Made by a program: the position numbers and the translations under genes. A stretch of 64,000 bases of DNA from a virus, in IMG/VR virus record IMGVR_UViG_3300031957_001651, positions 1-64,000 of that record, one strand, 5' to 3'. Of this stretch, positions 1 to 64,000 are shown piece by piece. The notes below the pieces were generated by a model that was not told the DNA's origin, ran no database searches, and worked only from the letters and a program-made list of their open reading frames with translations. Numbering within the stretch: position 1 is the stretch's first letter; each line of letters opens with the position of its first letter.

Positions 1-1
1 C

Positions 2-955
2 TACAAATTAAAAGGTGGTAAGGATTATGGAAGTGGTTCTAACAGAATGCAAGCATCTCTTGGAGATCTTGTTACTTCATACAGACTCTTCAAAAATGAA
101 GAAGAATTCCCAATTGATTATCTAATCATGGGACCTGGAATGACCAATAAGTATGAGTCACAAGCAAAAGCACAGGAACTTATCGCAATTGCTGAAGGTA
201 GAAAAGATTGTGTTGCTGTAATTTCACCTCATCGTTCTGATGTTGTTGACATTGCTAATGCAGAAACTCAGACAACCAATGTTCTTGAGTTCTATTCACC
301 ACTTGCATCCTCTTCTTATGCAATCTTTGATACTGGATACAAGTACACTTATGATAGATTCAATAACAGATTCCGTTACGTTCCAACCAATGCTGACGTT
401 GCTGGTCTTTGTGTAAGAACTTCTATCGAAGCATATCCTTGGTTCTCACCTGCTGGACAGCAAAGAGGTGTTATCAACAATGCAGTTAAACTTGCATACA
501 ATCCAACCAAGGCACAGAGAGATCGTCTCTATCCTAAGAGAATCAACTCAATCGTTAATTCTCCAGGAACAGGTATCATCCTCTTTGGTGATAAGACCGC
601 ACTAGGTTACAACTCAGCATTCGACAGAATTAACGTTCGTCGTCTATTCCTTACAGTTGAGCAAGCACTCAAGAGTGCTGGTGATGCACAACTCTTTGAA
701 CTCAACGATGAGATTACAAGAGCAAACTTTGTTAATATCGTAGAGCCTTACCTCCGCGATGTTCAAGCAAAGAGAGGTCTCTATGGATTCCTAGTTGTTT
801 GTGATGAATCCAATAACACTCCCGATATCATTGACAGCAATGAATTCAGGGCTGACATTTTCCTCAAGCCTACAAAGTCAATCAACTACGTCACTCTAAC
901 ATTTGTTGCAACCCGCACAGGTGTTAGTTTTGAAGAAGTTGCTGGCAGAGTTTGA
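2..955 (+). CDS. gp18: Tail sheath protein gp18, C-terminal part (5'-truncated by window)
   Basis: Frame open from nt 2; PWFSPAG, FDRINVRRLF and FLKPTKSINYVTLTFVA motifs; precedes tail tube. Confidence 0.97.
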   Translation, partial: YKLKGGKDYGSGSNRMQASLGDLVTSYRLFKNEEEFPIDYLIMGPGMTNKYESQAKAQELIAIAEGRKDCVAVISPHRSDVVDIANAETQTTNVLEFYSPLASSSYAIFDTGYKYTYDRFNNRFRYVPTNADVAGLCVRTSIEAYPWFSPAGQQRGVINNAVKLAYNPTKAQRDRLYPKRINSIVNSPGTGIILFGDKTALGYNSAFDRINVRRLFLTVEQALKSAGDAQLFELNDEITRANFVNIVEPYLRDVQAKRGLYGFLVVCDESNNTPDIIDSNEFRADIFLKPTKSINYVTLTFVATRTGVSFEEVAGRV

Positions 956-996
956 TATTCATTTTTTATAAATTTAATTAGGGAGACTAAACTAAA

Positions 997-1647
997 ATGG
1001 CAAACAACAAACCCTCACTTAAGAATCTATCATCATTCAAGACAAGACTTGCTGGTGGTGGTGCAAGACCAAATATTTTTGAGGTTCAATTAGATCAGTT
1101 TCCTGCAGAGGTTCAATCTCTGTGGGGATCTGAGGAGCAAGTTGATTTCAGATTCTTCTGCAAAACAGCTCAACTTCCAGCATCTAACATTGCAGCAATC
1201 GAGATTCCTTTCAGAGGTAGAACATTGAAGGTTGCGGGAGACCGCACCTTTGATACCTGGACTGTTACTGTTATCAATGACGAAGACTTTAAGATCAGAC
1301 ATGCTTTCGAGGCATGGATGAATCTACTCTCCAAACTCGATAACGCAACGGGTGCAGTTAACCCAACCTCATATATGAGGAACGCAACTGTTCATCAACT
1401 TGGTAGATCTGACAAACTTGAAGGAACGAAAGTTCGTAACAATGTTACCAGTGCTGGTCCTGGTGGTGGTTCTTCTGGAAGTGGTGACACCACTGTTCTA
1501 AGAACTTACAATTTCATTGACATTTTCCCAACAAATGTTTCTGCAATTGATCTTTCTTATGATACCACTGATACCATTGAAGAATTCACCGTAGAATTCC
1601 AAGTTCAGTACTTTGAAATGGCAAATGGTCCTGGAACCCTCAAGTAA
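997..1647 (+). CDS. gp19: Tail tube protein gp19
   Basis: GGGARPNIFEV, FRGRTLKVAGDRTFDTWTVT, IEEFTVEFQVQY; synteny. Confidence 0.97.
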   Translation: MANNKPSLKNLSSFKTRLAGGGARPNIFEVQLDQFPAEVQSLWGSEEQVDFRFFCKTAQLPASNIAAIEIPFRGRTLKVAGDRTFDTWTVTVINDEDFKIRHAFEAWMNLLSKLDNATGAVNPTSYMRNATVHQLGRSDKLEGTKVRNNVTSAGPGGGSSGSGDTTVLRTYNFIDIFPTNVSAIDLSYDTTDTIEEFTVEFQVQYFEMANGPGTLK

Positions 1648-1682
1648 TATCTACTAAATAGGTAAAACTTAGCAATTAAATT

Positions 1683-3359
1683 ATGTCTAGACTTTTTGGA
1701 TTTTCAATTGAAGATTCAGAACCTAAGTCACCGTCAATCGTCTCCCCCGTGCCTCCAAACAATGAGGACGGGGTTGACCATTATTTAAGTACGGGATTTT
1801 TTGGATCTTACGTTGATATAGAAGGTGTATATCGAACAGAGTTTGATTTGCTCAGAAGATATAGAGAGATGTCTCTACATCCTGAGGTAGACAGTGCTAT
1901 TGAAGATATTGTAAATGAAGCAATTGTTTCAGATTCTGATGATTCACCAGTAAAAATTGAGTTATCAAATCTCAATGCCAGTGATGGTATTAAAACTAAA
2001 ATTAGAGAAGAATTTAAGACTATTCTAGATTTATTGGATTTTGATAAGAAGTCTCACGAAATTTATAGAAATTGGTATATTGATGGAAGACTTTATTACC
2101 ATAAGGTAATTGATTTAAAAAAACCTCAGGAAGGTATCCAAGAATTACGTTATATTGACGCAATGAAAATGCGTTATGTTCGTAAGACTAAAAAGGATAA
2201 TAGTAATCCCAATGTTCTGGTTAGAAAGAACACTGAAGATCCAATGGATTATGTGTTTCCTGAGGTAGAAGAATACTTCATGTACACACCAAAACTTCAG
2301 TATCCAAACCAGGCAGCTGGTGGAATGAATGATTCTAAGGGTGTAAAAATTGCAAAAGATGCTATTTCATATTGTACTTCTGGTCTTGTAGATAGAAATA
2401 AGGGATCAACTCTTTCATATCTACACAAAGCAATTAAGTCACTCAATCAACTTAGAATGATTGAGGACTCTTTGGTAATCTATCGTTTGAGTAGAGCACC
2501 AGAACGTAGAATTTTCTACATTGATGTTGGTAATCTACCTAAGCAGAAAGCAGAACAGTATCTGCGTGATGTTATGAGTAGATATCGTAACAAACTCGTG
2601 TATGATTCTAGCACTGGTGAGATTCGTGATGATAAAAAGCATATGAGTATGCTTGAAGATTTCTGGTTGCCTCGTCGTGAAGGAGGTCGTGGTACTGAGA
2701 TCACAACTCTACCAGGTGGTCAAAATCTGGGTGAAATTACCGATATTGATTACTTTAAGAAGAAACTATATCAGTCACTAAACGTTCCACCATCAAGAAT
2801 GGATAGTGATAGTGGTTTTAATCTTGGTCGTTCTTCTGAAATTCTGAGAGACGAACTCAAGTTCACCAAGTTTGTTGGACGTTTGAGAAAAAGATTCTCA
2901 AATATGTTCAGTGATATGCTTAAGACACAACTACTCCTTAAGAATATTGTTACTCCCGAAGATTGGGAGATGATGAGTGAGCATATTCAATATGACTTCC
3001 TCTATGATAACCACTTCTCAGAACTCAAAGAAACTGAGTTAATGACTGAGAGACTTAATATGGTTGCAACTGCAGAACCATATGTTGGAAAGTATTTCTC
3101 ACAAGATTATCTAAGAAGAAAAATTCTTCGTCAAACTGATGAGGAAATTGTTGAGCAGGATAAACTCATCGATAAGGAAATTAAAACTGGCATTATTCCA
3201 GATCCAGCAACAATTGATCCACAAACAGGAATGCCATTTGCACCTGAAGGTGGTGGTGATTTGGGTAAACCAGTCATGGAACCCGATATGAATGCAGATG
3301 CTCAGGCAACTGCAGCACCAGAAATTGGTGCAAAAGATCTCAAAGATGGTGAGATCTAA
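1683..3359 (+). CDS. gp20: Portal vertex protein gp20
   Basis: YRLSRAPERRIFYIDVGNLP, EDFWLPRREGGRGTEITTLPGG. Confidence 0.98.
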   Translation: MSRLFGFSIEDSEPKSPSIVSPVPPNNEDGVDHYLSTGFFGSYVDIEGVYRTEFDLLRRYREMSLHPEVDSAIEDIVNEAIVSDSDDSPVKIELSNLNASDGIKTKIREEFKTILDLLDFDKKSHEIYRNWYIDGRLYYHKVIDLKKPQEGIQELRYIDAMKMRYVRKTKKDNSNPNVLVRKNTEDPMDYVFPEVEEYFMYTPKLQYPNQAAGGMNDSKGVKIAKDAISYCTSGLVDRNKGSTLSYLHKAIKSLNQLRMIEDSLVIYRLSRAPERRIFYIDVGNLPKQKAEQYLRDVMSRYRNKLVYDSSTGEIRDDKKHMSMLEDFWLPRREGGRGTEITTLPGGQNLGEITDIDYFKKKLYQSLNVPPSRMDSDSGFNLGRSSEILRDELKFTKFVGRLRKRFSNMFSDMLKTQLLLKNIVTPEDWEMMSEHIQYDFLYDNHFSELKETELMTERLNMVATAEPYVGKYFSQDYLRRKILRQTDEEIVEQDKLIDKEIKTGIIPDPATIDPQTGMPFAPEGGGDLGKPVMEPDMNADAQATAAPEIGAKDLKDGEI

Positions 3360-3388
3360 TAAATAAAAACGTTACTTAAATTAAAATC

Positions 3389-3550
3389 ATGGATGATCTA
3401 ATGGGTATGATTCTGCAAGATGAGTCACCAACAAATATTACTGACAAGATTAAAGATATGCTCTTTGCAAAAAGTGCAGAAAAAATTGATGCTTTGAAAC
3501 CATCTATTGGTAACGGTGTATTTGATGAGACTGAAGAAGAAGAAGTATAA
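3389..3550 (+). CDS. Small acidic prohead core protein (gp67-like position), 53 aa
   Basis: Read manually: MDDLMGMILQDESPTNITDKIKDMLFAKSAEKIDALKP...DETEEEEV; between gp20 and gp21, after ATAAATA. Confidence 0.7.
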   Translation: MDDLMGMILQDESPTNITDKIKDMLFAKSAEKIDALKPSIGNGVFDETEEEEV

Positions 3551-3553
3551 ATA
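3546..3553 (+). promoter_or_regulatory. T4-type late promoter TATAAATA
   Basis: Exact gp55 consensus upstream of 3577 ORF and gp21. Confidence 0.75.
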
Positions 3554-3576
3554 ACTTATAAAAGCACTTTTGTACT

Positions 3577-3846
3577 ATGGCTAGGACACTATTATTGGGT
3601 GCAGAGTCAGCATTACCAACCACAACTGGTACTGCTACGAGTTTTTCTCAGGCTTCTGCTGTACGTTTGGTTAATAATTCATCTACAGCATATAATGTGA
3701 CTGTTGTTGAAACCCAAAGTGGAAATGTTGTTGGTTCTATGACAATGCCTGGTAATTCCATAGAAACACTTGAAAAGCAGTATTCACATTGCGTGTATGC
3801 TGATAATGCTTCAGTGCTTGGTGCAAAAGTCGGATTTACTGCATAA
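3577..3846 (+). CDS. Hypothetical protein in head cluster
   Basis: 89-aa ORF between late promoter and gp21. Confidence 0.75.
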   Translation: MARTLLLGAESALPTTTGTATSFSQASAVRLVNNSSTAYNVTVVETQSGNVVGSMTMPGNSIETLEKQYSHCVYADNASVLGAKVGFTA

Positions 3847-3848
3847 CC

Positions 3849-4499
3849 ATGAAACTAATCAGAGAAGAAATCGAAAAGGTAGAGGTTATTACCGAAACAA
3901 AAAACGGTAAGAAAACTCTTTATATTCAAGGACCTTTTCTACAAACCGAACAACAAAACCGTAACGGCAGAGTATATCGTCTTAACGTAATGGAACGTGA
4001 GGTAAAGAGATATACTGATGAGCATATTTCAAAAGGTCGTGCTCTAGGTGAACTTGGTCATCCAGATGGTCCAACCATTAACCTTGATCGTGTTTCTCAC
4101 AAAATCGTTTCTCTTGAGCAAAAGGGAAATGACTTCATTGGTAAGGCACAAATCCTATCAACACCAATGGGTAAGATTGCTGAGTCTCTTCTTAAAGAAG
4201 GTGTATGTCTCGGTGTTTCTTCCAGAGGTATTGGTTCACTTCGTCCAACCAAAGAAGGTTACTCTGAAGTTGGTGAAGACTTTATGTTAGCAACTGCTGC
4301 TGATATTGTTGCTGATCCATCTGCACCTGATGCTTTTGTTCAGGGAATTATGGAAGGTAAAGAATGGGTTTGGGAAGGAGGAATCCTTCGTGAACAAATT
4401 GCTGCAAAAACTGCACGTAGAATCAATACGTTAGTAGATCAAAAAGCATTGGAAGAGCATAAGTTAAGTCTATTCAATGACTTTTTAAGTTCACTATAA
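3849..4499 (+). CDS. gp21: Prohead core protease gp21
   Basis: NRNGRVY, ALGELGHP, GVSSRGIGS, DIVADPSAPDAFV. Confidence 0.97.
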   Translation: MKLIREEIEKVEVITETKNGKKTLYIQGPFLQTEQQNRNGRVYRLNVMEREVKRYTDEHISKGRALGELGHPDGPTINLDRVSHKIVSLEQKGNDFIGKAQILSTPMGKIAESLLKEGVCLGVSSRGIGSLRPTKEGYSEVGEDFMLATAADIVADPSAPDAFVQGIMEGKEWVWEGGILREQIAAKTARRINTLVDQKALEEHKLSLFNDFLSSL

Positions 4500-4529
4500 G
4501 TAGTGGTACTTACATAAAATATTATAATT

Positions 4530-4537
4530 TATAAATA
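4530..4537 (+). promoter_or_regulatory. T4-type late promoter TATAAATA
   Basis: Exact consensus upstream of gp22/gp23. Confidence 0.8.
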
Positions 4538-4579
4538 AATATAGTTAATCTAATCTAAAAGATAAACGGAGAGTCTCAA

Positions 4580-5710
4580 ATGTCTAGTGACAACAATTTA
4601 CAGGAAATGGAAGTAGGCACAAAGCAATCCAGTACTGCTGTTAACTCTGGAGCTGCTAAAGCAGATCCAATGCCCACAATGGCAGATCCTGGAACTCAAC
4701 TTGCTTCTGTAGAAGATCTCGGTGGTCCTACTCCCGAGAATTATAAGTCTGACGACGATTCAGCAAAACTCAAAGAACCAGGTGCAACACTCAAGCAAGT
4801 TAGAGATGTTGTTACTAAGTCTGCTGGTAAAGCAGATGCAATGCCTGCTGGCATGAAGGAAGAAGAGGAAATCACTGATGAAGTGGTTGCTGAAGAAGAA
4901 TCAACTGAAGAAGAAGTAGTATCTGAAACTACTGAAGAAGTAGTTTCTGAAGAAGAGTCAACCGAAGAAGTTGAGGTTGTTGCAGAATATAATATGGAAG
5001 AAGATGTAAATGCACTTCTTCAAGGTGAGGAACTCTCCGAAGAATTCCAAGAAAAAGCAAAAACCATCTTTGAAACAGCAATCAATTCAAAGGTTGCACA
5101 AATCAAAGAAGGTCTAGAAGCACAATACGAAGAAAAACTACTTGAAGAAGTAGCAGAAATTCAAGAGGGTCTAACCGCACGTGCAGACTCTTATCTAGAA
5201 TATGTTGCTGATGAGTGGATGTCCGAGAACGAACTCGCAATCGAACATGCACTTAAGGCAGAAATGACTGAATCCTTCCTCTCTGGAATGAAGGATCTTT
5301 TTGAAACTCATTATGTATCAATCCCTGAAGAAAAGTATAATGTAATTGATAGCATGGTAGAAAAACTTGATGAAATGGAGACTAAACTCAACGAGCAAAT
5401 TGAGAAGAATGTTTCCCTAAACTCCCGTCTCGCAGAGACTGTTGCTGAGGGTATTCTTGATCAAGTTTCTGGTGGTCTTGCCGAGACACAGAAGGAAAAG
5501 CTCGCTTCACTTGCTGAAAGTGTTGAGTTTGAAAGTGAAGAAAAATATCGTGAAAAATTGGAAATGCTCAGAGAATCTTATTTCTCCACTAAAGCAACTC
5601 CAAAGGCAAAAACTGAGACACTATCCGAAGGTTCTGATGCTGCTCCAGAAGTAGTTTCTGGATCTATGGCAGCATACCTGAAGACACTCTCTTCATTTGC
5701 TAAAAACTGA
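4580..5710 (+). CDS. gp22: Prohead scaffold protein gp22
   Basis: Acidic coiled coil, YLEYVADEWM motif, between gp21 and gp23. Confidence 0.95.
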   Translation: MSSDNNLQEMEVGTKQSSTAVNSGAAKADPMPTMADPGTQLASVEDLGGPTPENYKSDDDSAKLKEPGATLKQVRDVVTKSAGKADAMPAGMKEEEEITDEVVAEEESTEEEVVSETTEEVVSEEESTEEVEVVAEYNMEEDVNALLQGEELSEEFQEKAKTIFETAINSKVAQIKEGLEAQYEEKLLEEVAEIQEGLTARADSYLEYVADEWMSENELAIEHALKAEMTESFLSGMKDLFETHYVSIPEEKYNVIDSMVEKLDEMETKLNEQIEKNVSLNSRLAETVAEGILDQVSGGLAETQKEKLASLAESVEFESEEKYREKLEMLRESYFSTKATPKAKTETLSEGSDAAPEVVSGSMAAYLKTLSSFAKN

Positions 5711-5758
5711 TTTTAATATTAATCAAACAAAAACAAACACTTAATAGGTAAACCTCAA

Positions 5759-7156
5759 ATGTTCAATTCCGAGCAATTGCAGGAGAAGTGGGCACCAGTT
5801 CTCGATCATCAGGGTCTTGATAATATTCAAGATTCCCATAAGAGAGCAGTGACCGCAGTCCTGCTAGAAAACCAAGAAAAATTCCTAAGAGAGCAAAACT
5901 CTTTTAACAACTCAGGTTCATTCCTCGCAGAAGCACCTACCAACGCAGTTGGTTCTGATGGATTCCAAGGTGGATCCGCAGCTGGTGGTCCTACCGCAGG
6001 TTTCGACCCCGTTCTAATTTCACTAATTAGACGTTCAATGCCTAACTTGGTCGCATATGACCTCGCAGGTGTTCAACCAATGAGTGGTCCTACTGGACTC
6101 ATCTTCGCAATGCGTTCCCGCTACACCAACCAGAGCGGAACCGAAGCACTGTTCAACGAAGCAGATACTGCTTTCTCTGGACAAGATTCAGGATTCAACA
6201 ACACCGCAGGCATGTCTGGTGTTGCTTCTGGTATGGGTACTACCGCACAGTCTGGTAGCAATCCTTCCGTCCTCAACCCAACCGCATCTGCTGACGAACT
6301 AGCATATAACGTTGGTCAGGGCATGGCAACTGCTGATGCTGAGAATCTCGGCGTCTCTGATCAGTTCAATGAGATGGCATTCAGCATTGAGAAAGTTACT
6401 GTGACTGCAAAGTCCAGAGCACTCAAGGCAGAATACTCCCTAGAACTAGCACAAGACATTAAGGCAATTCACGGTCTTAATGCTGAGGCTGAACTCGCAA
6501 ACATTCTCTCTACTGAGATTCTTGCTGAGATCAACCGTGAAGTCATCAGAACCATCTATAAGGTTGCTGAGCAAGGTGCTACCGTCAACACCGCAACTGC
6601 TGGTGAGTTCGACCTCGATATCGACTCCAACGGTCGTTGGTCTGTTGAGAAGTTCAAGGGTCTACTTTTCCAAATCGAGCGTGATGCTAACGCAATCGCA
6701 CAAAGAACTCGTAGAGGAAAGGGCAACATCATCATGTGCTCCGCAGACGTTGCTTCTGCTCTAGCCATGGCTGGTGTACTCGATTACACTCCTGCACTTA
6801 ATGCAAACCTTAACGTCGATGATACTGGCAACACCTTTGCTGGTACTCTACTCGGTAAGTTCCGTGTATACATCGACCCCTATTCTGCAAACAGTGCTGC
6901 TAATCAGTACTATGTTGCTGGTTATAAGGGTTCTTCACCTTATGACGCAGGTCTCTTCTACTGCCCATATGTACCTCTCCAGATGGTACGTGCAGTTGGT
7001 GAGAACACCTTCCAGCCTAAGATCGGCTTCAAGACCCGTTATGGTCTAGTTGCTAACCCATTCGCAGAAGGTGATGCTTCTAACCAAGGTCTTGGTGCCC
7101 TAACCACCAACTCTAACCGTTACTACAGACGTGTAACTGTTAAGAACCTAATGTGA
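5759..7156 (+). CDS. gp23: Major capsid protein gp23
   Basis: GVQPMSGPTGLIFAMR, KSRALKAEYSLELAQD, FQPKIGFKTRYG. Confidence 0.99.
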   Translation: MFNSEQLQEKWAPVLDHQGLDNIQDSHKRAVTAVLLENQEKFLREQNSFNNSGSFLAEAPTNAVGSDGFQGGSAAGGPTAGFDPVLISLIRRSMPNLVAYDLAGVQPMSGPTGLIFAMRSRYTNQSGTEALFNEADTAFSGQDSGFNNTAGMSGVASGMGTTAQSGSNPSVLNPTASADELAYNVGQGMATADAENLGVSDQFNEMAFSIEKVTVTAKSRALKAEYSLELAQDIKAIHGLNAEAELANILSTEILAEINREVIRTIYKVAEQGATVNTATAGEFDLDIDSNGRWSVEKFKGLLFQIERDANAIAQRTRRGKGNIIMCSADVASALAMAGVLDYTPALNANLNVDDTGNTFAGTLLGKFRVYIDPYSANSAANQYYVAGYKGSSPYDAGLFYCPYVPLQMVRAVGENTFQPKIGFKTRYGLVANPFAEGDASNQGLGALTTNSNRYYRRVTVKNLM

Positions 7157-7178
7157 TCCAAGTTTCACATAGTTGATC

Positions 7179-7206
7179 AAGAGGACCCACTGGGTCCTCT
7201 TTTTTT
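7179..7206 (+). terminator. Intrinsic terminator after gp23
   Basis: AAGAGGACCC-ACT-GGGTCCTCTT followed by T run. Confidence 0.9.
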
Positions 7207-7236
7207 ATGCATACATAATAGAGCAGAAAAAGGATC

Positions 7237-7407
7237 ATGCTAAAGACACCAAGAGACATTGTAAATGACAGACTTTCATGGTCTAGTGATGTGGCAATAA
7301 AAAATCACTGTGTATATGTTTTGGAAGAATATTTAAAAGAAGAACCAGAACTAACATCTGAGCAATTAAAAAAAGCACTTGGAGAATACCTAATGGGATT
7401 GGAGTGA
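7237..7407 (+). CDS. Small hypothetical protein (56 aa)
   Basis: Manual read MLKTPRDIVNDRLSW...GEYLMGLE; purine-rich RBS upstream. Confidence 0.55.
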   Translation: MLKTPRDIVNDRLSWSSDVAIKNHCVYVLEEYLKEEPELTSEQLKKALGEYLMGLE

Positions 7408-7437
7408 TAAATAGAATATCCAAGGATTTCTATCGTT

Positions 7438-8007
7438 GTGTCTGTATCATCATCAGCATTTAAAAGACAGATTGCGAACAGGAATTTTCTTGCTCCAACT
7501 GGTTTTAAATTTTCAATAGCAAGAGCACCTAAACTCTCATACTTTGCAAATTCAGCAAATGTTCCTGGTATAAGTTTAGGAGTTGCCGAGCAAGGATCAT
7601 ATTTAAAAATGATTCCCGTTCCTGGTGACATGATGGATTTTGAGGATCTTTCTATTAGATTCTTGGTTGATGAAGATCTAGGAAATTATCTAGAAATTCA
7701 AAATTGGATGAGAGGTCTAGGATTTCCAGAATCTTTAAGTGAAATATATGACCTACAAAATGAAGATAATTTACTAGGGAAACCATTTACATATAATCAA
7801 CAGAATCATTATTCTGATGGAACCCTACAAATTTTAACTAATACTGAAAACTTACAATATAACGTTGTATTTAAGGATATGTTCCCAACGTCACTTTCCC
7901 AGATGGAATTTGATGCTACAGATACAGACATTCAATATTTTGCAGCAACAGTAACTTTTAAGTATAGTATATACATTATTAACGACATATTTAACGCTAG
8001 AGTATGA
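7438..8007 (+). CDS. gp3: Tail completion/sheath stabiliser gp3
   Basis: NRNFLAPTGFKF, FLVDEDLGNYLEIQNWMRGLG, FPTSLS; synteny. Confidence 0.88.
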   Translation: MSVSSSAFKRQIANRNFLAPTGFKFSIARAPKLSYFANSANVPGISLGVAEQGSYLKMIPVPGDMMDFEDLSIRFLVDEDLGNYLEIQNWMRGLGFPESLSEIYDLQNEDNLLGKPFTYNQQNHYSDGTLQILTNTENLQYNVVFKDMFPTSLSQMEFDATDTDIQYFAATVTFKYSIYIINDIFNARV

Positions 8008-8441
8008 CATTTGACATTGCTATGATTAAATCGATGTGGGAAAAAGATTCTCAAATCGATATTGATAACCTTCATGAAGAATCACTAAAGATTCCAGTTC
8101 TACATTCAAAATACTACGATATCTTCAACAATCTAGTATTACTAAAAGCAAAAGCAGAGCAACAAAGAAAAAACGTAAGGCACGAAAGATATGAATATTA
8201 TTCTGGAAAGGCAGATCCAGATGCATATGTAAAGGATCCTTTTCCCAAAAAAGTAAGAGATAAAGATGCTATGAACAAGTATCTTGATGCAGACGAAAAA
8301 CTTTCTACTGTCAGCATGAAGATTGAATATTACGATGTAATGATTAATTATGTTGATAGTATCCTAAAACAATTATCTAACCGAACATACCAAATAAAAA
8401 ACTCAATTGAATTTTTAAAATTCCAAGCTGGATATGGCTAA
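8004..8441 (+). CDS. uvsY: Recombination mediator UvsY
   Basis: ESLKIPVLHSKY, RTYQIKNSIEFLKFQAG; precedes uvsW. Confidence 0.92.
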   Translation: MTFDIAMIKSMWEKDSQIDIDNLHEESLKIPVLHSKYYDIFNNLVLLKAKAEQQRKNVRHERYEYYSGKADPDAYVKDPFPKKVRDKDAMNKYLDADEKLSTVSMKIEYYDVMINYVDSILKQLSNRTYQIKNSIEFLKFQAGYG

Positions 8442-9897
8442 TCTAACTATTGAAAAATGTAATGAAGTATACATCAAAATTACTACCGAACCACATATAG
8501 AATACGAATTACGAGATCATTTTAAATTTGAAGTTCCTGGGGCAAAGTTTATGCCTCAATATCGTAAGAGAAATTGGAACGGTGAGATACACTTATTTGA
8601 CATGAGGACAAAGAGACTTTACATAGGTCTTTTACATAGACTTGTCGAATTCTGTAGCAATTACAATTACACGTATGAGTTTGTAACAAACAAGTACTAT
8701 GGAAAACCTTTTGAGGTTAATAAGGAAATTAGTTTAGAAGGAGTTAAGGATTATCTTGCTTCGATAACTGCTTTAACCCCAAGAAATTATCAGATTGAAG
8801 CAGTTCATGATGCATTAAAATATAACAGAAAGATTCTGTTAAGTCCCACTGCGTCAGGAAAAAGTCTGATGATTTACGCTGTCGTGAGATATCATGTGGA
8901 TAAGAATCGAAAAATTCTTGTAGTCGTTCCAACGACCAGTCTAGTAGATCAATTAGTCTCTGACTTTCGGGATTATGGGTGGGATTCTGATTCATATTGT
9001 CACAAAATATATGCAGGGTGTGAAAAACAAACGGATCTTCCAGTAACTGTTACTACATGGCAATCTATATATAAACTTGAACGTAATTATTTTGAAGATT
9101 TTGATGTTGTCATTGGTGATGAGGCACACTTATTTAAAAGTAAGTCTCTTATTACAATTATGACTCATCTTCATCATACTAAGTATAGGTATGGTTTTAC
9201 AGGAACACTTGATGGAACTCAAACTCATAAGTGGGTTCTGGAAGGATTGTTTGGTCCTTGTTATAGAGTAACACGTACATCAGAGTTGATGGAAAAAGGA
9301 CATGTATCGGATCTAGAGATTAGATGTCTTATCTTGAAGCATACTCCAAAAAAGTTTGATACTTATGAAGATGAGATACAATATCTAATAGGTAATGAGA
9401 AGAGAAATAAATTTATATTAAACCTTGCAAAAGGATTGGAAGGTAATACTTTGATTCTTTATAGTCGGGTTGCCACACATGGTGAACCTCTTTTTGAAAA
9501 GATAAATAGTTCAGTAAGTGAAGGACGAAAAGTATTTTTTGTCCATGGTGGAGTTGACTCTGAAGAAAGAGAAGAAGTTCGACGAATAACTGAGGATGAA
9601 AGTAATGCGATTATCGTAGCATCATATGGAACTTTCTCAACGGGAATTAACATTAGAAATCTTCATAATGTTATTTTTGCTAGTCCGTCTAAATCAAGAA
9701 TCCGTAATTTACAATCGATCGGAAGAGTTTTAAGGAAAGGTAAAAATAAAACCAAAGCAACTCTATATGATATAGCAGACGACTGCACAATTAGAAGTTT
9801 AAAGAACTATACTCTAAATCACTTAATCGAAAGAATTAAAATCTATAATCAAGAAAATTTTAATTATGACATTATAAACATCGATTTAAAAGATTAA
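8434..9897 (+). CDS. uvsW: SF2 helicase UvsW
   Basis: SPTASGKS, DEAH, TGT, QSIGRVLR. Confidence 0.97.
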   Translation: MANLTIEKCNEVYIKITTEPHIEYELRDHFKFEVPGAKFMPQYRKRNWNGEIHLFDMRTKRLYIGLLHRLVEFCSNYNYTYEFVTNKYYGKPFEVNKEISLEGVKDYLASITALTPRNYQIEAVHDALKYNRKILLSPTASGKSLMIYAVVRYHVDKNRKILVVVPTTSLVDQLVSDFRDYGWDSDSYCHKIYAGCEKQTDLPVTVTTWQSIYKLERNYFEDFDVVIGDEAHLFKSKSLITIMTHLHHTKYRYGFTGTLDGTQTHKWVLEGLFGPCYRVTRTSELMEKGHVSDLEIRCLILKHTPKKFDTYEDEIQYLIGNEKRNKFILNLAKGLEGNTLILYSRVATHGEPLFEKINSSVSEGRKVFFVHGGVDSEEREEVRRITEDESNAIIVASYGTFSTGINIRNLHNVIFASPSKSRIRNLQSIGRVLRKGKNKTKATLYDIADDCTIRSLKNYTLNHLIERIKIYNQENFNYDIINIDLKD

Positions 9898-10277
9898 TGG
9901 AAGAAGAATTTTATGCAACGATAAAACTAAAAAATACTGAGGAGATATTTTCTAAGGTATCACCTTCTGACGAAGGTGATAAAATATTTCTCATGTTATT
10001 AGATCCAGTTACAATTGATGAAATTATAATTAGAGGTCAAGCATGTTATAAAATAGATCCTTGGTTAAAAACATCATCATCAGATATGATTCTGATCAAT
10101 ATGGAAGATGTCTTAACAATTGTAGAATGTAATGATCATCATACAATTAAAATGTATAAGTCATTTTGTAGAAAATCAAAAGATGATCATCAAAAACATA
10201 ATTTAAGCAGGAAAATGGGATATCTATCATCCGTAGATGATACCCGAAAGTACTTGGAGAAGTTATTCAAGAGTTAG
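9897..10277 (+). CDS. Hypothetical protein between uvsW and gp55
   Basis: 126-aa ORF translationally coupled to uvsW. Confidence 0.8.
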   Translation: MEEEFYATIKLKNTEEIFSKVSPSDEGDKIFLMLLDPVTIDEIIIRGQACYKIDPWLKTSSSDMILINMEDVLTIVECNDHHTIKMYKSFCRKSKDDHQKHNLSRKMGYLSSVDDTRKYLEKLFKS

Positions 10278-10321
10278 CTTAAGCGTTCCTATCAACCTCA
10301 ACAGAGATATTCTACACATGG

Positions 10322-10350
10322 TTTACACATTTGTCAAGCTATGGTAGAAT
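10322..10350 (+). promoter_or_regulatory. Sigma70-type promoter for gp55-gp47-gp46
   Basis: TTTACA-17nt-TAGAAT with TG extension. Confidence 0.6.
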
Positions 10351-10381
10351 GAGTACATACTGAACTACTGGTAATAATGAA

Positions 10382-10879
10382 ATGCCAAAAAGAAAACAAT
10401 CGGAACATTATGTAAATAATAGAGATTTCCTAGATGCAATTGTAGAGTATAAAAAAGCACGTGAAGCAGCAGCAGAGGCAGGTGAACCAAGACCTAGGAT
10501 CACAAATTATCTCGGTGAATGCTTTCTTAAGATTGCAACTCATTTATCATATAAACCAAACTTTGTCAATTACATCTTTAAGGATGATATGATCTCTGAT
10601 GGAGTGGAGAACTGTATTCAGTATATTCATAATTTTAATCCAGAGAAATCCACAAATCCTTTCGCATACTTCACTCAGATTATTCACTACGCATTCCTGA
10701 GACGTATTCAGAAAGAGAAAAAGCAGTTGGACATTAAGAATAAGATCTTAGAAAAGACTGGATATGATCAGGTATTTGTTAATGACAATACTGTTGACAA
10801 TTCCAACTATGCAGACTATAATAGCATCAAAGATGCTGTCTATTCTAAACTTAGAGGAATGGGTTCAAATAACGTATGA
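10382..10879 (+). CDS. gp55: Late-transcription sigma factor gp55
   Basis: HYVNNRDF, NPFAYFTQIIHYAFLRRIQKEKKQ. Confidence 0.97.
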   Translation: MPKRKQSEHYVNNRDFLDAIVEYKKAREAAAEAGEPRPRITNYLGECFLKIATHLSYKPNFVNYIFKDDMISDGVENCIQYIHNFNPEKSTNPFAYFTQIIHYAFLRRIQKEKKQLDIKNKILEKTGYDQVFVNDNTVDNSNYADYNSIKDAVYSKLRGMGSNNV

Positions 10880-11925
10880 AGATTGCCCTCATCACAGATC
10901 AACACTTTGGAGCAAGAAAGAACTCAAAACTCTTTCATGATTTTTTTCTAAAGTTTTATAATGATGTATTTTTCCCGACTCTGAAAGAGGAGGGAATCAC
11001 TACGATTGTTGATATGGGTGATACTTTTGATAACAGAACTGGTATTAATTTTAGTTCACTTAAGTGGGCAAAGGATAATTACTATGATGTTCTGGAAAGT
11101 ATGGGATGTAAAATTCATACTATTGTAGGAAATCATACTGCCTTTTATAAGAATACTAATAATGTAAATGCAGTAGATCTCTTACTTCGTGAATATAGAA
11201 ATGTTGAAGTTTATTCAGAACCCTCTGAGGTTATTATTGACGGTCTAAAGTTAACATTTATTCCATGGATTAATAAAGAAAATGAGGAAACTACTTTCAA
11301 ACTTCTTAAAAATACAGATAGCAAGATTGCGATGGGGCACCTTGAACTCAGAGGATTTGCTGCTAATAAACAGTGCATCATGGAGCATGGTCATGAGAGC
11401 AAGTTATTTGAGAAGTTCACCAAGGTCTTCTCTGGGCACTACCACACTAGATCGAATGATCGAAACATCCATTACACAGGAAACGCATACGAAATTTACT
11501 GGAACGATGTAAATGATGTACGTGGATTTACAATATTCGATACTGAAACCTTAGAGCATACTTTTGTCAATAATCCATATAGTATTTTCCATCACGTTTA
11601 CTATGAGGATACCGATTATAAGACCTTTGACTTTTCAAAGTATCGGGATATGATTGTAAAAGTTATTGTTAGAAAGAAAACTAATAATAAAAACTTTGAG
11701 AAGTTTATTGATAAGTTTTACATCTCCAATGTTGCGGACTTGAAGATTGTAGAAAGTCAAGATTTTAATGGATGGTACTCTAAGGATCAGATAGAAGAAA
11801 TAGAATCTGAGGATACTTTAAGTTTGTTAAATAAGTATATACAGGAATCTGAGATTGACTTAGATAAATCAGAATTATCTAAAATTATCAAAGAGGTGTA
11901 TCAGGAAGCTTGCGAAATGATCTAG
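10876..11925 (+). CDS. gp47: Recombination endonuclease gp47 (Mre11/SbcD-like)
   Basis: DQHFG, MGDTFD, GNH, SGHYH phosphoesterase motifs. Confidence 0.96.
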   Translation: MKIALITDQHFGARKNSKLFHDFFLKFYNDVFFPTLKEEGITTIVDMGDTFDNRTGINFSSLKWAKDNYYDVLESMGCKIHTIVGNHTAFYKNTNNVNAVDLLLREYRNVEVYSEPSEVIIDGLKLTFIPWINKENEETTFKLLKNTDSKIAMGHLELRGFAANKQCIMEHGHESKLFEKFTKVFSGHYHTRSNDRNIHYTGNAYEIYWNDVNDVRGFTIFDTETLEHTFVNNPYSIFHHVYYEDTDYKTFDFSKYRDMIVKVIVRKKTNNKNFEKFIDKFYISNVADLKIVESQDFNGWYSKDQIEEIESEDTLSLLNKYIQESEIDLDKSELSKIIKEVYQEACEMI

Positions 11926-11926
11926 T

Positions 11927-12196
11927 ATGTATATCGTAGTAATTGATGGAGAAGAAGATAGAGGTGCATATTCTGTAGCAGATGATAATGGTGAAAATGT
12001 TCTATACATCTGGGAAAATGACGATGATGTGGAACGTTTTATTATGATGCTAGAAGAAAGTGGTGCTCCAAAAATGAGATCTGTTGAAGTCGAAGAAGAT
12101 TTATTATTTGAAACATGTAGTCAACATGGTTACATGTATGCTATTATTGGTAGTGATGAGTTAGTAGTTCCACCTGAAGAACATGATTTATTTTAA
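11927..12196 (+). CDS. Hypothetical protein between gp47 and gp46
   Basis: 89-aa acidic ORF, tightly packed. Confidence 0.8.
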   Translation: MYIVVIDGEEDRGAYSVADDNGENVLYIWENDDDVERFIMMLEESGAPKMRSVEVEEDLLFETCSQHGYMYAIIGSDELVVPPEEHDLF

Positions 12197-13898
12197 GAAG
12201 ATTGGTTGGAAAAATTTTCTTTCAACGGGCAACCAATACACAGAAGTCCAACTTGATGAATGTAAAAACAGTATAATTATTGGTACTAATGGTGCAGGTA
12301 AGTCAACTATTCTTGATGCACTGACTTTTGTCTTGTTTGGAAAGTCATTTCGCAAAATTAATAAACCTCAACTTATTAACTCTACGAACGAGAAAGATTG
12401 TGTTGTAAATATTGATTTTACAATTGGATCTGTAGACTGGAGAATTGTTCGTGGAATTAAACCAAATATCTTTGAGATTTATAGAGATGGAACACCTCTA
12501 GATCAAGCAGCATCTGTTAATGATCAGCAGAAGTATCTTGAGCAAAGCATTCTCAAGATGAATTATAAATCATTCACTCAGATCGTAATACTTGGAAGTA
12601 GTAACTTTACACCATTTATGCAATTACCTGCTGCAGGTAGACGTGAAGTTATTGAGGATATTCTTGATATAAAAGTTTTTTCTACAATGAATAATATCAT
12701 TAAAGATCAACTTAGGAGATATAGGGAAGATGTTAAAGTATTAAATCTAAAGAAAGAATCTTTTACTGATAAAGTTAGAATGCAAGAAAACTTTATTAAT
12801 GAACTTGATAATCGTGGTAAGGATGTAATTAATAAGTATAACAATAAAATTTCTCAACTTAATAATGATATTGGGATTCTTAATAGAGACAATTCTATAT
12901 TTGAAGAAGACGTGTTTCGTTATACGAAAGAACTTGAAAGTGTTCAAGATGCGAAAAGTAAAGTTCGTAAACTTGGAAACCTGAAGGGTAAAATCTCACA
13001 GAAAATGGATACCATTAAACGTGAGCAAAATTTCTTTTCGGATAATCTTACATGTCCTACGTGTGAGCAAACTATAGAAGAGTCTTTTCGTGTTAAAAGA
13101 CTTAAAAATACTGATAATAAACTAAATGAATTGGAGAATGGATATGATCAACTTATTGAAACTATCAAGTCTGAAGAATTTCGGGAGACAATTTTTGACA
13201 ACATTTCAAAATCTATTATGGAGTCCCAAAGTAAAATTAGTTCCAATAGTGCAAAGATCTCGTCACTACAAAGTCAAGTAACTAGTCTAAATTTTGAGAT
13301 TAACACTTTAAATGATCAGTCAGCAAATAAGACTGAAGAAAAAGAAAAGTTAAACTCATATAAAGATAATCTTGAAACCGTATTTGATGATCTCAGTGAG
13401 AATAGAGATAAAATTATTAGACATGATTTTCTTCATGAACTTCTGAAAGATAGTGGAGTCAAGTCTAAAATCATTGAAAAGTATCTTCCACTCATAAATC
13501 AGCAAGTGTCTAAGTATCTTCAGATGATGGAGTTTTATATTAACTTCAAACTTGATGAAGAATTTAATGAAACGATAGAATCACCAATTCATGAAGATTT
13601 TTCTTATTCTTCATTCTCTGAAGGTGAGAAGCAACGTATTGACTTGGCACTATTATTCACTTGGAGAGAAGTTGCTAAGATTAAAAACTCTACTAGCACT
13701 AATCTTTTGATTATGGATGAAATCTTTGATTCATCTCTTGATGGATTTGGAACGGATGAGTTTCTTAAAATTATTCGATTTGTTATTAAAGATGCCAACA
13801 TCTTTGTTATTTCTCACAAAGAATCTCTTCATGATAAGTTTGATCGTGTTATCAAATTTGAGAAGAGAAAGAATTTTTCACAGATAGTTGAATCATGA
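12183..13898 (+). CDS. gp46: Recombination ATPase gp46 (Rad50/SbcC-like)
   Basis: GTNGAGKS, CPTC zinc hook, FSEGE signature, MDEIFD. Confidence 0.97.
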   Translation: MIYFKKIGWKNFLSTGNQYTEVQLDECKNSIIIGTNGAGKSTILDALTFVLFGKSFRKINKPQLINSTNEKDCVVNIDFTIGSVDWRIVRGIKPNIFEIYRDGTPLDQAASVNDQQKYLEQSILKMNYKSFTQIVILGSSNFTPFMQLPAAGRREVIEDILDIKVFSTMNNIIKDQLRRYREDVKVLNLKKESFTDKVRMQENFINELDNRGKDVINKYNNKISQLNNDIGILNRDNSIFEEDVFRYTKELESVQDAKSKVRKLGNLKGKISQKMDTIKREQNFFSDNLTCPTCEQTIEESFRVKRLKNTDNKLNELENGYDQLIETIKSEEFRETIFDNISKSIMESQSKISSNSAKISSLQSQVTSLNFEINTLNDQSANKTEEKEKLNSYKDNLETVFDDLSENRDKIIRHDFLHELLKDSGVKSKIIEKYLPLINQQVSKYLQMMEFYINFKLDEEFNETIESPIHEDFSYSSFSEGEKQRIDLALLFTWREVAKIKNSTSTNLLIMDEIFDSSLDGFGTDEFLKIIRFVIKDANIFVISHKESLHDKFDRVIKFEKRKNFSQIVES

Positions 13899-14740
13899 AA
13901 TTTGTAACTCTAGCAGGATTGCCTAGAAGTGGAACTACACTATTGGGAAATCTTTTGCAGCAGCACCCAGACATTACTGTTGAGATGGACTCTTGTCTCT
14001 CAGATATTTTAACAAATATATCCCAACATTCTGAGAAAGTTTATACTGAGACTCAGCATACCATGAAAGATATGAAGATTTTATATAAATCTTTTATGAG
14101 AGCAGGTATATCTTCTTGGTTAGAGAATTTATGCTATACTAATATCTACGTTGATAAAGATAGAAGTTGGGCAGTAGATTTTGATTTACTTTTTAATCTT
14201 GTTCCCTCCGCCAAAGTAATATTTGTTGTTAGGGATCTCCGTGGTGTAATTTCTTCCATGGAGAAGATGGAAACTGAAAATAGAATTATGGGACCATCTA
14301 CACCAGAACTTTATCCTTTTGATTCTAGAGAAGATTACCATCAAGTTGATTTGATGGATAAGAGAATAGAGTCTTATATGCAGATGGATATGATTTATAC
14401 TCCACTATTTGCACTGAAAGAAATCTTAGATTGTGAAAGAAAATATTTGAAGAATTTTAAGTTTGTTAAATATGAGGATTTTATTGAACATCCTCAAAAA
14501 ACATTATCTGAAATTTATATGTTCATTGATGCAGATCATCATAGTAATGATTTGGATAATGTGGAGCAAGGGCATTTCAACGATTCAATATATGCACCTT
14601 GGGGTGATCATACGATACGTCCTAAGGTAGTTTCTAAAAAAGAAACATACGAGTTTCCGTTGATAAAACGGAAATCTCAACATAAAATATTGAGAGATTA
14701 CTCTTGGTATTATCAATTTCTATATCCAAATCTAAAATAA
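13895..14740 (+). CDS. Sulfotransferase family protein
   Basis: GLPRSGTTLL 5'-PSB loop, VVRDLRGVISS 3'-PB, VKYEDF. Confidence 0.88.
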   Translation: MKFVTLAGLPRSGTTLLGNLLQQHPDITVEMDSCLSDILTNISQHSEKVYTETQHTMKDMKILYKSFMRAGISSWLENLCYTNIYVDKDRSWAVDFDLLFNLVPSAKVIFVVRDLRGVISSMEKMETENRIMGPSTPELYPFDSREDYHQVDLMDKRIESYMQMDMIYTPLFALKEILDCERKYLKNFKFVKYEDFIEHPQKTLSEIYMFIDADHHSNDLDNVEQGHFNDSIYAPWGDHTIRPKVVSKKETYEFPLIKRKSQHKILRDYSWYYQFLYPNLK

Positions 14741-14753
14741 TACGAACTATAAA

Positions 14754-15074
14754 ATGCCAAAAAGAACAAGAAAATCTAAAGTCCTTGCGAGAATGCAATG
14801 GTTGACCAATTATAAAACTGGAAAACCTTGTCAAGATTGTGGAAATACATATGATCCAATTTGTATGGATTTTCATCATGAGCAACCAGAATTGAAAAAA
14901 GATGAAATCCGTATGTTACTCCGAGACGGGTACTCTATGGATATTGTCCAAGCAGAAATTGATAAATGTGTCTTGATCTGTTCTAATTGTCATAGACTTA
15001 GACACAAGAACGATCCTGTGACGGTTCATAAACTGGTACAGAAATCGAAGTCGAAGGCTGTATTGCCTTTATAA
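14754..15074 (+). CDS. Small HNH-family endonuclease
   Basis: CQDCG...MDFHH...CVLICSNCHRLRH. Confidence 0.82.
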   Translation: MPKRTRKSKVLARMQWLTNYKTGKPCQDCGNTYDPICMDFHHEQPELKKDEIRMLLRDGYSMDIVQAEIDKCVLICSNCHRLRHKNDPVTVHKLVQKSKSKAVLPL

Positions 15075-15075
15075 T
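15020..15075 (+). promoter_or_regulatory. Promoter with quasi-palindromic upstream box (GACGGTT-CATA-AACTGGT) and TATAAT
   Basis: AACTG at 15031, TATAAT at 15070; no clear -35. Confidence 0.65.
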
Positions 15076-15098
15076 AGGTACATCTAAGACAAACAGGC

Positions 15099-17234
15099 AT
15101 GTCCATCAACTTTGAAGTGAAGAGTCAACTTGCCAAACTTCTTGCTACGGAAGATTTGATTGTTGAGCATCGTCATGTTGAGACTGCAATGTTCAATGTA
15201 CACACTCGGGTTCTGACACTTCCTATGTGGAAGAAAGCATCTGAGTGTGTTTTTGATATGTTGGTTGCCCACGAAGTTGGACATGCCCTCTTTACTCCCG
15301 ATGAATGGGATTGGGATACTCCTAAACAGTTTGTCAATGTTGTGGAAGATGCCCGAATTGAGAAACTTATGAAACGCAAGTATGCTGGACTTGCTAAAAC
15401 ATTTTATCGTGGTTACGAGGAACTTTCTGAGGAAGATTTCTTTGCACTAGAGAACGAAAATATTCCTTCAATGAATCTTGCAGATCGTGCAAACCTTTGG
15501 TTTAAAATTGGTAATTTTGTCAACATTCCTATTCAGAGAGGAAAGGAGATGGAAATTATCAATATGATTGCTGATTGTGAAACCTTTGCTGATGTTCTGA
15601 TTGTTGCCGAAGAACTATACAACTTTTGTAAGAAAAATCAAGAGGAAAACCTGAGTGAGGTTTCACTTGCTCCTACTCAAGGATCTTCGAGTTCTTCTGA
15701 AAATCAAAATACTTCTGAGTCTAGTGATGGTGAACTAGACACAGAATCAACTGAGTCTTCTGAAGGTGAATCTGGTGAAGATTCAATGCCAGAGATTGAA
15801 TCACCATCTTCTGGTGGTGGATCTTCTAGTCTTGAGGTAAAAACTGCCGAGAATCTTGAAGATTCTATTAGTGATCTCATTGATGATCGTGGAGCAGATA
15901 ATCCATATAGTGAACTAACTTATTTAAATATTCCAGATTTAGATTTAAAAACAGTAATTTCATCTAATTCTGACATTCATGATCACATCAATACATTTTG
16001 GTCTAATTATGAAAATGATGGTGGAGACCTACGTCATTTTGATTGGGCAGACATTTCATACACAGACTTTAAAAAATCAGCACAGAAAGAAGTAAACTAT
16101 CTCGTCAAAGAATTTGAATGCCGCAAGTCTGCTGCTGCATATTCTCGTGCTTCTGTATCTAAGACTGGTGTTCTTGATACTGCTAAGTTACACACTTACA
16201 AGTATAATGAAGATCTTTTCAGGAAAGTAACTGTTCTTCCTGATGGCAAGAATCATGGTCTTCTATTTGTTCTTGACTGGTCTGGTTCTATGGGAACCGT
16301 GATGCTTGATACTATGAAGCAACTGTTTAATCTAATTTGGTTCTGCCGTAAGGTATCAATTCCGTTTGATGTTTATGCATTTACTAATGATTTTAGATGT
16401 GGAAATTATGATAGTATGGGAAAACTAATTTACCCAGAACCTCATTATGAAAAGGAGGATGGATTACTTCAAGTTTCTGATGTATTCTCGATGATGAATA
16501 TTCTTACTAGTAACGTAAGTAATCGTATTCTTGATAAGCAAATGCATACTATGTTCCGAATTGCATTTGCACAAACTAAATATGTTGGTTATCCAGTTCC
16601 TATTCGTGTGGGTCTATCTGGTACTCCTTTAAATGAAGCACTCATTTCTCTTCATAATATTATTCCCACCTTTAAGAAACAATACTCTCTTGAAAAAGTT
16701 CAGTGCATTGTTCTTACTGATGGTGAGGCAGGACCATTAAATCGTCATGTTGCTGTTGAGTATCCAAATCAAGAAAAACGAATTGGAACTGCACGTCTCA
16801 ATGCCAATTGCTATATTCGTGATCGTAAGATTGGTACAACTTACAAAGTCACTAATTATCACGAATCAGCATACGTTTCATTTACTAATTTAATGTTAAC
16901 TAATCTTAAGGATAGTTTTCCAAATACGAATTTTGTAGGTATTCGTGTCCTTTCAAAAGGTGATTCTGGATCTTTCATTCGTCTTCATGGAAGTTCTTGG
17001 GAAGAAATTGAATCTATGAAAATTAAATGGAAGAAAGAACGTTGCGTCATGATTAAAAATTCTGGTTATGATACTTATATTGGACTTGCTAGTTCTGATT
17101 TATCCAACCAAACAGACTTTGAAGTAGATGATGGTGCAACAAAGGCAAAGATCAAATCTGCTTTTGTCAAGTCTTTGAAAACTAAGAAGTCCAATAAAAA
17201 AGTTTTGAATGAGTTTGTTTCATTGATTGCATGA
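15099..17234 (+). CDS. HEXXH metallopeptidase-like/vWA (CobT-like) protein
   Basis: AHEVGHA, NVVEDARIE, acidic Ser-rich linker, MIDAS DWSGS, GTPL, LTDGE. Confidence 0.88.
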   Translation: MSINFEVKSQLAKLLATEDLIVEHRHVETAMFNVHTRVLTLPMWKKASECVFDMLVAHEVGHALFTPDEWDWDTPKQFVNVVEDARIEKLMKRKYAGLAKTFYRGYEELSEEDFFALENENIPSMNLADRANLWFKIGNFVNIPIQRGKEMEIINMIADCETFADVLIVAEELYNFCKKNQEENLSEVSLAPTQGSSSSSENQNTSESSDGELDTESTESSEGESGEDSMPEIESPSSGGGSSSLEVKTAENLEDSISDLIDDRGADNPYSELTYLNIPDLDLKTVISSNSDIHDHINTFWSNYENDGGDLRHFDWADISYTDFKKSAQKEVNYLVKEFECRKSAAAYSRASVSKTGVLDTAKLHTYKYNEDLFRKVTVLPDGKNHGLLFVLDWSGSMGTVMLDTMKQLFNLIWFCRKVSIPFDVYAFTNDFRCGNYDSMGKLIYPEPHYEKEDGLLQVSDVFSMMNILTSNVSNRILDKQMHTMFRIAFAQTKYVGYPVPIRVGLSGTPLNEALISLHNIIPTFKKQYSLEKVQCIVLTDGEAGPLNRHVAVEYPNQEKRIGTARLNANCYIRDRKIGTTYKVTNYHESAYVSFTNLMLTNLKDSFPNTNFVGIRVLSKGDSGSFIRLHGSSWEEIESMKIKWKKERCVMIKNSGYDTYIGLASSDLSNQTDFEVDDGATKAKIKSAFVKSLKTKKSNKKVLNEFVSLIA

Positions 17235-17398
17235 CTAAGAGATCTTGTCCTTATTGTGGTAAATTTGACACACTCTGTGCTGATGTCACTAGTCTTTCTA
17301 GGGCATGGGCACGGAGTGCTTGCATGTTAAAACATAAAGGAATACCACTTTCTAAACTGTCCTCTGATGACGAAACTGACCAGAGTTCTATACTATAA
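17231..17398 (+). CDS. Small hypothetical protein with CPYC motif (55 aa)
   Basis: Manual read MTKRSCPYCGKFDTLC...; ATGA overlap with upstream stop. Confidence 0.5.
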   Translation: MTKRSCPYCGKFDTLCADVTSLSRAWARSACMLKHKGIPLSKLSSDDETDQSSIL

Positions 17399-17399
17399 T
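17344..17399 (+). promoter_or_regulatory. Promoter with quasi-palindromic upstream box (ACCACTT-TCTA-AACTGTC) and TATAAT
   Basis: AACTG at 17355, TATAAT at 17394; same geometry as the 15020 site. Confidence 0.65.
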
Positions 17400-17421
17400 A
17401 ACTTCAGTTCAAACGAAACGC

Positions 17422-18525
17422 ATGTCCATGTCTCCAGAATACGTTGTCACTTCACTTCAAGCACTTTACGGTAACAATGTCACTTCTTCTGATATTCGTG
17501 CTTGGTGTGCAATGAATGATGCTAACTATCAGACTGTTACCAATAAACTATCCGATCATAAGATTGGTCGTGGAAAGTGGAATCTTGAAGCAACTCAACA
17601 AAAGGTGGAAGAAATTGAACGCACTTATCAGGCACCTCCTGCGATGCCTGCTGTAGAACAAAACCTTATTCCTGAAAAAGATGATACCTTCGTCCAGTTT
17701 GGCAATTTCAGTGATGTTAAAAAAATTATTAAGTCCCGTCTGTTTTATCCAACGTTCATCACAGGACTTTCTGGAAACGGTAAAACGTTCTCGGTTGAGC
17801 AGGCATGTGCTCAACTTGGTAGAGAACTAATCCGAGTAAACATTACTATCGAGACTGATGAGGATGATCTTATTGGTGGTTTTCGACTTATTGATGGAAA
17901 CACCGTCTGGCACAATGGCCCAGTCATTGAAGCACTTGAACGAGGTGCTGTACTTCTCCTTGACGAAATCGACCTGGCATCTAATAAAATTTTGTGTCTT
18001 CAATCCATTCTAGAAGGTAAGGGTGTCTTCCTTAAGAAGATTGGAAAGGTTATTAAACCTGCTGAAGGATTTCAAGTAGTTGCTACTGCTAATACTAAAG
18101 GTAAGGGTTCTGATGACGGTCGTTTTATCGGCACAAATGTCCTCAACGAAGCCTTCCTAGAACGATTCCCTGTAACCTTTGAGCAGGCATATCCTTCTCC
18201 TACAAGTGAAGCAAAGATTCTTTCTAAGGTTGCCCATACTCTTAATGTTGATGATGATAACTTCTTGTCTCGTTTAGTCGATTGGGCTGACATTATCCGC
18301 AAGACCTTCTATGATGGTGGTATTGATGAGGTGATCAGCACCCGTCGTTTAGTGCATATCATTCGTGCTTATAGTATCTTTGATAATAAAGAAAAGGCAA
18401 TTGATGTATGTACTGCACGATTTGATGATGAGACCAAGCAGTCATTTATTGAACTTTATGATAAGATTGATGCCGACTTTGAAATGACATCTGATGATGA
18501 ACTTGACTCTGAACCCAATTTCTGA
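17422..18525 (+). CDS. cobS: MoxR-family AAA+ ATPase (cyanophage CobS-like)
   Basis: GLSGNGKT, DLIGG, LLLDEID, TANTKG, NEAFLERF, STRRL. Confidence 0.9.
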   Translation: MSMSPEYVVTSLQALYGNNVTSSDIRAWCAMNDANYQTVTNKLSDHKIGRGKWNLEATQQKVEEIERTYQAPPAMPAVEQNLIPEKDDTFVQFGNFSDVKKIIKSRLFYPTFITGLSGNGKTFSVEQACAQLGRELIRVNITIETDEDDLIGGFRLIDGNTVWHNGPVIEALERGAVLLLDEIDLASNKILCLQSILEGKGVFLKKIGKVIKPAEGFQVVATANTKGKGSDDGRFIGTNVLNEAFLERFPVTFEQAYPSPTSEAKILSKVAHTLNVDDDNFLSRLVDWADIIRKTFYDGGIDEVISTRRLVHIIRAYSIFDNKEKAIDVCTARFDDETKQSFIELYDKIDADFEMTSDDELDSEPNF

Positions 18526-18531
18526 TATAAT
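18503..18531 (+). promoter_or_regulatory. Sigma70-type promoter
   Basis: TTGACT-17nt-TATAAT, extended -10. Confidence 0.75.
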
Positions 18532-18545
18532 AACAGAGGTTTATT

Positions 18546-19124
18546 ATGACTAATTCTTGGAGTTTGCTTTACGACAAAATGTATGGATCTAGTGAAGAAC
18601 AAATGGACTACTTTAACCATGATGGTCGTCCTCTAGCAGACGACCGACCAATTCTTGAAGAAGATTATCTCGACTTTGGGAATACTCTCAATATCAATGC
18701 GCCGATTTCATCTATGAGTGACGATACAATTTCATTTAATACGGAGGATAATATGCCTCCTTGGGGACACAGTGATATGGAAGCACTTGGTTCAATTGAC
18801 TTAAATCTTGAGTCTACTGCTAGAAATGGTTTCTGGAAGTATGAAGAAGACCTGACTATGATGGAGGTTCGTGAATACCTCTCAGGAACATACAGAGCAC
18901 ACTATACTTCTAAGGATTCTAAGACCCAAACTCTGGATCTGATTGAAAGTATTGGTGATGCAGAACCATTCTGCCGTTCTAATGCAATCAAATATCTTTC
19001 TCGTTTTGGTAAGAAGGGTGGAAAGTCTAAACAAGACATTCTAAAAGCAATTCATTATTGCGTCCTTCTCTACCATTTCTCTGGTCTACACAAGCAACCC
19101 AAAGGTGATTATGAAACTTTCTGA
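18546..19124 (+). CDS. Hypothetical protein with C-terminal DUF3310-like domain
   Basis: HYT...FCRSNAIKYLSRFGKKGG...DILKAIHY. Confidence 0.7.
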   Translation: MTNSWSLLYDKMYGSSEEQMDYFNHDGRPLADDRPILEEDYLDFGNTLNINAPISSMSDDTISFNTEDNMPPWGHSDMEALGSIDLNLESTARNGFWKYEEDLTMMEVREYLSGTYRAHYTSKDSKTQTLDLIESIGDAEPFCRSNAIKYLSRFGKKGGKSKQDILKAIHYCVLLYHFSGLHKQPKGDYETF

Positions 19125-19779
19125 TTCAACTGTTAATATTCTCAAAAACTTTTCTAATATTAACCAGTCTCTTCTCTTCAAAGAAGGAAAGAAACTCCGT
19201 ACTATCAGTGTGATGAAGAATATTCTTGCTGAGGTTGAAGTAAATGAAGACTTTCCCAAAGACTTTGGCATTTATGATCTTAACCAGTTTCTTAATGGTC
19301 TGAGTCTGCACCAGAGTCCTGAACTTGACATTGAGAATGATTCTTACATGGTTATCCGTGAAGGTAAGATGCGTTCTAAGTACTTCTTTGCTGATCCCAA
19401 TGTGATTATCAGTCCTCCTGAGAAAGATATTATTCTGACTTCTGAAGAAATCTCTTTTGATCTCAATACTCAGCAACTGGACAAACTTCTTAAGGCATCT
19501 GCTGTATATCAACTTCCAGATCTATCTGTTGTTGGTGAGAATGGTGTTGTCAAGTTAGTTGTATCTGATCGTAAGAATGATACTTCTAATGATTTCTCAA
19601 TCATTGTTGGTGAGACTGAGAATATTTTTAGTTTCAACTTCAAGGTAGAAAACATCAAGATTCTTCCTGGTAGTTATCAAGTTTCTATCTCTAAGAAACT
19701 TCTTTCTAAGTTTGTCAACTCTGATAAAAACCTGACCTATTGGATTGCCCTAGAACCAGATTCGTCTTATGAGGACTAA
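19111..19779 (+). CDS. gp45: Sliding clamp gp45
   Basis: MKLSDSTVNILKNFSNINQS, FGIYDLNQFL, YWIALE. Confidence 0.96.
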   Translation: MKLSDSTVNILKNFSNINQSLLFKEGKKLRTISVMKNILAEVEVNEDFPKDFGIYDLNQFLNGLSLHQSPELDIENDSYMVIREGKMRSKYFFADPNVIISPPEKDIILTSEEISFDLNTQQLDKLLKASAVYQLPDLSVVGENGVVKLVVSDRKNDTSNDFSIIVGETENIFSFNFKVENIKILPGSYQVSISKKLLSKFVNSDKNLTYWIALEPDSSYED

Positions 19780-20359
19780 ATTTGTTGAAGTAATTGATGA
19801 TTTTCTTGATAAGTCTTATTTTGATTTCATCGTAAATGATGTCATGAATGATGATACTTTTCATTGGTATTATAGTGATGATTCTACTTATTCAAGTAGT
19901 AAAAAATTCAGTATAAATGGAGAAGTAAAAGATACTCAAGGTTTTTCTAATCTCCTCGTGACAGACGATAAAGCAAGATCTAGAGCAGGAGATTTAATAT
20001 ATCCTTTTGCTCTAAAAGTAAAATCTTATCTTGGTGCGAAAGAAGTTATGAGAGTTAGAGCAGATCTGTGTACACAAAACGTAGATGGTGCTATTCATGG
20101 ACCTCATGTTGATTTTCCTGGAAAATTTCACTACTCATCAATTCTTTATTTAAATGAAACCGATGGCAATACTCTCATTTTTAATGAGAGGGATCCTGGA
20201 TCTCAAGTCAATGGAGATAATATCGATAGTTTTACTATAAAGGAGGCTATCACTCCAAAACCAAATCGTTTAGTTGTCTTTGATGGTCGATATATTCATA
20301 GTGGGTGTTCACCAAGAGATCATAAATGCAGAAAACTTCTGAACTCAAACTACAGATAA
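19769..20359 (+). CDS. 2OG-Fe(II) oxygenase superfamily protein
   Basis: PHVD, ILYLN, NRLVVFDG...H, distal R. Confidence 0.8.
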   Translation: MRTKFVEVIDDFLDKSYFDFIVNDVMNDDTFHWYYSDDSTYSSSKKFSINGEVKDTQGFSNLLVTDDKARSRAGDLIYPFALKVKSYLGAKEVMRVRADLCTQNVDGAIHGPHVDFPGKFHYSSILYLNETDGNTLIFNERDPGSQVNGDNIDSFTIKEAITPKPNRLVVFDGRYIHSGCSPRDHKCRKLLNSNYR

Positions 20360-20565
20360 CTCCTGATGTTACTTTAAGAATAATCGGAAGTATTGGAGTT
20401 ATTGTTGCATATTTTACTATAACTCATGTTGATGTTATGGTGGGTGTGTATATCAATTTAATTGCTGACCTTATTTCGGTTCCTTACTTTATTAGAACAA
20501 AGTCTTGGGACGTGGTTATAATGATAGCATTCCTCCTGACAATCTCGATGTCAAAAATACTATGA
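20326..20565 (+). CDS. Small membrane protein
   Basis: 79 aa, 2-3 hydrophobic helices; start uncertain. Confidence 0.6.
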   Translation: MQKTSELKLQITPDVTLRIIGSIGVIVAYFTITHVDVMVGVYINLIADLISVPYFIRTKSWDVVIMIAFLLTISMSKIL

Positions 20566-21089
20566 ACATTTTCGTTACTGATCCCGATCCTTGGAAGTCT
20601 GCACAAGTTCTCCCCGACAAACACATCGTCAAGATGCCTCTAGAGACCTGTCAGATGCTTGCCATTGTTTGTTCGGATAAATGGGGTCATGGATTCGGCA
20701 CTCTTCCCAAGGCAGACGGTACACCCTATGCCACTGAGAAGGGTGCTTTTCGTAATCACCCTTGTACTATCTGGGCAAATGATTATGTGATGAACTGGCA
20801 GTGGTTGCTCTCTCATGGGTTTGCTCTCTGTGCAGAGTATGCTGCTCGTTATGGCAAGGTTCATACCTGCTTCCAGACTCTGAATGCAGCAAAGGAGATT
20901 CTTCCTACTGCAGACCCACAAGGTCGTAGTGGGAAAGATACAACACCTTTTGTGTTTGCAGGACCTGATGAGTTCAAGTACGACACAAGTATTGATATCT
21001 TCACTGCCTATAAGATGTATATTGCATCCAAACCATGGGTAAAAGATAACTACCTAAAACTACCTCATCGTAAACCTGAATGGATATGA
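20562..21089 (+). CDS. Pyrimidine-dimer DNA glycosylase (DenV)-related protein
   Basis: MNIF...DKHIVKMPLETCQML, NHPCTIW, EY..RYGKVH. Confidence 0.65.
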   Translation: MNIFVTDPDPWKSAQVLPDKHIVKMPLETCQMLAIVCSDKWGHGFGTLPKADGTPYATEKGAFRNHPCTIWANDYVMNWQWLLSHGFALCAEYAARYGKVHTCFQTLNAAKEILPTADPQGRSGKDTTPFVFAGPDEFKYDTSIDIFTAYKMYIASKPWVKDNYLKLPHRKPEWI

Positions 21090-21241
21090 AAACTACTTTG
21101 AAAGTTAGTGATGATGGAATTTTAACCTTCACAGAAGAAATACTCCAGGAAACTGGATGGAAAGAAGGAGATATGTTAGAATGGATTGACAATGGAGATG
21201 GAAGTTTTACTTTGACCAAATTTATTGATGACGACTTGTAA
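21086..21241 (+). CDS. AbrB/MazE-like small DNA-binding protein (51 aa)
   Basis: Manual read MKTTLKVSDDGILTFTEEILQETGWKEGDMLEWIDNGDGSFTLTK. Confidence 0.65.
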   Translation: MKTTLKVSDDGILTFTEEILQETGWKEGDMLEWIDNGDGSFTLTKFIDDDL

Positions 21242-21666
21242 TGTTTATTGAAGAAAAAGAGTATCAAAAGATAATGAAATCCATGCCAATTTTTTGTGTG
21301 GATTTTGTGTTTAGATGTAAGGATAAATTTCTTCTAATCAAAAGAACACAAGAACCTGTAAAGGGTGTGTTCTGGGTTATAGGAGGAAGACTTAGGTTTA
21401 AAGAAACCGTTCAAGAACTTGCTGAGAGAGTTCATACTAGAGAGATTGGAAGATACTATTCGGATTTCAAACTTGTAGGATTCTCTAATTACATCTTTCC
21501 AGATGTCCTTGAAGCAAGAGCAACTCATACACCAACTCTTCTTTACTTGGTTGATGTTGATGAAATGTTTGAACCAATTCTTGACGAAACAAGTTCTGAG
21601 TTCGTGTGGTCCGAAGAACTACCTGATGAGATGAAAGAACAAACACATTTTATTCATGACTTCTAA
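21241..21666 (+). CDS. NUDIX hydrolase, GDP-mannose mannosyl hydrolase (Gmm/NudD)-like
   Basis: PIFCVD, KR..EPVKG.FW..GGR...ET...A.R....EIG divergent Nudix box, TH motif. Confidence 0.75.
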   Translation: MFIEEKEYQKIMKSMPIFCVDFVFRCKDKFLLIKRTQEPVKGVFWVIGGRLRFKETVQELAERVHTREIGRYYSDFKLVGFSNYIFPDVLEARATHTPTLLYLVDVDEMFEPILDETSSEFVWSEELPDEMKEQTHFIHDF

Positions 21667-22285
21667 GGTAATCAAAAATTTATATGCAAACTTATTGTCG
21701 TGGAAAGAACTCGAACATCTTATAAATGTTCGTCCATTACTTACATACGAACGAGTTCATTTTGATGGAAAGGATAAATGTAAATGGGATGATACTGCCT
21801 GGTGTCTTGATAATGATTGTTTCCCACCAAGTATTGTAGGTGATGCGATACACAATGGGGTATGTTATTTTCTTGACATGTCAAAATCTACAGAAAAAAT
21901 AAATCGTCTATGTAAGGTTTTTGAAAAAAAATATCAGAAACCAGTAGATGCCCATATCTACGCATGTAAGAACCTAGAGGCAGTTCATCCATTTGGAACC
22001 CACTTCGATTATAACAACAATATTATTGTTCAATGTGAGGGTGTCACAAACTTCAAAGTGTGGTATGATGGGTTGTGTGATCCTAGTGGAGACAATGGCA
22101 ATCTGACCTTGACTGAAGATCCTTTTATTGATTGTGATCTTGAACCTGGTGATGCAATATTCATCCCAGCATTTTTCCCGCATCGGGCAACATCTATTAC
22201 TGAAAGATTATCTGTTAGTTTTCCAACAGAGATTATTGGTGATATGGAATTAAAATTTGAGGACAGGACCTGGATTAAATTATGA
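21656..22285 (+). CDS. JmjC/cupin-type Fe(II)/2OG oxygenase
   Basis: HFD, IVQCEG, LEPGDAIFIPAFFPH, RLSVSF. Confidence 0.8.
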   Translation: MTSKVIKNLYANLLSWKELEHLINVRPLLTYERVHFDGKDKCKWDDTAWCLDNDCFPPSIVGDAIHNGVCYFLDMSKSTEKINRLCKVFEKKYQKPVDAHIYACKNLEAVHPFGTHFDYNNNIIVQCEGVTNFKVWYDGLCDPSGDNGNLTLTEDPFIDCDLEPGDAIFIPAFFPHRATSITERLSVSFPTEIIGDMELKFEDRTWIKL

Positions 22286-23232
22286 ACAAGACTGACTTTC
22301 TTTGGGTTGAGAAGTATAGACCAAAGACGATCGATGATTGTATCCTACCTGAACATACTAAAACTATGTTCAAAGACTTTCTAAATAAGAAAGAGATACC
22401 AAATCTACTACTTTCTGGACCTGCAGGTTGTGGTAAAACTACAGTGGCAAAGGCACTCTGTGAACAATTAGGTGTTGATTATTACGTTATCAATGGATCC
22501 GATGAAGGACGATTTCTGGACACAGTACGGAACCAAGCAAAGAACTTTGCTTCGACCGTCTCACTTTCTGCAACTGAAGCAAAGCACAAAGTCATCATTA
22601 TTGACGAAGCTGACAACACAACCCATGATGTACAGCTCCTCTTACGGGCAAATATTGAGACATTTTATAACAACTGCAGATTCATCTTTACCTGCAACTT
22701 CAAAAACAAAATCATTGAACCTCTCCACTCCCGATGTGCCGTCGTCGAGTTTGGAATTAAGGGTAAAGAGAGGCAGGGAATCGCAGCAAACTTCTTCAAA
22801 CGTCTCCAACAAATCTTGGTTGCAGAAGGTGTTGAATATGATAACAAGGTCCTGGTAGAACTTATTAACAAACACTTCCCAGATTGGAGACGTGTTCTAA
22901 ATGAGTGTCAACGATACTCAGTATCGGGTAGCATTGATAGTGCCATCCTTGCTCAGTTTTCTGATGTGAGTGTTGAAGATCTAATCAAGAATCTGAAAGT
23001 AAAGGACTTTGGTTATGTCCGAAAATGGGTCACATCTAATCTAGATAATGATCCCAATCTAATCCTTCGTAGGGTTTATGATGGTCTTGCAAATGCCGTA
23101 GATGGACCTTCTCTTGCAGCAGCAGTTCTAGTCATTGCTAAGTATCAGTATCAGATTGCTTTTGTTGCTGATCAGGAGATTAATATTCTTGCAGCACTAA
23201 CTGAAATTATGGTGGAATGTAAATTCAAATGA
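22282..23232 (+). CDS. gp44: Clamp loader large subunit gp44
   Basis: LWVEKYRP, GPAGCGKT, IIDEAD, SRC. Confidence 0.97.
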   Translation: MNKTDFLWVEKYRPKTIDDCILPEHTKTMFKDFLNKKEIPNLLLSGPAGCGKTTVAKALCEQLGVDYYVINGSDEGRFLDTVRNQAKNFASTVSLSATEAKHKVIIIDEADNTTHDVQLLLRANIETFYNNCRFIFTCNFKNKIIEPLHSRCAVVEFGIKGKERQGIAANFFKRLQQILVAEGVEYDNKVLVELINKHFPDWRRVLNECQRYSVSGSIDSAILAQFSDVSVEDLIKNLKVKDFGYVRKWVTSNLDNDPNLILRRVYDGLANAVDGPSLAAAVLVIAKYQYQIAFVADQEINILAALTEIMVECKFK

Positions 23233-23429
23233 AAAATACAAAACTAAAAGCACAAGTAAAATCCAGATTCTATTATGTATTCTGGGGAACTGCTACTATA
23301 GCAGTTGTCTTAGGTCAACTATATGTTGGCACTGGATATCGTGTTCTGCATAATGATATGCGAGAACTACTTCTAAAAGTAGATGGAGTTCTTCTCCACA
23401 AAACTGAACAACCTAATGGATTTTATTGA
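23229..23429 (+). CDS. Small hypothetical membrane protein
   Basis: 66 aa, one hydrophobic segment. Confidence 0.65.
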   Translation: MKNTKLKAQVKSRFYYVFWGTATIAVVLGQLYVGTGYRVLHNDMRELLLKVDGVLLHKTEQPNGFY

Positions 23430-23725
23430 AAATGATTGATGTAAAACTGATTCGTATTGTAACTGGTGAGGAAGTAGTTGCAGAACTTTTAGATGAGAAT
23501 GCTTCTACTATTGAAGTGCAGAATGGTCTTGTAGTCCTTCCTAATGCAAATGGTGTTGGATTTGCACCTTGGGCAACTGTGATTAGTAAAGACAATCCCA
23601 AAATCACATTGTCAAAAAAGCATATTGTATACTTGGTAGATGTTGACTCTTCTGTGAAGAAGAAGTATACTGAGATCTTCGGGAGCAAACTGATTACTCC
23701 TGACGACAAGAAACTCATCCTCTGA
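23426..23725 (+). CDS. Hypothetical protein (Sm-like fold candidate)
   Basis: KLIRIVTGEEVVAE...FAPW. Confidence 0.75.
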   Translation: MKMIDVKLIRIVTGEEVVAELLDENASTIEVQNGLVVLPNANGVGFAPWATVISKDNPKITLSKKHIVYLVDVDSSVKKKYTEIFGSKLITPDDKKLIL

Positions 23726-23740
23726 TTTTTTTATTTTATT

Positions 23741-24616
23741 ATGAAAGCATTGAAGACACCTTTAAGATATCCTGGAGGCAAGTCCAAAGCAATCAAGACT
23801 CTTTCACAATGGTATCCAAAAGTCATCACCGAATATCGTGAACCATTCATTGGTGGTGGGTCTATTGCTATTGATGTGACCAAAGAGAATCCAGACATTC
23901 CTGTCTGGGTGAATGATTTATATGTGCCCCTATACAATTTCTGGGTGCAATTGCGGGATCATGGTCAAGACCTCTCTGAGAGTGTCAGAGAGCAGAAAGA
24001 GAAGATGCTTGAGAGTGGCACTCAAGAGGAGAAGGACAATTTTGCTAAGGAACTGTTCAATCGGTATGCTACAGATATTGATACTTACGATAATTTCCAG
24101 AAGGCAGTTGCTTTCTTTATTATGAATAAGTGCAGTTACTCTGGATTGACTGAGAATAGTTCTTTCTCTCGAACTGCTGCCAATTCCAACTTCTCTCTAG
24201 TTGGTGCAGATAAACTTGCACAGTTCTCTAAACTAATTAAGAATTGGAAGATTACTAATATTGATTATTCTGAAGTAATGAATGCTGACGGTCCTGACAA
24301 TACTTTTGTATTCCTTGATCCTCCTTATGACATCAAAGACTTTCTGTATGGAAAGAATCGTGAGATGCACAGATCATTTGATCATGAGGTATTTGCTGAG
24401 AACGTATACAAGTGTCCTCACGACTTTATGATTACTTACAATGTGAATGATCGTCTGCTTGAGTTGTATAAAGATTATCATCTTGAGTATTGGAAACTAC
24501 GTTACTCTATGGTTCATCGTGGGGACAAGAATACTCAAGATAATGTAAAGACTGAGTTGCTTGTTACAAACTACTCTCTTACTCCACCTACACCACTAGA
24601 GGAACAATGGAACTGA
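23741..24616 (+). CDS. dam: DNA adenine methyltransferase (Dam/D12 class)
   Basis: LRYPGGKS, EPFIGGGS, FLDPPY. Confidence 0.93.
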   Translation: MKALKTPLRYPGGKSKAIKTLSQWYPKVITEYREPFIGGGSIAIDVTKENPDIPVWVNDLYVPLYNFWVQLRDHGQDLSESVREQKEKMLESGTQEEKDNFAKELFNRYATDIDTYDNFQKAVAFFIMNKCSYSGLTENSSFSRTAANSNFSLVGADKLAQFSKLIKNWKITNIDYSEVMNADGPDNTFVFLDPPYDIKDFLYGKNREMHRSFDHEVFAENVYKCPHDFMITYNVNDRLLELYKDYHLEYWKLRYSMVHRGDKNTQDNVKTELLVTNYSLTPPTPLEEQWN

Positions 24617-24987
24617 AAGATTGGATGAACTCGATAAACTTTAATAAGGAAAACCTTATTAAAGAAAACCCCGACTCCGTTAAACAATACCCACCCTTCA
24701 TCATAAACAAGTGTCTATCTGGGCACCTTGATGCGATTATGTTTGCTAATGAAATGAATAAGTATCATTTCTTAGATAAAGATATGCAATATTCATTTTT
24801 GCTAAATAGTCTGAGGAAAAAGAAAAGATTCTCTCCATGGATTCGTAAAGAGAAGATTGATGATCTGGATGCCATTAAACAATATTATGGTTATTCCAAT
24901 GAGAAATCAAAAGAAGCTTTAAGAATTCTTTCCAAAGAACAAATTAATTTTATCAAATCTAAGATTGAAAAAGGTGGAAAAAAATGA
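24607..24987 (+). CDS. gp62: Clamp loader small subunit gp62
   Basis: YPPFIINKCLS, FANEMN, YYGYS; precedes regA. Confidence 0.92.
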   Translation: MELKDWMNSINFNKENLIKENPDSVKQYPPFIINKCLSGHLDAIMFANEMNKYHFLDKDMQYSFLLNSLRKKKRFSPWIRKEKIDDLDAIKQYYGYSNEKSKEALRILSKEQINFIKSKIEKGGKK

Positions 24988-25418
24988 CTAAAATTGTTGA
25001 ACCTCAGGTTACTTGGTCTCCTTCTATGATGGTAGAGATCAGTCTTCGTGAACCAGATGACTTCCTGAAGGTTCGTGAAACATTGACTCGAATTGGTGTT
25101 GCTTCTCGTAAAGAAAAAAAGTTATATCAATCTTGTCATATTCTTCATAAGCAAGGCAAGTATTATATTGTCCACTTCAAAGAGTTGTTTGCTCTCGATG
25201 GTAAATATGCAAACATTACTGTAAATGATATTCAACGTAGAAATAGAATCATTAAACTTCTTGTTGACTGGGGACTAGTTGAACTACTAGAAGAAGAAAA
25301 GATTATGGATATTGCTCCACTTAATCAAATTAAAGTTATTGCTTATAAAGAGAAGGGTGAATGGTCACTAGAGCAAAAATATAATATTGGATCTAAGAAG
25401 AAAAAAGAAGAAGTATGA
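24984..25418 (+). CDS. regA: Translational repressor RegA
   Basis: DDFLKVRETLTRIG, LYQSCHILHKQGKYYIVHFKELF. Confidence 0.97.
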   Translation: MTKIVEPQVTWSPSMMVEISLREPDDFLKVRETLTRIGVASRKEKKLYQSCHILHKQGKYYIVHFKELFALDGKYANITVNDIQRRNRIIKLLVDWGLVELLEEEKIMDIAPLNQIKVIAYKEKGEWSLEQKYNIGSKKKKEEV

Positions 25419-25990
25419 AAAAAATTCTCCTCAAAGACTTTATTTTCAAGGGGAGAGTAAATGATCATGATCTCATTAGAGATAAACTTCTCTTTGAAAT
25501 TGATAAAGCAGAATGTGATACTTTAGAAAAGTCAGAAACTAGATTTGAAAGTCTTTCTAGATTTGATTGGCGTAATGCGGAAAACATGTCTAGAAAATGG
25601 ATTCAACTATTTACACCACACTTTAGTAGAGTAGTTGATGAGTTTCTTTCAATAACACCATATCTTTCAATAGAACTTGCTGAGATGTGGTTCCAACAGT
25701 ACCGCAAGTATGACATGCATGATTGGCATACTCACGGTGAACAATATACTGGTGTATATTACTTAGAGTTTCCAAAAGGAAGTTCTAAAACAGAAATAGT
25801 TTCTCCATACGACCATATTAAGCAGTTAGTTGATGTTGAAGAGGGTGATATAATTTTCTTTCCATCACACGTTGCTCATAGAGGTACTACAAATTTAACA
25901 AAAAGAAAAACGATAGTCTCATTTAATTTTTCTATAGGAAATGATTATGATGGAATTATTAATCATGAGATGTTGAATTCCCTACGTTGA
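25415..25990 (+). CDS. 2OG-Fe(II) oxygenase-like protein (HxH type)
   Basis: WFQQY...HDWHTH, GVYYL, EGDIIFFPS..AH, RKTIVSFN. Confidence 0.82.
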   Translation: MKKILLKDFIFKGRVNDHDLIRDKLLFEIDKAECDTLEKSETRFESLSRFDWRNAENMSRKWIQLFTPHFSRVVDEFLSITPYLSIELAEMWFQQYRKYDMHDWHTHGEQYTGVYYLEFPKGSSKTEIVSPYDHIKQLVDVEEGDIIFFPSHVAHRGTTNLTKRKTIVSFNFSIGNDYDGIINHEMLNSLR

Positions 25991-26019
25991 GGTGCGGTTT
26001 ACCCGTTGCCTCTTTTTTT
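25989..26019 (+). terminator. Intrinsic terminator
   Basis: GAGGTGCGG...CCGTTGCCTC followed by T7. Confidence 0.75.
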
Positions 26020-26028
26020 ATACTATGA

Positions 26029-26036
26029 TATAAATA
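26029..26036 (+). promoter_or_regulatory. T4-type late promoter TATAAATA upstream of hsp20
   Basis: Exact consensus. Confidence 0.7.
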
Positions 26037-26040
26037 AGTA

Positions 26041-26094
26041 TGGATGCCTTCGGGGTCCACACAATCAAATCTCGCTTATTAAGGAGAAGTACAG
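26041..26094 (+). promoter_or_regulatory. hsp20 5'UTR: UUCG hairpin plus SD-sequestering ROSE-like hairpin
   Basis: TCTC-G-CTT-att-AAG-GAGA; UCGCU opposite AGGA. Confidence 0.55.
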
Positions 26095-26529
26095 ATGAAT
26101 GATTTAATGAAGTACAATGCCGCCAACATTAATCAACTGTTGGAACGCATTAATAAGAATAGTATTGGAATGGAAGATTACTTTGATAGGATCTTTACTC
26201 TACATGAAACTACATCAAATTATCCACCATATAATCTTGTTTCGGTAAATAATGTTACATCTCGACTAGAGATTGCACTGGCAGGATTTAAAACTAAGGA
26301 AGTATATGTCTACACACAAGATGGTAAACTCTTTATTGAAGGTCAGAAGGAGGATAAAGAGACGGAAACTAACTATGTCCACAAAGGTGTGGCTCAACGG
26401 AGTTTTACACGTTCCTGGACACTCAGTGAGGACACGGAAGTTAGATCAGTTGTTTTTGAAGATGGGCTTCTGAGTGTTGAACTTGGAAAAATTGTTCCAG
26501 ATGCACATAAGAGAAAGGATTATCTGTAA
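26095..26529 (+). CDS. hsp20: Small heat shock protein Hsp20
   Basis: NYPPYN, LEIALAGF, YVHKGVAQRSFTRSW, FEDGLL. Confidence 0.96.
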   Translation: MNDLMKYNAANINQLLERINKNSIGMEDYFDRIFTLHETTSNYPPYNLVSVNNVTSRLEIALAGFKTKEVYVYTQDGKLFIEGQKEDKETETNYVHKGVAQRSFTRSWTLSEDTEVRSVVFEDGLLSVELGKIVPDAHKRKDYL

Positions 26530-26596
26530 ACCCTAATCATAAGTTGACGAAATGCTTATTAGTGTCTAAATATACATCTAGTAAGCATTTCTACTT

Positions 26597-26689
26597 ATGG
26601 CATTATTAGTAACGATTTTTATTCTAGCTGCTTCGTTTGTTGGGGCAGCAATGATGACACAATCGGGAGATGAAAAGGTGAATAAATAA
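26597..26689 (+). CDS. 30-aa hydrophobic microprotein
   Basis: Manual read MALLVTIFILAASFVGAAMMTQSGDEKVNK; CTAAATA upstream. Confidence 0.45.
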   Translation: MALLVTIFILAASFVGAAMMTQSGDEKVNK

Positions 26690-26711
26690 AAACGTATCGT
26701 CGTCGCAGACG

Positions 26712-26752
26712 GAGAGGTAACTGGCACAAACCAGTTGACACCTCTCTTTTTT
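26712..26752 (+). terminator. Terminator-like long hairpin
   Basis: GAGAGGT-AACTGG-CACAAA-CCAGTT-GAC-ACCTCTC followed by T run. Confidence 0.75.
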
Positions 26753-26763
26753 ATTGCTAAAAT
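26735..26763 (+). promoter_or_regulatory. Sigma70-type promoter for gp43 operon (embedded in hairpin)
   Basis: TTGACA-17nt-TAAAAT, TG extension. Confidence 0.75.
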
Positions 26764-26784
26764 GATTTGGAGCAACTTAAAATT

Positions 26785-27159
26785 ATGACTGTAAAACTTG
26801 CTGTACTAAAATCTGGTGAAGAGGTCATTGCCGATGTAAAGGAAATGCATCATGGTGAAGGTGAAAATACTAAGGTAGTTGGATACTTCTTCAAAAAACC
26901 TTGTGTTGTCCGTATAAAGGATCTTGACATTCCTGAAAACCGACCACAAGTAACTTTTGATATTTCACTACAACCTTGGGTGCCACTTGGAAAAGGACCT
27001 ATCTATCCAGTCGCAATGGATTGGATCGTGACCTTTGTAGATCCAATTGATAAACTTAAAAATGCATATCTAGAACAAATTCTATCTAAGGATGATGAAA
27101 ATTATGGAGAAATTAGTGATCAAGATTTTGGTTTTGATGGACCAAACTCTGTTGATTAG
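26785..27159 (+). CDS. Hypothetical protein (Sm-like fold candidate)
   Basis: MTVKLAVLKSGEEVIADV...PWVPL. Confidence 0.8.
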   Translation: MTVKLAVLKSGEEVIADVKEMHHGEGENTKVVGYFFKKPCVVRIKDLDIPENRPQVTFDISLQPWVPLGKGPIYPVAMDWIVTFVDPIDKLKNAYLEQILSKDDENYGEISDQDFGFDGPNSVD

Positions 27160-27364
27160 TCAAATTGAGGAGACTGGTGCTGATATTGGAGAACCTGATT
27201 GCAAACTGACAGAACCGTTTGTAGTCAACTCTGATGGCACACTATCTCCTTGGTTGATTGAAATCACAACTGATAATCAATTTATGATGTCGTCAGATAA
27301 AATTCTGACATTGGTAGAACCAAAACCTACCCTATTGGAAAAGTATCAAGATCTATTGAAATGA
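27104..27364 (+). CDS. Hypothetical protein upstream of gp43
   Basis: DIGEPDCKLTEPF; ATGA overlap with gp43. Confidence 0.8.
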   Translation: MEKLVIKILVLMDQTLLISQIEETGADIGEPDCKLTEPFVVNSDGTLSPWLIEITTDNQFMMSSDKILTLVEPKPTLLEKYQDLLK

Positions 27365-29856
27365 ATTTCTACACCAATGTCCAAATGATCGGGAACAAGT
27401 TTCTGTTCCGTGGTTATGAGGATGGTAAGTCCGTGATGTATAAAGAAGAGTTTTCACCAACTCTATTCGTACCTTCAAAGGGAAAGACGAAATATAAAAC
27501 TTTGGAAGGAGATTGCGTAGAACCTATCAAACCTGGTGGTGTTCGTGATTGTAGAGATTTTTATAAAAAGTATGAAGATGTTCATGGTTTTACTATCTAT
27601 GGTAATGACCGATATATCTGTCAATATATTTCCGATAAGTATCCAGAAGAAGAACTGAAGTTTGATATCAGTAAGATCAAACTTCTCACTTTGGATATTG
27701 AAGTTTCTTCTGAGTATGGATTCCCAGATCCAATTTCATGCTCGGAAGAAATTTTGTGTATTACGGTTCAGGACTATTCTACAAAGCAAATTATGACTTG
27801 GGGTGTAAAACCTTTTGAAGTCAATCAGGATAACGTCAAGTATTTTCACTGCAGTACAGAACGTGGAGTTCTGCAGACTTTCTTGGACTGGTGGGAGGCA
27901 AATCCTCCCGAAGTTATCACTGGATGGAATGTTCAGTTGTATGATATTCCATATATCTGTGGACGACTGGATCGTGTTCTGGGTGAGAAACAGATGAAAC
28001 GTTTTTCACCTTGGGGTCTTGTAACTCGCAATGAGTTAAAGATTATGGGACGTGATCAGATCTCTTATGATGTTGGTGGTATTTCTCAACTAGATTACCT
28101 TGATCTTTATAAGAAGTTCACTTATAAAGCACAGGAATCTTATCGTCTAGATCATATTGCCAATGTAGAACTTGGGCAGAAGAAACTTGATCACTCCGAG
28201 TTTGATACCTTCAAAGATTTCTATACTGGAAACTGGCAAAAGTTTGTCGAATATAATATCATTGACGTTGAACTTGTTGACCGACTGGAAAGCAAGATGA
28301 AACTTATCGAACTTGCAATCACTATGGCATACGAAGCCAAGGTAAATTATAATGATGTGTTTTACCAAGTACGCACTTGGGATGCTATCATTTATAACTA
28401 CCTAAAGAGAAGGAATATTGTTATTCCTCCAAAGGTTGGTGGTAGTAAAAGTGAAAAGTATGCTGGTGCTTATGTTAAAGAACCGATTCCTGGAAAGTAT
28501 GATTGGGTTGTGTCTTTTGACCTCAACTCTCTTTATCCTCATCTCATTATGCAGTACAACATCTCTCCCGAGACGTTACTCGACGAAAAACATCCAACGG
28601 TTAACGTTGATCGAATTCTTAATGAAGAGATAACATTTGAACTATATAAAGATAACGCGGTCTGTGCAAACGGTGCGATGTACCGTAAAGATGTTCGTGG
28701 GTTCTTGCCAGAACTCATGGAGAAGATGTATGGAGACCGTGTGATCTTTAAGAAAAAGATGCTCAAGGCAAAGCAGGAATATGAAAAGACTCCAACTAAA
28801 GCACTTGAAAAAGAGATTGCCAGGTGCAACAACATTCAAATGGCTAAGAAGATCTCTCTTAATAGTGCTTATGGTGCTATCGGCAATCAGTATTTCCGAT
28901 ATTACAAGCTCGCAAACGCAGAGGCAATCACTCTGTCGGGACAAGTAAGTATCCGATGGATTGAGAACAAGATGAACCAATACCTAAATAATCTCTTGTC
29001 AACCAAAGATGAGGATTATGTTATCGCATCTGACACTGACTCAATCTATCTTAATATGGGACCTCTTGTTAGTAAATTTTTTGCTAATAAGTCTGGCAAT
29101 AAAACAGCAATTGTTTCCATACTTGACAAGATCTGCCAAGAAAAACTGGAACCGTACATCGATTCCTGTTACCAGAACCTTGCGAACTATGTCTCGGCAT
29201 ATGACCAGAAGATGCAAATGAAACGTGAGAATATTGCAGATCGTGGCATTTGGACTGCCAAGAAACGTTATATTCTCAACGTCTGGGATAGTGAGGGTGT
29301 TCGTTATGAAGAACCCAAACTTAAGATTATGGGCATTGAGGCTGTCAAGTCATCTACACCAGCACCATGCCGTAAGATGATTAAGGATGGACTTAAACTT
29401 ATGATGACGGGGACTGAAGATGATGTAATTAAATTTATTGATAGGTCTAGGGAAGAATTTAAAAGGATGAGTCCAGAACAGATTGCTTTTCCACGATCAG
29501 TTTCTGATGTTCAGAAGTATAAATCACACTCAGCAATTTACTCTAAAGGAACACCGATTCATGTAAGAGGATCTCTTCTCTTTAACTATTATATCAAGAA
29601 GAATAAACTTGATCATAAGTATTCCTTAATTAATAATGGTGAAAAGATTAAGTTTTTGTATCTGAAAAAACCAAATACAATCCATGAGAATGTAATTTCC
29701 TTTATTCAGGATTTTCCTCATGAACTTGGAATTGACAAATACATAGACTATGACTTACAATTTGAAAAGGCGTTCTTAGAACCACTAAAGACTGTTCTTG
29801 ATTCTATTGGGTGGTCTATTGAAAAGACAGTAAATTTGGAGTTATTTTTTGTATGA
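27361..29856 (+). CDS. gp43: DNA polymerase family B gp43
   Basis: DIEV exonuclease, SFDLNSLYP, KISLNSAYG, SDTDS, KKRY. Confidence 0.99.
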   Translation: MNFYTNVQMIGNKFLFRGYEDGKSVMYKEEFSPTLFVPSKGKTKYKTLEGDCVEPIKPGGVRDCRDFYKKYEDVHGFTIYGNDRYICQYISDKYPEEELKFDISKIKLLTLDIEVSSEYGFPDPISCSEEILCITVQDYSTKQIMTWGVKPFEVNQDNVKYFHCSTERGVLQTFLDWWEANPPEVITGWNVQLYDIPYICGRLDRVLGEKQMKRFSPWGLVTRNELKIMGRDQISYDVGGISQLDYLDLYKKFTYKAQESYRLDHIANVELGQKKLDHSEFDTFKDFYTGNWQKFVEYNIIDVELVDRLESKMKLIELAITMAYEAKVNYNDVFYQVRTWDAIIYNYLKRRNIVIPPKVGGSKSEKYAGAYVKEPIPGKYDWVVSFDLNSLYPHLIMQYNISPETLLDEKHPTVNVDRILNEEITFELYKDNAVCANGAMYRKDVRGFLPELMEKMYGDRVIFKKKMLKAKQEYEKTPTKALEKEIARCNNIQMAKKISLNSAYGAIGNQYFRYYKLANAEAITLSGQVSIRWIENKMNQYLNNLLSTKDEDYVIASDTDSIYLNMGPLVSKFFANKSGNKTAIVSILDKICQEKLEPYIDSCYQNLANYVSAYDQKMQMKRENIADRGIWTAKKRYILNVWDSEGVRYEEPKLKIMGIEAVKSSTPAPCRKMIKDGLKLMMTGTEDDVIKFIDRSREEFKRMSPEQIAFPRSVSDVQKYKSHSAIYSKGTPIHVRGSLLFNYYIKKNKLDHKYSLINNGEKIKFLYLKKPNTIHENVISFIQDFPHELGIDKYIDYDLQFEKAFLEPLKTVLDSIGWSIEKTVNLELFFV

Positions 29857-30050
29857 AAGACCAATATACCATTGGTGACGAAGAATCTAAACGAGATAAA
29901 TGGAATCGAGGATTAGATCTCTTTATTGAGTCCGTCCTTAAACCAGATCCAGCATTAAGACAATGTGCTCACAATCAAAAGTGTTATCATGAACTGATGG
30001 ATGTTCGTAATGATATTCTTGACTATTTAAAAACAAAACGTTGGCAATGA
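29853..30050 (+). CDS. Small hypothetical protein
   Basis: 65 aa, coupled to gp43. Confidence 0.75.
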   Translation: MKDQYTIGDEESKRDKWNRGLDLFIESVLKPDPALRQCAHNQKCYHELMDVRNDILDYLKTKRWQ

Positions 30051-30790
30051 AATTATCTGTAAAATTACATCAACCATTCGGTCCATATATTATGGAGACT
30101 GCTCTACCAAAATTTATGGTAGATGCGATTAATCAAAAAACTGAAGATGTTTGTGCAGATCCCGAAGAGATGGAAAGGTATTGTTCTTCATCTGGAAGCA
30201 TTCCAAATCTTCTTCTTAGGGATTTTGAAGTAGTTTATTTTACTGAGGACTTTCTTGAGGAAATTGGGTTTAGACAATTTGTGGAAGAACTTGGAAATTA
30301 TTATATTGAAAACTCAGTAACTAATAATATAAACTATGATCAGGTAAAACTATCAATTATTGATGGAGGGAAGAATAGAGATCCATCTTTTAAGCACTCA
30401 GATAAACTTCGGTATTCCGATGCTTGGGTGAATAGGTATTATGCTGGTGATTTCACTCCACTCCACGATCATGGATCAGATCTTGCTGGTCTTGTTTTCT
30501 TAAAAATCCCACGCAATTTAGAAACCGAACAGATGAGAGATCGTGATAGTGATGGGGAAGCCTATAAATCAGGTGGTCGAAATAATGGAAGAGTTCAATT
30601 TGTTTTTGGTTGCAACAATACTTTTTCTCATGATGAGTATGCTCCATCTCAAGAAGTTGGCAAACTTCTTTTGTTTCCATCATGGTTGGGTCATTTAGTT
30701 TATCCGATGAGAACAAATGAAGAGAGGAGAACTATGAGTTTTAATCTTGTATCGTCTAAAGAGTATTATGAAAGAGAGGCACTGGACTAA
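30047..30790 (+). CDS. 2OG-Fe(II) oxygenase-like protein (HxH type)
   Basis: AWVN...GDFTPLHDH, LLLFPSWLGHLVYP, RRTMSFN. Confidence 0.85.
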   Translation: MKLSVKLHQPFGPYIMETALPKFMVDAINQKTEDVCADPEEMERYCSSSGSIPNLLLRDFEVVYFTEDFLEEIGFRQFVEELGNYYIENSVTNNINYDQVKLSIIDGGKNRDPSFKHSDKLRYSDAWVNRYYAGDFTPLHDHGSDLAGLVFLKIPRNLETEQMRDRDSDGEAYKSGGRNNGRVQFVFGCNNTFSHDEYAPSQEVGKLLLFPSWLGHLVYPMRTNEERRTMSFNLVSSKEYYEREALD

Positions 30791-31794
30791 TGGATTTTTT
30801 AAAAGATATTGTCAAAGAGATTGGCAATGAATACGCACAAATTGCATCGGATATAGATGAAACAGAAACTTACGTGGACACAGGTTCGTACATCTTTAAC
30901 GGAGTTGTTTCAGGTAGTATATTTGGTGGTGTATCTGGGAATAAGATTACTGCCATTGCTGGCGAGTCTAGTACTGGAAAAACTTTTTTCAGTCTCGCCG
31001 TTGTCAAAAACTTCCTGGATACTAATCCTGACGGTATGTGTATATATTTTGACACTGAAGCCGCTGTTAACAAGTCTCTACTCTCAAGTCGTGGGGTAGA
31101 TCTTCAACGTACTGTTGTGATGAATGTTGTCACTATTGAGGAGTTTCGTAGTAAGGCACTCAAGATTGTTGATCGATACCTAAAAGATCCTGTAGAAGAC
31201 CGCAAACCACTGATGTTTGTGTTAGACTCTTTAGGGATGCTATCGACTGAGAAGGAGATTACAGACGCACTGAACGATAAGCAGGTTCGTGATATGACGA
31301 AATCTCAACTTATCAAAGGTGCTTTCCGTATGCTTACACTCAAGTTGGGTCAAGCAAACATTCCAATGATCGTTACCAACCACACTTATGATGTCATCGG
31401 TGCTTATGTTCCAACTAAAGAAATGGGAGGAGGTAGTGGACTCAAGTATGCTGCTTCTACAATCATCCATCTCAGTAAAAAGAAGGAAAAGGATGGAACA
31501 GAAGTTATTGGAAACCTTATCAAGGCAAAGACTGCTAAGTCACGTTTAAGTAAGGAGAATAAAGATGTTACGGTGCGTTTGTATTACGATGAGCGTGGTC
31601 TTGATCGATATTATGGTCTTCTTGAACTCGGTGAGATTGGCGGACTTTGGAAAAATGTAGCAGGTCGTTATGAAATGGATGGTAAGAAAGTCTATGCAAA
31701 GGCAATTTACAAAGATCCAGAGACTTATTTCACTCCAGAAGTAATGGAGAAACTTGACAAGGTGGCAAAAAAAGAGTTTAGTTATGGAAACTGA
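30790..31794 (+). CDS. uvsX: RecA-like recombinase UvsX
   Basis: GESSTGKT, FDTE, LDSLG, MGGGSGLKYAAS. Confidence 0.97.
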   Translation: MDFLKDIVKEIGNEYAQIASDIDETETYVDTGSYIFNGVVSGSIFGGVSGNKITAIAGESSTGKTFFSLAVVKNFLDTNPDGMCIYFDTEAAVNKSLLSSRGVDLQRTVVMNVVTIEEFRSKALKIVDRYLKDPVEDRKPLMFVLDSLGMLSTEKEITDALNDKQVRDMTKSQLIKGAFRMLTLKLGQANIPMIVTNHTYDVIGAYVPTKEMGGGSGLKYAASTIIHLSKKKEKDGTEVIGNLIKAKTAKSRLSKENKDVTVRLYYDERGLDRYYGLLELGEIGGLWKNVAGRYEMDGKKVYAKAIYKDPETYFTPEVMEKLDKVAKKEFSYGN

Positions 31795-32527
31795 GAATAA
31801 ATCTGGGGAGGACAGGTCAGTTGAAGTTTTTCCTGGAATGCATGGATTATTTGCAAGTCCAGTTCTCACTTTAAATTTCACTGAATCTGTTCATGGTATG
31901 AATGAACAATTGGTTTCTGATATTGCATCTGAATGTGAGAAAGATTCAAAAGGAATTGTTCAAAGTAACTTTGGTGGATGGCATAGTAAATATGGGATGG
32001 AGAAAGATTATCAAAGTTTTCTCAGTCTTAGAAGTATTGTCACAGGATTTGCAAATAGTTATTGTGATAACTGTGGATGGGCAAAAGGATTGGAGTGCTC
32101 AGATTTGTGGGCAAACATTAATGGACCTGGTGATATTAACTTTCCTCACCAACACAATCTTTCTTCTCTCTCCGCAATATATTATCCAATAGGATGGTTA
32201 GATGGTGAAGAGACTTTCTATAATTATCACGAAGAAACTGTCTGGTTACAACCACAAACCTGTAATGGTGTTGACGGAGGATCACTTACATTCTATGATC
32301 CTAATCATGGGAAAAGAATCCATCTAGATCCAGTGAGAGACGAATGGCATACGGTAAGTGCTATGCACATATACCCAACTGCTGGTTTACTTATTTTATT
32401 TCCGACTTACCTAGTCCACTCTGTGAATCCTTTTAAGGAACCAAACCGCAAACGTATTAGCATATCATTTCAATTTAGTTATGGACAAGGTAGAAATTCT
32501 GATTCTGAAGAATCTATTGAACAATGA
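31784..32527 (+). CDS. 2OG-Fe(II) oxygenase-like protein (TIGR02466-like)
   Basis: SNFGGWHS, WANIN...PHQH, FPTYLVHSVNP, RISISF. Confidence 0.87.
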   Translation: METENKSGEDRSVEVFPGMHGLFASPVLTLNFTESVHGMNEQLVSDIASECEKDSKGIVQSNFGGWHSKYGMEKDYQSFLSLRSIVTGFANSYCDNCGWAKGLECSDLWANINGPGDINFPHQHNLSSLSAIYYPIGWLDGEETFYNYHEETVWLQPQTCNGVDGGSLTFYDPNHGKRIHLDPVRDEWHTVSAMHIYPTAGLLILFPTYLVHSVNPFKEPNRKRISISFQFSYGQGRNSDSEESIEQ

Positions 32528-33857
32528 AGAGTATGCAAGAAAAGTTATTCCTTTTTTGAAGAGGGAATATTTTGAAGAATCTTCTGAGCAAATTGTATAT
32601 GAAGAGATTTCAAAATTTATTAATGAGTATAATAAACTTGCTAGTAAAGAAATTCTTTGTATTGAAATTGAAAATCGAAAGGATGTTACTGACTCATCAT
32701 TCAAAGATATTATTAGTCTTGTTCAATCACTTGAAGATTCATCAAGTGAATTTGAGTGGTTGATTAATACTACTGAGAAGTGGTGTCGTGATCGTGCCAT
32801 TTATTTGGCACTTATGGAATCTATTCATATTGCAGATGGTAATGATGAGAAACAGAACCGTGATGCAATTCCTTCTATTCTTTCTAATGCACTTGGTGTA
32901 AGTTTTGATAATCATGTGGGTCATGATTATCTTCAAGACTATGAAGAACGATTTGAGTCATATAATCGGAAAGAAGATAAAATTCCATTTGATCTTGAGT
33001 ACTTTGATAAAATTACAAAAGGTGGTCTTCCCAATAAGACTCTTAATATTGCACTAGCAGGAACAGGTGTCGGTAAGTCTCTGTTCATGTGTCATATGGC
33101 TAGTTCAGTTTTGCTTGGTGGACGTAATGTTCTTTACATTACAATGGAGATGGCAGAGGAGAAGATTGCTGAACGTATTGATGCAAACCTTCTGAACGTA
33201 CCAATTCAGGAGATAAGTAATCTTCCTAAAGTTATGTTTGAGGATAAGGTGACAAAACTTGCACAAAAAACACAAGGTCAGCTTATAATTAAAGAATATC
33301 CAACTGCGAGCGCACATAGTGGACATTTCAGAGCACTTCTTAATGAGCTTGCACTTAAGAAGTCATTTAGACCTGATATTATTTTCATTGATTACCTTAA
33401 TATATGTGCTTCCAGCAGATATCGCCAGGGTGGCTCTATCAATTCATATTCATATATTAAGTCTATTGCAGAAGAGCTTAGAGGGTTGGCTTGCGAAGCC
33501 TCGGTCCCTATCGTATCTGCCACCCAGACCACTCGTTCTGGTTATGGTAGCTCTGACGTTGACCTTACTGACACTAGTGAGTCCTTTGGTCTCCCTGCTA
33601 CTGCTGATCTTATGTTTGCCCTTATTAGCACTGAGGAACTTGAGCAACTTGGACAGATAATGGTAAAGCAGTTGAAAAATAGATATAACGACGGAAATGT
33701 CAATAAGAGATTTGTAGTTGGTATTGATCGTGCCAAGATGCGTTTATATGATTGTGAGCAATCTGCTCAGAACGATATTCTTGACAGTGGGCAGGATGAG
33801 GAGTATAATAACGAAGATAGACCTAAAAAATCATTTGAGGGATTTAAATTTTCATGA
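32481..33857 (+). CDS. gp41: Replicative helicase gp41
   Basis: AGTGVGKS, MEMAEE, IDYLN, SATQTTR, QLKNRY. Confidence 0.98.
   Translation: MDKVEILILKNLLNNEEYARKVIPFLKREYFEESSEQIVYEEISKFINEYNKLASKEILCIEIENRKDVTDSSFKDIISLVQSLEDSSSEFEWLINTTEKWCRDRAIYLALMESIHIADGNDEKQNRDAIPSILSNALGVSFDNHVGHDYLQDYEERFESYNRKEDKIPFDLEYFDKITKGGLPNKTLNIALAGTGVGKSLFMCHMASSVLLGGRNVLYITMEMAEEKIAERIDANLLNVPIQEISNLPKVMFEDKVTKLAQKTQGQLIIKEYPTASAHSGHFRALLNELALKKSFRPDIIFIDYLNICASSRYRQGGSINSYSYIKSIAEELRGLACEASVPIVSATQTTRSGYGSSDVDLTDTSESFGLPATADLMFALISTEELEQLGQIMVKQLKNRYNDGNVNKRFVVGIDRAKMRLYDCEQSAQNDILDSGQDEEYNNEDRPKKSFEGFKFS
33781..33809 (+). promoter_or_regulatory. Perfect sigma70 promoter upstream of mazG
   Basis: TTGACA-17nt-TATAAT inside gp41 3' end. 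Confidence 0.8.
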
Positions 33858-34258
33858 CCGTAAACACTGATGCATATCTTGAGTTTGTGAATGCTGTCAC
33901 ATCTCAACCAAGTAAAGATGCTGATGCCTTTGAGTATCGTATTCAAGAACTTCGTGGAGAAGGATTTGAAACACATCGTCTCCTCACTGCTGCTGTAGGA
34001 ATGTCTGCAGAAGCAGGTGAATTCACTGAGGTAGTAAAGAAGATTATCTTTCAAGGTAAACCAGTAAACGAAGAGAACATGTTTCACCTAAAACGTGAAC
34101 TCGGTGACATCATGTGGTATGTCGCACAAGCATGTATGGGTCTCAATGTTTCTCTTGATGAAGTCATTGAGATGAACGTGGACAAACTCAAGGCACGTTA
34201 TCCTGGTGGAGATTTTGATGTCCACTATTCCGAGAATCGTCAGGAAGGAGATGTTTGA
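33854..34258 (+). CDS. mazG: MazG nucleotide pyrophosphohydrolase
   Basis: EAGEFTEVVKK, ELGDIMWY, NVDKLKARYP. Confidence 0.95.
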   Translation: MTVNTDAYLEFVNAVTSQPSKDADAFEYRIQELRGEGFETHRLLTAAVGMSAEAGEFTEVVKKIIFQGKPVNEENMFHLKRELGDIMWYVAQACMGLNVSLDEVIEMNVDKLKARYPGGDFDVHYSENRQEGDV

Positions 34259-34793
34259 GGTTTATGATGATTTTTTAAATTCGAGAGATTCTTCTGCTAT
34301 AGAAGATGCTCTTGAATCTAGTGAGTTTCCTTGGTACTGGAATCCATGCATTGTTCATGATGAAGAATTAAAAACATTTGGTCAATTTACACATACACTT
34401 TATAAACAAAATCGTGGTATAATCAGTGAATGGCATAATACCTTTACTGGTTCTGTTATGAATGGAATAAAGAATCTTTATCCAGACAAAAATATCATGC
34501 TCATTAGATCAAAAATGAATCTAAATTTGATGCGAGATATTAATGAACCTATCGGCATATATCATACTGATCATACTTTTCCTGGTTCAATACATAGAAC
34601 AGCAATATATTATTGCAACACTAATAATGGATTCACTAAATTTGAAACTGGAAAACAATTTGATAGTGAATTTAATCGTCTAGTTATTTTCGATGGTAAA
34701 ATTAAACATAGAGGATATTCTTGTACGGACCAACAAACAAGAGTTGTTTTAAATATTAACTATCTTTTAATGGAGTATGATACCTATGACTAA
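34251..34793 (+). CDS. 2OG-Fe(II) oxygenase superfamily protein
   Basis: YHTD, AIYYCN, NRLVIFDG..KH, RVVLNINY; resembles the 19769 ORF. Confidence 0.82.
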   Translation: MFEVYDDFLNSRDSSAIEDALESSEFPWYWNPCIVHDEELKTFGQFTHTLYKQNRGIISEWHNTFTGSVMNGIKNLYPDKNIMLIRSKMNLNLMRDINEPIGIYHTDHTFPGSIHRTAIYYCNTNNGFTKFETGKQFDSEFNRLVIFDGKIKHRGYSCTDQQTRVVLNINYLLMEYDTYD

Positions 34794-34932
34794 AAAGGAA
34801 AAGAAGAATAGTAAAGGTGATACCTTTGAATGGGAAGAAACTCCCGAACTTAAAGAAGCACTTAAAAAACTTGATACTAATAATATTAGTGAGTTAGAAG
34901 CAACAGCACCTGATTATGGAGTAGGAAAATGA
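34786..34932 (+). CDS. Small hypothetical protein (48 aa)
   Basis: Manual read MTKKEKKNSKGDTFEWEETPELKEA...PDYGVGK. Confidence 0.55.
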   Translation: MTKKEKKNSKGDTFEWEETPELKEALKKLDTNNISELEATAPDYGVGK

Positions 34933-35159
34933 AACTATTAACACTTGATGATTACCAAAGGGCAGGAGAAACATTCTGGCCAAAGTATTGGTACGTTGCC
35001 AAAGAACTTGGTGAAGGTGCTAAGACAGAAGATATTCTTAAATGTATGGAAGCAGTTGGTGGTATTGCACTGAAGGCAGCACTAGAAGAAAAGGCAGCAG
35101 GTCCATTTGGATTTAACAAAGTAAAAGAGGGTTCAGATGATTCTTCAGAATCTGAATGA
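34929..35159 (+). CDS. Small hypothetical protein
   Basis: 76 aa, ATGA overlap. Confidence 0.75.
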   Translation: MKLLTLDDYQRAGETFWPKYWYVAKELGEGAKTEDILKCMEAVGGIALKAALEEKAAGPFGFNKVKEGSDDSSESE

Positions 35160-35187
35160 CTAAATATTAGAAAGTATCTAAATTAAT

Positions 35188-35901
35188 ATGGACAGCAAGA
35201 CTTTCAACTCTCTTTCTGAAGCATATTCTGCAGTTTATTCTGATAACGTAGAAGAAACTTATACAGTCACTGCTGCTGATAAGAAAGGTAATACCAAAGC
35301 ATATCAGAATTATAAGGCAGGAATGAAAAAGAAGGACGGTAGTCCTATGTACAAGTCTGCTGACCATATGGATGAGGAAAAGAAAGAACTTCCCAAGAAT
35401 AAGATGTTCCGTAAGGCAGGAAACTTAGGACGTGATGTTGTAAGTCCTTCTGTGACTGATGACCAACGTCAGAAAGCATATGATCGTTCTAAGAAGATCA
35501 TTAAGACTTTGAACAAAGCAAATGAAGAACTTGAGACTGTAGATGAAGCCGAGCAGAGAGTGAAGGCAAAGGCCGATAAAAAGATGAAGGTCTATGGTGG
35601 TCCTGCATACATCAAGAAACCTGATGTGAAGAAAGAAGAACTTGAAGCAACTGGTCTCTTTACAGAAGAGGAGATTAATGCTATCCTAGAATCTGACGAG
35701 CAGTTTGACGAAGCAATGAGTTCTTATGACCGCAATCGCAAGAGAGCAGCACAGAGAGCAGCAGACAGAAATGCAGCAAGAGCAGCAGGTAAAACTGGTG
35801 TAGTTCCTGGTGTTGGGTATGTAACTCCTAGAAAAGAAAGAGAGACTTATACTGACGAGAAGGGAACAACCCGTCATAAGTCAGGAGCAAAGATGCCCTG
35901 A
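35188..35901 (+). CDS. Lys/Glu-rich hypothetical protein, probable internal head protein
   Basis: CTAAATA upstream; basic modules separated by xxE sites. Confidence 0.7.
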   Translation: MDSKTFNSLSEAYSAVYSDNVEETYTVTAADKKGNTKAYQNYKAGMKKKDGSPMYKSADHMDEEKKELPKNKMFRKAGNLGRDVVSPSVTDDQRQKAYDRSKKIIKTLNKANEELETVDEAEQRVKAKADKKMKVYGGPAYIKKPDVKKEELEATGLFTEEEINAILESDEQFDEAMSSYDRNRKRAAQRAADRNAARAAGKTGVVPGVGYVTPRKERETYTDEKGTTRHKSGAKMP

Positions 35902-35909
35902 GCATCTTT

Positions 35910-35982
35910 GGGGAATTAACTCAGTTGGTAGAGTGCAACCTTTGCAAGGTTGAAGTCAGGAGTTCGAGTCTCCTATTCTCCA
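35910..35982 (+). tRNA. tRNA-Ala(UGC)
   Basis: Cloverleaf; G3:U70; anticodon arm CAACC-TTTGCAA-GGTTG; TTCGA T-loop; no encoded CCA. Confidence 0.95.
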
Positions 35983-36000
35983 TAAATAAAAATAAAAAAA

Positions 36001-37335
36001 ATGGCAACTGTCGCAGAAACATTACTTGCCCTTAATGAGATTCTTCAGGATTATGATACTGAAGTGAAGAGTGCTGGAACTAGAGTTACAACTCTTCATG
36101 TTCGCACTAAAGAAAGGTCAGAAGCAAGGGAAGAAATTAAAGCAGCATTTGCTAAGAAAAATATAAAGGTCGAACAAACCAAAGTTCCTGGATCTACTTT
36201 TGAAGGTCTAAAGGTATCTGAGAGTTCTTCCACATATTTAAATATTGTATTCAAACCAAAAGCAGGTGGTGGATCTGGTGCTGGTGCAGCTGTTACTAAG
36301 ATGGCAGAATCTGCACAAGCAGTTTATGCCGCAGTAGCATTTGGTCTTGGTAGAGAGATAACTCACTCAGATATTACTCCAGATAATGTCAATGCAAATA
36401 AAGATAAGTTTGATGTTGATGAGAATGTTGAAAAGATATTGAATGAACTTCCTGATGATTGGATCGAGTCATCAGTTCTTGGTGCTAATGAATTGTGGAA
36501 TAAATTTAAAGGAATAAAATCAGGAATAAAATTTCATAGAGGTTCAAAGACTGTAGATCATATTGAAAATCAATTTAAGAGAATTAAAAAGATTGAAGGG
36601 ATTAGAGTTGATATTAATAAGTGGTCTCCAGCAGACATTTATGTGACTACTCCAGGATATAATCCTAAGTGTTTGGAAGATGAGAAATCAATTAAAGGGT
36701 TGAATCAATGTATGAATGAAAGAATCAATCCAACCAATCCAAAGATGTTTGGAGTTTCTCTTAAAAAGATGTCTAGAACTTCTAATCTAAAGATTCTTAA
36801 TTATGATAAAAAAGATTCTCTGGAGAAAGAGTTTACCAACTTCACCATGAACTATGATAGTATTGACACGTATTTGAATTTTAGTGATGGAACAAAGATT
36901 CAGTTTAGATCTTTTGGTGGTGCTACTGCATTAACTGGATGGCAAGGTGAAGTGAAAGGTCAGAAGGCAAATCAAGGAAAAATATCTTTGGGACCAGTTA
37001 ACCTTCTCCTCAAGATGCACGGTGTTCCTCAGATAGACACTACATATGCTAGAAAGATAAAGTCAAATCCAGCAGATATCATAAAATATGTTACTGATGG
37101 TTTAGATAAATATGCAACAGGATACACAGTTCAAAAGTTTGCTAAATTGCAATTAGATAAGACTAAGAAAAACCAATTTGATTCTTGGTTATATTCAAAG
37201 GTCCATTGTATTGCGATTATAGATGCTATCAATGGTATAAAAAATTCTGAAAAACAGAAGCAAGTTTGTGAGGATTTTTACCTCTATGCCAATTCTAGAT
37301 CATCATTGTCATCTCCGTACTGGAAATTAGAATAA
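36001..37335 (+). CDS. Hypothetical protein with PD-(D/E)xK nuclease-like motifs
   Basis: MAES...KWSPADIY...GVSLKK. Confidence 0.6.
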   Translation: MATVAETLLALNEILQDYDTEVKSAGTRVTTLHVRTKERSEAREEIKAAFAKKNIKVEQTKVPGSTFEGLKVSESSSTYLNIVFKPKAGGGSGAGAAVTKMAESAQAVYAAVAFGLGREITHSDITPDNVNANKDKFDVDENVEKILNELPDDWIESSVLGANELWNKFKGIKSGIKFHRGSKTVDHIENQFKRIKKIEGIRVDINKWSPADIYVTTPGYNPKCLEDEKSIKGLNQCMNERINPTNPKMFGVSLKKMSRTSNLKILNYDKKDSLEKEFTNFTMNYDSIDTYLNFSDGTKIQFRSFGGATALTGWQGEVKGQKANQGKISLGPVNLLLKMHGVPQIDTTYARKIKSNPADIIKYVTDGLDKYATGYTVQKFAKLQLDKTKKNQFDSWLYSKVHCIAIIDAINGIKNSEKQKQVCEDFYLYANSRSSLSSPYWKLE

Positions 37336-37361
37336 ATAATACATAAGGACTAATAACATAA

Positions 37362-38585
37362 ATGAAAAGTTTTCTACAGTTCCTAAAAGAAGCAGGTGAG
37401 GGTGCCTCAGCACAGGCAAAGAAACTCAACCTTAAGAGTGATGGACATGGTGGTTGGTATGACTCTCGTGGTGAATTTGTTGCGAAAACTGAAGGTGGAA
37501 AACTAAAATTTTATAATAAGAACCAGAAGGTTGGTGAGAGAGACGGTAATCAAGATACAAATCAGGTTGCACAAAAGCAAGACGAAACTAAGAAGAAGCA
37601 AAAGAAAGAAGAACCCAAAGGTGATTCTAAGAAAGAATCACCAGAAGAAGATAAAGATGAGCAGTCTGATACCTTAACTATTGTATTTGGTAGGTTTAAT
37701 CCACCAACAGTTGGTCATGAAAAACTTCTGAGTATGGCAAAGAAATCTTCTACTGGTGGAGATTATAAAGTATACCCTTCACGTTCTCAGGATCCTAAGA
37801 AGAACCCTCTTGATCCTGACATGAAGATTTCATTTATGAAGAAAATGTTCTCTGATTATGAAGAGAACATTGTCAATGATCCAGAAATGAAAAATATATT
37901 TGATGTTCTGGTAGCAGCAAATGAAGATGGATATGGAAATGTAAATATTGTTGTTGGTTCAGATCGACAAGCAGAGTTTGAGAATCTTGCTCAGAAATAT
38001 AATGGTCAACTTTATGAGTTTGATTTGATTCGTGTCATCTCTGCTGGTGTAAGAGATGCAGATGCTGAAGGTGTAGAAGGAATGTCTGCATCCAAGATGC
38101 GTAAAGCAGTTATTGCTGATGACTTTGAATCATTCCGTAAAGGAACACCTAAGAAACTTGATGATGGTGATACTAAGGCACTCTTTAATGCAGTCCGCAC
38201 TGGTATGAAACTGAAGAGTAAAGAAAAAGTTACTGCAGAGATGTGGGAAATTGCTCCCAAGTATGATCATAAAGGACTTCGTGAAAACTATATTTCTGGG
38301 AAAATTTTTAGTCTTGGAGATATTGTAGAGAATCTAAACACTGGATTGGTTGGTGAAATTATTCGTAGAGGAACTAATCACCTTATTTGTGTTACTAAAG
38401 AAAACTATATGTTCAAGTCCTGGATTAAGGATGTGATGGAAGCAGTTGTAAATTATCCTGGTCCTTCTGGTGTACCTGGTCCAGAGAGAGAAGTTGGAAC
38501 TGATTCAAATAGAAACTATACGATGAGAATGACTGGAACGACTGCTATAAAGAATTTCATAAATAAGTATAAGGCTAAAAAGTAA
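37362..38585 (+). CDS. Cytidylyltransferase-like (HxGH) nucleotidyltransferase
   Basis: FGRFNPPTVGHEKL, VVGSDR, MSASKMR. Confidence 0.88.
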   Translation: MKSFLQFLKEAGEGASAQAKKLNLKSDGHGGWYDSRGEFVAKTEGGKLKFYNKNQKVGERDGNQDTNQVAQKQDETKKKQKKEEPKGDSKKESPEEDKDEQSDTLTIVFGRFNPPTVGHEKLLSMAKKSSTGGDYKVYPSRSQDPKKNPLDPDMKISFMKKMFSDYEENIVNDPEMKNIFDVLVAANEDGYGNVNIVVGSDRQAEFENLAQKYNGQLYEFDLIRVISAGVRDADAEGVEGMSASKMRKAVIADDFESFRKGTPKKLDDGDTKALFNAVRTGMKLKSKEKVTAEMWEIAPKYDHKGLRENYISGKIFSLGDIVENLNTGLVGEIIRRGTNHLICVTKENYMFKSWIKDVMEAVVNYPGPSGVPGPEREVGTDSNRNYTMRMTGTTAIKNFINKYKAKK

Positions 38586-38599
38586 AACATTTTATACTC

Positions 38600-39961
38600 A
38601 TGTCAATGAATCCTCTTAACGATATTTCTCAAGTATATCTTGAGAAGGTATCAAACGTTTCTGAAAAGAAAGACGATTCATATCTTGAGACAGATATGAA
38701 GAAACGTCAGAAGAATAATGAGAAGGCACGTAAGGAACTTGCCAAGGGTCCTCAAATGAAGAACCCCCACTTTGAAGAGAAGCAACTTGATCCCGTAGGA
38801 CAAGAAGATGCTGATGTTGACAATGATGGTAAGAAGAATACTAAGTCTGATAAGTATTTGAAGAATAGACGTAAGGCAATTGCCAAAGCAATAAAGGAAG
38901 CAAAACATGCTACTGCAAAGCAGATGCATTCTCCTCATGAAGTTCCAACAGGAGACATCAAAAAATTAGTAAAGAAAGCAGTTAAGAGAATTGATACTGA
39001 TGTAGATGGTGATACAGATAATAACGATAAGGCAAAGGGAGAACTTGGTGAGTTTATTCCTGGTGTAGGAAATAAGAGATTATATTCAACCACTAAAACC
39101 ACAACAGCAAAAGAAGGATATTCAAACTGGAGAGATGATCTTCGTGAAGTTGTTGGTGAAGATAGTGAAGATCGGAAGCAAGTAAAAGAAAAGAATGTAA
39201 AGAATACTATTAAGATTAATCCTAAGATTTCTGAGGAAGTTACGATCCTAGAAAACACTGAGATGGATGAAGTAGATCTTGCTGCTTATACTGTGTACGA
39301 TGAACTAGTTAATGAAGGATTTGACGTATATGATGTAGAAGATGCTATTGAGTATGCGATTATTGAAGCAACAGTAACTTTCGGTCATGATACCGAGAAA
39401 CCACATGAGAAAGATACTTCTACTGGTCGCATGGTGAAGGCAGTTGGTAGACTTGCAAGACAGAAACTTAAGTCTACTGGTAAGAAAGCAAGACTAAAGT
39501 CTGCCCAAGCACAAGTTGCTGCTTACAATAAAGGTAGAGAAGTCAAGCAAAAAGTAGGTGATAAAGCAAGAGGTGCAAAATCTGGTATCAAAGCAAAGAT
39601 CAGAAAGGCAGCACAGAAAGTTGTTAATCGTATGAGTGAGGAGACTTCTATGTCAATGACTCCTCAAGAAGTTGCACTTCAGAAGAAGAAGGCAATGATT
39701 GATCAGCAAATTGCACAGAAGAGAAAACAGTCTTTAAATAAAGTTGCAAAGGAAGAAACCGAAGATTCTCTAAGAGATCGTCGCATGGAACGTGGTGGTG
39801 TTGATGGCAACAACCGTTACGACAAACCAATTAGTAACACACCGAATACATTTGGTAAGAAAAAACCAAAGTATGATGGTATGTCTGCACTTGAGAAAGT
39901 AAAGGCAAGCATCCGTGCCAAGCATGGACAGGGTGCAATCATAGATACGAGGAAAAAGTAA
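38600..39961 (+). CDS. Lys/Glu-rich modular hypothetical protein, probable internal head protein
   Basis: 453 aa; two DxDxDxDG loops; repeated xxE sites; ATAAATA upstream. Confidence 0.7.
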   Translation: MSMNPLNDISQVYLEKVSNVSEKKDDSYLETDMKKRQKNNEKARKELAKGPQMKNPHFEEKQLDPVGQEDADVDNDGKKNTKSDKYLKNRRKAIAKAIKEAKHATAKQMHSPHEVPTGDIKKLVKKAVKRIDTDVDGDTDNNDKAKGELGEFIPGVGNKRLYSTTKTTTAKEGYSNWRDDLREVVGEDSEDRKQVKEKNVKNTIKINPKISEEVTILENTEMDEVDLAAYTVYDELVNEGFDVYDVEDAIEYAIIEATVTFGHDTEKPHEKDTSTGRMVKAVGRLARQKLKSTGKKARLKSAQAQVAAYNKGREVKQKVGDKARGAKSGIKAKIRKAAQKVVNRMSEETSMSMTPQEVALQKKKAMIDQQIAQKRKQSLNKVAKEETEDSLRDRRMERGGVDGNNRYDKPISNTPNTFGKKKPKYDGMSALEKVKASIRAKHGQGAIIDTRKK

Positions 39962-40179
39962 TGCCTGCAATATCTAGAGCACAGCAAAGGTTTATGGGAA
40001 TGGTCCATGCCGTAAAGAAGGGAGAGATGGAAGCACCTTCTCCCGAAGTTGCTCAAGCAGCAGCATCAATGAAGAAAAAAGATGCAAAGGATTTTGCATC
40101 AACAAAACACAAAGGTTTACCTGAGAAGAAAAAGAAGACTTTCAAGGAGTTTTTGGAATATATAGAATATACTACTTGA
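39961..40179 (+). CDS. Small basic hypothetical protein
   Basis: MPAISRAQQRFMGMV...DFASTKHKGLP. Confidence 0.78.
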   Translation: MPAISRAQQRFMGMVHAVKKGEMEAPSPEVAQAAASMKKKDAKDFASTKHKGLPEKKKKTFKEFLEYIEYTT

Positions 40180-40187
40180 GGTTAATC

Positions 40188-40400
40188 ATGCTTGCATTCC
40201 TACTTCCACTCGCATCAAAGGTAATTTCCGATGCCGTATCAAAGATTCCAGAAAATGAAGAACTCGGTGAGAAACTCGTTGAGATCTGTCTTGTTATTCT
40301 TGCTAAAGCAGTTAAGTTGACCAAGACTGATATGGATGATCAACTACTAGAGGTTGTTTCTAAAGCAATTCTTGCAAGAGAAGACGCAGCTGCCGAGTAA
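40188..40400 (+). CDS. Small hypothetical protein
   Basis: MLAFLLPLASKVI...LTKTDMDDQLL. Confidence 0.72.
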   Translation: MLAFLLPLASKVISDAVSKIPENEELGEKLVEICLVILAKAVKLTKTDMDDQLLEVVSKAILAREDAAAE

Positions 40401-40423
40401 GTATAAATAAGAAAATAAATGAC

Positions 40424-40452
40424 ATGGAGATCATTTTGTGGTCTCCATTTTT
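40424..40452 (+). terminator. Intrinsic terminator
   Basis: ATGGAGATCA-TTTTG-TGGTCTCCAT followed by T run. Confidence 0.7.
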
Positions 40453-40459
40453 TATAAAT
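40452..40459 (+). promoter_or_regulatory. T4-type late promoter TATAAATA
   Basis: Exact consensus upstream of 40494 ORF. Confidence 0.75.
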
Positions 40460-40493
40460 ATCTAATAGCAAATGTATTCAAAGGAAAAGAAAC

Positions 40494-41318
40494 ATGGCAC
40501 TTTGGGGAAATAGTGATAATGTAACCTCTGCTGGCATCGTAACCGTAAACTATAGCACCCGTGTCGTTGAAGGACACACTACTGCTTTTGGTCTAACTGG
40601 TTCTGCACAAGTTGGGGATGTAATTAGATTTGGTATCAAGGATGAAACTAACCCTGATGCAGTCTATTTTGGTGATGCTGTAATTGCAAGTATTGCAAGC
40701 AGTGAATCAATTACAATTGCTTCTACTGCTGGACTCAGTGGTGCTGCAATCGGAGGAACAGATTTTCAAATTTCAGAACTTCCTGGATCTAGTACTTTGG
40801 ATATGAATTATTCTGAGTATGACGATGCAAAACATGCTGGAACATCTCAGGTAGTTGCAACAGGAACTGCAAGCACAGATTCACCAGTTGGATTTGCAAC
40901 AATTTATCTAACTGAAGATCTAACTGCAATTGCATATCCAATCAGAACCGATTCTGATACCGTTTCTTATGCATCATCAACCACAGAATTTGTAATTAGT
41001 TCTTTGGTTGATTCTACTGAAAACGATTCTGCAAGCACTGTTACATTAACTACTACTATGAATGTAGGAGTTAATACTGGAGATAAGATTACCTTTACTG
41101 GTGTTAGAGGTGCTTATGATACCTATGTCTATGGTGCAGCTAAGCAAGGAATTCAGGCAGCATCTGGAACTCAGTATGAAGCAGGTGTGGGTTGGGTTGG
41201 AGTTACCACATATCTTGATGCACATAACAACCTAAGAGTTAAGAAAGAAATCTTAGTTGCGATGTCTGGTATCACTACTGGCAATACTCCAATTTATGAT
41301 GCAGATCCACTAAGCTGA
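40494..41318 (+). CDS. Probable virion structural protein (Thr/Gly/Ser-rich)
   Basis: MALWG start, GWVGVTTY...LRVKKEILVAMS end; late promoter. Confidence 0.7.
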   Translation: MALWGNSDNVTSAGIVTVNYSTRVVEGHTTAFGLTGSAQVGDVIRFGIKDETNPDAVYFGDAVIASIASSESITIASTAGLSGAAIGGTDFQISELPGSSTLDMNYSEYDDAKHAGTSQVVATGTASTDSPVGFATIYLTEDLTAIAYPIRTDSDTVSYASSTTEFVISSLVDSTENDSASTVTLTTTMNVGVNTGDKITFTGVRGAYDTYVYGAAKQGIQAASGTQYEAGVGWVGVTTYLDAHNNLRVKKEILVAMSGITTGNTPIYDADPLS

Positions 41319-41329
41319 TAACTTAAGTT

Positions 41330-41722
41330 ATGTTATTTGATGAATTGAATGAGGAAAATTTTTTATTATTTGCTATAAAAAATTATGAGAATCCTCAAGC
41401 CATTACTAAAGACGATTTCCATCGTGACTTGAATCACTTCAAGTATATTAAAAGGCTTTTGAGAAAATATAAGAGCACTGGTGAACTCAAGGTACATTTG
41501 CTTCTTAATCACTTCATCATTTTGTACAACATATTTGATGATGCAACAACACCAATGCTCTTCTATAAACTTGAGGAAGATCTCTGGTCAACCACAAAAA
41601 CATTTGTATTCTTTTTGAATAGGTTGCCAGAGTATCCAAAGTGCTATATACATGATATAGAAAGTGATATTATTGCATTAGATAAATTACAAATCTTATA
41701 TAACGACAATGGACAGGACTGA
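41330..41722 (+). CDS. Conserved T4-like hypothetical protein
   Basis: FKYIKRLLRKY...LLLNHFIILYNIF. Confidence 0.8.
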   Translation: MLFDELNEENFLLFAIKNYENPQAITKDDFHRDLNHFKYIKRLLRKYKSTGELKVHLLLNHFIILYNIFDDATTPMLFYKLEEDLWSTTKTFVFFLNRLPEYPKCYIHDIESDIIALDKLQILYNDNGQD

Positions 41723-41924
41723 TCGGATCATACAACTTATACGTGAAATGATCGCAGTCGGTGCTGGTGGATTTACTGGTTCCTCTCCTGCAGAAGGACC
41801 AACTGCTGGTTATGATCCTCTGATTAAATTTCAGAGACGTGGAAACACAGATTATAGAAAAGTCCCCAAGACTTACAAACAGTGGGTAAAATCTTTAGAT
41901 AAGAAAAATGTTAGGTCTCGGTAA
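41709..41924 (+). CDS. Small hypothetical protein
   Basis: IREM...GPTAGYDP. Confidence 0.65.
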   Translation: MDRTDRIIQLIREMIAVGAGGFTGSSPAEGPTAGYDPLIKFQRRGNTDYRKVPKTYKQWVKSLDKKNVRSR

Positions 41925-42345
41925 ATTAGCAGTATTAGAATCTAAGTTGAGTATCTATGAAGATCTCTCCAAAGAGATGCTCGACAAACTTGAGAAAGCA
42001 GTCGGGACTATTTCGGAGAACAGTAATAAGATTGCTGTTATTTTGGAACGGCATGAAAATCGTCTAGACGAATCTGATAGAGCAGATAAACTTATTATCA
42101 ATATGCTTGGGGAGATGAAGGAAAGACATGAGAAGGATATTGAATTTCTTCATGATAGAATTGGTAAAATACAGAAGAAAACAGATAGCAATGCTAGGTT
42201 TGTCATTGCTGTGTCAGCCGTTCTGACAACACTTGTGACAGTAATGCAAGTGGTCCCACCTGTGATGAAACTCTTGACACCTAATCAAAAAATGAGTATG
42301 ATAGCTACAGCAGAAGTAGCGTCTTTCGTAAATGGATCAAATTGA
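41908..42345 (+). CDS. Coiled-coil protein with C-terminal transmembrane helix
   Basis: Heptad-rich N-terminus, FVIAVSAVLTTLVTVM. Confidence 0.7.
   Translation: MLGLGKLAVLESKLSIYEDLSKEMLDKLEKAVGTISENSNKIAVILERHENRLDESDRADKLIINMLGEMKERHEKDIEFLHDRIGKIQKKTDSNARFVIAVSAVLTTLVTVMQVVPPVMKLLTPNQKMSMIATAEVASFVNGSN
42274..42302 (+). promoter_or_regulatory. Sigma70-type promoter for primase-nrdAB
   Basis: TTGACA-17nt-TATGAT. Confidence 0.75.
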
Positions 42346-43303
42346 TGTCAAATATGTAAATCTAGTTTCTGTCAGACTACAAAAATTTAAAAGAGTAAAA
42401 GCAGATCTCTATAACTTTAGATGTCCCATTTGCGGAGACTCTCATAAGAATAAGAGTAAAACGAGAGGTTATCTATACTCTGTAAAAAATGCTACTAACT
42501 ATAAGTGCCACAACTGTGGTGCTAGTTTATCGTTGAATAATTTTCTTAAGCATATTGATGTTGCTCTGCACAAGAGTTATTGTCTAGAGAAGTTTAAGGA
42601 GGGAAAAACTGGAAGACGTGGGATGCAGACTAATGAACCTAAATTTGTTTTTGAGAAACCTAAGTTTGCACAGAGGATCCTTCTTCCTCTATGCAGTGAG
42701 GTGGAAGTTGCTAGAACCTATCTTCAAAATCGTAAGATCGATCCCACCAAATTTTATTATGCAGAAAACTTTGATGAGTTTGTGCATACGTTCAAGGGAT
42801 TGGATCACGGGTATATGGGTAAAGAGCCTAGGATCATCATCCCGTTATATTGCGACAAAGATCTCATCGGATTCCAAGGTAGAAGTCTAAATTCCAAATC
42901 TATTAAATATATTACTGTAATGCTTAAAGAGGGAGCACCGAAAATATATGGACTCGACAACATCACAAAAAGTAGCAGTGTCTACATTACTGAAGGACCA
43001 TTCGACAGCACGTTCATTCGCAATTCGATTGCTATGTGCGGAGCTGATCTTGATATCAGCAATTGGGGGATTAGCAATCCTGTTTGGGTCTATGACAATG
43101 AACCTAGAAACAGGGAAATCCTCAATCGAGTCAGTCGAACAATCGATAGTGGAGACTCCATAGTCATTTGGCCATCACACATTAATGAAAAGGACATAAA
43201 TGATATGGTCCTTGCTGGACATGATGTCCAAAATCTGATAGAATTAAATACTTACTCTGGTTTAGAAGCAAAACTTAAATTCACCACCTGGAAGAAAATA
43301 TGA
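42332..43303 (+). CDS. gp61: DNA primase gp61
   Basis: CPICGDS...CHNC zinc finger, TEGPFDS, YDNEPRN, KDINDM. Confidence 0.97.
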   Translation: MDQIDVKYVNLVSVRLQKFKRVKADLYNFRCPICGDSHKNKSKTRGYLYSVKNATNYKCHNCGASLSLNNFLKHIDVALHKSYCLEKFKEGKTGRRGMQTNEPKFVFEKPKFAQRILLPLCSEVEVARTYLQNRKIDPTKFYYAENFDEFVHTFKGLDHGYMGKEPRIIIPLYCDKDLIGFQGRSLNSKSIKYITVMLKEGAPKIYGLDNITKSSSVYITEGPFDSTFIRNSIAMCGADLDISNWGISNPVWVYDNEPRNREILNRVSRTIDSGDSIVIWPSHINEKDINDMVLAGHDVQNLIELNTYSGLEAKLKFTTWKKI

Positions 43304-45597
43304 GCAACGGTATCAAGGTTAAAAAACGTAATGGGACTATTGAGGTACTAGACCTAGAAAAGATGCACAAGATGGTTGAGGCTGCCTGTGAGGGTCTCTC
43401 TGGTGTGTCTGCGAGTCAAGTAGAGATCCAATCTGGAATTCAATTTTATGATGGTGTCACCACTGACGAGATTCAAGAGATCTTGATTCGTTCTGCTTCA
43501 GATCTAATTGATCTTGAGCATCCTAATTATCAATATGCTGCAGCAAGACTGCTACTATTCTCTATTCGTAAGCAACTTGCTGTTAACTTTAAAAGAAGTC
43601 CCACTCTTCTAGAGCAGATTAAGTATGGTATTGCTAACAATGTCTATGATGCAGAAGTACTGCAGAAGTATACTGAAGAAGAACTTGAAAAGGTAAATTC
43701 TTTTATCTATCACGATAGAGATTATTTGTTCACATATGCTGGACTAAGGCAAGTTGTGGATAAATATCTAGTACAGGATAGAAGTAATGTTGAGGTATTT
43801 GAAACACCTCAGTTCATGTATATTTTGATTGCATTAACGATCTTCGCAGAATATCCTAAAGAGACACGATTACTATATGTAAAGAGATACTATGACGCAA
43901 TCTCAAAACACAAAATCAACATTCCCACACCTATCATGGCAGGAGTGCGAACTCCACTTCGACAATTTGCTAGCTGTGTTCTTGTTGATGTTGATGACAC
44001 CCTCGATAGCATCTTTAGTTCTGATATGGCTATCGGCAGATATGTTGCACAAAGGGCGGGTATCGGCATCAACGCAGGCAGAATCCGTGGTATCAACGCT
44101 AAGATCCGAGGTGGAGAAGTTCAGCACACAGGTGTTGTCCCATTCCTCAAAAAGTTTGAATCAACTGTCAGATGTTGCACTCAAAATGGCATCCGTGGTG
44201 GATCAGCAACTGTCCACTTCCCAATCTGGCACCAAGAAATAGAAGACATTATTGTTCTCAAAAACAATAAAGGAACAGAAGACAACCGAGTGAGGAAACT
44301 TGACTACTCAATCCAAATTTCAAAAATTTTCTACGAACGTTTCATTGCAGATGGGGAGATTAGCCTCTTCTCACCGCATGACGTACCAGGTTTGTATGAT
44401 GCTTTTGGTACTGATGACTTTGACACTCTATATCGGATGCATGAACTCAATGATGCTGTTCCAAGAAAGACTGTCGGGGCACAGGAACTAATTCTAAACA
44501 TTCTGAAGGAGAGGGCAGAGACTGGTCGATTGTATCTTATGAATATCGATCACTGTAACACTCACTCTTCCTTTAAAGATAAGGTAAATATGAGTAACCT
44601 ATGTCAGGAGATTACATTACCTACAGATCCTCTTCAGCATATTGATGGTGAGGGTGAGATTGCTTTGTGTATTCTCTCTGCTATTAATGTGGGCAAGGTC
44701 AAGTCTGACTCTGAACTAGAAAATCTTTGCGATCTATCTGTCCGAGGATTGGAAGAATTGATTGACTATCAGAAGTATCCTATTCTTGCAGCAGAACTTG
44801 CTACAAAGGCACGTAGATCCCTTGGAATTGGTTTTATCGGTCTAGCACACTATCTTGCTAAACTAGGGTTTAACTACGGTGATCAAGAGGCATGGGATGC
44901 TATTCATGGACTTTCTGAATCCTTCCAATATTTCCTACTGAAGTCTTCTAATCAGATTGCGAAAGAGAAGGGTGCTTGTGAAGGTTTCTCACGAACAAAA
45001 TATGCTGATGGAATTCTCCCCATTGATACATACAAGAAGGATCTAGACGAAGTTACTTCTATTGCATTGCAGCATGATTGGGAATCTCTTAGGACATCTA
45101 TCACTACCCACGGTCTACGGCACTCAACATTGTCCGCACAAATGCCATCAGAAAGTAGTTCCGTTGTGTCAAACGCAACCAATGGAATCGAACCACCTAG
45201 AGGATATCTGTCCGTTAAAAAATCCAAGAAAGGACCTCTTAAGCAGATTGTTCCACAGTATAATACACTGAAAAACAATTATACATTGCTTTGGGATATG
45301 AAGGGTAACGAAGGTTACATCAAAATCGTTGCTGTAATGCAAAAATTCTTTGACCAGGCAATTTCTGGCAATTGGTCCTATAATCCTGAGAACTATCCTG
45401 ACAATGAAGTTCCAGTTTCTGTCATGGCAAATGATTTTCTAACTACATACAAGTATGGTTGGAAGACTTCTTATTATCAAAATACTTATGATAATAAGAC
45501 TGATGAAATTGATGACGATAAAAAGCAACAATTAAATGCAATTTTAGAAGAATTAAGTCAATCCGAGGAGGGAGAGTGTGAATCCTGTGCAATTTAA
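43300..45597 (+). CDS. nrdA: Ribonucleotide reductase class Ia alpha subunit
   Basis: ATP cone VKKRNG, SNLCQEI, TSYY, C-terminal CESC. Confidence 0.98.
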   Translation: MSNGIKVKKRNGTIEVLDLEKMHKMVEAACEGLSGVSASQVEIQSGIQFYDGVTTDEIQEILIRSASDLIDLEHPNYQYAAARLLLFSIRKQLAVNFKRSPTLLEQIKYGIANNVYDAEVLQKYTEEELEKVNSFIYHDRDYLFTYAGLRQVVDKYLVQDRSNVEVFETPQFMYILIALTIFAEYPKETRLLYVKRYYDAISKHKINIPTPIMAGVRTPLRQFASCVLVDVDDTLDSIFSSDMAIGRYVAQRAGIGINAGRIRGINAKIRGGEVQHTGVVPFLKKFESTVRCCTQNGIRGGSATVHFPIWHQEIEDIIVLKNNKGTEDNRVRKLDYSIQISKIFYERFIADGEISLFSPHDVPGLYDAFGTDDFDTLYRMHELNDAVPRKTVGAQELILNILKERAETGRLYLMNIDHCNTHSSFKDKVNMSNLCQEITLPTDPLQHIDGEGEIALCILSAINVGKVKSDSELENLCDLSVRGLEELIDYQKYPILAAELATKARRSLGIGFIGLAHYLAKLGFNYGDQEAWDAIHGLSESFQYFLLKSSNQIAKEKGACEGFSRTKYADGILPIDTYKKDLDEVTSIALQHDWESLRTSITTHGLRHSTLSAQMPSESSSVVSNATNGIEPPRGYLSVKKSKKGPLKQIVPQYNTLKNNYTLLWDMKGNEGYIKIVAVMQKFFDQAISGNWSYNPENYPDNEVPVSVMANDFLTTYKYGWKTSYYQNTYDNKTDEIDDDKKQQLNAILEELSQSEEGECESCAI

Positions 45598-46768
45598 GAT
45601 GTCATCCGTAGAAGAATCCAAAACTAAAGTTGAAGGCATGACCGTCTTCAATACTGAACAAGTAAATACAAAGAAGCAACCAATGTTTTTCGGTAAACCT
45701 TTGGGGGTACAAAGGTATGATTCCTATAAGTATCCAATTTTTGATAAGTTAACTACTCAACAATTAGGATACTTCTGGAGACCAGAAGAAGTTTCATTAC
45801 AGAAAGACCGTGGAGATTATCAAACACTTCGTCCAGAACAAAAGCATATCTATACAAGTAACCTCAAGTATCAGATTATGCTTGACTCCATACAAGGGCG
45901 TGGTCCTGGGATGGCTTTTATACCTTATTGCAGTCTACCCGAACTAGAGGCATGTATGGAAGTCTGGGGGTTCATGGAGATGATCCACAGTCGTTCTTAC
46001 ACATATATTATCAAGAATGTATATGCAGACCCTTCTGAGATCTTCGATAATATTGTCACTGATCCCCGCATTCTAGAACGTGCTGCGAGTGTCACAGGTG
46101 CATATGATGATTTCATTAATAGTGCCCAAACTTGGGGCAATGGTAGCATGTGGCAAGAAGATTTTAGAGACTCACCTTCATCCAAATGGGAAATTAAAGA
46201 TGTCAAAAGAAAACTCTACAGAGCAGTTGCAAACGTTAATGTTCTTGAGGGTATTAGGTTCTACGTTAGTTTTGCTTGTTCTTTCGCCTTTGGTGAACTC
46301 AAGCTCATGGAAGGATCAGCAAAAATTATTTCACTCATTGCAAGAGACGAAAACCAACATTTAGCAATCACTCAGAATATTCTGAATAAGTGGAAGTCAG
46401 GTGATGATCCTGAAATGAAGCAGATTATGAAGGAAGAGGAAGAGTGGACTTATCAGATGTTTAAAAATGCTGTTGATGAGGAGAAGAAGTGGGCAGAGTA
46501 CTTGTTCAAAGATGGATCTATGATTGGTTTGAATGACAAACTACTCAAGAATTATGTTGAGTGGATTGCAAATCGTCGTATGAAGTCTATTGGTCTTAAA
46601 CCAGTTTATGATATTTCTGCTAAAGCAAATCCACTACCTTGGACTGAGCATTGGATCTCCTCTAAAGGACTCCAGGTGGCACCACAAGAGACTGAAGTAG
46701 AGTCATATGTTGTGGGAGGCATTAAGCAGGATGTTAAAGCAGATACGTTCTCAGGATTTAAACTATGA
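45578..46768 (+). CDS. nrdB: Ribonucleotide reductase class Ia beta subunit
   Basis: FWRPEE, EMIHSRSY, LEGIRFY, RDENQH. Confidence 0.98.
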   Translation: MNPVQFKMSSVEESKTKVEGMTVFNTEQVNTKKQPMFFGKPLGVQRYDSYKYPIFDKLTTQQLGYFWRPEEVSLQKDRGDYQTLRPEQKHIYTSNLKYQIMLDSIQGRGPGMAFIPYCSLPELEACMEVWGFMEMIHSRSYTYIIKNVYADPSEIFDNIVTDPRILERAASVTGAYDDFINSAQTWGNGSMWQEDFRDSPSSKWEIKDVKRKLYRAVANVNVLEGIRFYVSFACSFAFGELKLMEGSAKIISLIARDENQHLAITQNILNKWKSGDDPEMKQIMKEEEEWTYQMFKNAVDEEKKWAEYLFKDGSMIGLNDKLLKNYVEWIANRRMKSIGLKPVYDISAKANPLPWTEHWISSKGLQVAPQETEVESYVVGGIKQDVKADTFSGFKL

Positions 46769-46917
46769 TGACACAATGGGCAATTAAGTTAATTGCTGAT
46801 AATACCGTTGAATTATCTGATGATGATCTTAGGTTACTGAGATTTGGACCTCAACCTTGGTTGCCTCATGAAGTTTTAAGGTATAACCTATTAAGACTCA
46901 AAGTTAAATCTGATTAA
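46765..46917 (+). CDS. Small hypothetical protein (50 aa)
   Basis: Manual read MMTQWAIKLIAD...LKVKSD; ATGA overlap. Confidence 0.5.
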   Translation: MMTQWAIKLIADNTVELSDDDLRLLRFGPQPWLPHEVLRYNLLRLKVKSD

Positions 46918-46921
46918 TCTT

Positions 46922-46942
46922 AAGACCTTCGGGTCTTTTTTT
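46922..46942 (+). terminator. Intrinsic terminator with cUUCGg loop
   Basis: AAGACC-TTCG-GGTCTT followed by T run. Confidence 0.9.
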
Positions 46943-47087
46943 GTAGGTATATACTCGTAGGCATAAATTTTTATTGCTAAAATGTATTGATTCGCACACA
47001 AACTGTATACATAGTATAGAATTATGGAGGTTAAGATGACTCTCTCTTGTCTACATTATGGATCTACTTTTTTACAGGAGAATGAAT

Positions 47088-47261
47088 ATGCACAACTTAC
47101 TATCAAAATCTCAACTAGATCAGTGGCGATCTTTTGAATCTACATTAGATGCATCGGAGGTGGAAAATCAAGCAATCAATGACTACTACGAATGTTTAAT
47201 AGAGTGCGATACACTGAAACAAAACGAATGTAAACGTATATGTAGGAGAATTTTAGATTAA
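47088..47261 (+). CDS. Small twin-CX3C protein
   Basis: AGGAG RBS at 47076; CLIEC-x7-CKRIC; flanked by terminators. Confidence 0.75.
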   Translation: MHNLLSKSQLDQWRSFESTLDASEVENQAINDYYECLIECDTLKQNECKRICRRILD

Positions 47262-47273
47262 ATATTATATCTT

Positions 47274-47296
47274 GAGACCCTAGGGTCTCTTTTTTT
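47274..47296 (+). terminator. Intrinsic terminator
   Basis: GAGACCC-TA-GGGTCTC followed by T run. Confidence 0.85.
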
Positions 47297-47327
47297 GTCT
47301 AAATATGCTAGACTATGGAAAATATGA

Positions 47328-47756
47328 ATGGTCGATTATGAAAATCCTTGGACTTTCTTGGAACGAAGTTTTGATAGTTGCGATGTTGGGGACTACTTTG
47401 GTTTTGTTTATCTCATTACCAATCTCACAAACCAACGACAGTACATTGGGAGAAAGTATTTTTGGTCGTTCAGAACCCCAAAAGGGAAGAAACGAAAGGT
47501 CAAGCAAGAGAGTGATTGGAAGCGGTATTATGGATCTTGTCCAGAATTAAAAGAGGATATAGAAAAGATTGGTAAAGATAAATTCAAGAGAGAAATTATA
47601 TCTTTACACAAAACAAAAGGAAAAACAAACTTTGAAGAGACAAGACAGTTGTTTCTTAACAATGTTCTTACAGAATCTCTTAACGGAGAACCAGCATATT
47701 ACAATAGTAATATTTTAAGTAGATATTTTAGAAAGGATTATTATGGAGACGATTGA
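47328..47756 (+). CDS. GIY-YIG family endonuclease
   Basis: GFVYLITN...QYIGRK, YYGS, E, YYN. Confidence 0.85.
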   Translation: MVDYENPWTFLERSFDSCDVGDYFGFVYLITNLTNQRQYIGRKYFWSFRTPKGKKRKVKQESDWKRYYGSCPELKEDIEKIGKDKFKREIISLHKTKGKTNFEETRQLFLNNVLTESLNGEPAYYNSNILSRYFRKDYYGDD

Positions 47757-48462
47757 TTCATACTTCAGATATTGTGCGGAGATAAGTAAAAAATCACAAA
47801 TTACAGAATACAACGAACATGTTCTTCATATTAAGAATGTTTTTAAGGATCCATATAGGATGCTTAAGTTTCAATCTTTAATTAGTAAGTGGGAATCTTG
47901 TCATAATGCTAAACCTGGAATTATGTCATTGAAACTTCCCTATTGGACTGGTGAAGTTATTGCAAAAGATATGATACCAGACTTACCACAACATGATGAG
48001 TATTTGAATGAGAGTGAGTTTTATTATTTTTACTATAATAATACTGGACTTGATTCTACTACAGATGACCTTAGAAGTAATAATTGTACATTACCACATA
48101 CTGACCCAGGTTCAGATAGATCAATACCTAATATGATTGGTCTTATTAATTTGAATCAAAGAGATGTTTCTACTGGTTTTTGGGAATTTGATGGATGTCT
48201 GACAGAAGATACTGATGAAATTGCTGATGAATATAATGATTATTGCAATGATATAAATGAACATAATTTTGAAGAAAAAACTAATAGTACTTTGAAAAAA
48301 TTATTTGATGTTTCTTATGGATTTAATGAGGCAATCTTTTATGACTCCAAAGCATTTCATCAACCAAATATAGATAAGTATTATACAAGAGAAAACCCAC
48401 GTATCATGATGAGGTTGTCATATGTTCTTGACGAGGAGGAGGATGAGTGTTATGATGACTGA
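47743..48462 (+). CDS. 2OG-Fe(II) oxygenase-like protein
   Basis: PHTD, LINLN...TGFW, FNEAIFYDS..FH, distal R. Confidence 0.7.
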   Translation: METIDSYFRYCAEISKKSQITEYNEHVLHIKNVFKDPYRMLKFQSLISKWESCHNAKPGIMSLKLPYWTGEVIAKDMIPDLPQHDEYLNESEFYYFYYNNTGLDSTTDDLRSNNCTLPHTDPGSDRSIPNMIGLINLNQRDVSTGFWEFDGCLTEDTDEIADEYNDYCNDINEHNFEEKTNSTLKKLFDVSYGFNEAIFYDSKAFHQPNIDKYYTRENPRIMMRLSYVLDEEEDECYDD

Positions 48463-48476
48463 GTTGAAAGGGTACT

Positions 48477-48644
48477 ATGGAAGAGCAAGTTATCGATTGC
48501 GTTTCGGATGTTATTGATTGGGCTAACCAACGCATAGTTTCGGAAGATATTGAGTGGGAGGATGCAGCAGCATTATCCTTAGAGTTTAAAGAGTGGTTAG
48601 AAGAAGATGAAATTGATCTCTTATACCTTGACAGACTTGACTAG
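48477..48644 (+). CDS. Small acidic hypothetical protein (55 aa)
   Basis: Manual read MEEQVIDCVSDVIDW...EFKEWLEEDEIDLLYLDRLD. Confidence 0.6.
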   Translation: MEEQVIDCVSDVIDWANQRIVSEDIEWEDAAALSLEFKEWLEEDEIDLLYLDRLD

Positions 48645-48656
48645 ATGATCTATAAT
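48628..48656 (+). promoter_or_regulatory. Perfect sigma70 promoter for tRNA cluster
   Basis: TTGACA-17nt-TATAAT. Confidence 0.85.
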
Positions 48657-48661
48657 TTAAG

Positions 48662-48725
48662 AGTTGAGAAATCAACTGCGGTAACTCCCTTGGTAGTTTA
48701 GAGTTAGCGGCGATAGGAACTACCA
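48662..48725 (+). ncRNA. Structured leader RNA: GNRA hairpin plus H-type pseudoknot
   Basis: AGTTGA-GAAA-TCAACT; TAACTC/GAGTTA crossed with TGGTAGTT/AACTACCA. Confidence 0.65.
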
Positions 48726-48728
48726 TTT

Positions 48729-48800
48729 GGGCTCATAGTTAAGCGGATATAACCACCGCCTTCTAAGCGGTTATCCCAGGTTCGATTCCTGGTGAGCCTG
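48729..48800 (+). tRNA. tRNA-Arg(UCU)
   Basis: Cloverleaf; ACCGC-CTTCTAA-GCGGT. Confidence 0.95.
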
Positions 48801-48816
48801 TTGCCTTTCTTCTTTT

Positions 48817-49017
48817 ATGGGTAAATATGATTTTGGTGGACAACCACCAGTAGCAGTCAATATACTGAGACTCATTAGTGAGTTGGAAGGTTCTTCTCAA
48901 ATGCTTAAATATATGGGATTTGAAGAAGATATGAATGCTATCAATGAAATGAAGAAGAGATACTATAAACTCTACTTCAAAACCAATAAGGAAGAAAAGG
49001 CAAACAATCCTCTATAG
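48817..49017 (+). CDS. Small hypothetical protein between tRNAs
   Basis: 66 aa; stop lies inside the tRNA-Asn 5' end. Confidence 0.7.
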   Translation: MGKYDFGGQPPVAVNILRLISELEGSSQMLKYMGFEEDMNAINEMKKRYYKLYFKTNKEEKANNPL

Positions 49018-49080
49018 CTCAGTTGGTAGAGCACGGAGATGTTAACTCTGTTGTCCCTGGTTCGAGTCCAGGTGGAGGAG
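49008..49080 (+). tRNA. tRNA-Asn(GUU)
   Basis: TCCTCTA/TGGAGGA acceptor, G73; CGGAG-ATGTTAA-CTCTG. Confidence 0.92.
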
Positions 49081-49083
49081 TAT

Positions 49084-49154
49084 GCGGGTTTAGTTTAGAG
49101 GTAAAACTGAAGGTTTCCAACCTTTCGTCAGGAGTTCGATTCTCCTAACCCGCT
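49084..49154 (+). tRNA. tRNA-Gly(UCC)
   Basis: GCGGGTT/AACCCGC, U73; GAAGG-TTTCCAA-CCTTT. Confidence 0.95.
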
Positions 49155-49200
49155 TCATAGTAACATTACTAAATACAATCATTGTTAATTTAATTTGACC

Positions 49201-49449
49201 ATGATATCTGTACAATGCAAGATCTGTAGAACAGAATTGTCAAGTACGTCTAAAGATCAATGCTGTGGTTGTTCAAATCAAATGGTATTGAAAGACGACA
49301 AAGTAACTGCGGTTAACTTGGGTGATGTTTTGATAACAAAAAACAATAAAAGTATTAACAATCACATCTCGTTATCAAAATCAGACTTAGAATACCAGGA
49401 GAACCGTAGACGAAGAAAGGTTCGTAAACTTGATTTTGAGGTAAGGTAG
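49201..49449 (+). CDS. Small Cys-rich (zinc-ribbon-like) protein
   Basis: CKIC...CCGCSN. Confidence 0.72.
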   Translation: MISVQCKICRTELSSTSKDQCCGCSNQMVLKDDKVTAVNLGDVLITKNNKSINNHISLSKSDLEYQENRRRRKVRKLDFEVR

Positions 49450-49682
49450 TGAGTCCTATCTACTACACAACATATCTTGTCTTGTTAATTTTCCTTACAC
49501 TTGTTGTAATTGGTGGTTACGAGTCTACAATGCGGTTAGTTCATTATCTTGATCTGCAACTTAGAATGGGATTCATTAGAATTCAAATGTTTTTTATGAG
49601 ACGTAGATTGAAAAAGCAACTAATTAATTCTTTCCACAAAAAAAATGGAGGTAAAAATGCCAGAAACAAAAACTTGCCCTAA
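49449..49682 (+). CDS. Small membrane protein
   Basis: N-terminal hydrophobic helix. Confidence 0.65.
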   Translation: MSPIYYTTYLVLLIFLTLVVIGGYESTMRLVHYLDLQLRMGFIRIQMFFMRRRLKKQLINSFHKKNGGKNARNKNLP

Positions 49683-49884
49683 GTGTGGTTCTACTTGGGT
49701 CGATGGACAGCATTATTGGAGTGGCACTGGAGCACTAGGAAATGAAGATGATCTTGCGGGACTAGTCTGCAATAAGTTAGGAAACGATGACTGTATTAAT
49801 CCAAAACGTGGTTCTGAAGAAGGAATTACTTGGAACGATAGGATGGATAGTCTAAATAAAAAGCAAAATGAATTGGATCAGTGA
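49657..49884 (+). CDS. Small Cys-containing hypothetical protein
   Basis: GGAGG RBS; CPKCG...DLAGLVCN...CINP. Confidence 0.72.
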   Translation: MPETKTCPKCGSTWVDGQHYWSGTGALGNEDDLAGLVCNKLGNDDCINPKRGSEEGITWNDRMDSLNKKQNELDQ

Positions 49885-49886
49885 TT

Positions 49887-50051
49887 ATGCCTAGAAGTAA
49901 AATGCAGAAGAATGATCTTGAAGCAAAAGTTTATAAACTAAAGAATGAACTTTATGATGAAACTCGACAAGATAAAGATGGTGAATGGCATGATGGTGCT
50001 CATTATACTTTAAATAGAGTTTTAGACATTCTACAAGAATATAGTAATTAA
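49887..50051 (+). CDS. Small hypothetical protein (54 aa)
   Basis: Manual read MPRSKMQKNDLEAKVYKLKNEL...LQEYSN. Confidence 0.6.
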   Translation: MPRSKMQKNDLEAKVYKLKNELYDETRQDKDGEWHDGAHYTLNRVLDILQEYSN

Positions 50052-50227
50052 TGGATTCAGATCAGGAGAGGGAGTTTTATAAGTCTTTGAGGGAAAGAAT
50101 TCATCAATTACGGATGGCTCATCTCTTTGAAGAACCTTGCCCACTCTATGAACCAGAGTGGGATGATGATCTTTGGGACTGTCGTCTTAGTTATGATTTC
50201 AATGACGATGATTTGACAGATGGTTAG
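50051..50227 (+). CDS. Small acidic hypothetical protein (58 aa)
   Basis: Manual read MDSDQEREFYKSLRERIHQLRMAHLFEEPCPLYEPEW... Confidence 0.6.
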   Translation: MDSDQEREFYKSLRERIHQLRMAHLFEEPCPLYEPEWDDDLWDCRLSYDFNDDDLTDG

Positions 50228-50241
50228 GAAAGTCTTATAAT
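50213..50241 (+). promoter_or_regulatory. Perfect sigma70 promoter for oxygenase/O-fucosyltransferase operon
   Basis: TTGACA-17nt-TATAAT. Confidence 0.85.
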
Positions 50242-50268
50242 TAGTATGTTCGGAATTTTTTGATAATA

Positions 50269-50853
50269 ATGGAACCTAGTAATAAACATCAAGTTGCTGA
50301 AGATCCCTTCGTTTTTTATGAACAGATCATTCCTGATAAACTAGTAGATCTGATGGTAGAAGAACTACCAAAGTATGATGGATCATATGCAGAAGCAGAG
50401 ATTGGAGATCGTCAAACTGGTGCATTGTTTGAAAATAAAAGAAACTCTAAAGTCTCTTGGATGTATGAAGATGACTGGGTTTCCTCTATGTTTGCACACT
50501 ATTTCCATTTGGCAAACAAAGAGTATTGGGAGTATGATCTTAATTGCTTAGATGGTATTCAGATCACTCGATATGATGAAGGTGATCATTATACCTGGCA
50601 TTCTGATTATGGAACTGCAGAAGATAATCGTTTTACCAGGAAACTAAGTGCAACTCTTCTAGTAACTGACCCTAGTGAGTATGAGGGTGGTGAACTAGAG
50701 TTCATTGACTATCATAATAATCTAGTTGTTGCACCTTCCACTAGAGGAACAATGATTGTGTTTGATTCACGTATTCCACATCGTGTTCGACCTGTGACTA
50801 AGGGAACTAGGATTTCTCTTGTAACGTGGATGCTTGGTCCTAAACTAGTGTAA
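50269..50853 (+). CDS. 2OG-Fe(II) oxygenase (PKHD/prolyl-hydroxylase-like)
   Basis: YTWHSD, RKLS, YEGGELEF, PHRVRPVTKGTRISLVTW. Confidence 0.92.
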   Translation: MEPSNKHQVAEDPFVFYEQIIPDKLVDLMVEELPKYDGSYAEAEIGDRQTGALFENKRNSKVSWMYEDDWVSSMFAHYFHLANKEYWEYDLNCLDGIQITRYDEGDHYTWHSDYGTAEDNRFTRKLSATLLVTDPSEYEGGELEFIDYHNNLVVAPSTRGTMIVFDSRIPHRVRPVTKGTRISLVTWMLGPKLV

Positions 50854-50854
50854 G

Positions 50855-51994
50855 ATGGTTAGATATATTTCTTTTAGTCCCTATTATTCTGGACTAGTGA
50901 ACATTATAATGTCATATGAAATGTTTCTGGCAATAGCAGCAATTACTAAGAGGAAGGTTATTCTTCCTCCAGATTGTTGGATGCTCTTTTTGTCTAAGAG
51001 TCAGAAGAAAGAGGACTGGATTGATTTCTGGAAAATCTTTGATAAAGAAGTTCTTCTGGAAGAATTTGACTGCATTGAACATAGAGATGTTCCAGAGTTC
51101 CAAGGAAAACTTGGAAAGATGCAGGGAAAAGATTCATATACTAGGGATATTGGACGATGTGATTTAGATCTTTCTGAAATCATTTTTGATTCATCTACAG
51201 TTTCTGATGAGCATACTGTATTTGTGAATGAAGAAATTGATACTCAGGACTTTCATGATTTCTGTCATAATCGAACTGTGATGGAACTTGATTGTGACGA
51301 ACAGTTTTTGCATTTTGAAAATAATCTGTTTGGTCATTACTGGTATCATGTTTATCCTGGTGGTGAAAATCTTAGGAATAAACTAAAGGATAAAGTGAAT
51401 AGAGTTTTGAGATATAATGATAAATTTTATTTCTATGCAGATACGGTCCACCAAGAACTCGGACCATTCAATTCTATTCACGTCAGACGAAACGATTTCT
51501 TAGATGCAAGAGAGGATGAGATTCAATGTGTAAATGCTCCTGAGAAGATTCTGGAGATGGTAGATAGACTTCCATTCTATGATAAGTCTTTACCTCTTTA
51601 TATTGCTACTGACGAGCAAGATAGATCATTTTTTGATTTGCTTGGGGAAAAGTATGATATTCATTTCTATGAAGATTTTGATTATAAGTTTGGTGATGAC
51701 TTTGAGGAAGATGATCTTCATATTGCGGTATTGGAACAAACAATATGTTCACAGTCTGAGAACTTCTTTGGAACTTATCTATCAACATTCTCGAAAAGAA
51801 TTAATATTATGAGAGGTCTTGAGAATAGACAAGCAGAAGATCATTTGGGTATTAATCATCTACCAGAAGAACCAGATGAGAACTTAGTAGATGTGTTTCC
51901 TTGGAGAAAGATGTCTGATAATACTTGGCAATGGAATTCATCATCACACTTGCAGTGGATGCATGAAGAGAATGGTAAATTGGTTGAACTATGA
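50855..51994 (+). CDS. GDP-fucose O-fucosyltransferase-like protein (GT-B)
   Basis: SGLVN...VILPP, IHVRRNDF, LYIATDE, LEQTICSQS..FFGTYLSTFS. Confidence 0.82.
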   Translation: MVRYISFSPYYSGLVNIIMSYEMFLAIAAITKRKVILPPDCWMLFLSKSQKKEDWIDFWKIFDKEVLLEEFDCIEHRDVPEFQGKLGKMQGKDSYTRDIGRCDLDLSEIIFDSSTVSDEHTVFVNEEIDTQDFHDFCHNRTVMELDCDEQFLHFENNLFGHYWYHVYPGGENLRNKLKDKVNRVLRYNDKFYFYADTVHQELGPFNSIHVRRNDFLDAREDEIQCVNAPEKILEMVDRLPFYDKSLPLYIATDEQDRSFFDLLGEKYDIHFYEDFDYKFGDDFEEDDLHIAVLEQTICSQSENFFGTYLSTFSKRINIMRGLENRQAEDHLGINHLPEEPDENLVDVFPWRKMSDNTWQWNSSSHLQWMHEENGKLVEL

Positions 51995-52686
51995 GAGATG
52001 TTTTACAACCCATATTCAATGATGTCCCTTTCAAGAAAGTAAAGGTTCCCGATAATCTTTATTCGTTTATGATGGATGAATACAAGAATCTAGTCTTTGA
52101 TATTAAAGATCAAGACATTACTTATGATAGGAACTATAGAACTTATACGAGTGGTGGAATCTCAATAAAAGGTTCTAGGACACCCTTCTGCTTAAAGACT
52201 GAGATATCTCAGGAATTGTATGATATGTGTTATGAAGAGATTACTCCAATGATTGAGGAGTGGTCTGGTCAAGAGTTGGAGATGACATGGGCATACGGGA
52301 TTAGGAACTATGTTCGGGATTCCATACTACATCTTCATAGAGACCGAATTGAAACTCATATAATTAGTTGTATAATTTATGTTGACCAACAATCTGAAGA
52401 GAATTGGGCATTAGATTTTTTTGATCACGAACACAATCATCATAAAGTTCTTTTTGAACCTGGTGATATGCTCTTTTACGAAAGTCTATGTTTGCATGGG
52501 AGAATTGATCCTTTACAAGGAGATTATTACAGAAACATGTACTTCCATTGGAAGCCAATTGATTGGTGGTACGACGACTTACACGACCTTAGGACTGACT
52601 TTAGAGATGCAACAGAATTTAGAAATTATTACGGAAAAGAATATCTCTACGGCAGAGAAGAAAGAATCATTCCCAGAACTCTCTGA
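51991..52686 (+). CDS. 2OG-Fe(II) oxygenase-like protein
   Basis: YGIRNY...LHLHRDR, PGDMLFYES...HGR. Confidence 0.78.
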   Translation: MRDVLQPIFNDVPFKKVKVPDNLYSFMMDEYKNLVFDIKDQDITYDRNYRTYTSGGISIKGSRTPFCLKTEISQELYDMCYEEITPMIEEWSGQELEMTWAYGIRNYVRDSILHLHRDRIETHIISCIIYVDQQSEENWALDFFDHEHNHHKVLFEPGDMLFYESLCLHGRIDPLQGDYYRNMYFHWKPIDWWYDDLHDLRTDFRDATEFRNYYGKEYLYGREERIIPRTL

Positions 52687-52772
52687 ACCACCTGACGAAC
52701 TGTCACAGGAAGAGGATGATGAAGAGTACATTAAGTGGTATACTAATCATGATCAAGCATCGTGATGCCACT

Positions 52773-52845
52773 GCTTCCTTAGCAATCTGGTGAATGCAGC
52801 AAACTCATAATTTGCCTAAGGTGAGTTCGATCCTCACAGGAAGCA
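52773..52845 (+). tRNA. tRNA-Met(CAU), non-initiator type (Ile2 not excluded)
   Basis: GCTTCCT/AGGAAGC paired acceptor; GCAAA-CTCATAA-TTTGC. Confidence 0.9.
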
Positions 52846-52851
52846 TTGGGA

Positions 52852-52880
52852 TTGACTTTCAGTCCCAAATCTGATAAACT
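52852..52880 (+). promoter_or_regulatory. Sigma70-type promoter overlapped by inverted repeat
   Basis: TTGACT-17nt-TAAACT, TG extension; TTGGGATTGA/TCAGTCCCAA. Confidence 0.6.
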
Positions 52881-52902
52881 ACTGGAGTAATTACACAAGA
52901 CA

Positions 52903-53118
52903 ATGACTATCACTGCTAAGTTCAAGAAGGATCTCAATACCCTTCGTTCTGCTGCAAACGGTGAAATTCTTCTAGACGTGAAGAATCCAAAACTTTTTAA
53001 AAAAGTACGTCGTTACTATGAGAACACTGGTGTTGTATTCTCTGGTGATCCACTTGATGATTATGATATCTTGATGGAATGGATTGCTAGTGATCTTGAA
53101 ACCACAGAGGTTGTTTGA
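52903..53118 (+). CDS. Small hypothetical protein
   Basis: LDVKNPKLFKKVRRYYEN.GVVFSGDPLDDY. Confidence 0.8.
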   Translation: MTITAKFKKDLNTLRSAANGEILLDVKNPKLFKKVRRYYENTGVVFSGDPLDDYDILMEWIASDLETTEVV

Positions 53119-53351
53119 TGAAAGTTCTATTAGAACGTTTCCCCTATCGTTATGTTGAGTGTGGAACTCTTGAAAATGGGTTCCCAGATTACCGCATTCA
53201 AAAGGCGCATCACTACACTAAGAGGTATAGTGACATGTATCTCCTTGATAATCAGATGCAACTATTGACTGTTATTGATGACTTTGAATACACCAAATGG
53301 TTAGATCCTGAAGGTGTACCTTGTTATATCAAAGACTCGGTAGGTCGTTAA
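53118..53351 (+). CDS. Small hypothetical protein
   Basis: ERFPYRYVECG...DYRIQK...WLDPEGVPCY. Confidence 0.8.
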   Translation: MKVLLERFPYRYVECGTLENGFPDYRIQKAHHYTKRYSDMYLLDNQMQLLTVIDDFEYTKWLDPEGVPCYIKDSVGR

Positions 53352-53368
53352 ACTAGCCCTGGTCGGAG
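53332..53368 (+). ncRNA. Structured motif copy 1 (manA/wcaG-RNA-like unit candidate)
   Basis: AAGACTCGGTAGGTCGTTAAACTAGCCCTGGTCGGAG; covaries with the 55262 copy. Confidence 0.5.
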
Positions 53369-53386
53369 TATTATTTCAAATAAAAT

Positions 53387-54937
53387 ATGTTTAACCTAGG
53401 TATTCATGGTTCTCACAATGCAACACTTGTATTGTCTTATGAAGATGAAGTTTTAGAAGTAGTAGAACTTGAGAGATTTATCTCTCATAAAAATGCTGCT
53501 CTATATTTTTATGAGAATCCTCCTCATGCAATTAGTTTTGTAAGGGAGATTGGTGAATACTTTAAAAGGAAATATAATTTTGACAGGTATGATGTAGTTT
53601 GTATTAACTCTATGCCTGAAGAGAAGTTTCCTTGGAAAGATGTATTTGGTGATGCCGATATTGAGTATTGTGATCATCATGTTGCTCATACCTGTTCTGC
53701 CTTCTATCAATCACCATATAATCAAGCATTAGTTGTTTCTTTTGATGGTGGTTCTGATGAGGGTTTCTTTAATGTATATACCATTGAGAGAGGTGAAGAC
53801 CCAGTAAAGTTGTATTCTGGTAAGAAAGATTATGCTGTCTCTTATATGGCAGCTGGTCATTTTGTTCCTGCCATTCGCAACGAAGAAGATATTTACAAAG
53901 GTAATCTAGTTTATCCTGGTAAATTGATGGGTTATGTTGGATATGGTGAATATCGTGATGATATTGCTAATAAGTTGATTCAATTTTATGAATCAAATAC
54001 TTATGACGATGTTCCAGATGCTGTCTGTAGATTTGTACAAAAGTTTGGACTAGAAGACTGGTCTGAACAATTCGGACTACAGGATGCACAAGATATTGCA
54101 ACAACTAATCAAATTGTATTTGAGAAGTTGTTCAGAGAAGAGATACAACCATTTCTAGATCAGTATCCAGATTTACCTTTGGTTTTGACTGGTGGTTGTG
54201 CTCTTAATATCATTAACAATACGAATCTAGCAAGAGAACGTGAAGTTTTCATTCCACCAAATCCTAGTGATTGTGGCATTGCATTAGGTGCGTTGCTATA
54301 CATCATTAAACCAGAACGTCAGATTGATATCACTTATTCGGGATCACCTGTGTGGGATCGAATGGAGATTGGTAGATATCTACGTGAAAGAGAGAATTGT
54401 CAAGAGATTTCTGCAAAAGAAGTTGCAAAGATTATTCACGATGGTGGTATTGTTGGTGTAGTTCGTGGTGGATCTGAGCATGGTCCTAGAGCACTCGGGA
54501 ATAGAAGTCTCTTATGTGATGCAACTAATCCCGATATGAAAGACATTATGAATCTTAAGGTGAAGAATCGAGAATCGTTTAGACCTTTTTCTCCAATTGT
54601 AAGACTTGAAGATTTAACCAAGTATTTTGATTGGGAAAAGGAGTCTAGACATATGTCCTTTTCACCAGAAGTGAGACCAGAGTATCGTAAATTACTATCT
54701 TCTGTTACTCATGTAGACGGAACTGCAAGAGTTCAAACAGTTACTAGAACCCAGAATGAATATATCTACCAGATTCTAGGTGAACTAGACACTATGTCTG
54801 GTCATGGAGTTCTACTCAATACTTCTTTTAATGTAGCAGGTAAACCAATCTTGAATACATATAAGGAAGCATTTGAAGTTCTCGATGCAAAACCCATAAC
54901 TGGGTTAGTCCTAGAAGATTACTATTTTCCAAAATGA
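53387..54937 (+). CDS. O-carbamoyltransferase (NodU/CmcH/TobZ family)
   Basis: ELER, HHVAH, FDGG, GKLMG, GGCALN, PSDCG, GPRALGNRS, RESFRPF, HVDGTARVQ, NTSFN. Confidence 0.95.
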   Translation: MFNLGIHGSHNATLVLSYEDEVLEVVELERFISHKNAALYFYENPPHAISFVREIGEYFKRKYNFDRYDVVCINSMPEEKFPWKDVFGDADIEYCDHHVAHTCSAFYQSPYNQALVVSFDGGSDEGFFNVYTIERGEDPVKLYSGKKDYAVSYMAAGHFVPAIRNEEDIYKGNLVYPGKLMGYVGYGEYRDDIANKLIQFYESNTYDDVPDAVCRFVQKFGLEDWSEQFGLQDAQDIATTNQIVFEKLFREEIQPFLDQYPDLPLVLTGGCALNIINNTNLAREREVFIPPNPSDCGIALGALLYIIKPERQIDITYSGSPVWDRMEIGRYLRERENCQEISAKEVAKIIHDGGIVGVVRGGSEHGPRALGNRSLLCDATNPDMKDIMNLKVKNRESFRPFSPIVRLEDLTKYFDWEKESRHMSFSPEVRPEYRKLLSSVTHVDGTARVQTVTRTQNEYIYQILGELDTMSGHGVLLNTSFNVAGKPILNTYKEAFEVLDAKPITGLVLEDYYFPK

Positions 54938-55281
54938 ATCATATAGATAAACCGTGGGGTTGGTATAAAGATCTTGAAAGACATCATAATGTGGTGATTA
55001 AAAAGATTTATGTTAAACCTTTTAAGAGAATTTCTCTTCAAAAACATGCTTATAGAGATGAGTTTTGGTATATTCTTTCTGGTTCTGGGGAGGTAATTGT
55101 TGGTAATGAAAATTTACCAGCAAATCCAGGTGTATCTTTTATTATTGGTAGAGGTGAAATTCATCGAATTACAGCAAATTCTGATGGTATTACCTTCCTA
55201 GAAGTTCAAGAAGGTGAATGTAGAGAAGATGATATTGTCCGTTTAGAGGATGATTATAATAGAGTCACGGATGGACTGTAA
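54934..55281 (+). CDS. Cupin, type II phosphomannose isomerase domain-like
   Basis: KPWGWY, ISLQKH..RDEFW, HRI, EVQ.G...EDDIVRLEDDY. Confidence 0.88.
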   Translation: MNHIDKPWGWYKDLERHHNVVIKKIYVKPFKRISLQKHAYRDEFWYILSGSGEVIVGNENLPANPGVSFIIGRGEIHRITANSDGITFLEVQEGECREDDIVRLEDDYNRVTDGL

Positions 55282-55348
55282 CAGAACTGGTGGAGTCAAT
55301 TGACCCTATTAGGTTTCTTGTTTCCTCAAAAAACAAGTGGCGAGCCTG
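55262..55348 (+). ncRNA. Structured motif copy 2 plus pseudoknot (manA/wcaG-RNA-like candidate)
   Basis: GAGTCACGGATGGACTGTAACAGAACTGGTGGAG; AGG/CCT crossed with CTTGTTT/AAACAAG, then TGG. Confidence 0.55.
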
Positions 55349-55356
55349 CAAGACCC

Positions 55357-55380
55357 AGAGGGAATCTTTCCCTCTTTTTT
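55357..55380 (+). terminator. Intrinsic terminator
   Basis: AGAGGGAA-TCT-TTCCCTCT followed by T run. Confidence 0.88.
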
Positions 55381-55416
55381 ATTCTAAATATTACATAACG
55401 TTCAAATTAAATTAAA

Positions 55417-55734
55417 ATGGCATACAAAGGAACAGCAGCAAAATCTTCAAGTGGTGCATCTATGTCAAAGTATGACGTAGAAGTCGAAGCAAGACTTAAA
55501 GCACTGGAAGCAGAAGCACATACAAAGCCAACTGGTGCTACTGCAGCAAAGGTTGAAGAGAGACTATCTGCTTTGGAAGCAAAAGCACACACACCTTGCG
55601 AAGGTGGTGGTAAGTCTGCTAAAGTAAATGCAGCAGCACTTCCAGCCAATGCTCCTAGAAAGACTACTCAACCACAAGGAAGAATCGACGCACTAGAAGC
55701 AAGACTTGAGGCACTAATCGCACAACTTTCCTGA
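55417..55734 (+). CDS. Late-expressed coiled-coil repeat protein
   Basis: VEARLKALEAEAHT / VEERLSALEAKAHT repeat; CTAAATA at 55384. Confidence 0.75.
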   Translation: MAYKGTAAKSSSGASMSKYDVEVEARLKALEAEAHTKPTGATAAKVEERLSALEAKAHTPCEGGGKSAKVNAAALPANAPRKTTQPQGRIDALEARLEALIAQLS

Positions 55735-55740
55735 TGACTT

Positions 55741-56355
55741 ATGTCAATTGAATTGATTCCTTTATTCTCTGTCCCTGTTATTAAGTTTAAGTTCAGTAAG
55801 CATAATAATTACAACTTCCCAACCATTAGGAGGCAAGAACGCATTCCTGATGGTTGGGAACTTTCGCTTAATAGTACATATCCAGAAATAGAAGATGATG
55901 ATCCATTGGTTCCTCGTGAAATGAGAGAGTCTATGGAACGTGATCTATATCTTGATACTAGGGCAGTATTGAAAAGACTTGATGTATCTTATGACAATAT
56001 TTTTATAAAGGATTTTTGGTATAACGTATACCATGAAGATCAAGGACAAGAACCTCATGATCATCTTGGAAATGCGGGAGATCCATCCCTTTATTGGTCA
56101 TGCATCTATTATAATAGAGGAGCATCACCAACAAAGTTTCATAATGCACATAGATATATGAAACTTTGTATGCCAGTTCACCTTGGGGAGAATTCACCAC
56201 TTTCCGATATGTATATTGATATGTATGACCAGGAAGTTGATGATGGTGATATCATTATGTTTCCACCTTGGATGGTTCATGAGGTTGTTCCTCAAAAGAA
56301 AGTTGATAAAATGAGATTGACATTTACATTTAACATAGGATATAATCATGAGTGA
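55741..56355 (+). CDS. 2OG-Fe(II) oxygenase-like protein (HxH type)
   Basis: WYNVY...[27 protein letters not shown]. Confidence 0.85.
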
Positions 56356-57376
56356 TGTGAAGAAGAAAATGAAGACAGCATTAATTACTGGTATTACTGG
56401 GCAGGATGGTTCTTATCTTGCCGAGTTGCTACTTGAAAAGGGATATATGGTGCATGGCATTGTTCGGAGAGCATCTCTAATCAATACTGCTCGCATTGAT
56501 CATATCTTTGATCATGAACGAGTTAAGTTGCATTATGGGGATCTATCTGATTCTGCAAATATTGTTCATATCCTTCAGAAATGTCAACCAGATGAGATCT
56601 ATAATCTTGCTGCACAAAGTCATGTGAAGGTATCTTTTGAGATGCCCGAGTACACTGGTAATGTAGATGGTCTTGGCACACTTCGTATCCTTGAAGCAGT
56701 TCGTATTTTAGGTATGGAGAAGAAGTGCCGTATCTATCAAGCATCAACGTCTGAGATGTATGGACTTGTTCAGGAGACTCCTCAGACTGAGACCACACCT
56801 TTCTATCCACGTTCTCCATATGGATGTGCAAAGGTTTACTCCTATTGGATCACAAAGAACTATCGTGAGTCCTATGGAATGTATGCTTGTACTGGCATCC
56901 TATTCAATCATGAATCACCTCGTCGTGGTGAGACCTTTGTGACTCGTAAGATCACTCGTGGTCTTTCTCGTATTTCTGTTGGAGAGCAAAAGGTTCTCTA
57001 TCTTGGAAACCTAGATGCAAAACGAGATTGGGGACATGCAAAGGATTATGTTCGTGCTATGTGGTTAATGCTGCAACAGGATGAACCTGATGATTTTGTG
57101 ATTGCTACTGGAAAGCAGTATTCAGTTCGTGAATTTGTGGAAAGAGTTGCTCCTTACTTTGGAATTACAATTGAATGGGTTGGTGAGGGTGATGATGAGA
57201 TTGGTATGGATAAGCATACTAGGAAAACAATTATTGCTGTCCATCCTAAATATTATCGTCCTGCTGAAGTTGAAACTCTTCTTGGTGATTCTACCAAAGC
57301 AAAGGAGAAACTTGGATGGGAACCTGAAATTTCTTTCGATGAACTAATTGAGGATATGTGTATCTATGGACAATGA
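56348..57376 (+). CDS. gmd: GDP-mannose 4,6-dehydratase
   Basis: [44 protein letters not shown]. Confidence 0.98.
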
Positions 57377-58376
57377 TTCAAGAATTTTTCTTGCTGGTCA
57401 TAATGGTTTAGTTGGGTCAGCAATTCTTAGAAAGTTAAGGGCAGAAGGATATAAAAATATTATTCTTGCCGATAGATCTGTTGATCTTAGGTATGCTGAT
57501 CAAGTAAAATCATTCATTAGTGAATCGATACCAGATTATGTTATCTGTGCTGCAGCAAAAGTTGGTGGTATTATTGGTAATAGAGATTACAAAGCAGATA
57601 TCATCTGGGATAATCTAATGATTCAAACGAATCTGATTGATCTCTCATGGGATTGGAATGTTAAAAAACTTCTCTTCTTGGGATCGTCTTGCATCTATCC
57701 AAAACATGCATCGATTCCAATCAAAGAGGAATCTCTATTGACTGGTCCTTTAGAACCAACGAATGATGCTTATGCAATTGCAAAGATTGCTGGTATTAAG
57801 ATGTGTCAATCATACCATGAACAGCATGGTTTTAATGCCATCAGTGCAATGCCTTGCAATCTATATGGACCTGGTGATAACTTTCACCCAGAGAAGTCTC
57901 ATGTTCTTCCTGGAATGATTCGCAGATTCCATGAAGCAAAGGAACAGAATTTGCCAACAGTAACTTGCTGGGGTGATGGTTCACCTTTACGTGAGTTCTT
58001 GCATGTAGATGACCTTGCGTCCGCATGTGTATATCTGATGAATAATTATGATGATCCTCAGCAAATCATCAACGTTGGATCTGGAATTGAAGTTTCAATT
58101 AAGGAACTTGCAGAAACTATTGCTGATGTAGTAGGATATAAGGGTCTCATTATGTGGGACACTGAAAAACCAAATGGAACCATGCGTAAAGTAATGGATG
58201 TTTCCAGAATCAAAGCAACTGGATGGGAACCAAAGATTAGTTTGCGTGAAGGTATTGAGTTTACCTATAAATGGTTTGTTGATTCTCTGGGTGCAATTAG
58301 AGGTATGGATGATCTTGAAGGTGAAGTGAATGAGATTCTTAAAAAGAATTGTTGTAAAGGATGTAGTGAAGAATGA
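57366..58376 (+). CDS. fcl: GDP-L-fucose synthase (Fcl/WcaG)
   Basis: [44 protein letters not shown]. Confidence 0.97.
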
Positions 58377-59362
58377 AAACAGCATTAGTTTGTGGAGCAG
58401 GTGGCTTTATTGGAAGTCATATGGTTCGTCGTCTCAAAAAAGAAGGATATTGGGTTCGTGGAGTTGATCTAAAGTATCCAGAGTTTTCAGAAACAGAAGC
58501 AGATGAGTTTATTATTGGTGATTTGACTGATGATGCATTAGCATTAAATGTTTGTAATCGATCCTTTGATGAGATCTATCAGTTTGCTGCTGATATGGGT
58601 GGAGCAGGTTATCTCTTTACGGGTGAGAACGATGCAAATATTATGCATAACTCTGTTCAGATTAATCTGAATGTTTTAAGAGCAGCATCAATTACATCGA
58701 TTGATACTACAAAGATTTTCTATTCATCTTCTGCTTGTGTCTATTCAGAACTCAACCAGGAGGATGTAAATCATATTGATACATCTGAGGCAAGTGTATA
58801 TCCTGCACAACCAGACTCTGAGTATGGGTGGGAAAAATTATTCAGTGAGAGACTGTACTTTGCTTTTGCAAAGCAGTATGAACTAGATGTAAAGGTTGCA
58901 CGTTATCATAATGTATTTGGTCCTGAGGGAACCTGGACTGGTGGTAAGGAGAAAGTACCTGCTGCTATGTGTCGTAAGGTTGCTGAAGTTCCTGAAGTTG
59001 GTGGACATATTCAGGTTTGGGGTAATGGTGAGCAAACAAGATCATTCCTGTTCATTGATGAATGTATTGAAGCAACATATCGTTTGATGCAATCCGATTG
59101 GAGTGGACCAGTTAATATTGGTTCTGAAGAGATGGTTAGTATTAATGATCTTGTAGATATTGTTTCCAGTGTTGCTGGAAAACCAGTTCGTAGAGTTCAT
59201 AAGATTGATGCCAATTGTATTGGTGTTAAGGCACGTAACTCAAATAATGATTTGATTCGTAAGATGCTAGAATGGGATTATACGATGTCTTTGAAAGAAG
59301 GTATTGAAATTACTTACGATTGGATTCGTACACAAGTTGAGGAGTCTAATAAATGTTCCTAG
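58373..59362 (+). CDS. NAD-dependent epimerase, GDP-mannose 3,5-epimerase-like
   Basis: GAGGFIGSH, AADMGGAGY, SSACVY, YGWEKL, GGKEKVPAAMCRK. Confidence 0.88.
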   Translation: MKTALVCGAGGFIGSHMVRRLKKEGYWVRGVDLKYPEFSETEADEFIIGDLTDDALALNVCNRSFDEIYQFAADMGGAGYLFTGENDANIMHNSVQINLNVLRAASITSIDTTKIFYSSSACVYSELNQEDVNHIDTSEASVYPAQPDSEYGWEKLFSERLYFAFAKQYELDVKVARYHNVFGPEGTWTGGKEKVPAAMCRKVAEVPEVGGHIQVWGNGEQTRSFLFIDECIEATYRLMQSDWSGPVNIGSEEMVSINDLVDIVSSVAGKPVRRVHKIDANCIGVKARNSNNDLIRKMLEWDYTMSLKEGIEITYDWIRTQVEESNKCS

Positions 59363-60201
59363 TAGCAACCACAAGGTCGGTATTATATGTCCGTGAAGAT
59401 AATGTGATCACTCCTGTAGATCGTGGTAAAGGTCTTTATTACGGTCTAACAAAAAACTTTGGTAAGTATTATGTTGCTTGCCGTAATAGTGATCCCACAA
59501 ACACTAATACTTTTATTCCTCCTGAAGAAGAGAGTGGAGATATTATTGTATTAGATAATAGACTAAGATCAGAGACAATTCTTGAACCAGAAGATTTCAA
59601 ATTACAAGATCTTCATGGCATTGCATTCTGGGGTGGCAGACTTCTCTGTACATCTAGTTACGGTGATTACATTGCAATCTATGATGGTGAGAAGTGGGAT
59701 AGATGGCAACCCATTCCACCAAGACGTAACTGCAGTTATCGAGATAGTCATCACTTAAATACTATCTACGGAACAGACAATCGTTTATATATCCTTGCAC
59801 ATAACTGGGATAATGGTAGTTTTATTCTTGAGTTTGATGGCATTGGTCAACCACCACGACAGATTCATAGTAATATGGGAATCCAATGTCATGATCTATG
59901 GATGTATAAAGGTGATATCTACACTCTAAGTTCTAAAGAAGGACGTGTTCGATCTACTGGTGGTTTTGTAAAAGATCTAGGTGGATGGGTACGTGGTTTT
60001 GCTCATGTTGATGATCATTTCTGGGTAGGTGTTTCACCTACAGCAAAGAGAAGTGATCGTGCATTTGGTGATGCTCTCATTCGTAAGTATGATGAGAACT
60101 GGAATCAAGTTGGTGAACTTGTTTTAGAAGACGAGGGTCAAATTCTATCAATCCTTGATATTGGACGCAAGGCATCAAATCCACAATTGGCAATGATATG
60201 A
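59353..60201 (+). CDS. Beta-propeller-like hypothetical protein
   Basis: Repeated short strand blocks with His motifs DLHGI, HHLNT, QCHDL; GWVRGF. Confidence 0.6.
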   Translation: MFLVATTRSVLYVREDNVITPVDRGKGLYYGLTKNFGKYYVACRNSDPTNTNTFIPPEEESGDIIVLDNRLRSETILEPEDFKLQDLHGIAFWGGRLLCTSSYGDYIAIYDGEKWDRWQPIPPRRNCSYRDSHHLNTIYGTDNRLYILAHNWDNGSFILEFDGIGQPPRQIHSNMGIQCHDLWMYKGDIYTLSSKEGRVRSTGGFVKDLGGWVRGFAHVDDHFWVGVSPTAKRSDRAFGDALIRKYDENWNQVGELVLEDEGQILSILDIGRKASNPQLAMI

Positions 60202-61067
60202 AGATTTATATTTGGGGGCACAAACTCCACGAACACACTCACAGTTATATTCATAGTTCTTACTACAAAGCATTTGATTATCTTGGTCATGAAGTCTATT
60301 GGATTGATCATAGAGATGATCCAAATATGTACGACTTCTCGGATTCAGTTTTCTTTACAGAAAATTTTGTAAAGAATGGGATGCCTCTTCGTAAGGATTG
60401 TAAGTATATTACTCATCATATTGATACCAAATACCTAACTGATGCTGGTGTTCCTTATGAGAATGTTTTGAAGTTGGGAAACTACTTGCCAAGTTTGGAG
60501 ATTCATGAAAAGGTAGATCACTTGGCATATTGGGATGAATCTACTCGTACTCTTTATCAACCTTGGGGAACAGACTTACTACCTCACGAAATTGATGAGA
60601 ATAATCCTGCAAAGTTTGATAGGAGTAAAAGGGAGTTAAACTATATTGGAATGCTTTATGAGCAAGGACCATGGTGGGCACAATCATTTGCAGACATTAT
60701 TTGGGAGAAAGATAATGTAGCATTCAAAGTCTTTACACAAAATGCATCTGATGATGAGAATAGAAAACTAGTTAGATCTTCATTCTTATGTCCAGACTTT
60801 AGAAGTGATTGGCACTTGCAATGTGGATACATTCCGTGTAGAATATTCAAGAATATTAGTTATGGTAGAGTAACTGGAACTAATTCACCATATGTAAAAC
60901 GTGCATTTGGGGATTATGTTGCATATGGTGGTACACCAGACACCTTATATTCAAATCTACTAGAATCAGATGCTGGTGGAAATATTGACATTAGAGAAGC
61001 AATGCTTTTTGTCAAAGAAAAACATACATTTATCAATAGAGTCAACACTATCTTGAAGTTATTATGA
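60198..61067 (+). CDS. Putative GT-B glycosyltransferase
   Basis: AFDYLGHEV, PWGTD, YIPCRIFKNISYG, HTFINRV. Confidence 0.65.
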   Translation: MKIYIWGHKLHEHTHSYIHSSYYKAFDYLGHEVYWIDHRDDPNMYDFSDSVFFTENFVKNGMPLRKDCKYITHHIDTKYLTDAGVPYENVLKLGNYLPSLEIHEKVDHLAYWDESTRTLYQPWGTDLLPHEIDENNPAKFDRSKRELNYIGMLYEQGPWWAQSFADIIWEKDNVAFKVFTQNASDDENRKLVRSSFLCPDFRSDWHLQCGYIPCRIFKNISYGRVTGTNSPYVKRAFGDYVAYGGTPDTLYSNLLESDAGGNIDIREAMLFVKEKHTFINRVNTILKLL

Positions 61068-61849
61068 TCGGTTTTAATCATCTAGGTCAGCACGGAAGAC
61101 TTGGTAATCAAATGTTTCAATATGCTGCACTCCGTGGTATTGCCGCGGCACGTGGATATGATTTCTGCATTCCCCAATCGGATTTTGTAGATGAGTGGAA
61201 GGATCATCAGTTGTTTGAAACTTTTAAACTCCCACATAATAATAATCGTGGGTATCAACTTCAACCAGATTATTATCAGGAGAAGCAATTTCATTATGAT
61301 CAGGAGTATGTAGATAATTGTCCTGATCAGATTTGCCTATTTGGATATTTTCAAACTGAAAGATACTTTGAAAATATTGCTGATAGTATTAGGGAAGACT
61401 ATACTTTCCATGATGAGATTGTAGAGACTTGCACTGAATTTATTGAGCAAGTAGACAATCCTCTCGCACTTCATGTTCGTAGAACTGATTATGTTTCCAA
61501 GGCAGCAGATCATCCACCATGCAGTTCTGAATATTATCAAGAAGCATTGAGTAAGTTTGATGATGATCGTAATGTAATTGTATTTTCCGATGATCCTGTG
61601 TGGTGTAAAGAACAAAGTATCTTCTCTTCAGATCGTTTCATGGTTGCTGAAGGAAATGACAATCGTTATGATCTATGTTTGATGTCCCTATGTAAAGACT
61701 TTATTATTGCCAACTCTTCTTTCTCATGGTGGGGTGCTTGGTTGGCAAATCGTGGAGGAGTAGTTGCTCCTGCTCGGTGGTTTGGTGAAGGGTATACGGC
61801 AAAAAATGATACTCGTGATATTGTTCCCAGTAACTGGTTGAAAGTATGA
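61064..61849 (+). CDS. Alpha-1,2-fucosyltransferase (GT11)
   Basis: GRLGNQMFQYA, GYFQ, HVRRTDY, FSDD, NSSFSWWGAWL. Confidence 0.95.
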   Translation: MIGFNHLGQHGRLGNQMFQYAALRGIAAARGYDFCIPQSDFVDEWKDHQLFETFKLPHNNNRGYQLQPDYYQEKQFHYDQEYVDNCPDQICLFGYFQTERYFENIADSIREDYTFHDEIVETCTEFIEQVDNPLALHVRRTDYVSKAADHPPCSSEYYQEALSKFDDDRNVIVFSDDPVWCKEQSIFSSDRFMVAEGNDNRYDLCLMSLCKDFIIANSSFSWWGAWLANRGGVVAPARWFGEGYTAKNDTRDIVPSNWLKV

Positions 61850-62598
61850 TTGATCTATCAGTTGCTATTCCTACTTATGAAATGGGTGGTGTAGGACCAG
61901 ATTACCTTAGAGAATTGTTTTCAAGTATTGCAAAGCAAACGTTCAAGAATTTTGAGGTTTGCATCTCAGATCATTCTAAGGATGATTCTACTCTTGAAGT
62001 ATGTGAAGAGTATTCTCAAGACTTTACGATTCAATACTTTAAGAATGTAGAAGATCGTGGTAATGGTCCAGCAAATACAAACTCAGCAGTTGAGATGTGC
62101 TCGGGTCAGTATACTAAATTAATCTTTTCTGATGATCTATTCATTAATGATAATGCCTTTGAATTGATTGTAAGAACCTTTGATGCTACTGATTGTAATT
62201 GGTTATTCAATGGATTTAAGCATACATCTGACGGTAGAAACTTTGTAAGACCAATGATTCCTCGTTGGACTGATATGATGTTGGAGGGTAGAAATCTTCT
62301 TGGTTCTCCTTCTTGCGTTTCCTTTAAGACTGATAAGTTTGTGAGATTTGATTCTCAACTTAAACTGTTAATGGATACTGATTTTTATCATCGTATGCGT
62401 TGTGAGAATGGTTCTCCTGGATTGATTCAAGAATATCTAATTGCTAATCGTGAGCATCCAAATAGAATTAGTTCTGCTAATGTAGATTACAACCATAGGT
62501 TTGACCATCCAGAAGGATCTTGGATTGTAAATAAGGAAGAACTAGACTATGTTCTAGAGAAAAACAAAACCAATACATATGAAAATGAGAAAGATTGA
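61846..62598 (+). CDS. Glycosyltransferase family 2
   Basis: SVAIPTY, FEVCISDHSKD, FSDD, GSPS, MDTDF. Confidence 0.88.
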   Translation: MIDLSVAIPTYEMGGVGPDYLRELFSSIAKQTFKNFEVCISDHSKDDSTLEVCEEYSQDFTIQYFKNVEDRGNGPANTNSAVEMCSGQYTKLIFSDDLFINDNAFELIVRTFDATDCNWLFNGFKHTSDGRNFVRPMIPRWTDMMLEGRNLLGSPSCVSFKTDKFVRFDSQLKLLMDTDFYHRMRCENGSPGLIQEYLIANREHPNRISSANVDYNHRFDHPEGSWIVNKEELDYVLEKNKTNTYENEKD

Positions 62599-63424
62599 TT
62601 TATCTAATGCAACCTTTATCGTTCCTATTAGATTGGAGTCTCCAGATCGACTGAGGAATGTAATCACAAGTTTGTGCTATATCTTAGCAAACTTTAAAAC
62701 TAATGTAATAGTTCATGAAGTTGATTCCGAGTCTGTATTTGCAGAAAGTGCTTTACCACAGATTACGGAATTTCTTGATGGGGATGTAGGAGATCTTAAA
62801 CATATTTTTGAGCAGTCTGATGCACCATCATTTCATAGACAGAGAGTTCTCAATGATATGATTATGATGTCAACTACTAAAGTAGTTGTGAATTATGATT
62901 GTGATGTTCTACTTCCAAGAGAAACCTATCAACATGCATATGAGATCATCAACAATGATCATGCAGATGTAATCTATCCATATGGTGATGGTAATTGGCA
63001 GTATCAAGTCTTTGCTGACGATGAACTTGTTACGGAATTCCTTACCAATGACTTCGATATGAGGATCCTAAATAAGAAGTCAAAAGTCTATATGTCCAAA
63101 TATGGATTTTGTCAATTCTTCAATAGAGATGTTTATATTGAAGGTGGATTAGAGAATGAAAATTTTGTAGCATATGCTCCAGAAGATGTAGAAAGATATC
63201 ATAGATTTACAACTCTTGGATATAGAGTTGGTAGAGTACCTGACTGGGTGTATCATTTAGAACATTCTAGGACTCCAAATTCATGGGTCAATAATCCACA
63301 TATGCAAGAAAATAATGCAGAGTGGGAAAATATTCGGAAGATGCAACCTAATGAATTAAGAGAGTATATCACCAGTCAGGAATATTATAAGAAAAGGTTA
63401 TGTCAAACAAAAGAATTGCAGTAA
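62579..63424 (+). CDS. GT-A glycosyltransferase (GT2/GT7-like)
   Basis: FIVP, RLRN, YDCD (DxD), GGLENENFVAYAPED, YHLEH. Confidence 0.82.
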   Translation: MKMRKIDLSNATFIVPIRLESPDRLRNVITSLCYILANFKTNVIVHEVDSESVFAESALPQITEFLDGDVGDLKHIFEQSDAPSFHRQRVLNDMIMMSTTKVVVNYDCDVLLPRETYQHAYEIINNDHADVIYPYGDGNWQYQVFADDELVTEFLTNDFDMRILNKKSKVYMSKYGFCQFFNRDVYIEGGLENENFVAYAPEDVERYHRFTTLGYRVGRVPDWVYHLEHSRTPNSWVNNPHMQENNAEWENIRKMQPNELREYITSQEYYKKRLCQTKELQ

Positions 63425-64000
63425 TTACATCATCAATCGGATCTAATGAATTAATTAGTCCGCAAAAGTGGATGCATAAAGTTGATTATCATGCCTTTGT
63501 AGAGCCACAATATCTACATATTGGTGATATGTGGAATCGTCATGAATATGTTAGTTTTTCACTAGATCCAAAATACAAGAATAGAAGAGATGCAAAGATC
63601 TATAAAGTCTGTCCACATTTATTTCTTCCTGGATATGATTACTATATTTGGATGGACTCTACACATATTTTAGAAGCAGATCCAGAAGAATTGATTGAAG
63701 AATATTTGAAAGGTTCTGATATTGCAGTCTTCAAACATCCAGAACGAGATTGTGTATATGAAGAAGGAAATCTAGTCAAACAGATTGGGTTTGATCATGC
63801 TAACTTAATAGAAGATCAACTTGACTTCTATAGAGAGATGGAGTATCCTGAACATAATGGTTTATATGAACTTCCCGTAAGAATTCAAAAAAATAATGGA
63901 CGAACAAAACAACTTGCTTTGATGTGGTGGGAACAGATTTGTATGTTTTCATCAAGAGATCAAATTAGTTTCCCGTTTGTCTGTGAACAATTAAATATTG
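63400..64000 (+). CDS. DUF616 (glycosyltransferase-like) protein, 3'-truncated
   Basis: Manual read MSNKRIAVITSSIG...KIYKVCPHLFLP.YDYYIWMD...KHPERDCVYEE...RDQISF. Confidence 0.8.
   Translation, partial: MSNKRIAVITSSIGSNELISPQKWMHKVDYHAFVEPQYLHIGDMWNRHEYVSFSLDPKYKNRRDAKIYKVCPHLFLPGYDYYIWMDSTHILEADPEELIEEYLKGSDIAVFKHPERDCVYEEGNLVKQIGFDHANLIEDQLDFYREMEYPEHNGLYELPVRIQKNNGRTKQLALMWWEQICMFSSRDQISFPFVCEQLNI

Follow-up and report, generated by a model that had tools for sequence, protein, structure and literature searches.

A candidate hydroxylation and glycosylation cassette in a cyanophage, possibly directed at proline-rich proteins

What might a cyanophage do with a glycosyltransferase gene set between two oxygenase genes? 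The question arises from a 64,000-nucleotide stretch of viral DNA (the window; positions 1 to 64,000 of IMG/VR record IMGVR_UViG_3300031957_001651), which is ~84% identical to the Synechococcus phage S-SCSM1. An earlier note on this DNA had read the three genes, here called ORF1, GT and O3 (together, the trio), as a self-contained operon, expressed early, that hydroxylates and then fucosylates a protein, a tRNA or a DNA base.

The perfect promoter ahead of three abutting genes in a tRNA region, as described in that note, agrees with the sequence, the ORF bounds and the ARAGORN predictions (Table 1). Sigma-70 promoters of this type serve early genes in T4-like cyanophages, and early expression of the trio is predicted here from the promoter consensus only. 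Five perfect TTGACA-N16-18-TATAAT sites occur in the window, all on the plus strand, compared with 0.13 predicted by shuffles, which is beyond chance. The likeliest start of ORF1 is ATG 50269 rather than TTG 50260, the start given by the ORF lister; GT begins 1 nt past the ORF1 stop codon, and the start of O3 overlaps the end of GT by 4 nt (ATGA). Genes for tRNA-Arg, -Asn and -Gly lie upstream (48728–49154) and tRNA-Met lies downstream, and these surroundings are a variable island, a general insertion site, in which the cassette sits. The tRNA-Met gene, for which Rfam gave no report at the gathering score, separates the trio from the remainder of the probable transcription unit and has no functional role in the cassette. 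That unit may run from ORF1 to a cupin gene and end at the hairpin listed in Table 1; a weaker hairpin match, with 6 pairs, was seen at 53834–53853 within the carbamoyltransferase gene.

Table 1 Features of the cassette and its surroundings in the window.
Feature	Position	Strand	Basis or comment
Sigma-70-type promoter, TTGACA-17-TATAAT	50213..50241	+	27 nt before ORF1 start codon; function predicted solely from consensus
ORF1, P4H-like 2OG-Fe(II) oxygenase, 194 aa	50269..50853	+	PF13640, phrog_61
GT, POFUT-like GT-B glycosyltransferase, 379 aa	50855..51994	+	PF10250, POFUT2 profile matches, Foldseek
O3, divergent Fe(II)/2OG-oxygenase-fold protein, 231 aa	51991..52686	+	Fold, triad, fusion or adjacency to GT
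tRNA-Met (CAT)	52772..52846	+	ARAGORN; S-SCSM1 annotation also tRNA-Met
O-carbamoyltransferase (NodU/CmcH/TobZ type), 516 aa	53387..54937	+	PF02543, PF16861, structure matches
Hairpin, 8 pairs, T run directly after	55357..55375	+	First such after promoter; consensus only
gmd + fcl (GDP-L-fucose synthesis)	56348..58376	+	Identity to S-SCSM1 genes
GDP-mannose 3,5-epimerase (GME; makes GDP-L-galactose)	58373..59362	+	Arabidopsis GME structure match

ORF1 is the more conventional of the two oxygenases. It scores well above the cut-off for the P4H-type family PF13640 (E 1.1e-17, 65.2 bits; cut-off 27), matches phrog_61 (E 7e-41), carries the iron triad H111-x-D113, H171, which is invariant in A3, and retains the 2OG site R181-I-S183, whose arginine is replaced by lysine in some relatives. 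This bears out its earlier labelling as a PKHD/P4H-like oxygenase. When the P4H genes of related bacterial cassettes were compared with the 91.8-kb contig that contains the window, ORF1 was the best match (E 3e-32) and the next ORF reached 0.37, so that ORF1 specifically corresponds to the P4H of bacterial cassettes. From its family and the hydroxyproline-type transferases of related cassettes, we infer that ORF1 may hydroxylate peptidyl proline.

The O-fucosyltransferase motifs reported for GT (HVRRNDF, YIATDE and STFS) are real and fall in conserved columns: among 19 homologues, H209, R211, R212, D214, F215, Y249, I250, T252, D253, S310 and T311 are invariant and E254 of YIATDE is nearly so. 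Profile and structure searches agree on its placement. Residues 13–321 align to positions 10–324 of the 326-position PF10250 O-FucT profile (E 3.3e-16, 60.2 bits; cut-off 31.5), the GT profile matches POFUT2 structures at E 1e-15, and H-x-R-R-x-D aligns with HWRRRDF of POFUT2, including its catalytic arginine pair. The AF2 model (pLDDT 93) has a GT-B fold, for which Foldseek returned POFUT2 and POFUT1 as best matches (E 1e-8, TM ~0.45), followed by NodZ, AtFUT1 and FUT8. Thus, by profile and model, GT is a GT-B enzyme of the GDP-beta-L-sugar (fucosyltransferase) superfamily, PF10250 family, with a predicted transferase activity.

O3 is more divergent. It falls below the PF13640 cut-off of 27 (E 0.006, 17.9 bits), and no NCBIfam match or sequence relative in the PDB was found, the latter by profile search. 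Its AF2 model (pLDDT 91.8) is a prolyl-hydroxylase-like double-stranded beta-helix, with residues 8–199 matching PHD2, vCPH and the EF-Tu hydroxylase PPHD (VIA Z 12.4–14.5); OGFOD1 and Tpa1 are likewise among its nearest folds, and SnoN (VIA Z 12.6) and HygX score near the prolyl hydroxylases. H116-x-D118...H169 is invariant in 26 relatives and aligns with the ORF1 triad. Judged by modelled fold and triad, O3 is a member of the 2OG-Fe(II) oxygenase superfamily, as the earlier note had proposed. The canonical R-x-S 2OG-binding motif was not found, and its position is not conserved in the alignments; R171 and R105, both invariant, may stand in for it. Lacking R-x-S, O3 may be no standard hydroxylase and could act on a sugar instead. 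The O3 family has 4,937 representatives at E<=1e-3 and no Pfam model, and its members are also found fused to PqqD, PF11397 and ankyrin repeats.

Do these three genes belong together? At 63 of 80 viral and 34 of 44 bacterial loci, GT has an O3-like gene no more than 1.5 kb away or joined to it in a fusion; this is the case in 20 of 30 viral and 28 of 38 bacterial clusters after dereplication at 70% GT identity. Trio members co-occur in changing order across many phage and bacterial lineages, and they are also fused as GT with O3, P4H with O3 (37 viral loci), GT with P4H (4 bacterial loci) and HPAT with Gnt1, P4H and O3, the last in one 1184-aa protein. Single GT–O3 polypeptides include metagenome proteins of 605–622 aa, with 46–50% identity to full-length O3, and a protein at locus L015; at locus L110 a fusion in the opposite order was called first, and later mapping put both domains in separate frames. 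Co-occurrence, reordering and fusion across phage and bacterial lineages together argue that the trio is a functional unit. We conclude from these comparisons that it is a conserved cassette, newly linked here; co-occurrence across phages, whose absence would have spoken against the original proposal, is thus widespread. Literature searches returned no description of this cassette in phages or bacteria. The published S-SCSM1 genome has orthologues of all three genes in the same order (ORF112–ORF114; 82%, 86% and 93% protein identity), which its authors listed separately without proposing a joint function (PMC9602691); we read them as one cassette.

The operon is, however, not self-contained as three genes. 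A carbamoyltransferase gene 0.7 kb past the trio, with Carbam_trans_N (78.3 bits) and Carbam_trans_C (189.7 bits) both above cut-off and matches to TobZ, NovN and GdmN structures (E 1e-33 to 1e-43), has homologues fused to the C terminus of GT at 15 viral loci in other marine phages, and such a gene lies within 5 kb of GT at 41 loci. On this sequence evidence it is probably a fourth, recurrent cassette member, encoded separately in this phage.

The sugar named in the proposal also needs revision. The GDP-fucose pathway said to lie about 4 kb downstream is present 3.7 kb past the trio (gmd, 56348–57376; fcl, 57348–58376), recognized from the S-SCSM1 genes annotated as GDP-mannose 4,6-dehydratase (97% identity) and GDP-L-fucose synthase (81%). 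Its linkage to GT was seen only in this phage clade and at locus L053. By contrast, homologues of the adjacent GME, which matches Arabidopsis GME structures at E 1.5e-80, stand beside GT at 24 viral and 5 bacterial loci with 54–64% identity. Because GME travels with GT in distant loci, it is the probable donor supply, and because gmd and fcl do not, GDP-L-galactose is no less likely than GDP-L-fucose to be the donor. The gene neighbourhoods thus favour fucose no more than L-galactose, and the sugar may be the latter, with gmd and fcl as an alternative donor supply.

What the cassette acts on is suggested by its relatives. At 25 of 46 non-cyanophage viral loci, a gene for a PT/PS-repeat protein precedes the cassette on the same strand, no more than 300 nt away, and of 8 such proteins scanned, 3 belong by match to tail, Hoc-like or virion structural families. 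In bacteria, the cassettes include PqqD recognition domains and transferases of Gnt1-like (PF11397) and HPAT-like (PF23452) type, and upstream of them is a precursor that has a conserved leader and ends in (A/S/T)PT repeats; PqqD and a leader-bearing precursor occur together in 26 bacterial relatives. Related loci with Gnt1-like genes number 20 in viruses and 23 in bacteria, and HPAT-family domains were found at 23 related bacterial loci, beside P4H and repeat precursors. Since the cassette elsewhere adjoins Pro-Thr-rich proteins, such proteins are most likely the ones hydroxylated and sugar-coated. Part of this adjacency could be incidental, since surface proteins of phages and bacteria often have PT linkers. 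Neither the window nor the remainder of the 91.8-kb contig encodes a Pro-Thr/Ser repeat protein, a PqqD domain, or a Gnt1-like or HPAT-like transferase, and an HMM built from Gnt1 cassette members gave no match in either; the target proposed for this phage is thus an extrapolation from distant relatives. In the fetched DNA of 19 cyanophage-type loci, none has a repeat protein. The partners seen in relatives nevertheless fit the protein branch of the earlier proposal, in its hydroxylate-then-glycosylate form.

On balance, we think it probable, if by a modest measure, that the trio and the carbamoyltransferase are the cyanophage version of a widespread phage and bacterial cassette that modifies Pro-Thr/Ser repeat segments post-translationally. 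In the chemistry, order of steps, sugar and target that we propose for this phage, ORF1 and O3 would hydroxylate target residues, most likely proline, and GT, coupled physically or kinetically with O3 (proposed because the two are fused in relatives), would transfer an L-sugar from a GDP-linked donor: GDP-L-galactose supplied by the phage GME, or GDP-L-fucose supplied through gmd and fcl. The acceptor would be the new hydroxyl or an adjacent Thr/Ser. The carbamoyltransferase would then O-carbamoylate the glycosylated product; L-galactose has a 6-OH that fucose does not. Two points count against this scheme: POFUT enzymes put their sugar straight onto Ser/Thr, with no hydroxylation beforehand, and about one-third of viral GT clusters are without O3 and P4H, so GT is able to work in their absence. 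Our best guess for the target is a Pro-rich virion protein encoded elsewhere, for instance the S-SCSM1 central spike protein with its PT/PS tail.

The same hydroxylation and glycosylation could instead fall, early in infection, on a host protein such as a translation factor, a ribosomal protein or a cell-surface protein. The perfect sigma-70 promoter directly upstream suits a late virion protein no better than a host target, the 19 cyanophage-type loci encode no candidate substrate near the cassette, and the folds near O3 include PPHD, which acts on EF-Tu in bacteria, and OGFOD1 and Tpa1, which act on uS12. However, likeness to PHD-type folds is generic, nothing links the cassette to any specific host protein, bacterial cassettes have a dedicated precursor, and those of other viruses directly follow repeat proteins, some of virion families. 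We regard a host target as unlikely, though the strongest of the alternatives.

Another reading, in line with the S-SCSM1 paper, is that GT is a further enzyme of the downstream polysaccharide or LPS island and fucosylates a glycan, the oxygenases being unrelated members of a large 2OG-oxygenase set in this phage that flank it by chance. S-SCSM1 has 24 2OG-Fe(II) oxygenase genes, and its ORF113 was filed under cell wall synthesis and modification (PMC9602691). A large island downstream in the window holds GT2, GT11, gmd, fcl and GME genes, and 10 of 30 viral GT clusters are without O3. We consider this reading improbable, since the three pairwise fusions and the adjacency also occur where phages and bacteria lack an island of this kind, and cassette P4Hs match ORF1 specifically and not the other oxygenases of the contig.

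More doubtful still is that the cassette makes a hydroxylated, glycosylated and carbamoylated RiPP-like peptide or amino-acid-derived metabolite instead of decorating a large protein. Bacterial relatives do resemble RRE-dependent RiPP clusters (PqqD, PmbA/TldD protease and an HprK-related kinase domain), and the carbamoyltransferase family is known from natural-product pathways (TobZ, NovN and GdmN), but neither a PqqD-like element nor a leader-bearing or otherwise recognizable precursor was found in the window or contig, and the two small ORFs that adjoin the cassette belong to the cyanomyovirus core, occurring in ~400–460 phage records without GT. Base hypermodification, in which an oxygenase hydroxylates a DNA or tRNA base and GT glycosylates it as in TET/JBP systems, would suit the place among tRNA genes and a weak, non-significant 23-residue match of O3 to the Naegleria Tet-like dioxygenase NgTet in the PDB profile search (E 0.25–0.37), but is very improbable: the tRNA island is a general insertion site, Pfam scans of ORF1 and O3 at E<=1 gave no Tet_JBP or AlkB, both oxygenases are P4H/PHD-like, with AlkB lower in the O3 fold list, GT is POFUT-like, and partners elsewhere are peptide-recognition domains and hydroxyproline-type transferases.

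Post-translational modification of repeat segments by the cassette would have parallels in several known systems. In the Skp1 pathway of Dictyostelium and Toxoplasma, the prolyl 4-hydroxylase PhyA is followed by the GlcNAc-transferase Gnt1 and then by Gal/Fuc transferases, and the glycan contains fucose. The cassette likewise would combine a cytoplasmic P4H-type oxygenase with soluble glycosyltransferases acting on a new hydroxyl, here predicted from genes, and Gnt1-family genes occur in related cassettes. In this phage, however, the first or only cassette transferase is POFUT-like, a second, divergent oxygenase and a carbamoyltransferase are added, and the targets are probably repeat segments rather than the single proline of Skp1. 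Plant P4H and HPAT arabinosyltransferases act on extensins, AGPs and CLE peptides, whose Ser/Thr/Ala-Pro repeats resemble the probable repeat substrates here, and the HPAT family recurs in bacterial relatives, whereas the cassette is prokaryotic or viral, has no secretory-pathway context and probably uses a GDP-L-sugar instead of UDP-arabinofuranose. POFUT1 and POFUT2 (GT65/GT68) have the PF10250 family, GT-B fold and H-x-R-R-x-D donor motif in common with GT; it is only ~15% identical to them, the EGF and TSR acceptor domains are absent from the phage setting, and GT is partnered or fused with oxygenase and carbamoyltransferase, with GME co-travel suggesting L-galactose. The bifunctional collagen lysyl hydroxylase/glycosyltransferases human LH3/PLOD3 and mimivirus L230 also join hydroxylase and transferase in one polypeptide or operon for repeat-rich structural proteins, viruses included, and the chlorovirus PBCV-1 prolyl 4-hydroxylase (vCPH) is near the O3 fold (Z 12.8). 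Their substrates are Lys or Pro residues in Gly-X-Y collagen repeats, and their transferase domains are of GT-A type; the GT family here differs, and no collagen-like repeat was found here.

Hydroxyproline-linked glycosylation is textbook knowledge for plants and some protists, and collagen-type hydroxylase and transferase enzymes for animals and giant viruses; literature searches found no equivalent described in tailed phages. More tentatively, and with somewhat less than even confidence, we suggest that marine phages and many bacteria have a native extensin- or mucin-like system, in which P4H and O3, a POFUT-like L-galactosyl- or fucosyltransferase and an O-carbamoyltransferase would put carbamoylated L-sugars on Pro-Thr/Ser linkers of virion surface proteins or exported bacterial peptides. 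The cyanophage version would be portable, acting in trans on a protein encoded elsewhere. Given the fusions and the neighbouring repeat proteins, the idea is open to direct test with synthetic peptides and recombinant enzymes. If it is right, part of the large and unexplained set of cyanophage 2OG oxygenases would gain a concrete job, O3 would found a new oxygenase family of ~4,900 cluster representatives, and a new modification would be predicted, in which hydroxylated Pro-rich linkers bear carbamoylated L-galactose or fucose. Phage surface proteins could then be glyco-shielded or adhesive, which would matter for host range, for the stability of particles and for what becomes of phages at sea.

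The trio of genes for ORF1 (a P4H-like 2OG oxygenase), GT (a POFUT-like GT-B transferase) and O3 (a divergent 2OG-oxygenase-fold protein) lies in a T4-like cyanomyovirus, and window positions 50000-53000 are 83.6% identical over their full length to Synechococcus phage S-SCSM1 (Kyanoviridae). The S-SCSM1 counterparts are annotated as a 2OG-Fe(II) oxygenase (ORF112), a GDP-fucose protein O-fucosyltransferase (gene ORF113) and a 2OG-Fe(II) oxygenase (ORF114), and the paper on that phage handles them individually (PMC9602691). An earlier note had placed a perfect TTGACA-17-TATAAT promoter before three abutting genes in the tRNA region, and we confirmed this arrangement, with tRNA genes flanking the trio on either side. 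The window has five perfect TTGACA-N16-18-TATAAT sites, every one on the + strand (0.13 expected by chance): at 10794-10822, 33781-33809, 48628-48656, 50213-50241 and 56317-56346. One of the five is upstream of tRNA-Arg and another upstream of gmd, and all are probably phage early promoters. Between the trio promoter and the hairpin that follows the cupin gene, we found no other + strand 8-pair hairpin with a direct T run (there is a weaker match, of 6 pairs, at 53834-53853). Judging from consensus elements, the transcription unit may therefore extend past the trio through tRNA-Met, two small ORFs, the carbamoyltransferase gene and the cupin gene. Contigs of a 90-95% similar relative in one marine metatranscriptome cover parts of ORF1, GT and the carbamoyltransferase; we did not count them as expression evidence, because DNA may be present in that library and an assembled contig does not demonstrate a transcript.

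Features of the cassette locus, in window coordinates
Feature	Position	Strand	Remark
TTGACA-17-TATAAT site	50213-50241	+	consensus match
ORF1	50269-50853	+	starts with ATG; abuts GT
GT	50855-51994	+	overlaps O3
O3	51991-52686	+	overlaps GT
Small ORF, 71 aa	52903-53118		
Small ORF, 78 aa	53115-53351		
Carbamoyltransferase	53387-54937		0.7 kb downstream of trio
Cupin	54934-55281		
8-pair hairpin, directly then T run	55357-55375	+	

The tRNA-Met (CAT) at 52772-52846 was called by ARAGORN, in agreement with the S-SCSM1 annotation; the Rfam tRNA model was silent there at its gathering score but recovered three tRNAs upstream of the trio. S-SCSM1 also has a tRNA-Pro (102094-102167) that separates ORF112 from the small gene upstream, at a site that in the window (50228-50268) spans just 41 nt, including the promoter end. 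The wcaG RNA of the S-SCSM1 annotation had no Rfam match at gathering score within window positions 46000-58000. An 84-aa ORF at 49195-49449 combines a conserved pattern, C-x-x-C ... C-G-C, with a basic RRxRKVRKLDFE motif at its C-terminus; it is kept in 20 cyanophage-type loci and has no Pfam match.

The enzyme assignments made earlier were borne out for ORF1 and GT and, in fold and iron triad, for O3. ORF1 is a 2OG oxygenase of the standard P4H type (PF13640, E = 1e-17) with the iron triad H111-x-D113 and H171 and with R181-x-S183. GT, proposed to carry O-fucosyltransferase motifs, is a member of PF10250 (60.2 bits); these motifs fall in invariant columns of an alignment of 19 homologues, H-V-R-R-N-D-F aligns onto HWRRRDF of POFUT2, and the GT model (pLDDT 93) is nearest to POFUT2 and POFUT1, then to NodZ, AtFUT1 and FUT8. 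Although O3, the proposed second 2OG oxygenase, scored below every curated family threshold and had no sequence relative in the PDB, its model (pLDDT 91.8) is a double-stranded beta-helix closest to prolyl hydroxylases, matching PHD2, Trichoplax PHD, PBCV-1 vCPH and Pseudomonas PPHD (Z 12.4-14.5 over residues 8-199). Its H116, D118 and H169 never vary among 26 relatives from phages and bacteria and fall on the ORF1 iron triad in a profile-profile alignment. O3 relatives do not keep the usual R-x-S site for 2OG; the invariant R171 and R105 may take its place.

The O3 family is large: its representatives number 4,937 at E ≤ 1e-3, and 922 remain at E ≤ 1e-30. One homologue, at 7154-7870 of the IMG/VR contig L053, was left out of the O3 alignment: it has two in-frame stops inside a region aligning at 51% identity, owing to a pseudogene, sequencing error or recoding. 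Three metagenome proteins of 844-972 aa (P0169, P0170 and P0171) contain two or three O3 domains, with additional PF13640 domains in the first two and ankyrin repeats in the third; thus, multi-oxygenase arrays exist as single polypeptides.

The trio belongs to a genuine cassette that is conserved and has at least four genes. GT and O3 were found only in S-SCSM1 among 50,697 phage records, and metagenomes have many homologues. We assembled 80 viral and 44 bacterial loci with GT relatives and mapped their domains by tblastn and custom-built HMMs. Co-occurrence elsewhere, on which the earlier reading had been staked, was evident: O3 lies within 1.5 kb of GT in 63 of the 80 viral and 34 of the 44 bacterial loci, in either order and mostly with an overlap of 4-14 nt. 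Once the loci were dereplicated at 70% GT identity, O3 occurred with GT in 20 of 30 viral and 28 of 38 bacterial clusters, and P4H in 19 of 30 and 24 of 38, respectively. Domain fusions, verified with Pfam where possible, comprise P4H=O3 (37 viral loci), GT=O3 (L015), GT=P4H (L091, L104, L108 and L115) and HPAT=Gnt1=P4H=O3 (L087 and L105), and 605-622-aa proteins from several independent clusters join GT to O3, matching O3 along its entire length at 46-50% identity. The bacterial cassette P4Hs match ORF1 (E = 3e-32) and none of the contig's other oxygenases (E = 0.37). In a 9.9-kb contig binned as a Parvibaculum sp. MAG (L082, NZQM01000012.1), O3, GT and carbamoyltransferase are arranged as in viruses and the GT groups with viral contigs; this is probably a mis-binned phage contig.

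We rejected the two small ORFs as dedicated substrates or adaptors: tblastn places them in many phage records (397 and 461), as against S-SCSM1 alone for GT, making them core genes and not cassette-specific partners. They are strongly conserved, carry the invariant motifs LDVKNPKL and KWLDP..vPCY and border the cassette in all cyanophage-type loci, including those where gene order differs; in L016 they sit between O3 and GT. They are core cyanomyovirus genes that mark a recurrent cassette insertion site.

The earlier note had proposed fucose as the sugar, and here our results bring in a second candidate. The genes gmd and fcl lie alongside GT only in this phage clade and in L053, whereas in 24 viral and 5 bacterial loci GT is accompanied by a short-chain dehydrogenase homologous (54-64% identity) to window 58373-59362, a GDP-mannose 3,5-epimerase (GME; Arabidopsis GME, E = 1.5e-80). 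This distribution makes GDP-L-galactose a serious candidate donor. C-terminal fusion of GT to a NodU/TobZ-type carbamoyltransferase was seen in 15 non-cyanophage viral loci, and 41 viral loci have a carbamoyltransferase gene no more than 5 kb from GT. Compared with L-fucose, L-galactose has an extra 6-OH, and NodU/TobZ-family O-carbamoyltransferases act on such primary hydroxyls in Nod factors and tobramycin; by analogy, we infer that the L-galactose 6-OH would be the carbamoylation point in this cassette.

The bacterial hosts are mostly Hyphomicrobiales MAGs, together with Acidobacteriota, Nitrospirales, Myxococcota and Microthrix. Their gene order is precursor, PqqD protein, O3, GT, P4H, Gnt1-like GT and HPAT=PqqD, as exemplified by L094 (3281-10857, Oricola sp. 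chromosome NZ_OZ246003.1) and similarly in L084-L123, and the bacterial GT bears an HprK-related-kinase-A-like domain. The precursors have a common coiled-coil leader, a conserved hydrophobic motif and C-terminal (A/S/T)PT tandem repeats, and genes for PmbA/TldD, a GNAT and NTP_transf_5 are found near such clusters. This RiPP-like cluster looks like a bacterial hydroxyproline-rich glycopeptide pathway. The cassettes combine PF11397, to which the Skp1 hydroxyproline GlcNAc-transferase belongs, and PF23452, which includes the plant hydroxyproline arabinosyltransferases, with a peptide-recognition element (RRE, the PqqD domain), which points to hydroxylation of peptide proline followed by O-glycosylation.

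In viruses, a PT/PS-repeat protein is encoded on the same strand within 300 nt upstream in 25 of 46 non-cyanophage loci, many of the others having no upstream sequence; examples of adjacent repeat proteins are encoded at L036 2936-4693 and L044 1794-5987. Of eight repeat proteins scanned, three gave matches to families of tail proteins, Hoc-like head decorations or virion structural proteins. PT/PS-repeat proteins also adjoin loci that have O3, GT and carbamoyltransferase but lack P4H, and Gnt1-like genes were seen only in loci having P4H. This pattern, which is not proof, suggests that O3 serves the POFUT-like GT and P4H the Gnt1/HPAT-type transferases. Neither the window nor its 91.8-kb parent contig yielded Pro-Thr/Ser repeats, Gly-X-Y runs of collagen type, or PqqD, Gnt1 or HPAT; the contig's sole Pro-rich stretch is in a 271-aa ORF (contig 80698-81510), and none of 19 cyanophage-type loci encodes a repeat protein, RRE, Gnt1 or HPAT. 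The S-SCSM1 genome, scanned up to its last 13 kb, encodes three Pro-rich virion proteins, all candidate substrates: the central spike protein ORF217, with a PT/PS tail; the VrlC-like ORF19, with PQ/PR repeats; and ORF165. A host protein instead of a virion protein is a live alternative as the target, in keeping with the early-type consensus promoter upstream of the trio.

Our literature search found no description of a phage or bacterial P4H-glycosyltransferase system, nor of a Hyp-glycosylated RiPP. The hydroxylate-then-fucosylate proposal is supported in part, for a protein target: most likely, the cassette hydroxylates and O-glycosylates Pro-rich protein segments. It would share its logic with the Hyp-glycosylation of Skp1, the glycosylation of plant HRGPs and the collagen hydroxylase/transferase enzymes LH3 and mimivirus L230, but differs from them in its parts: GT is POFUT-like, the second oxygenase comes from an unnamed family, and the set includes a carbamoyltransferase and GME.
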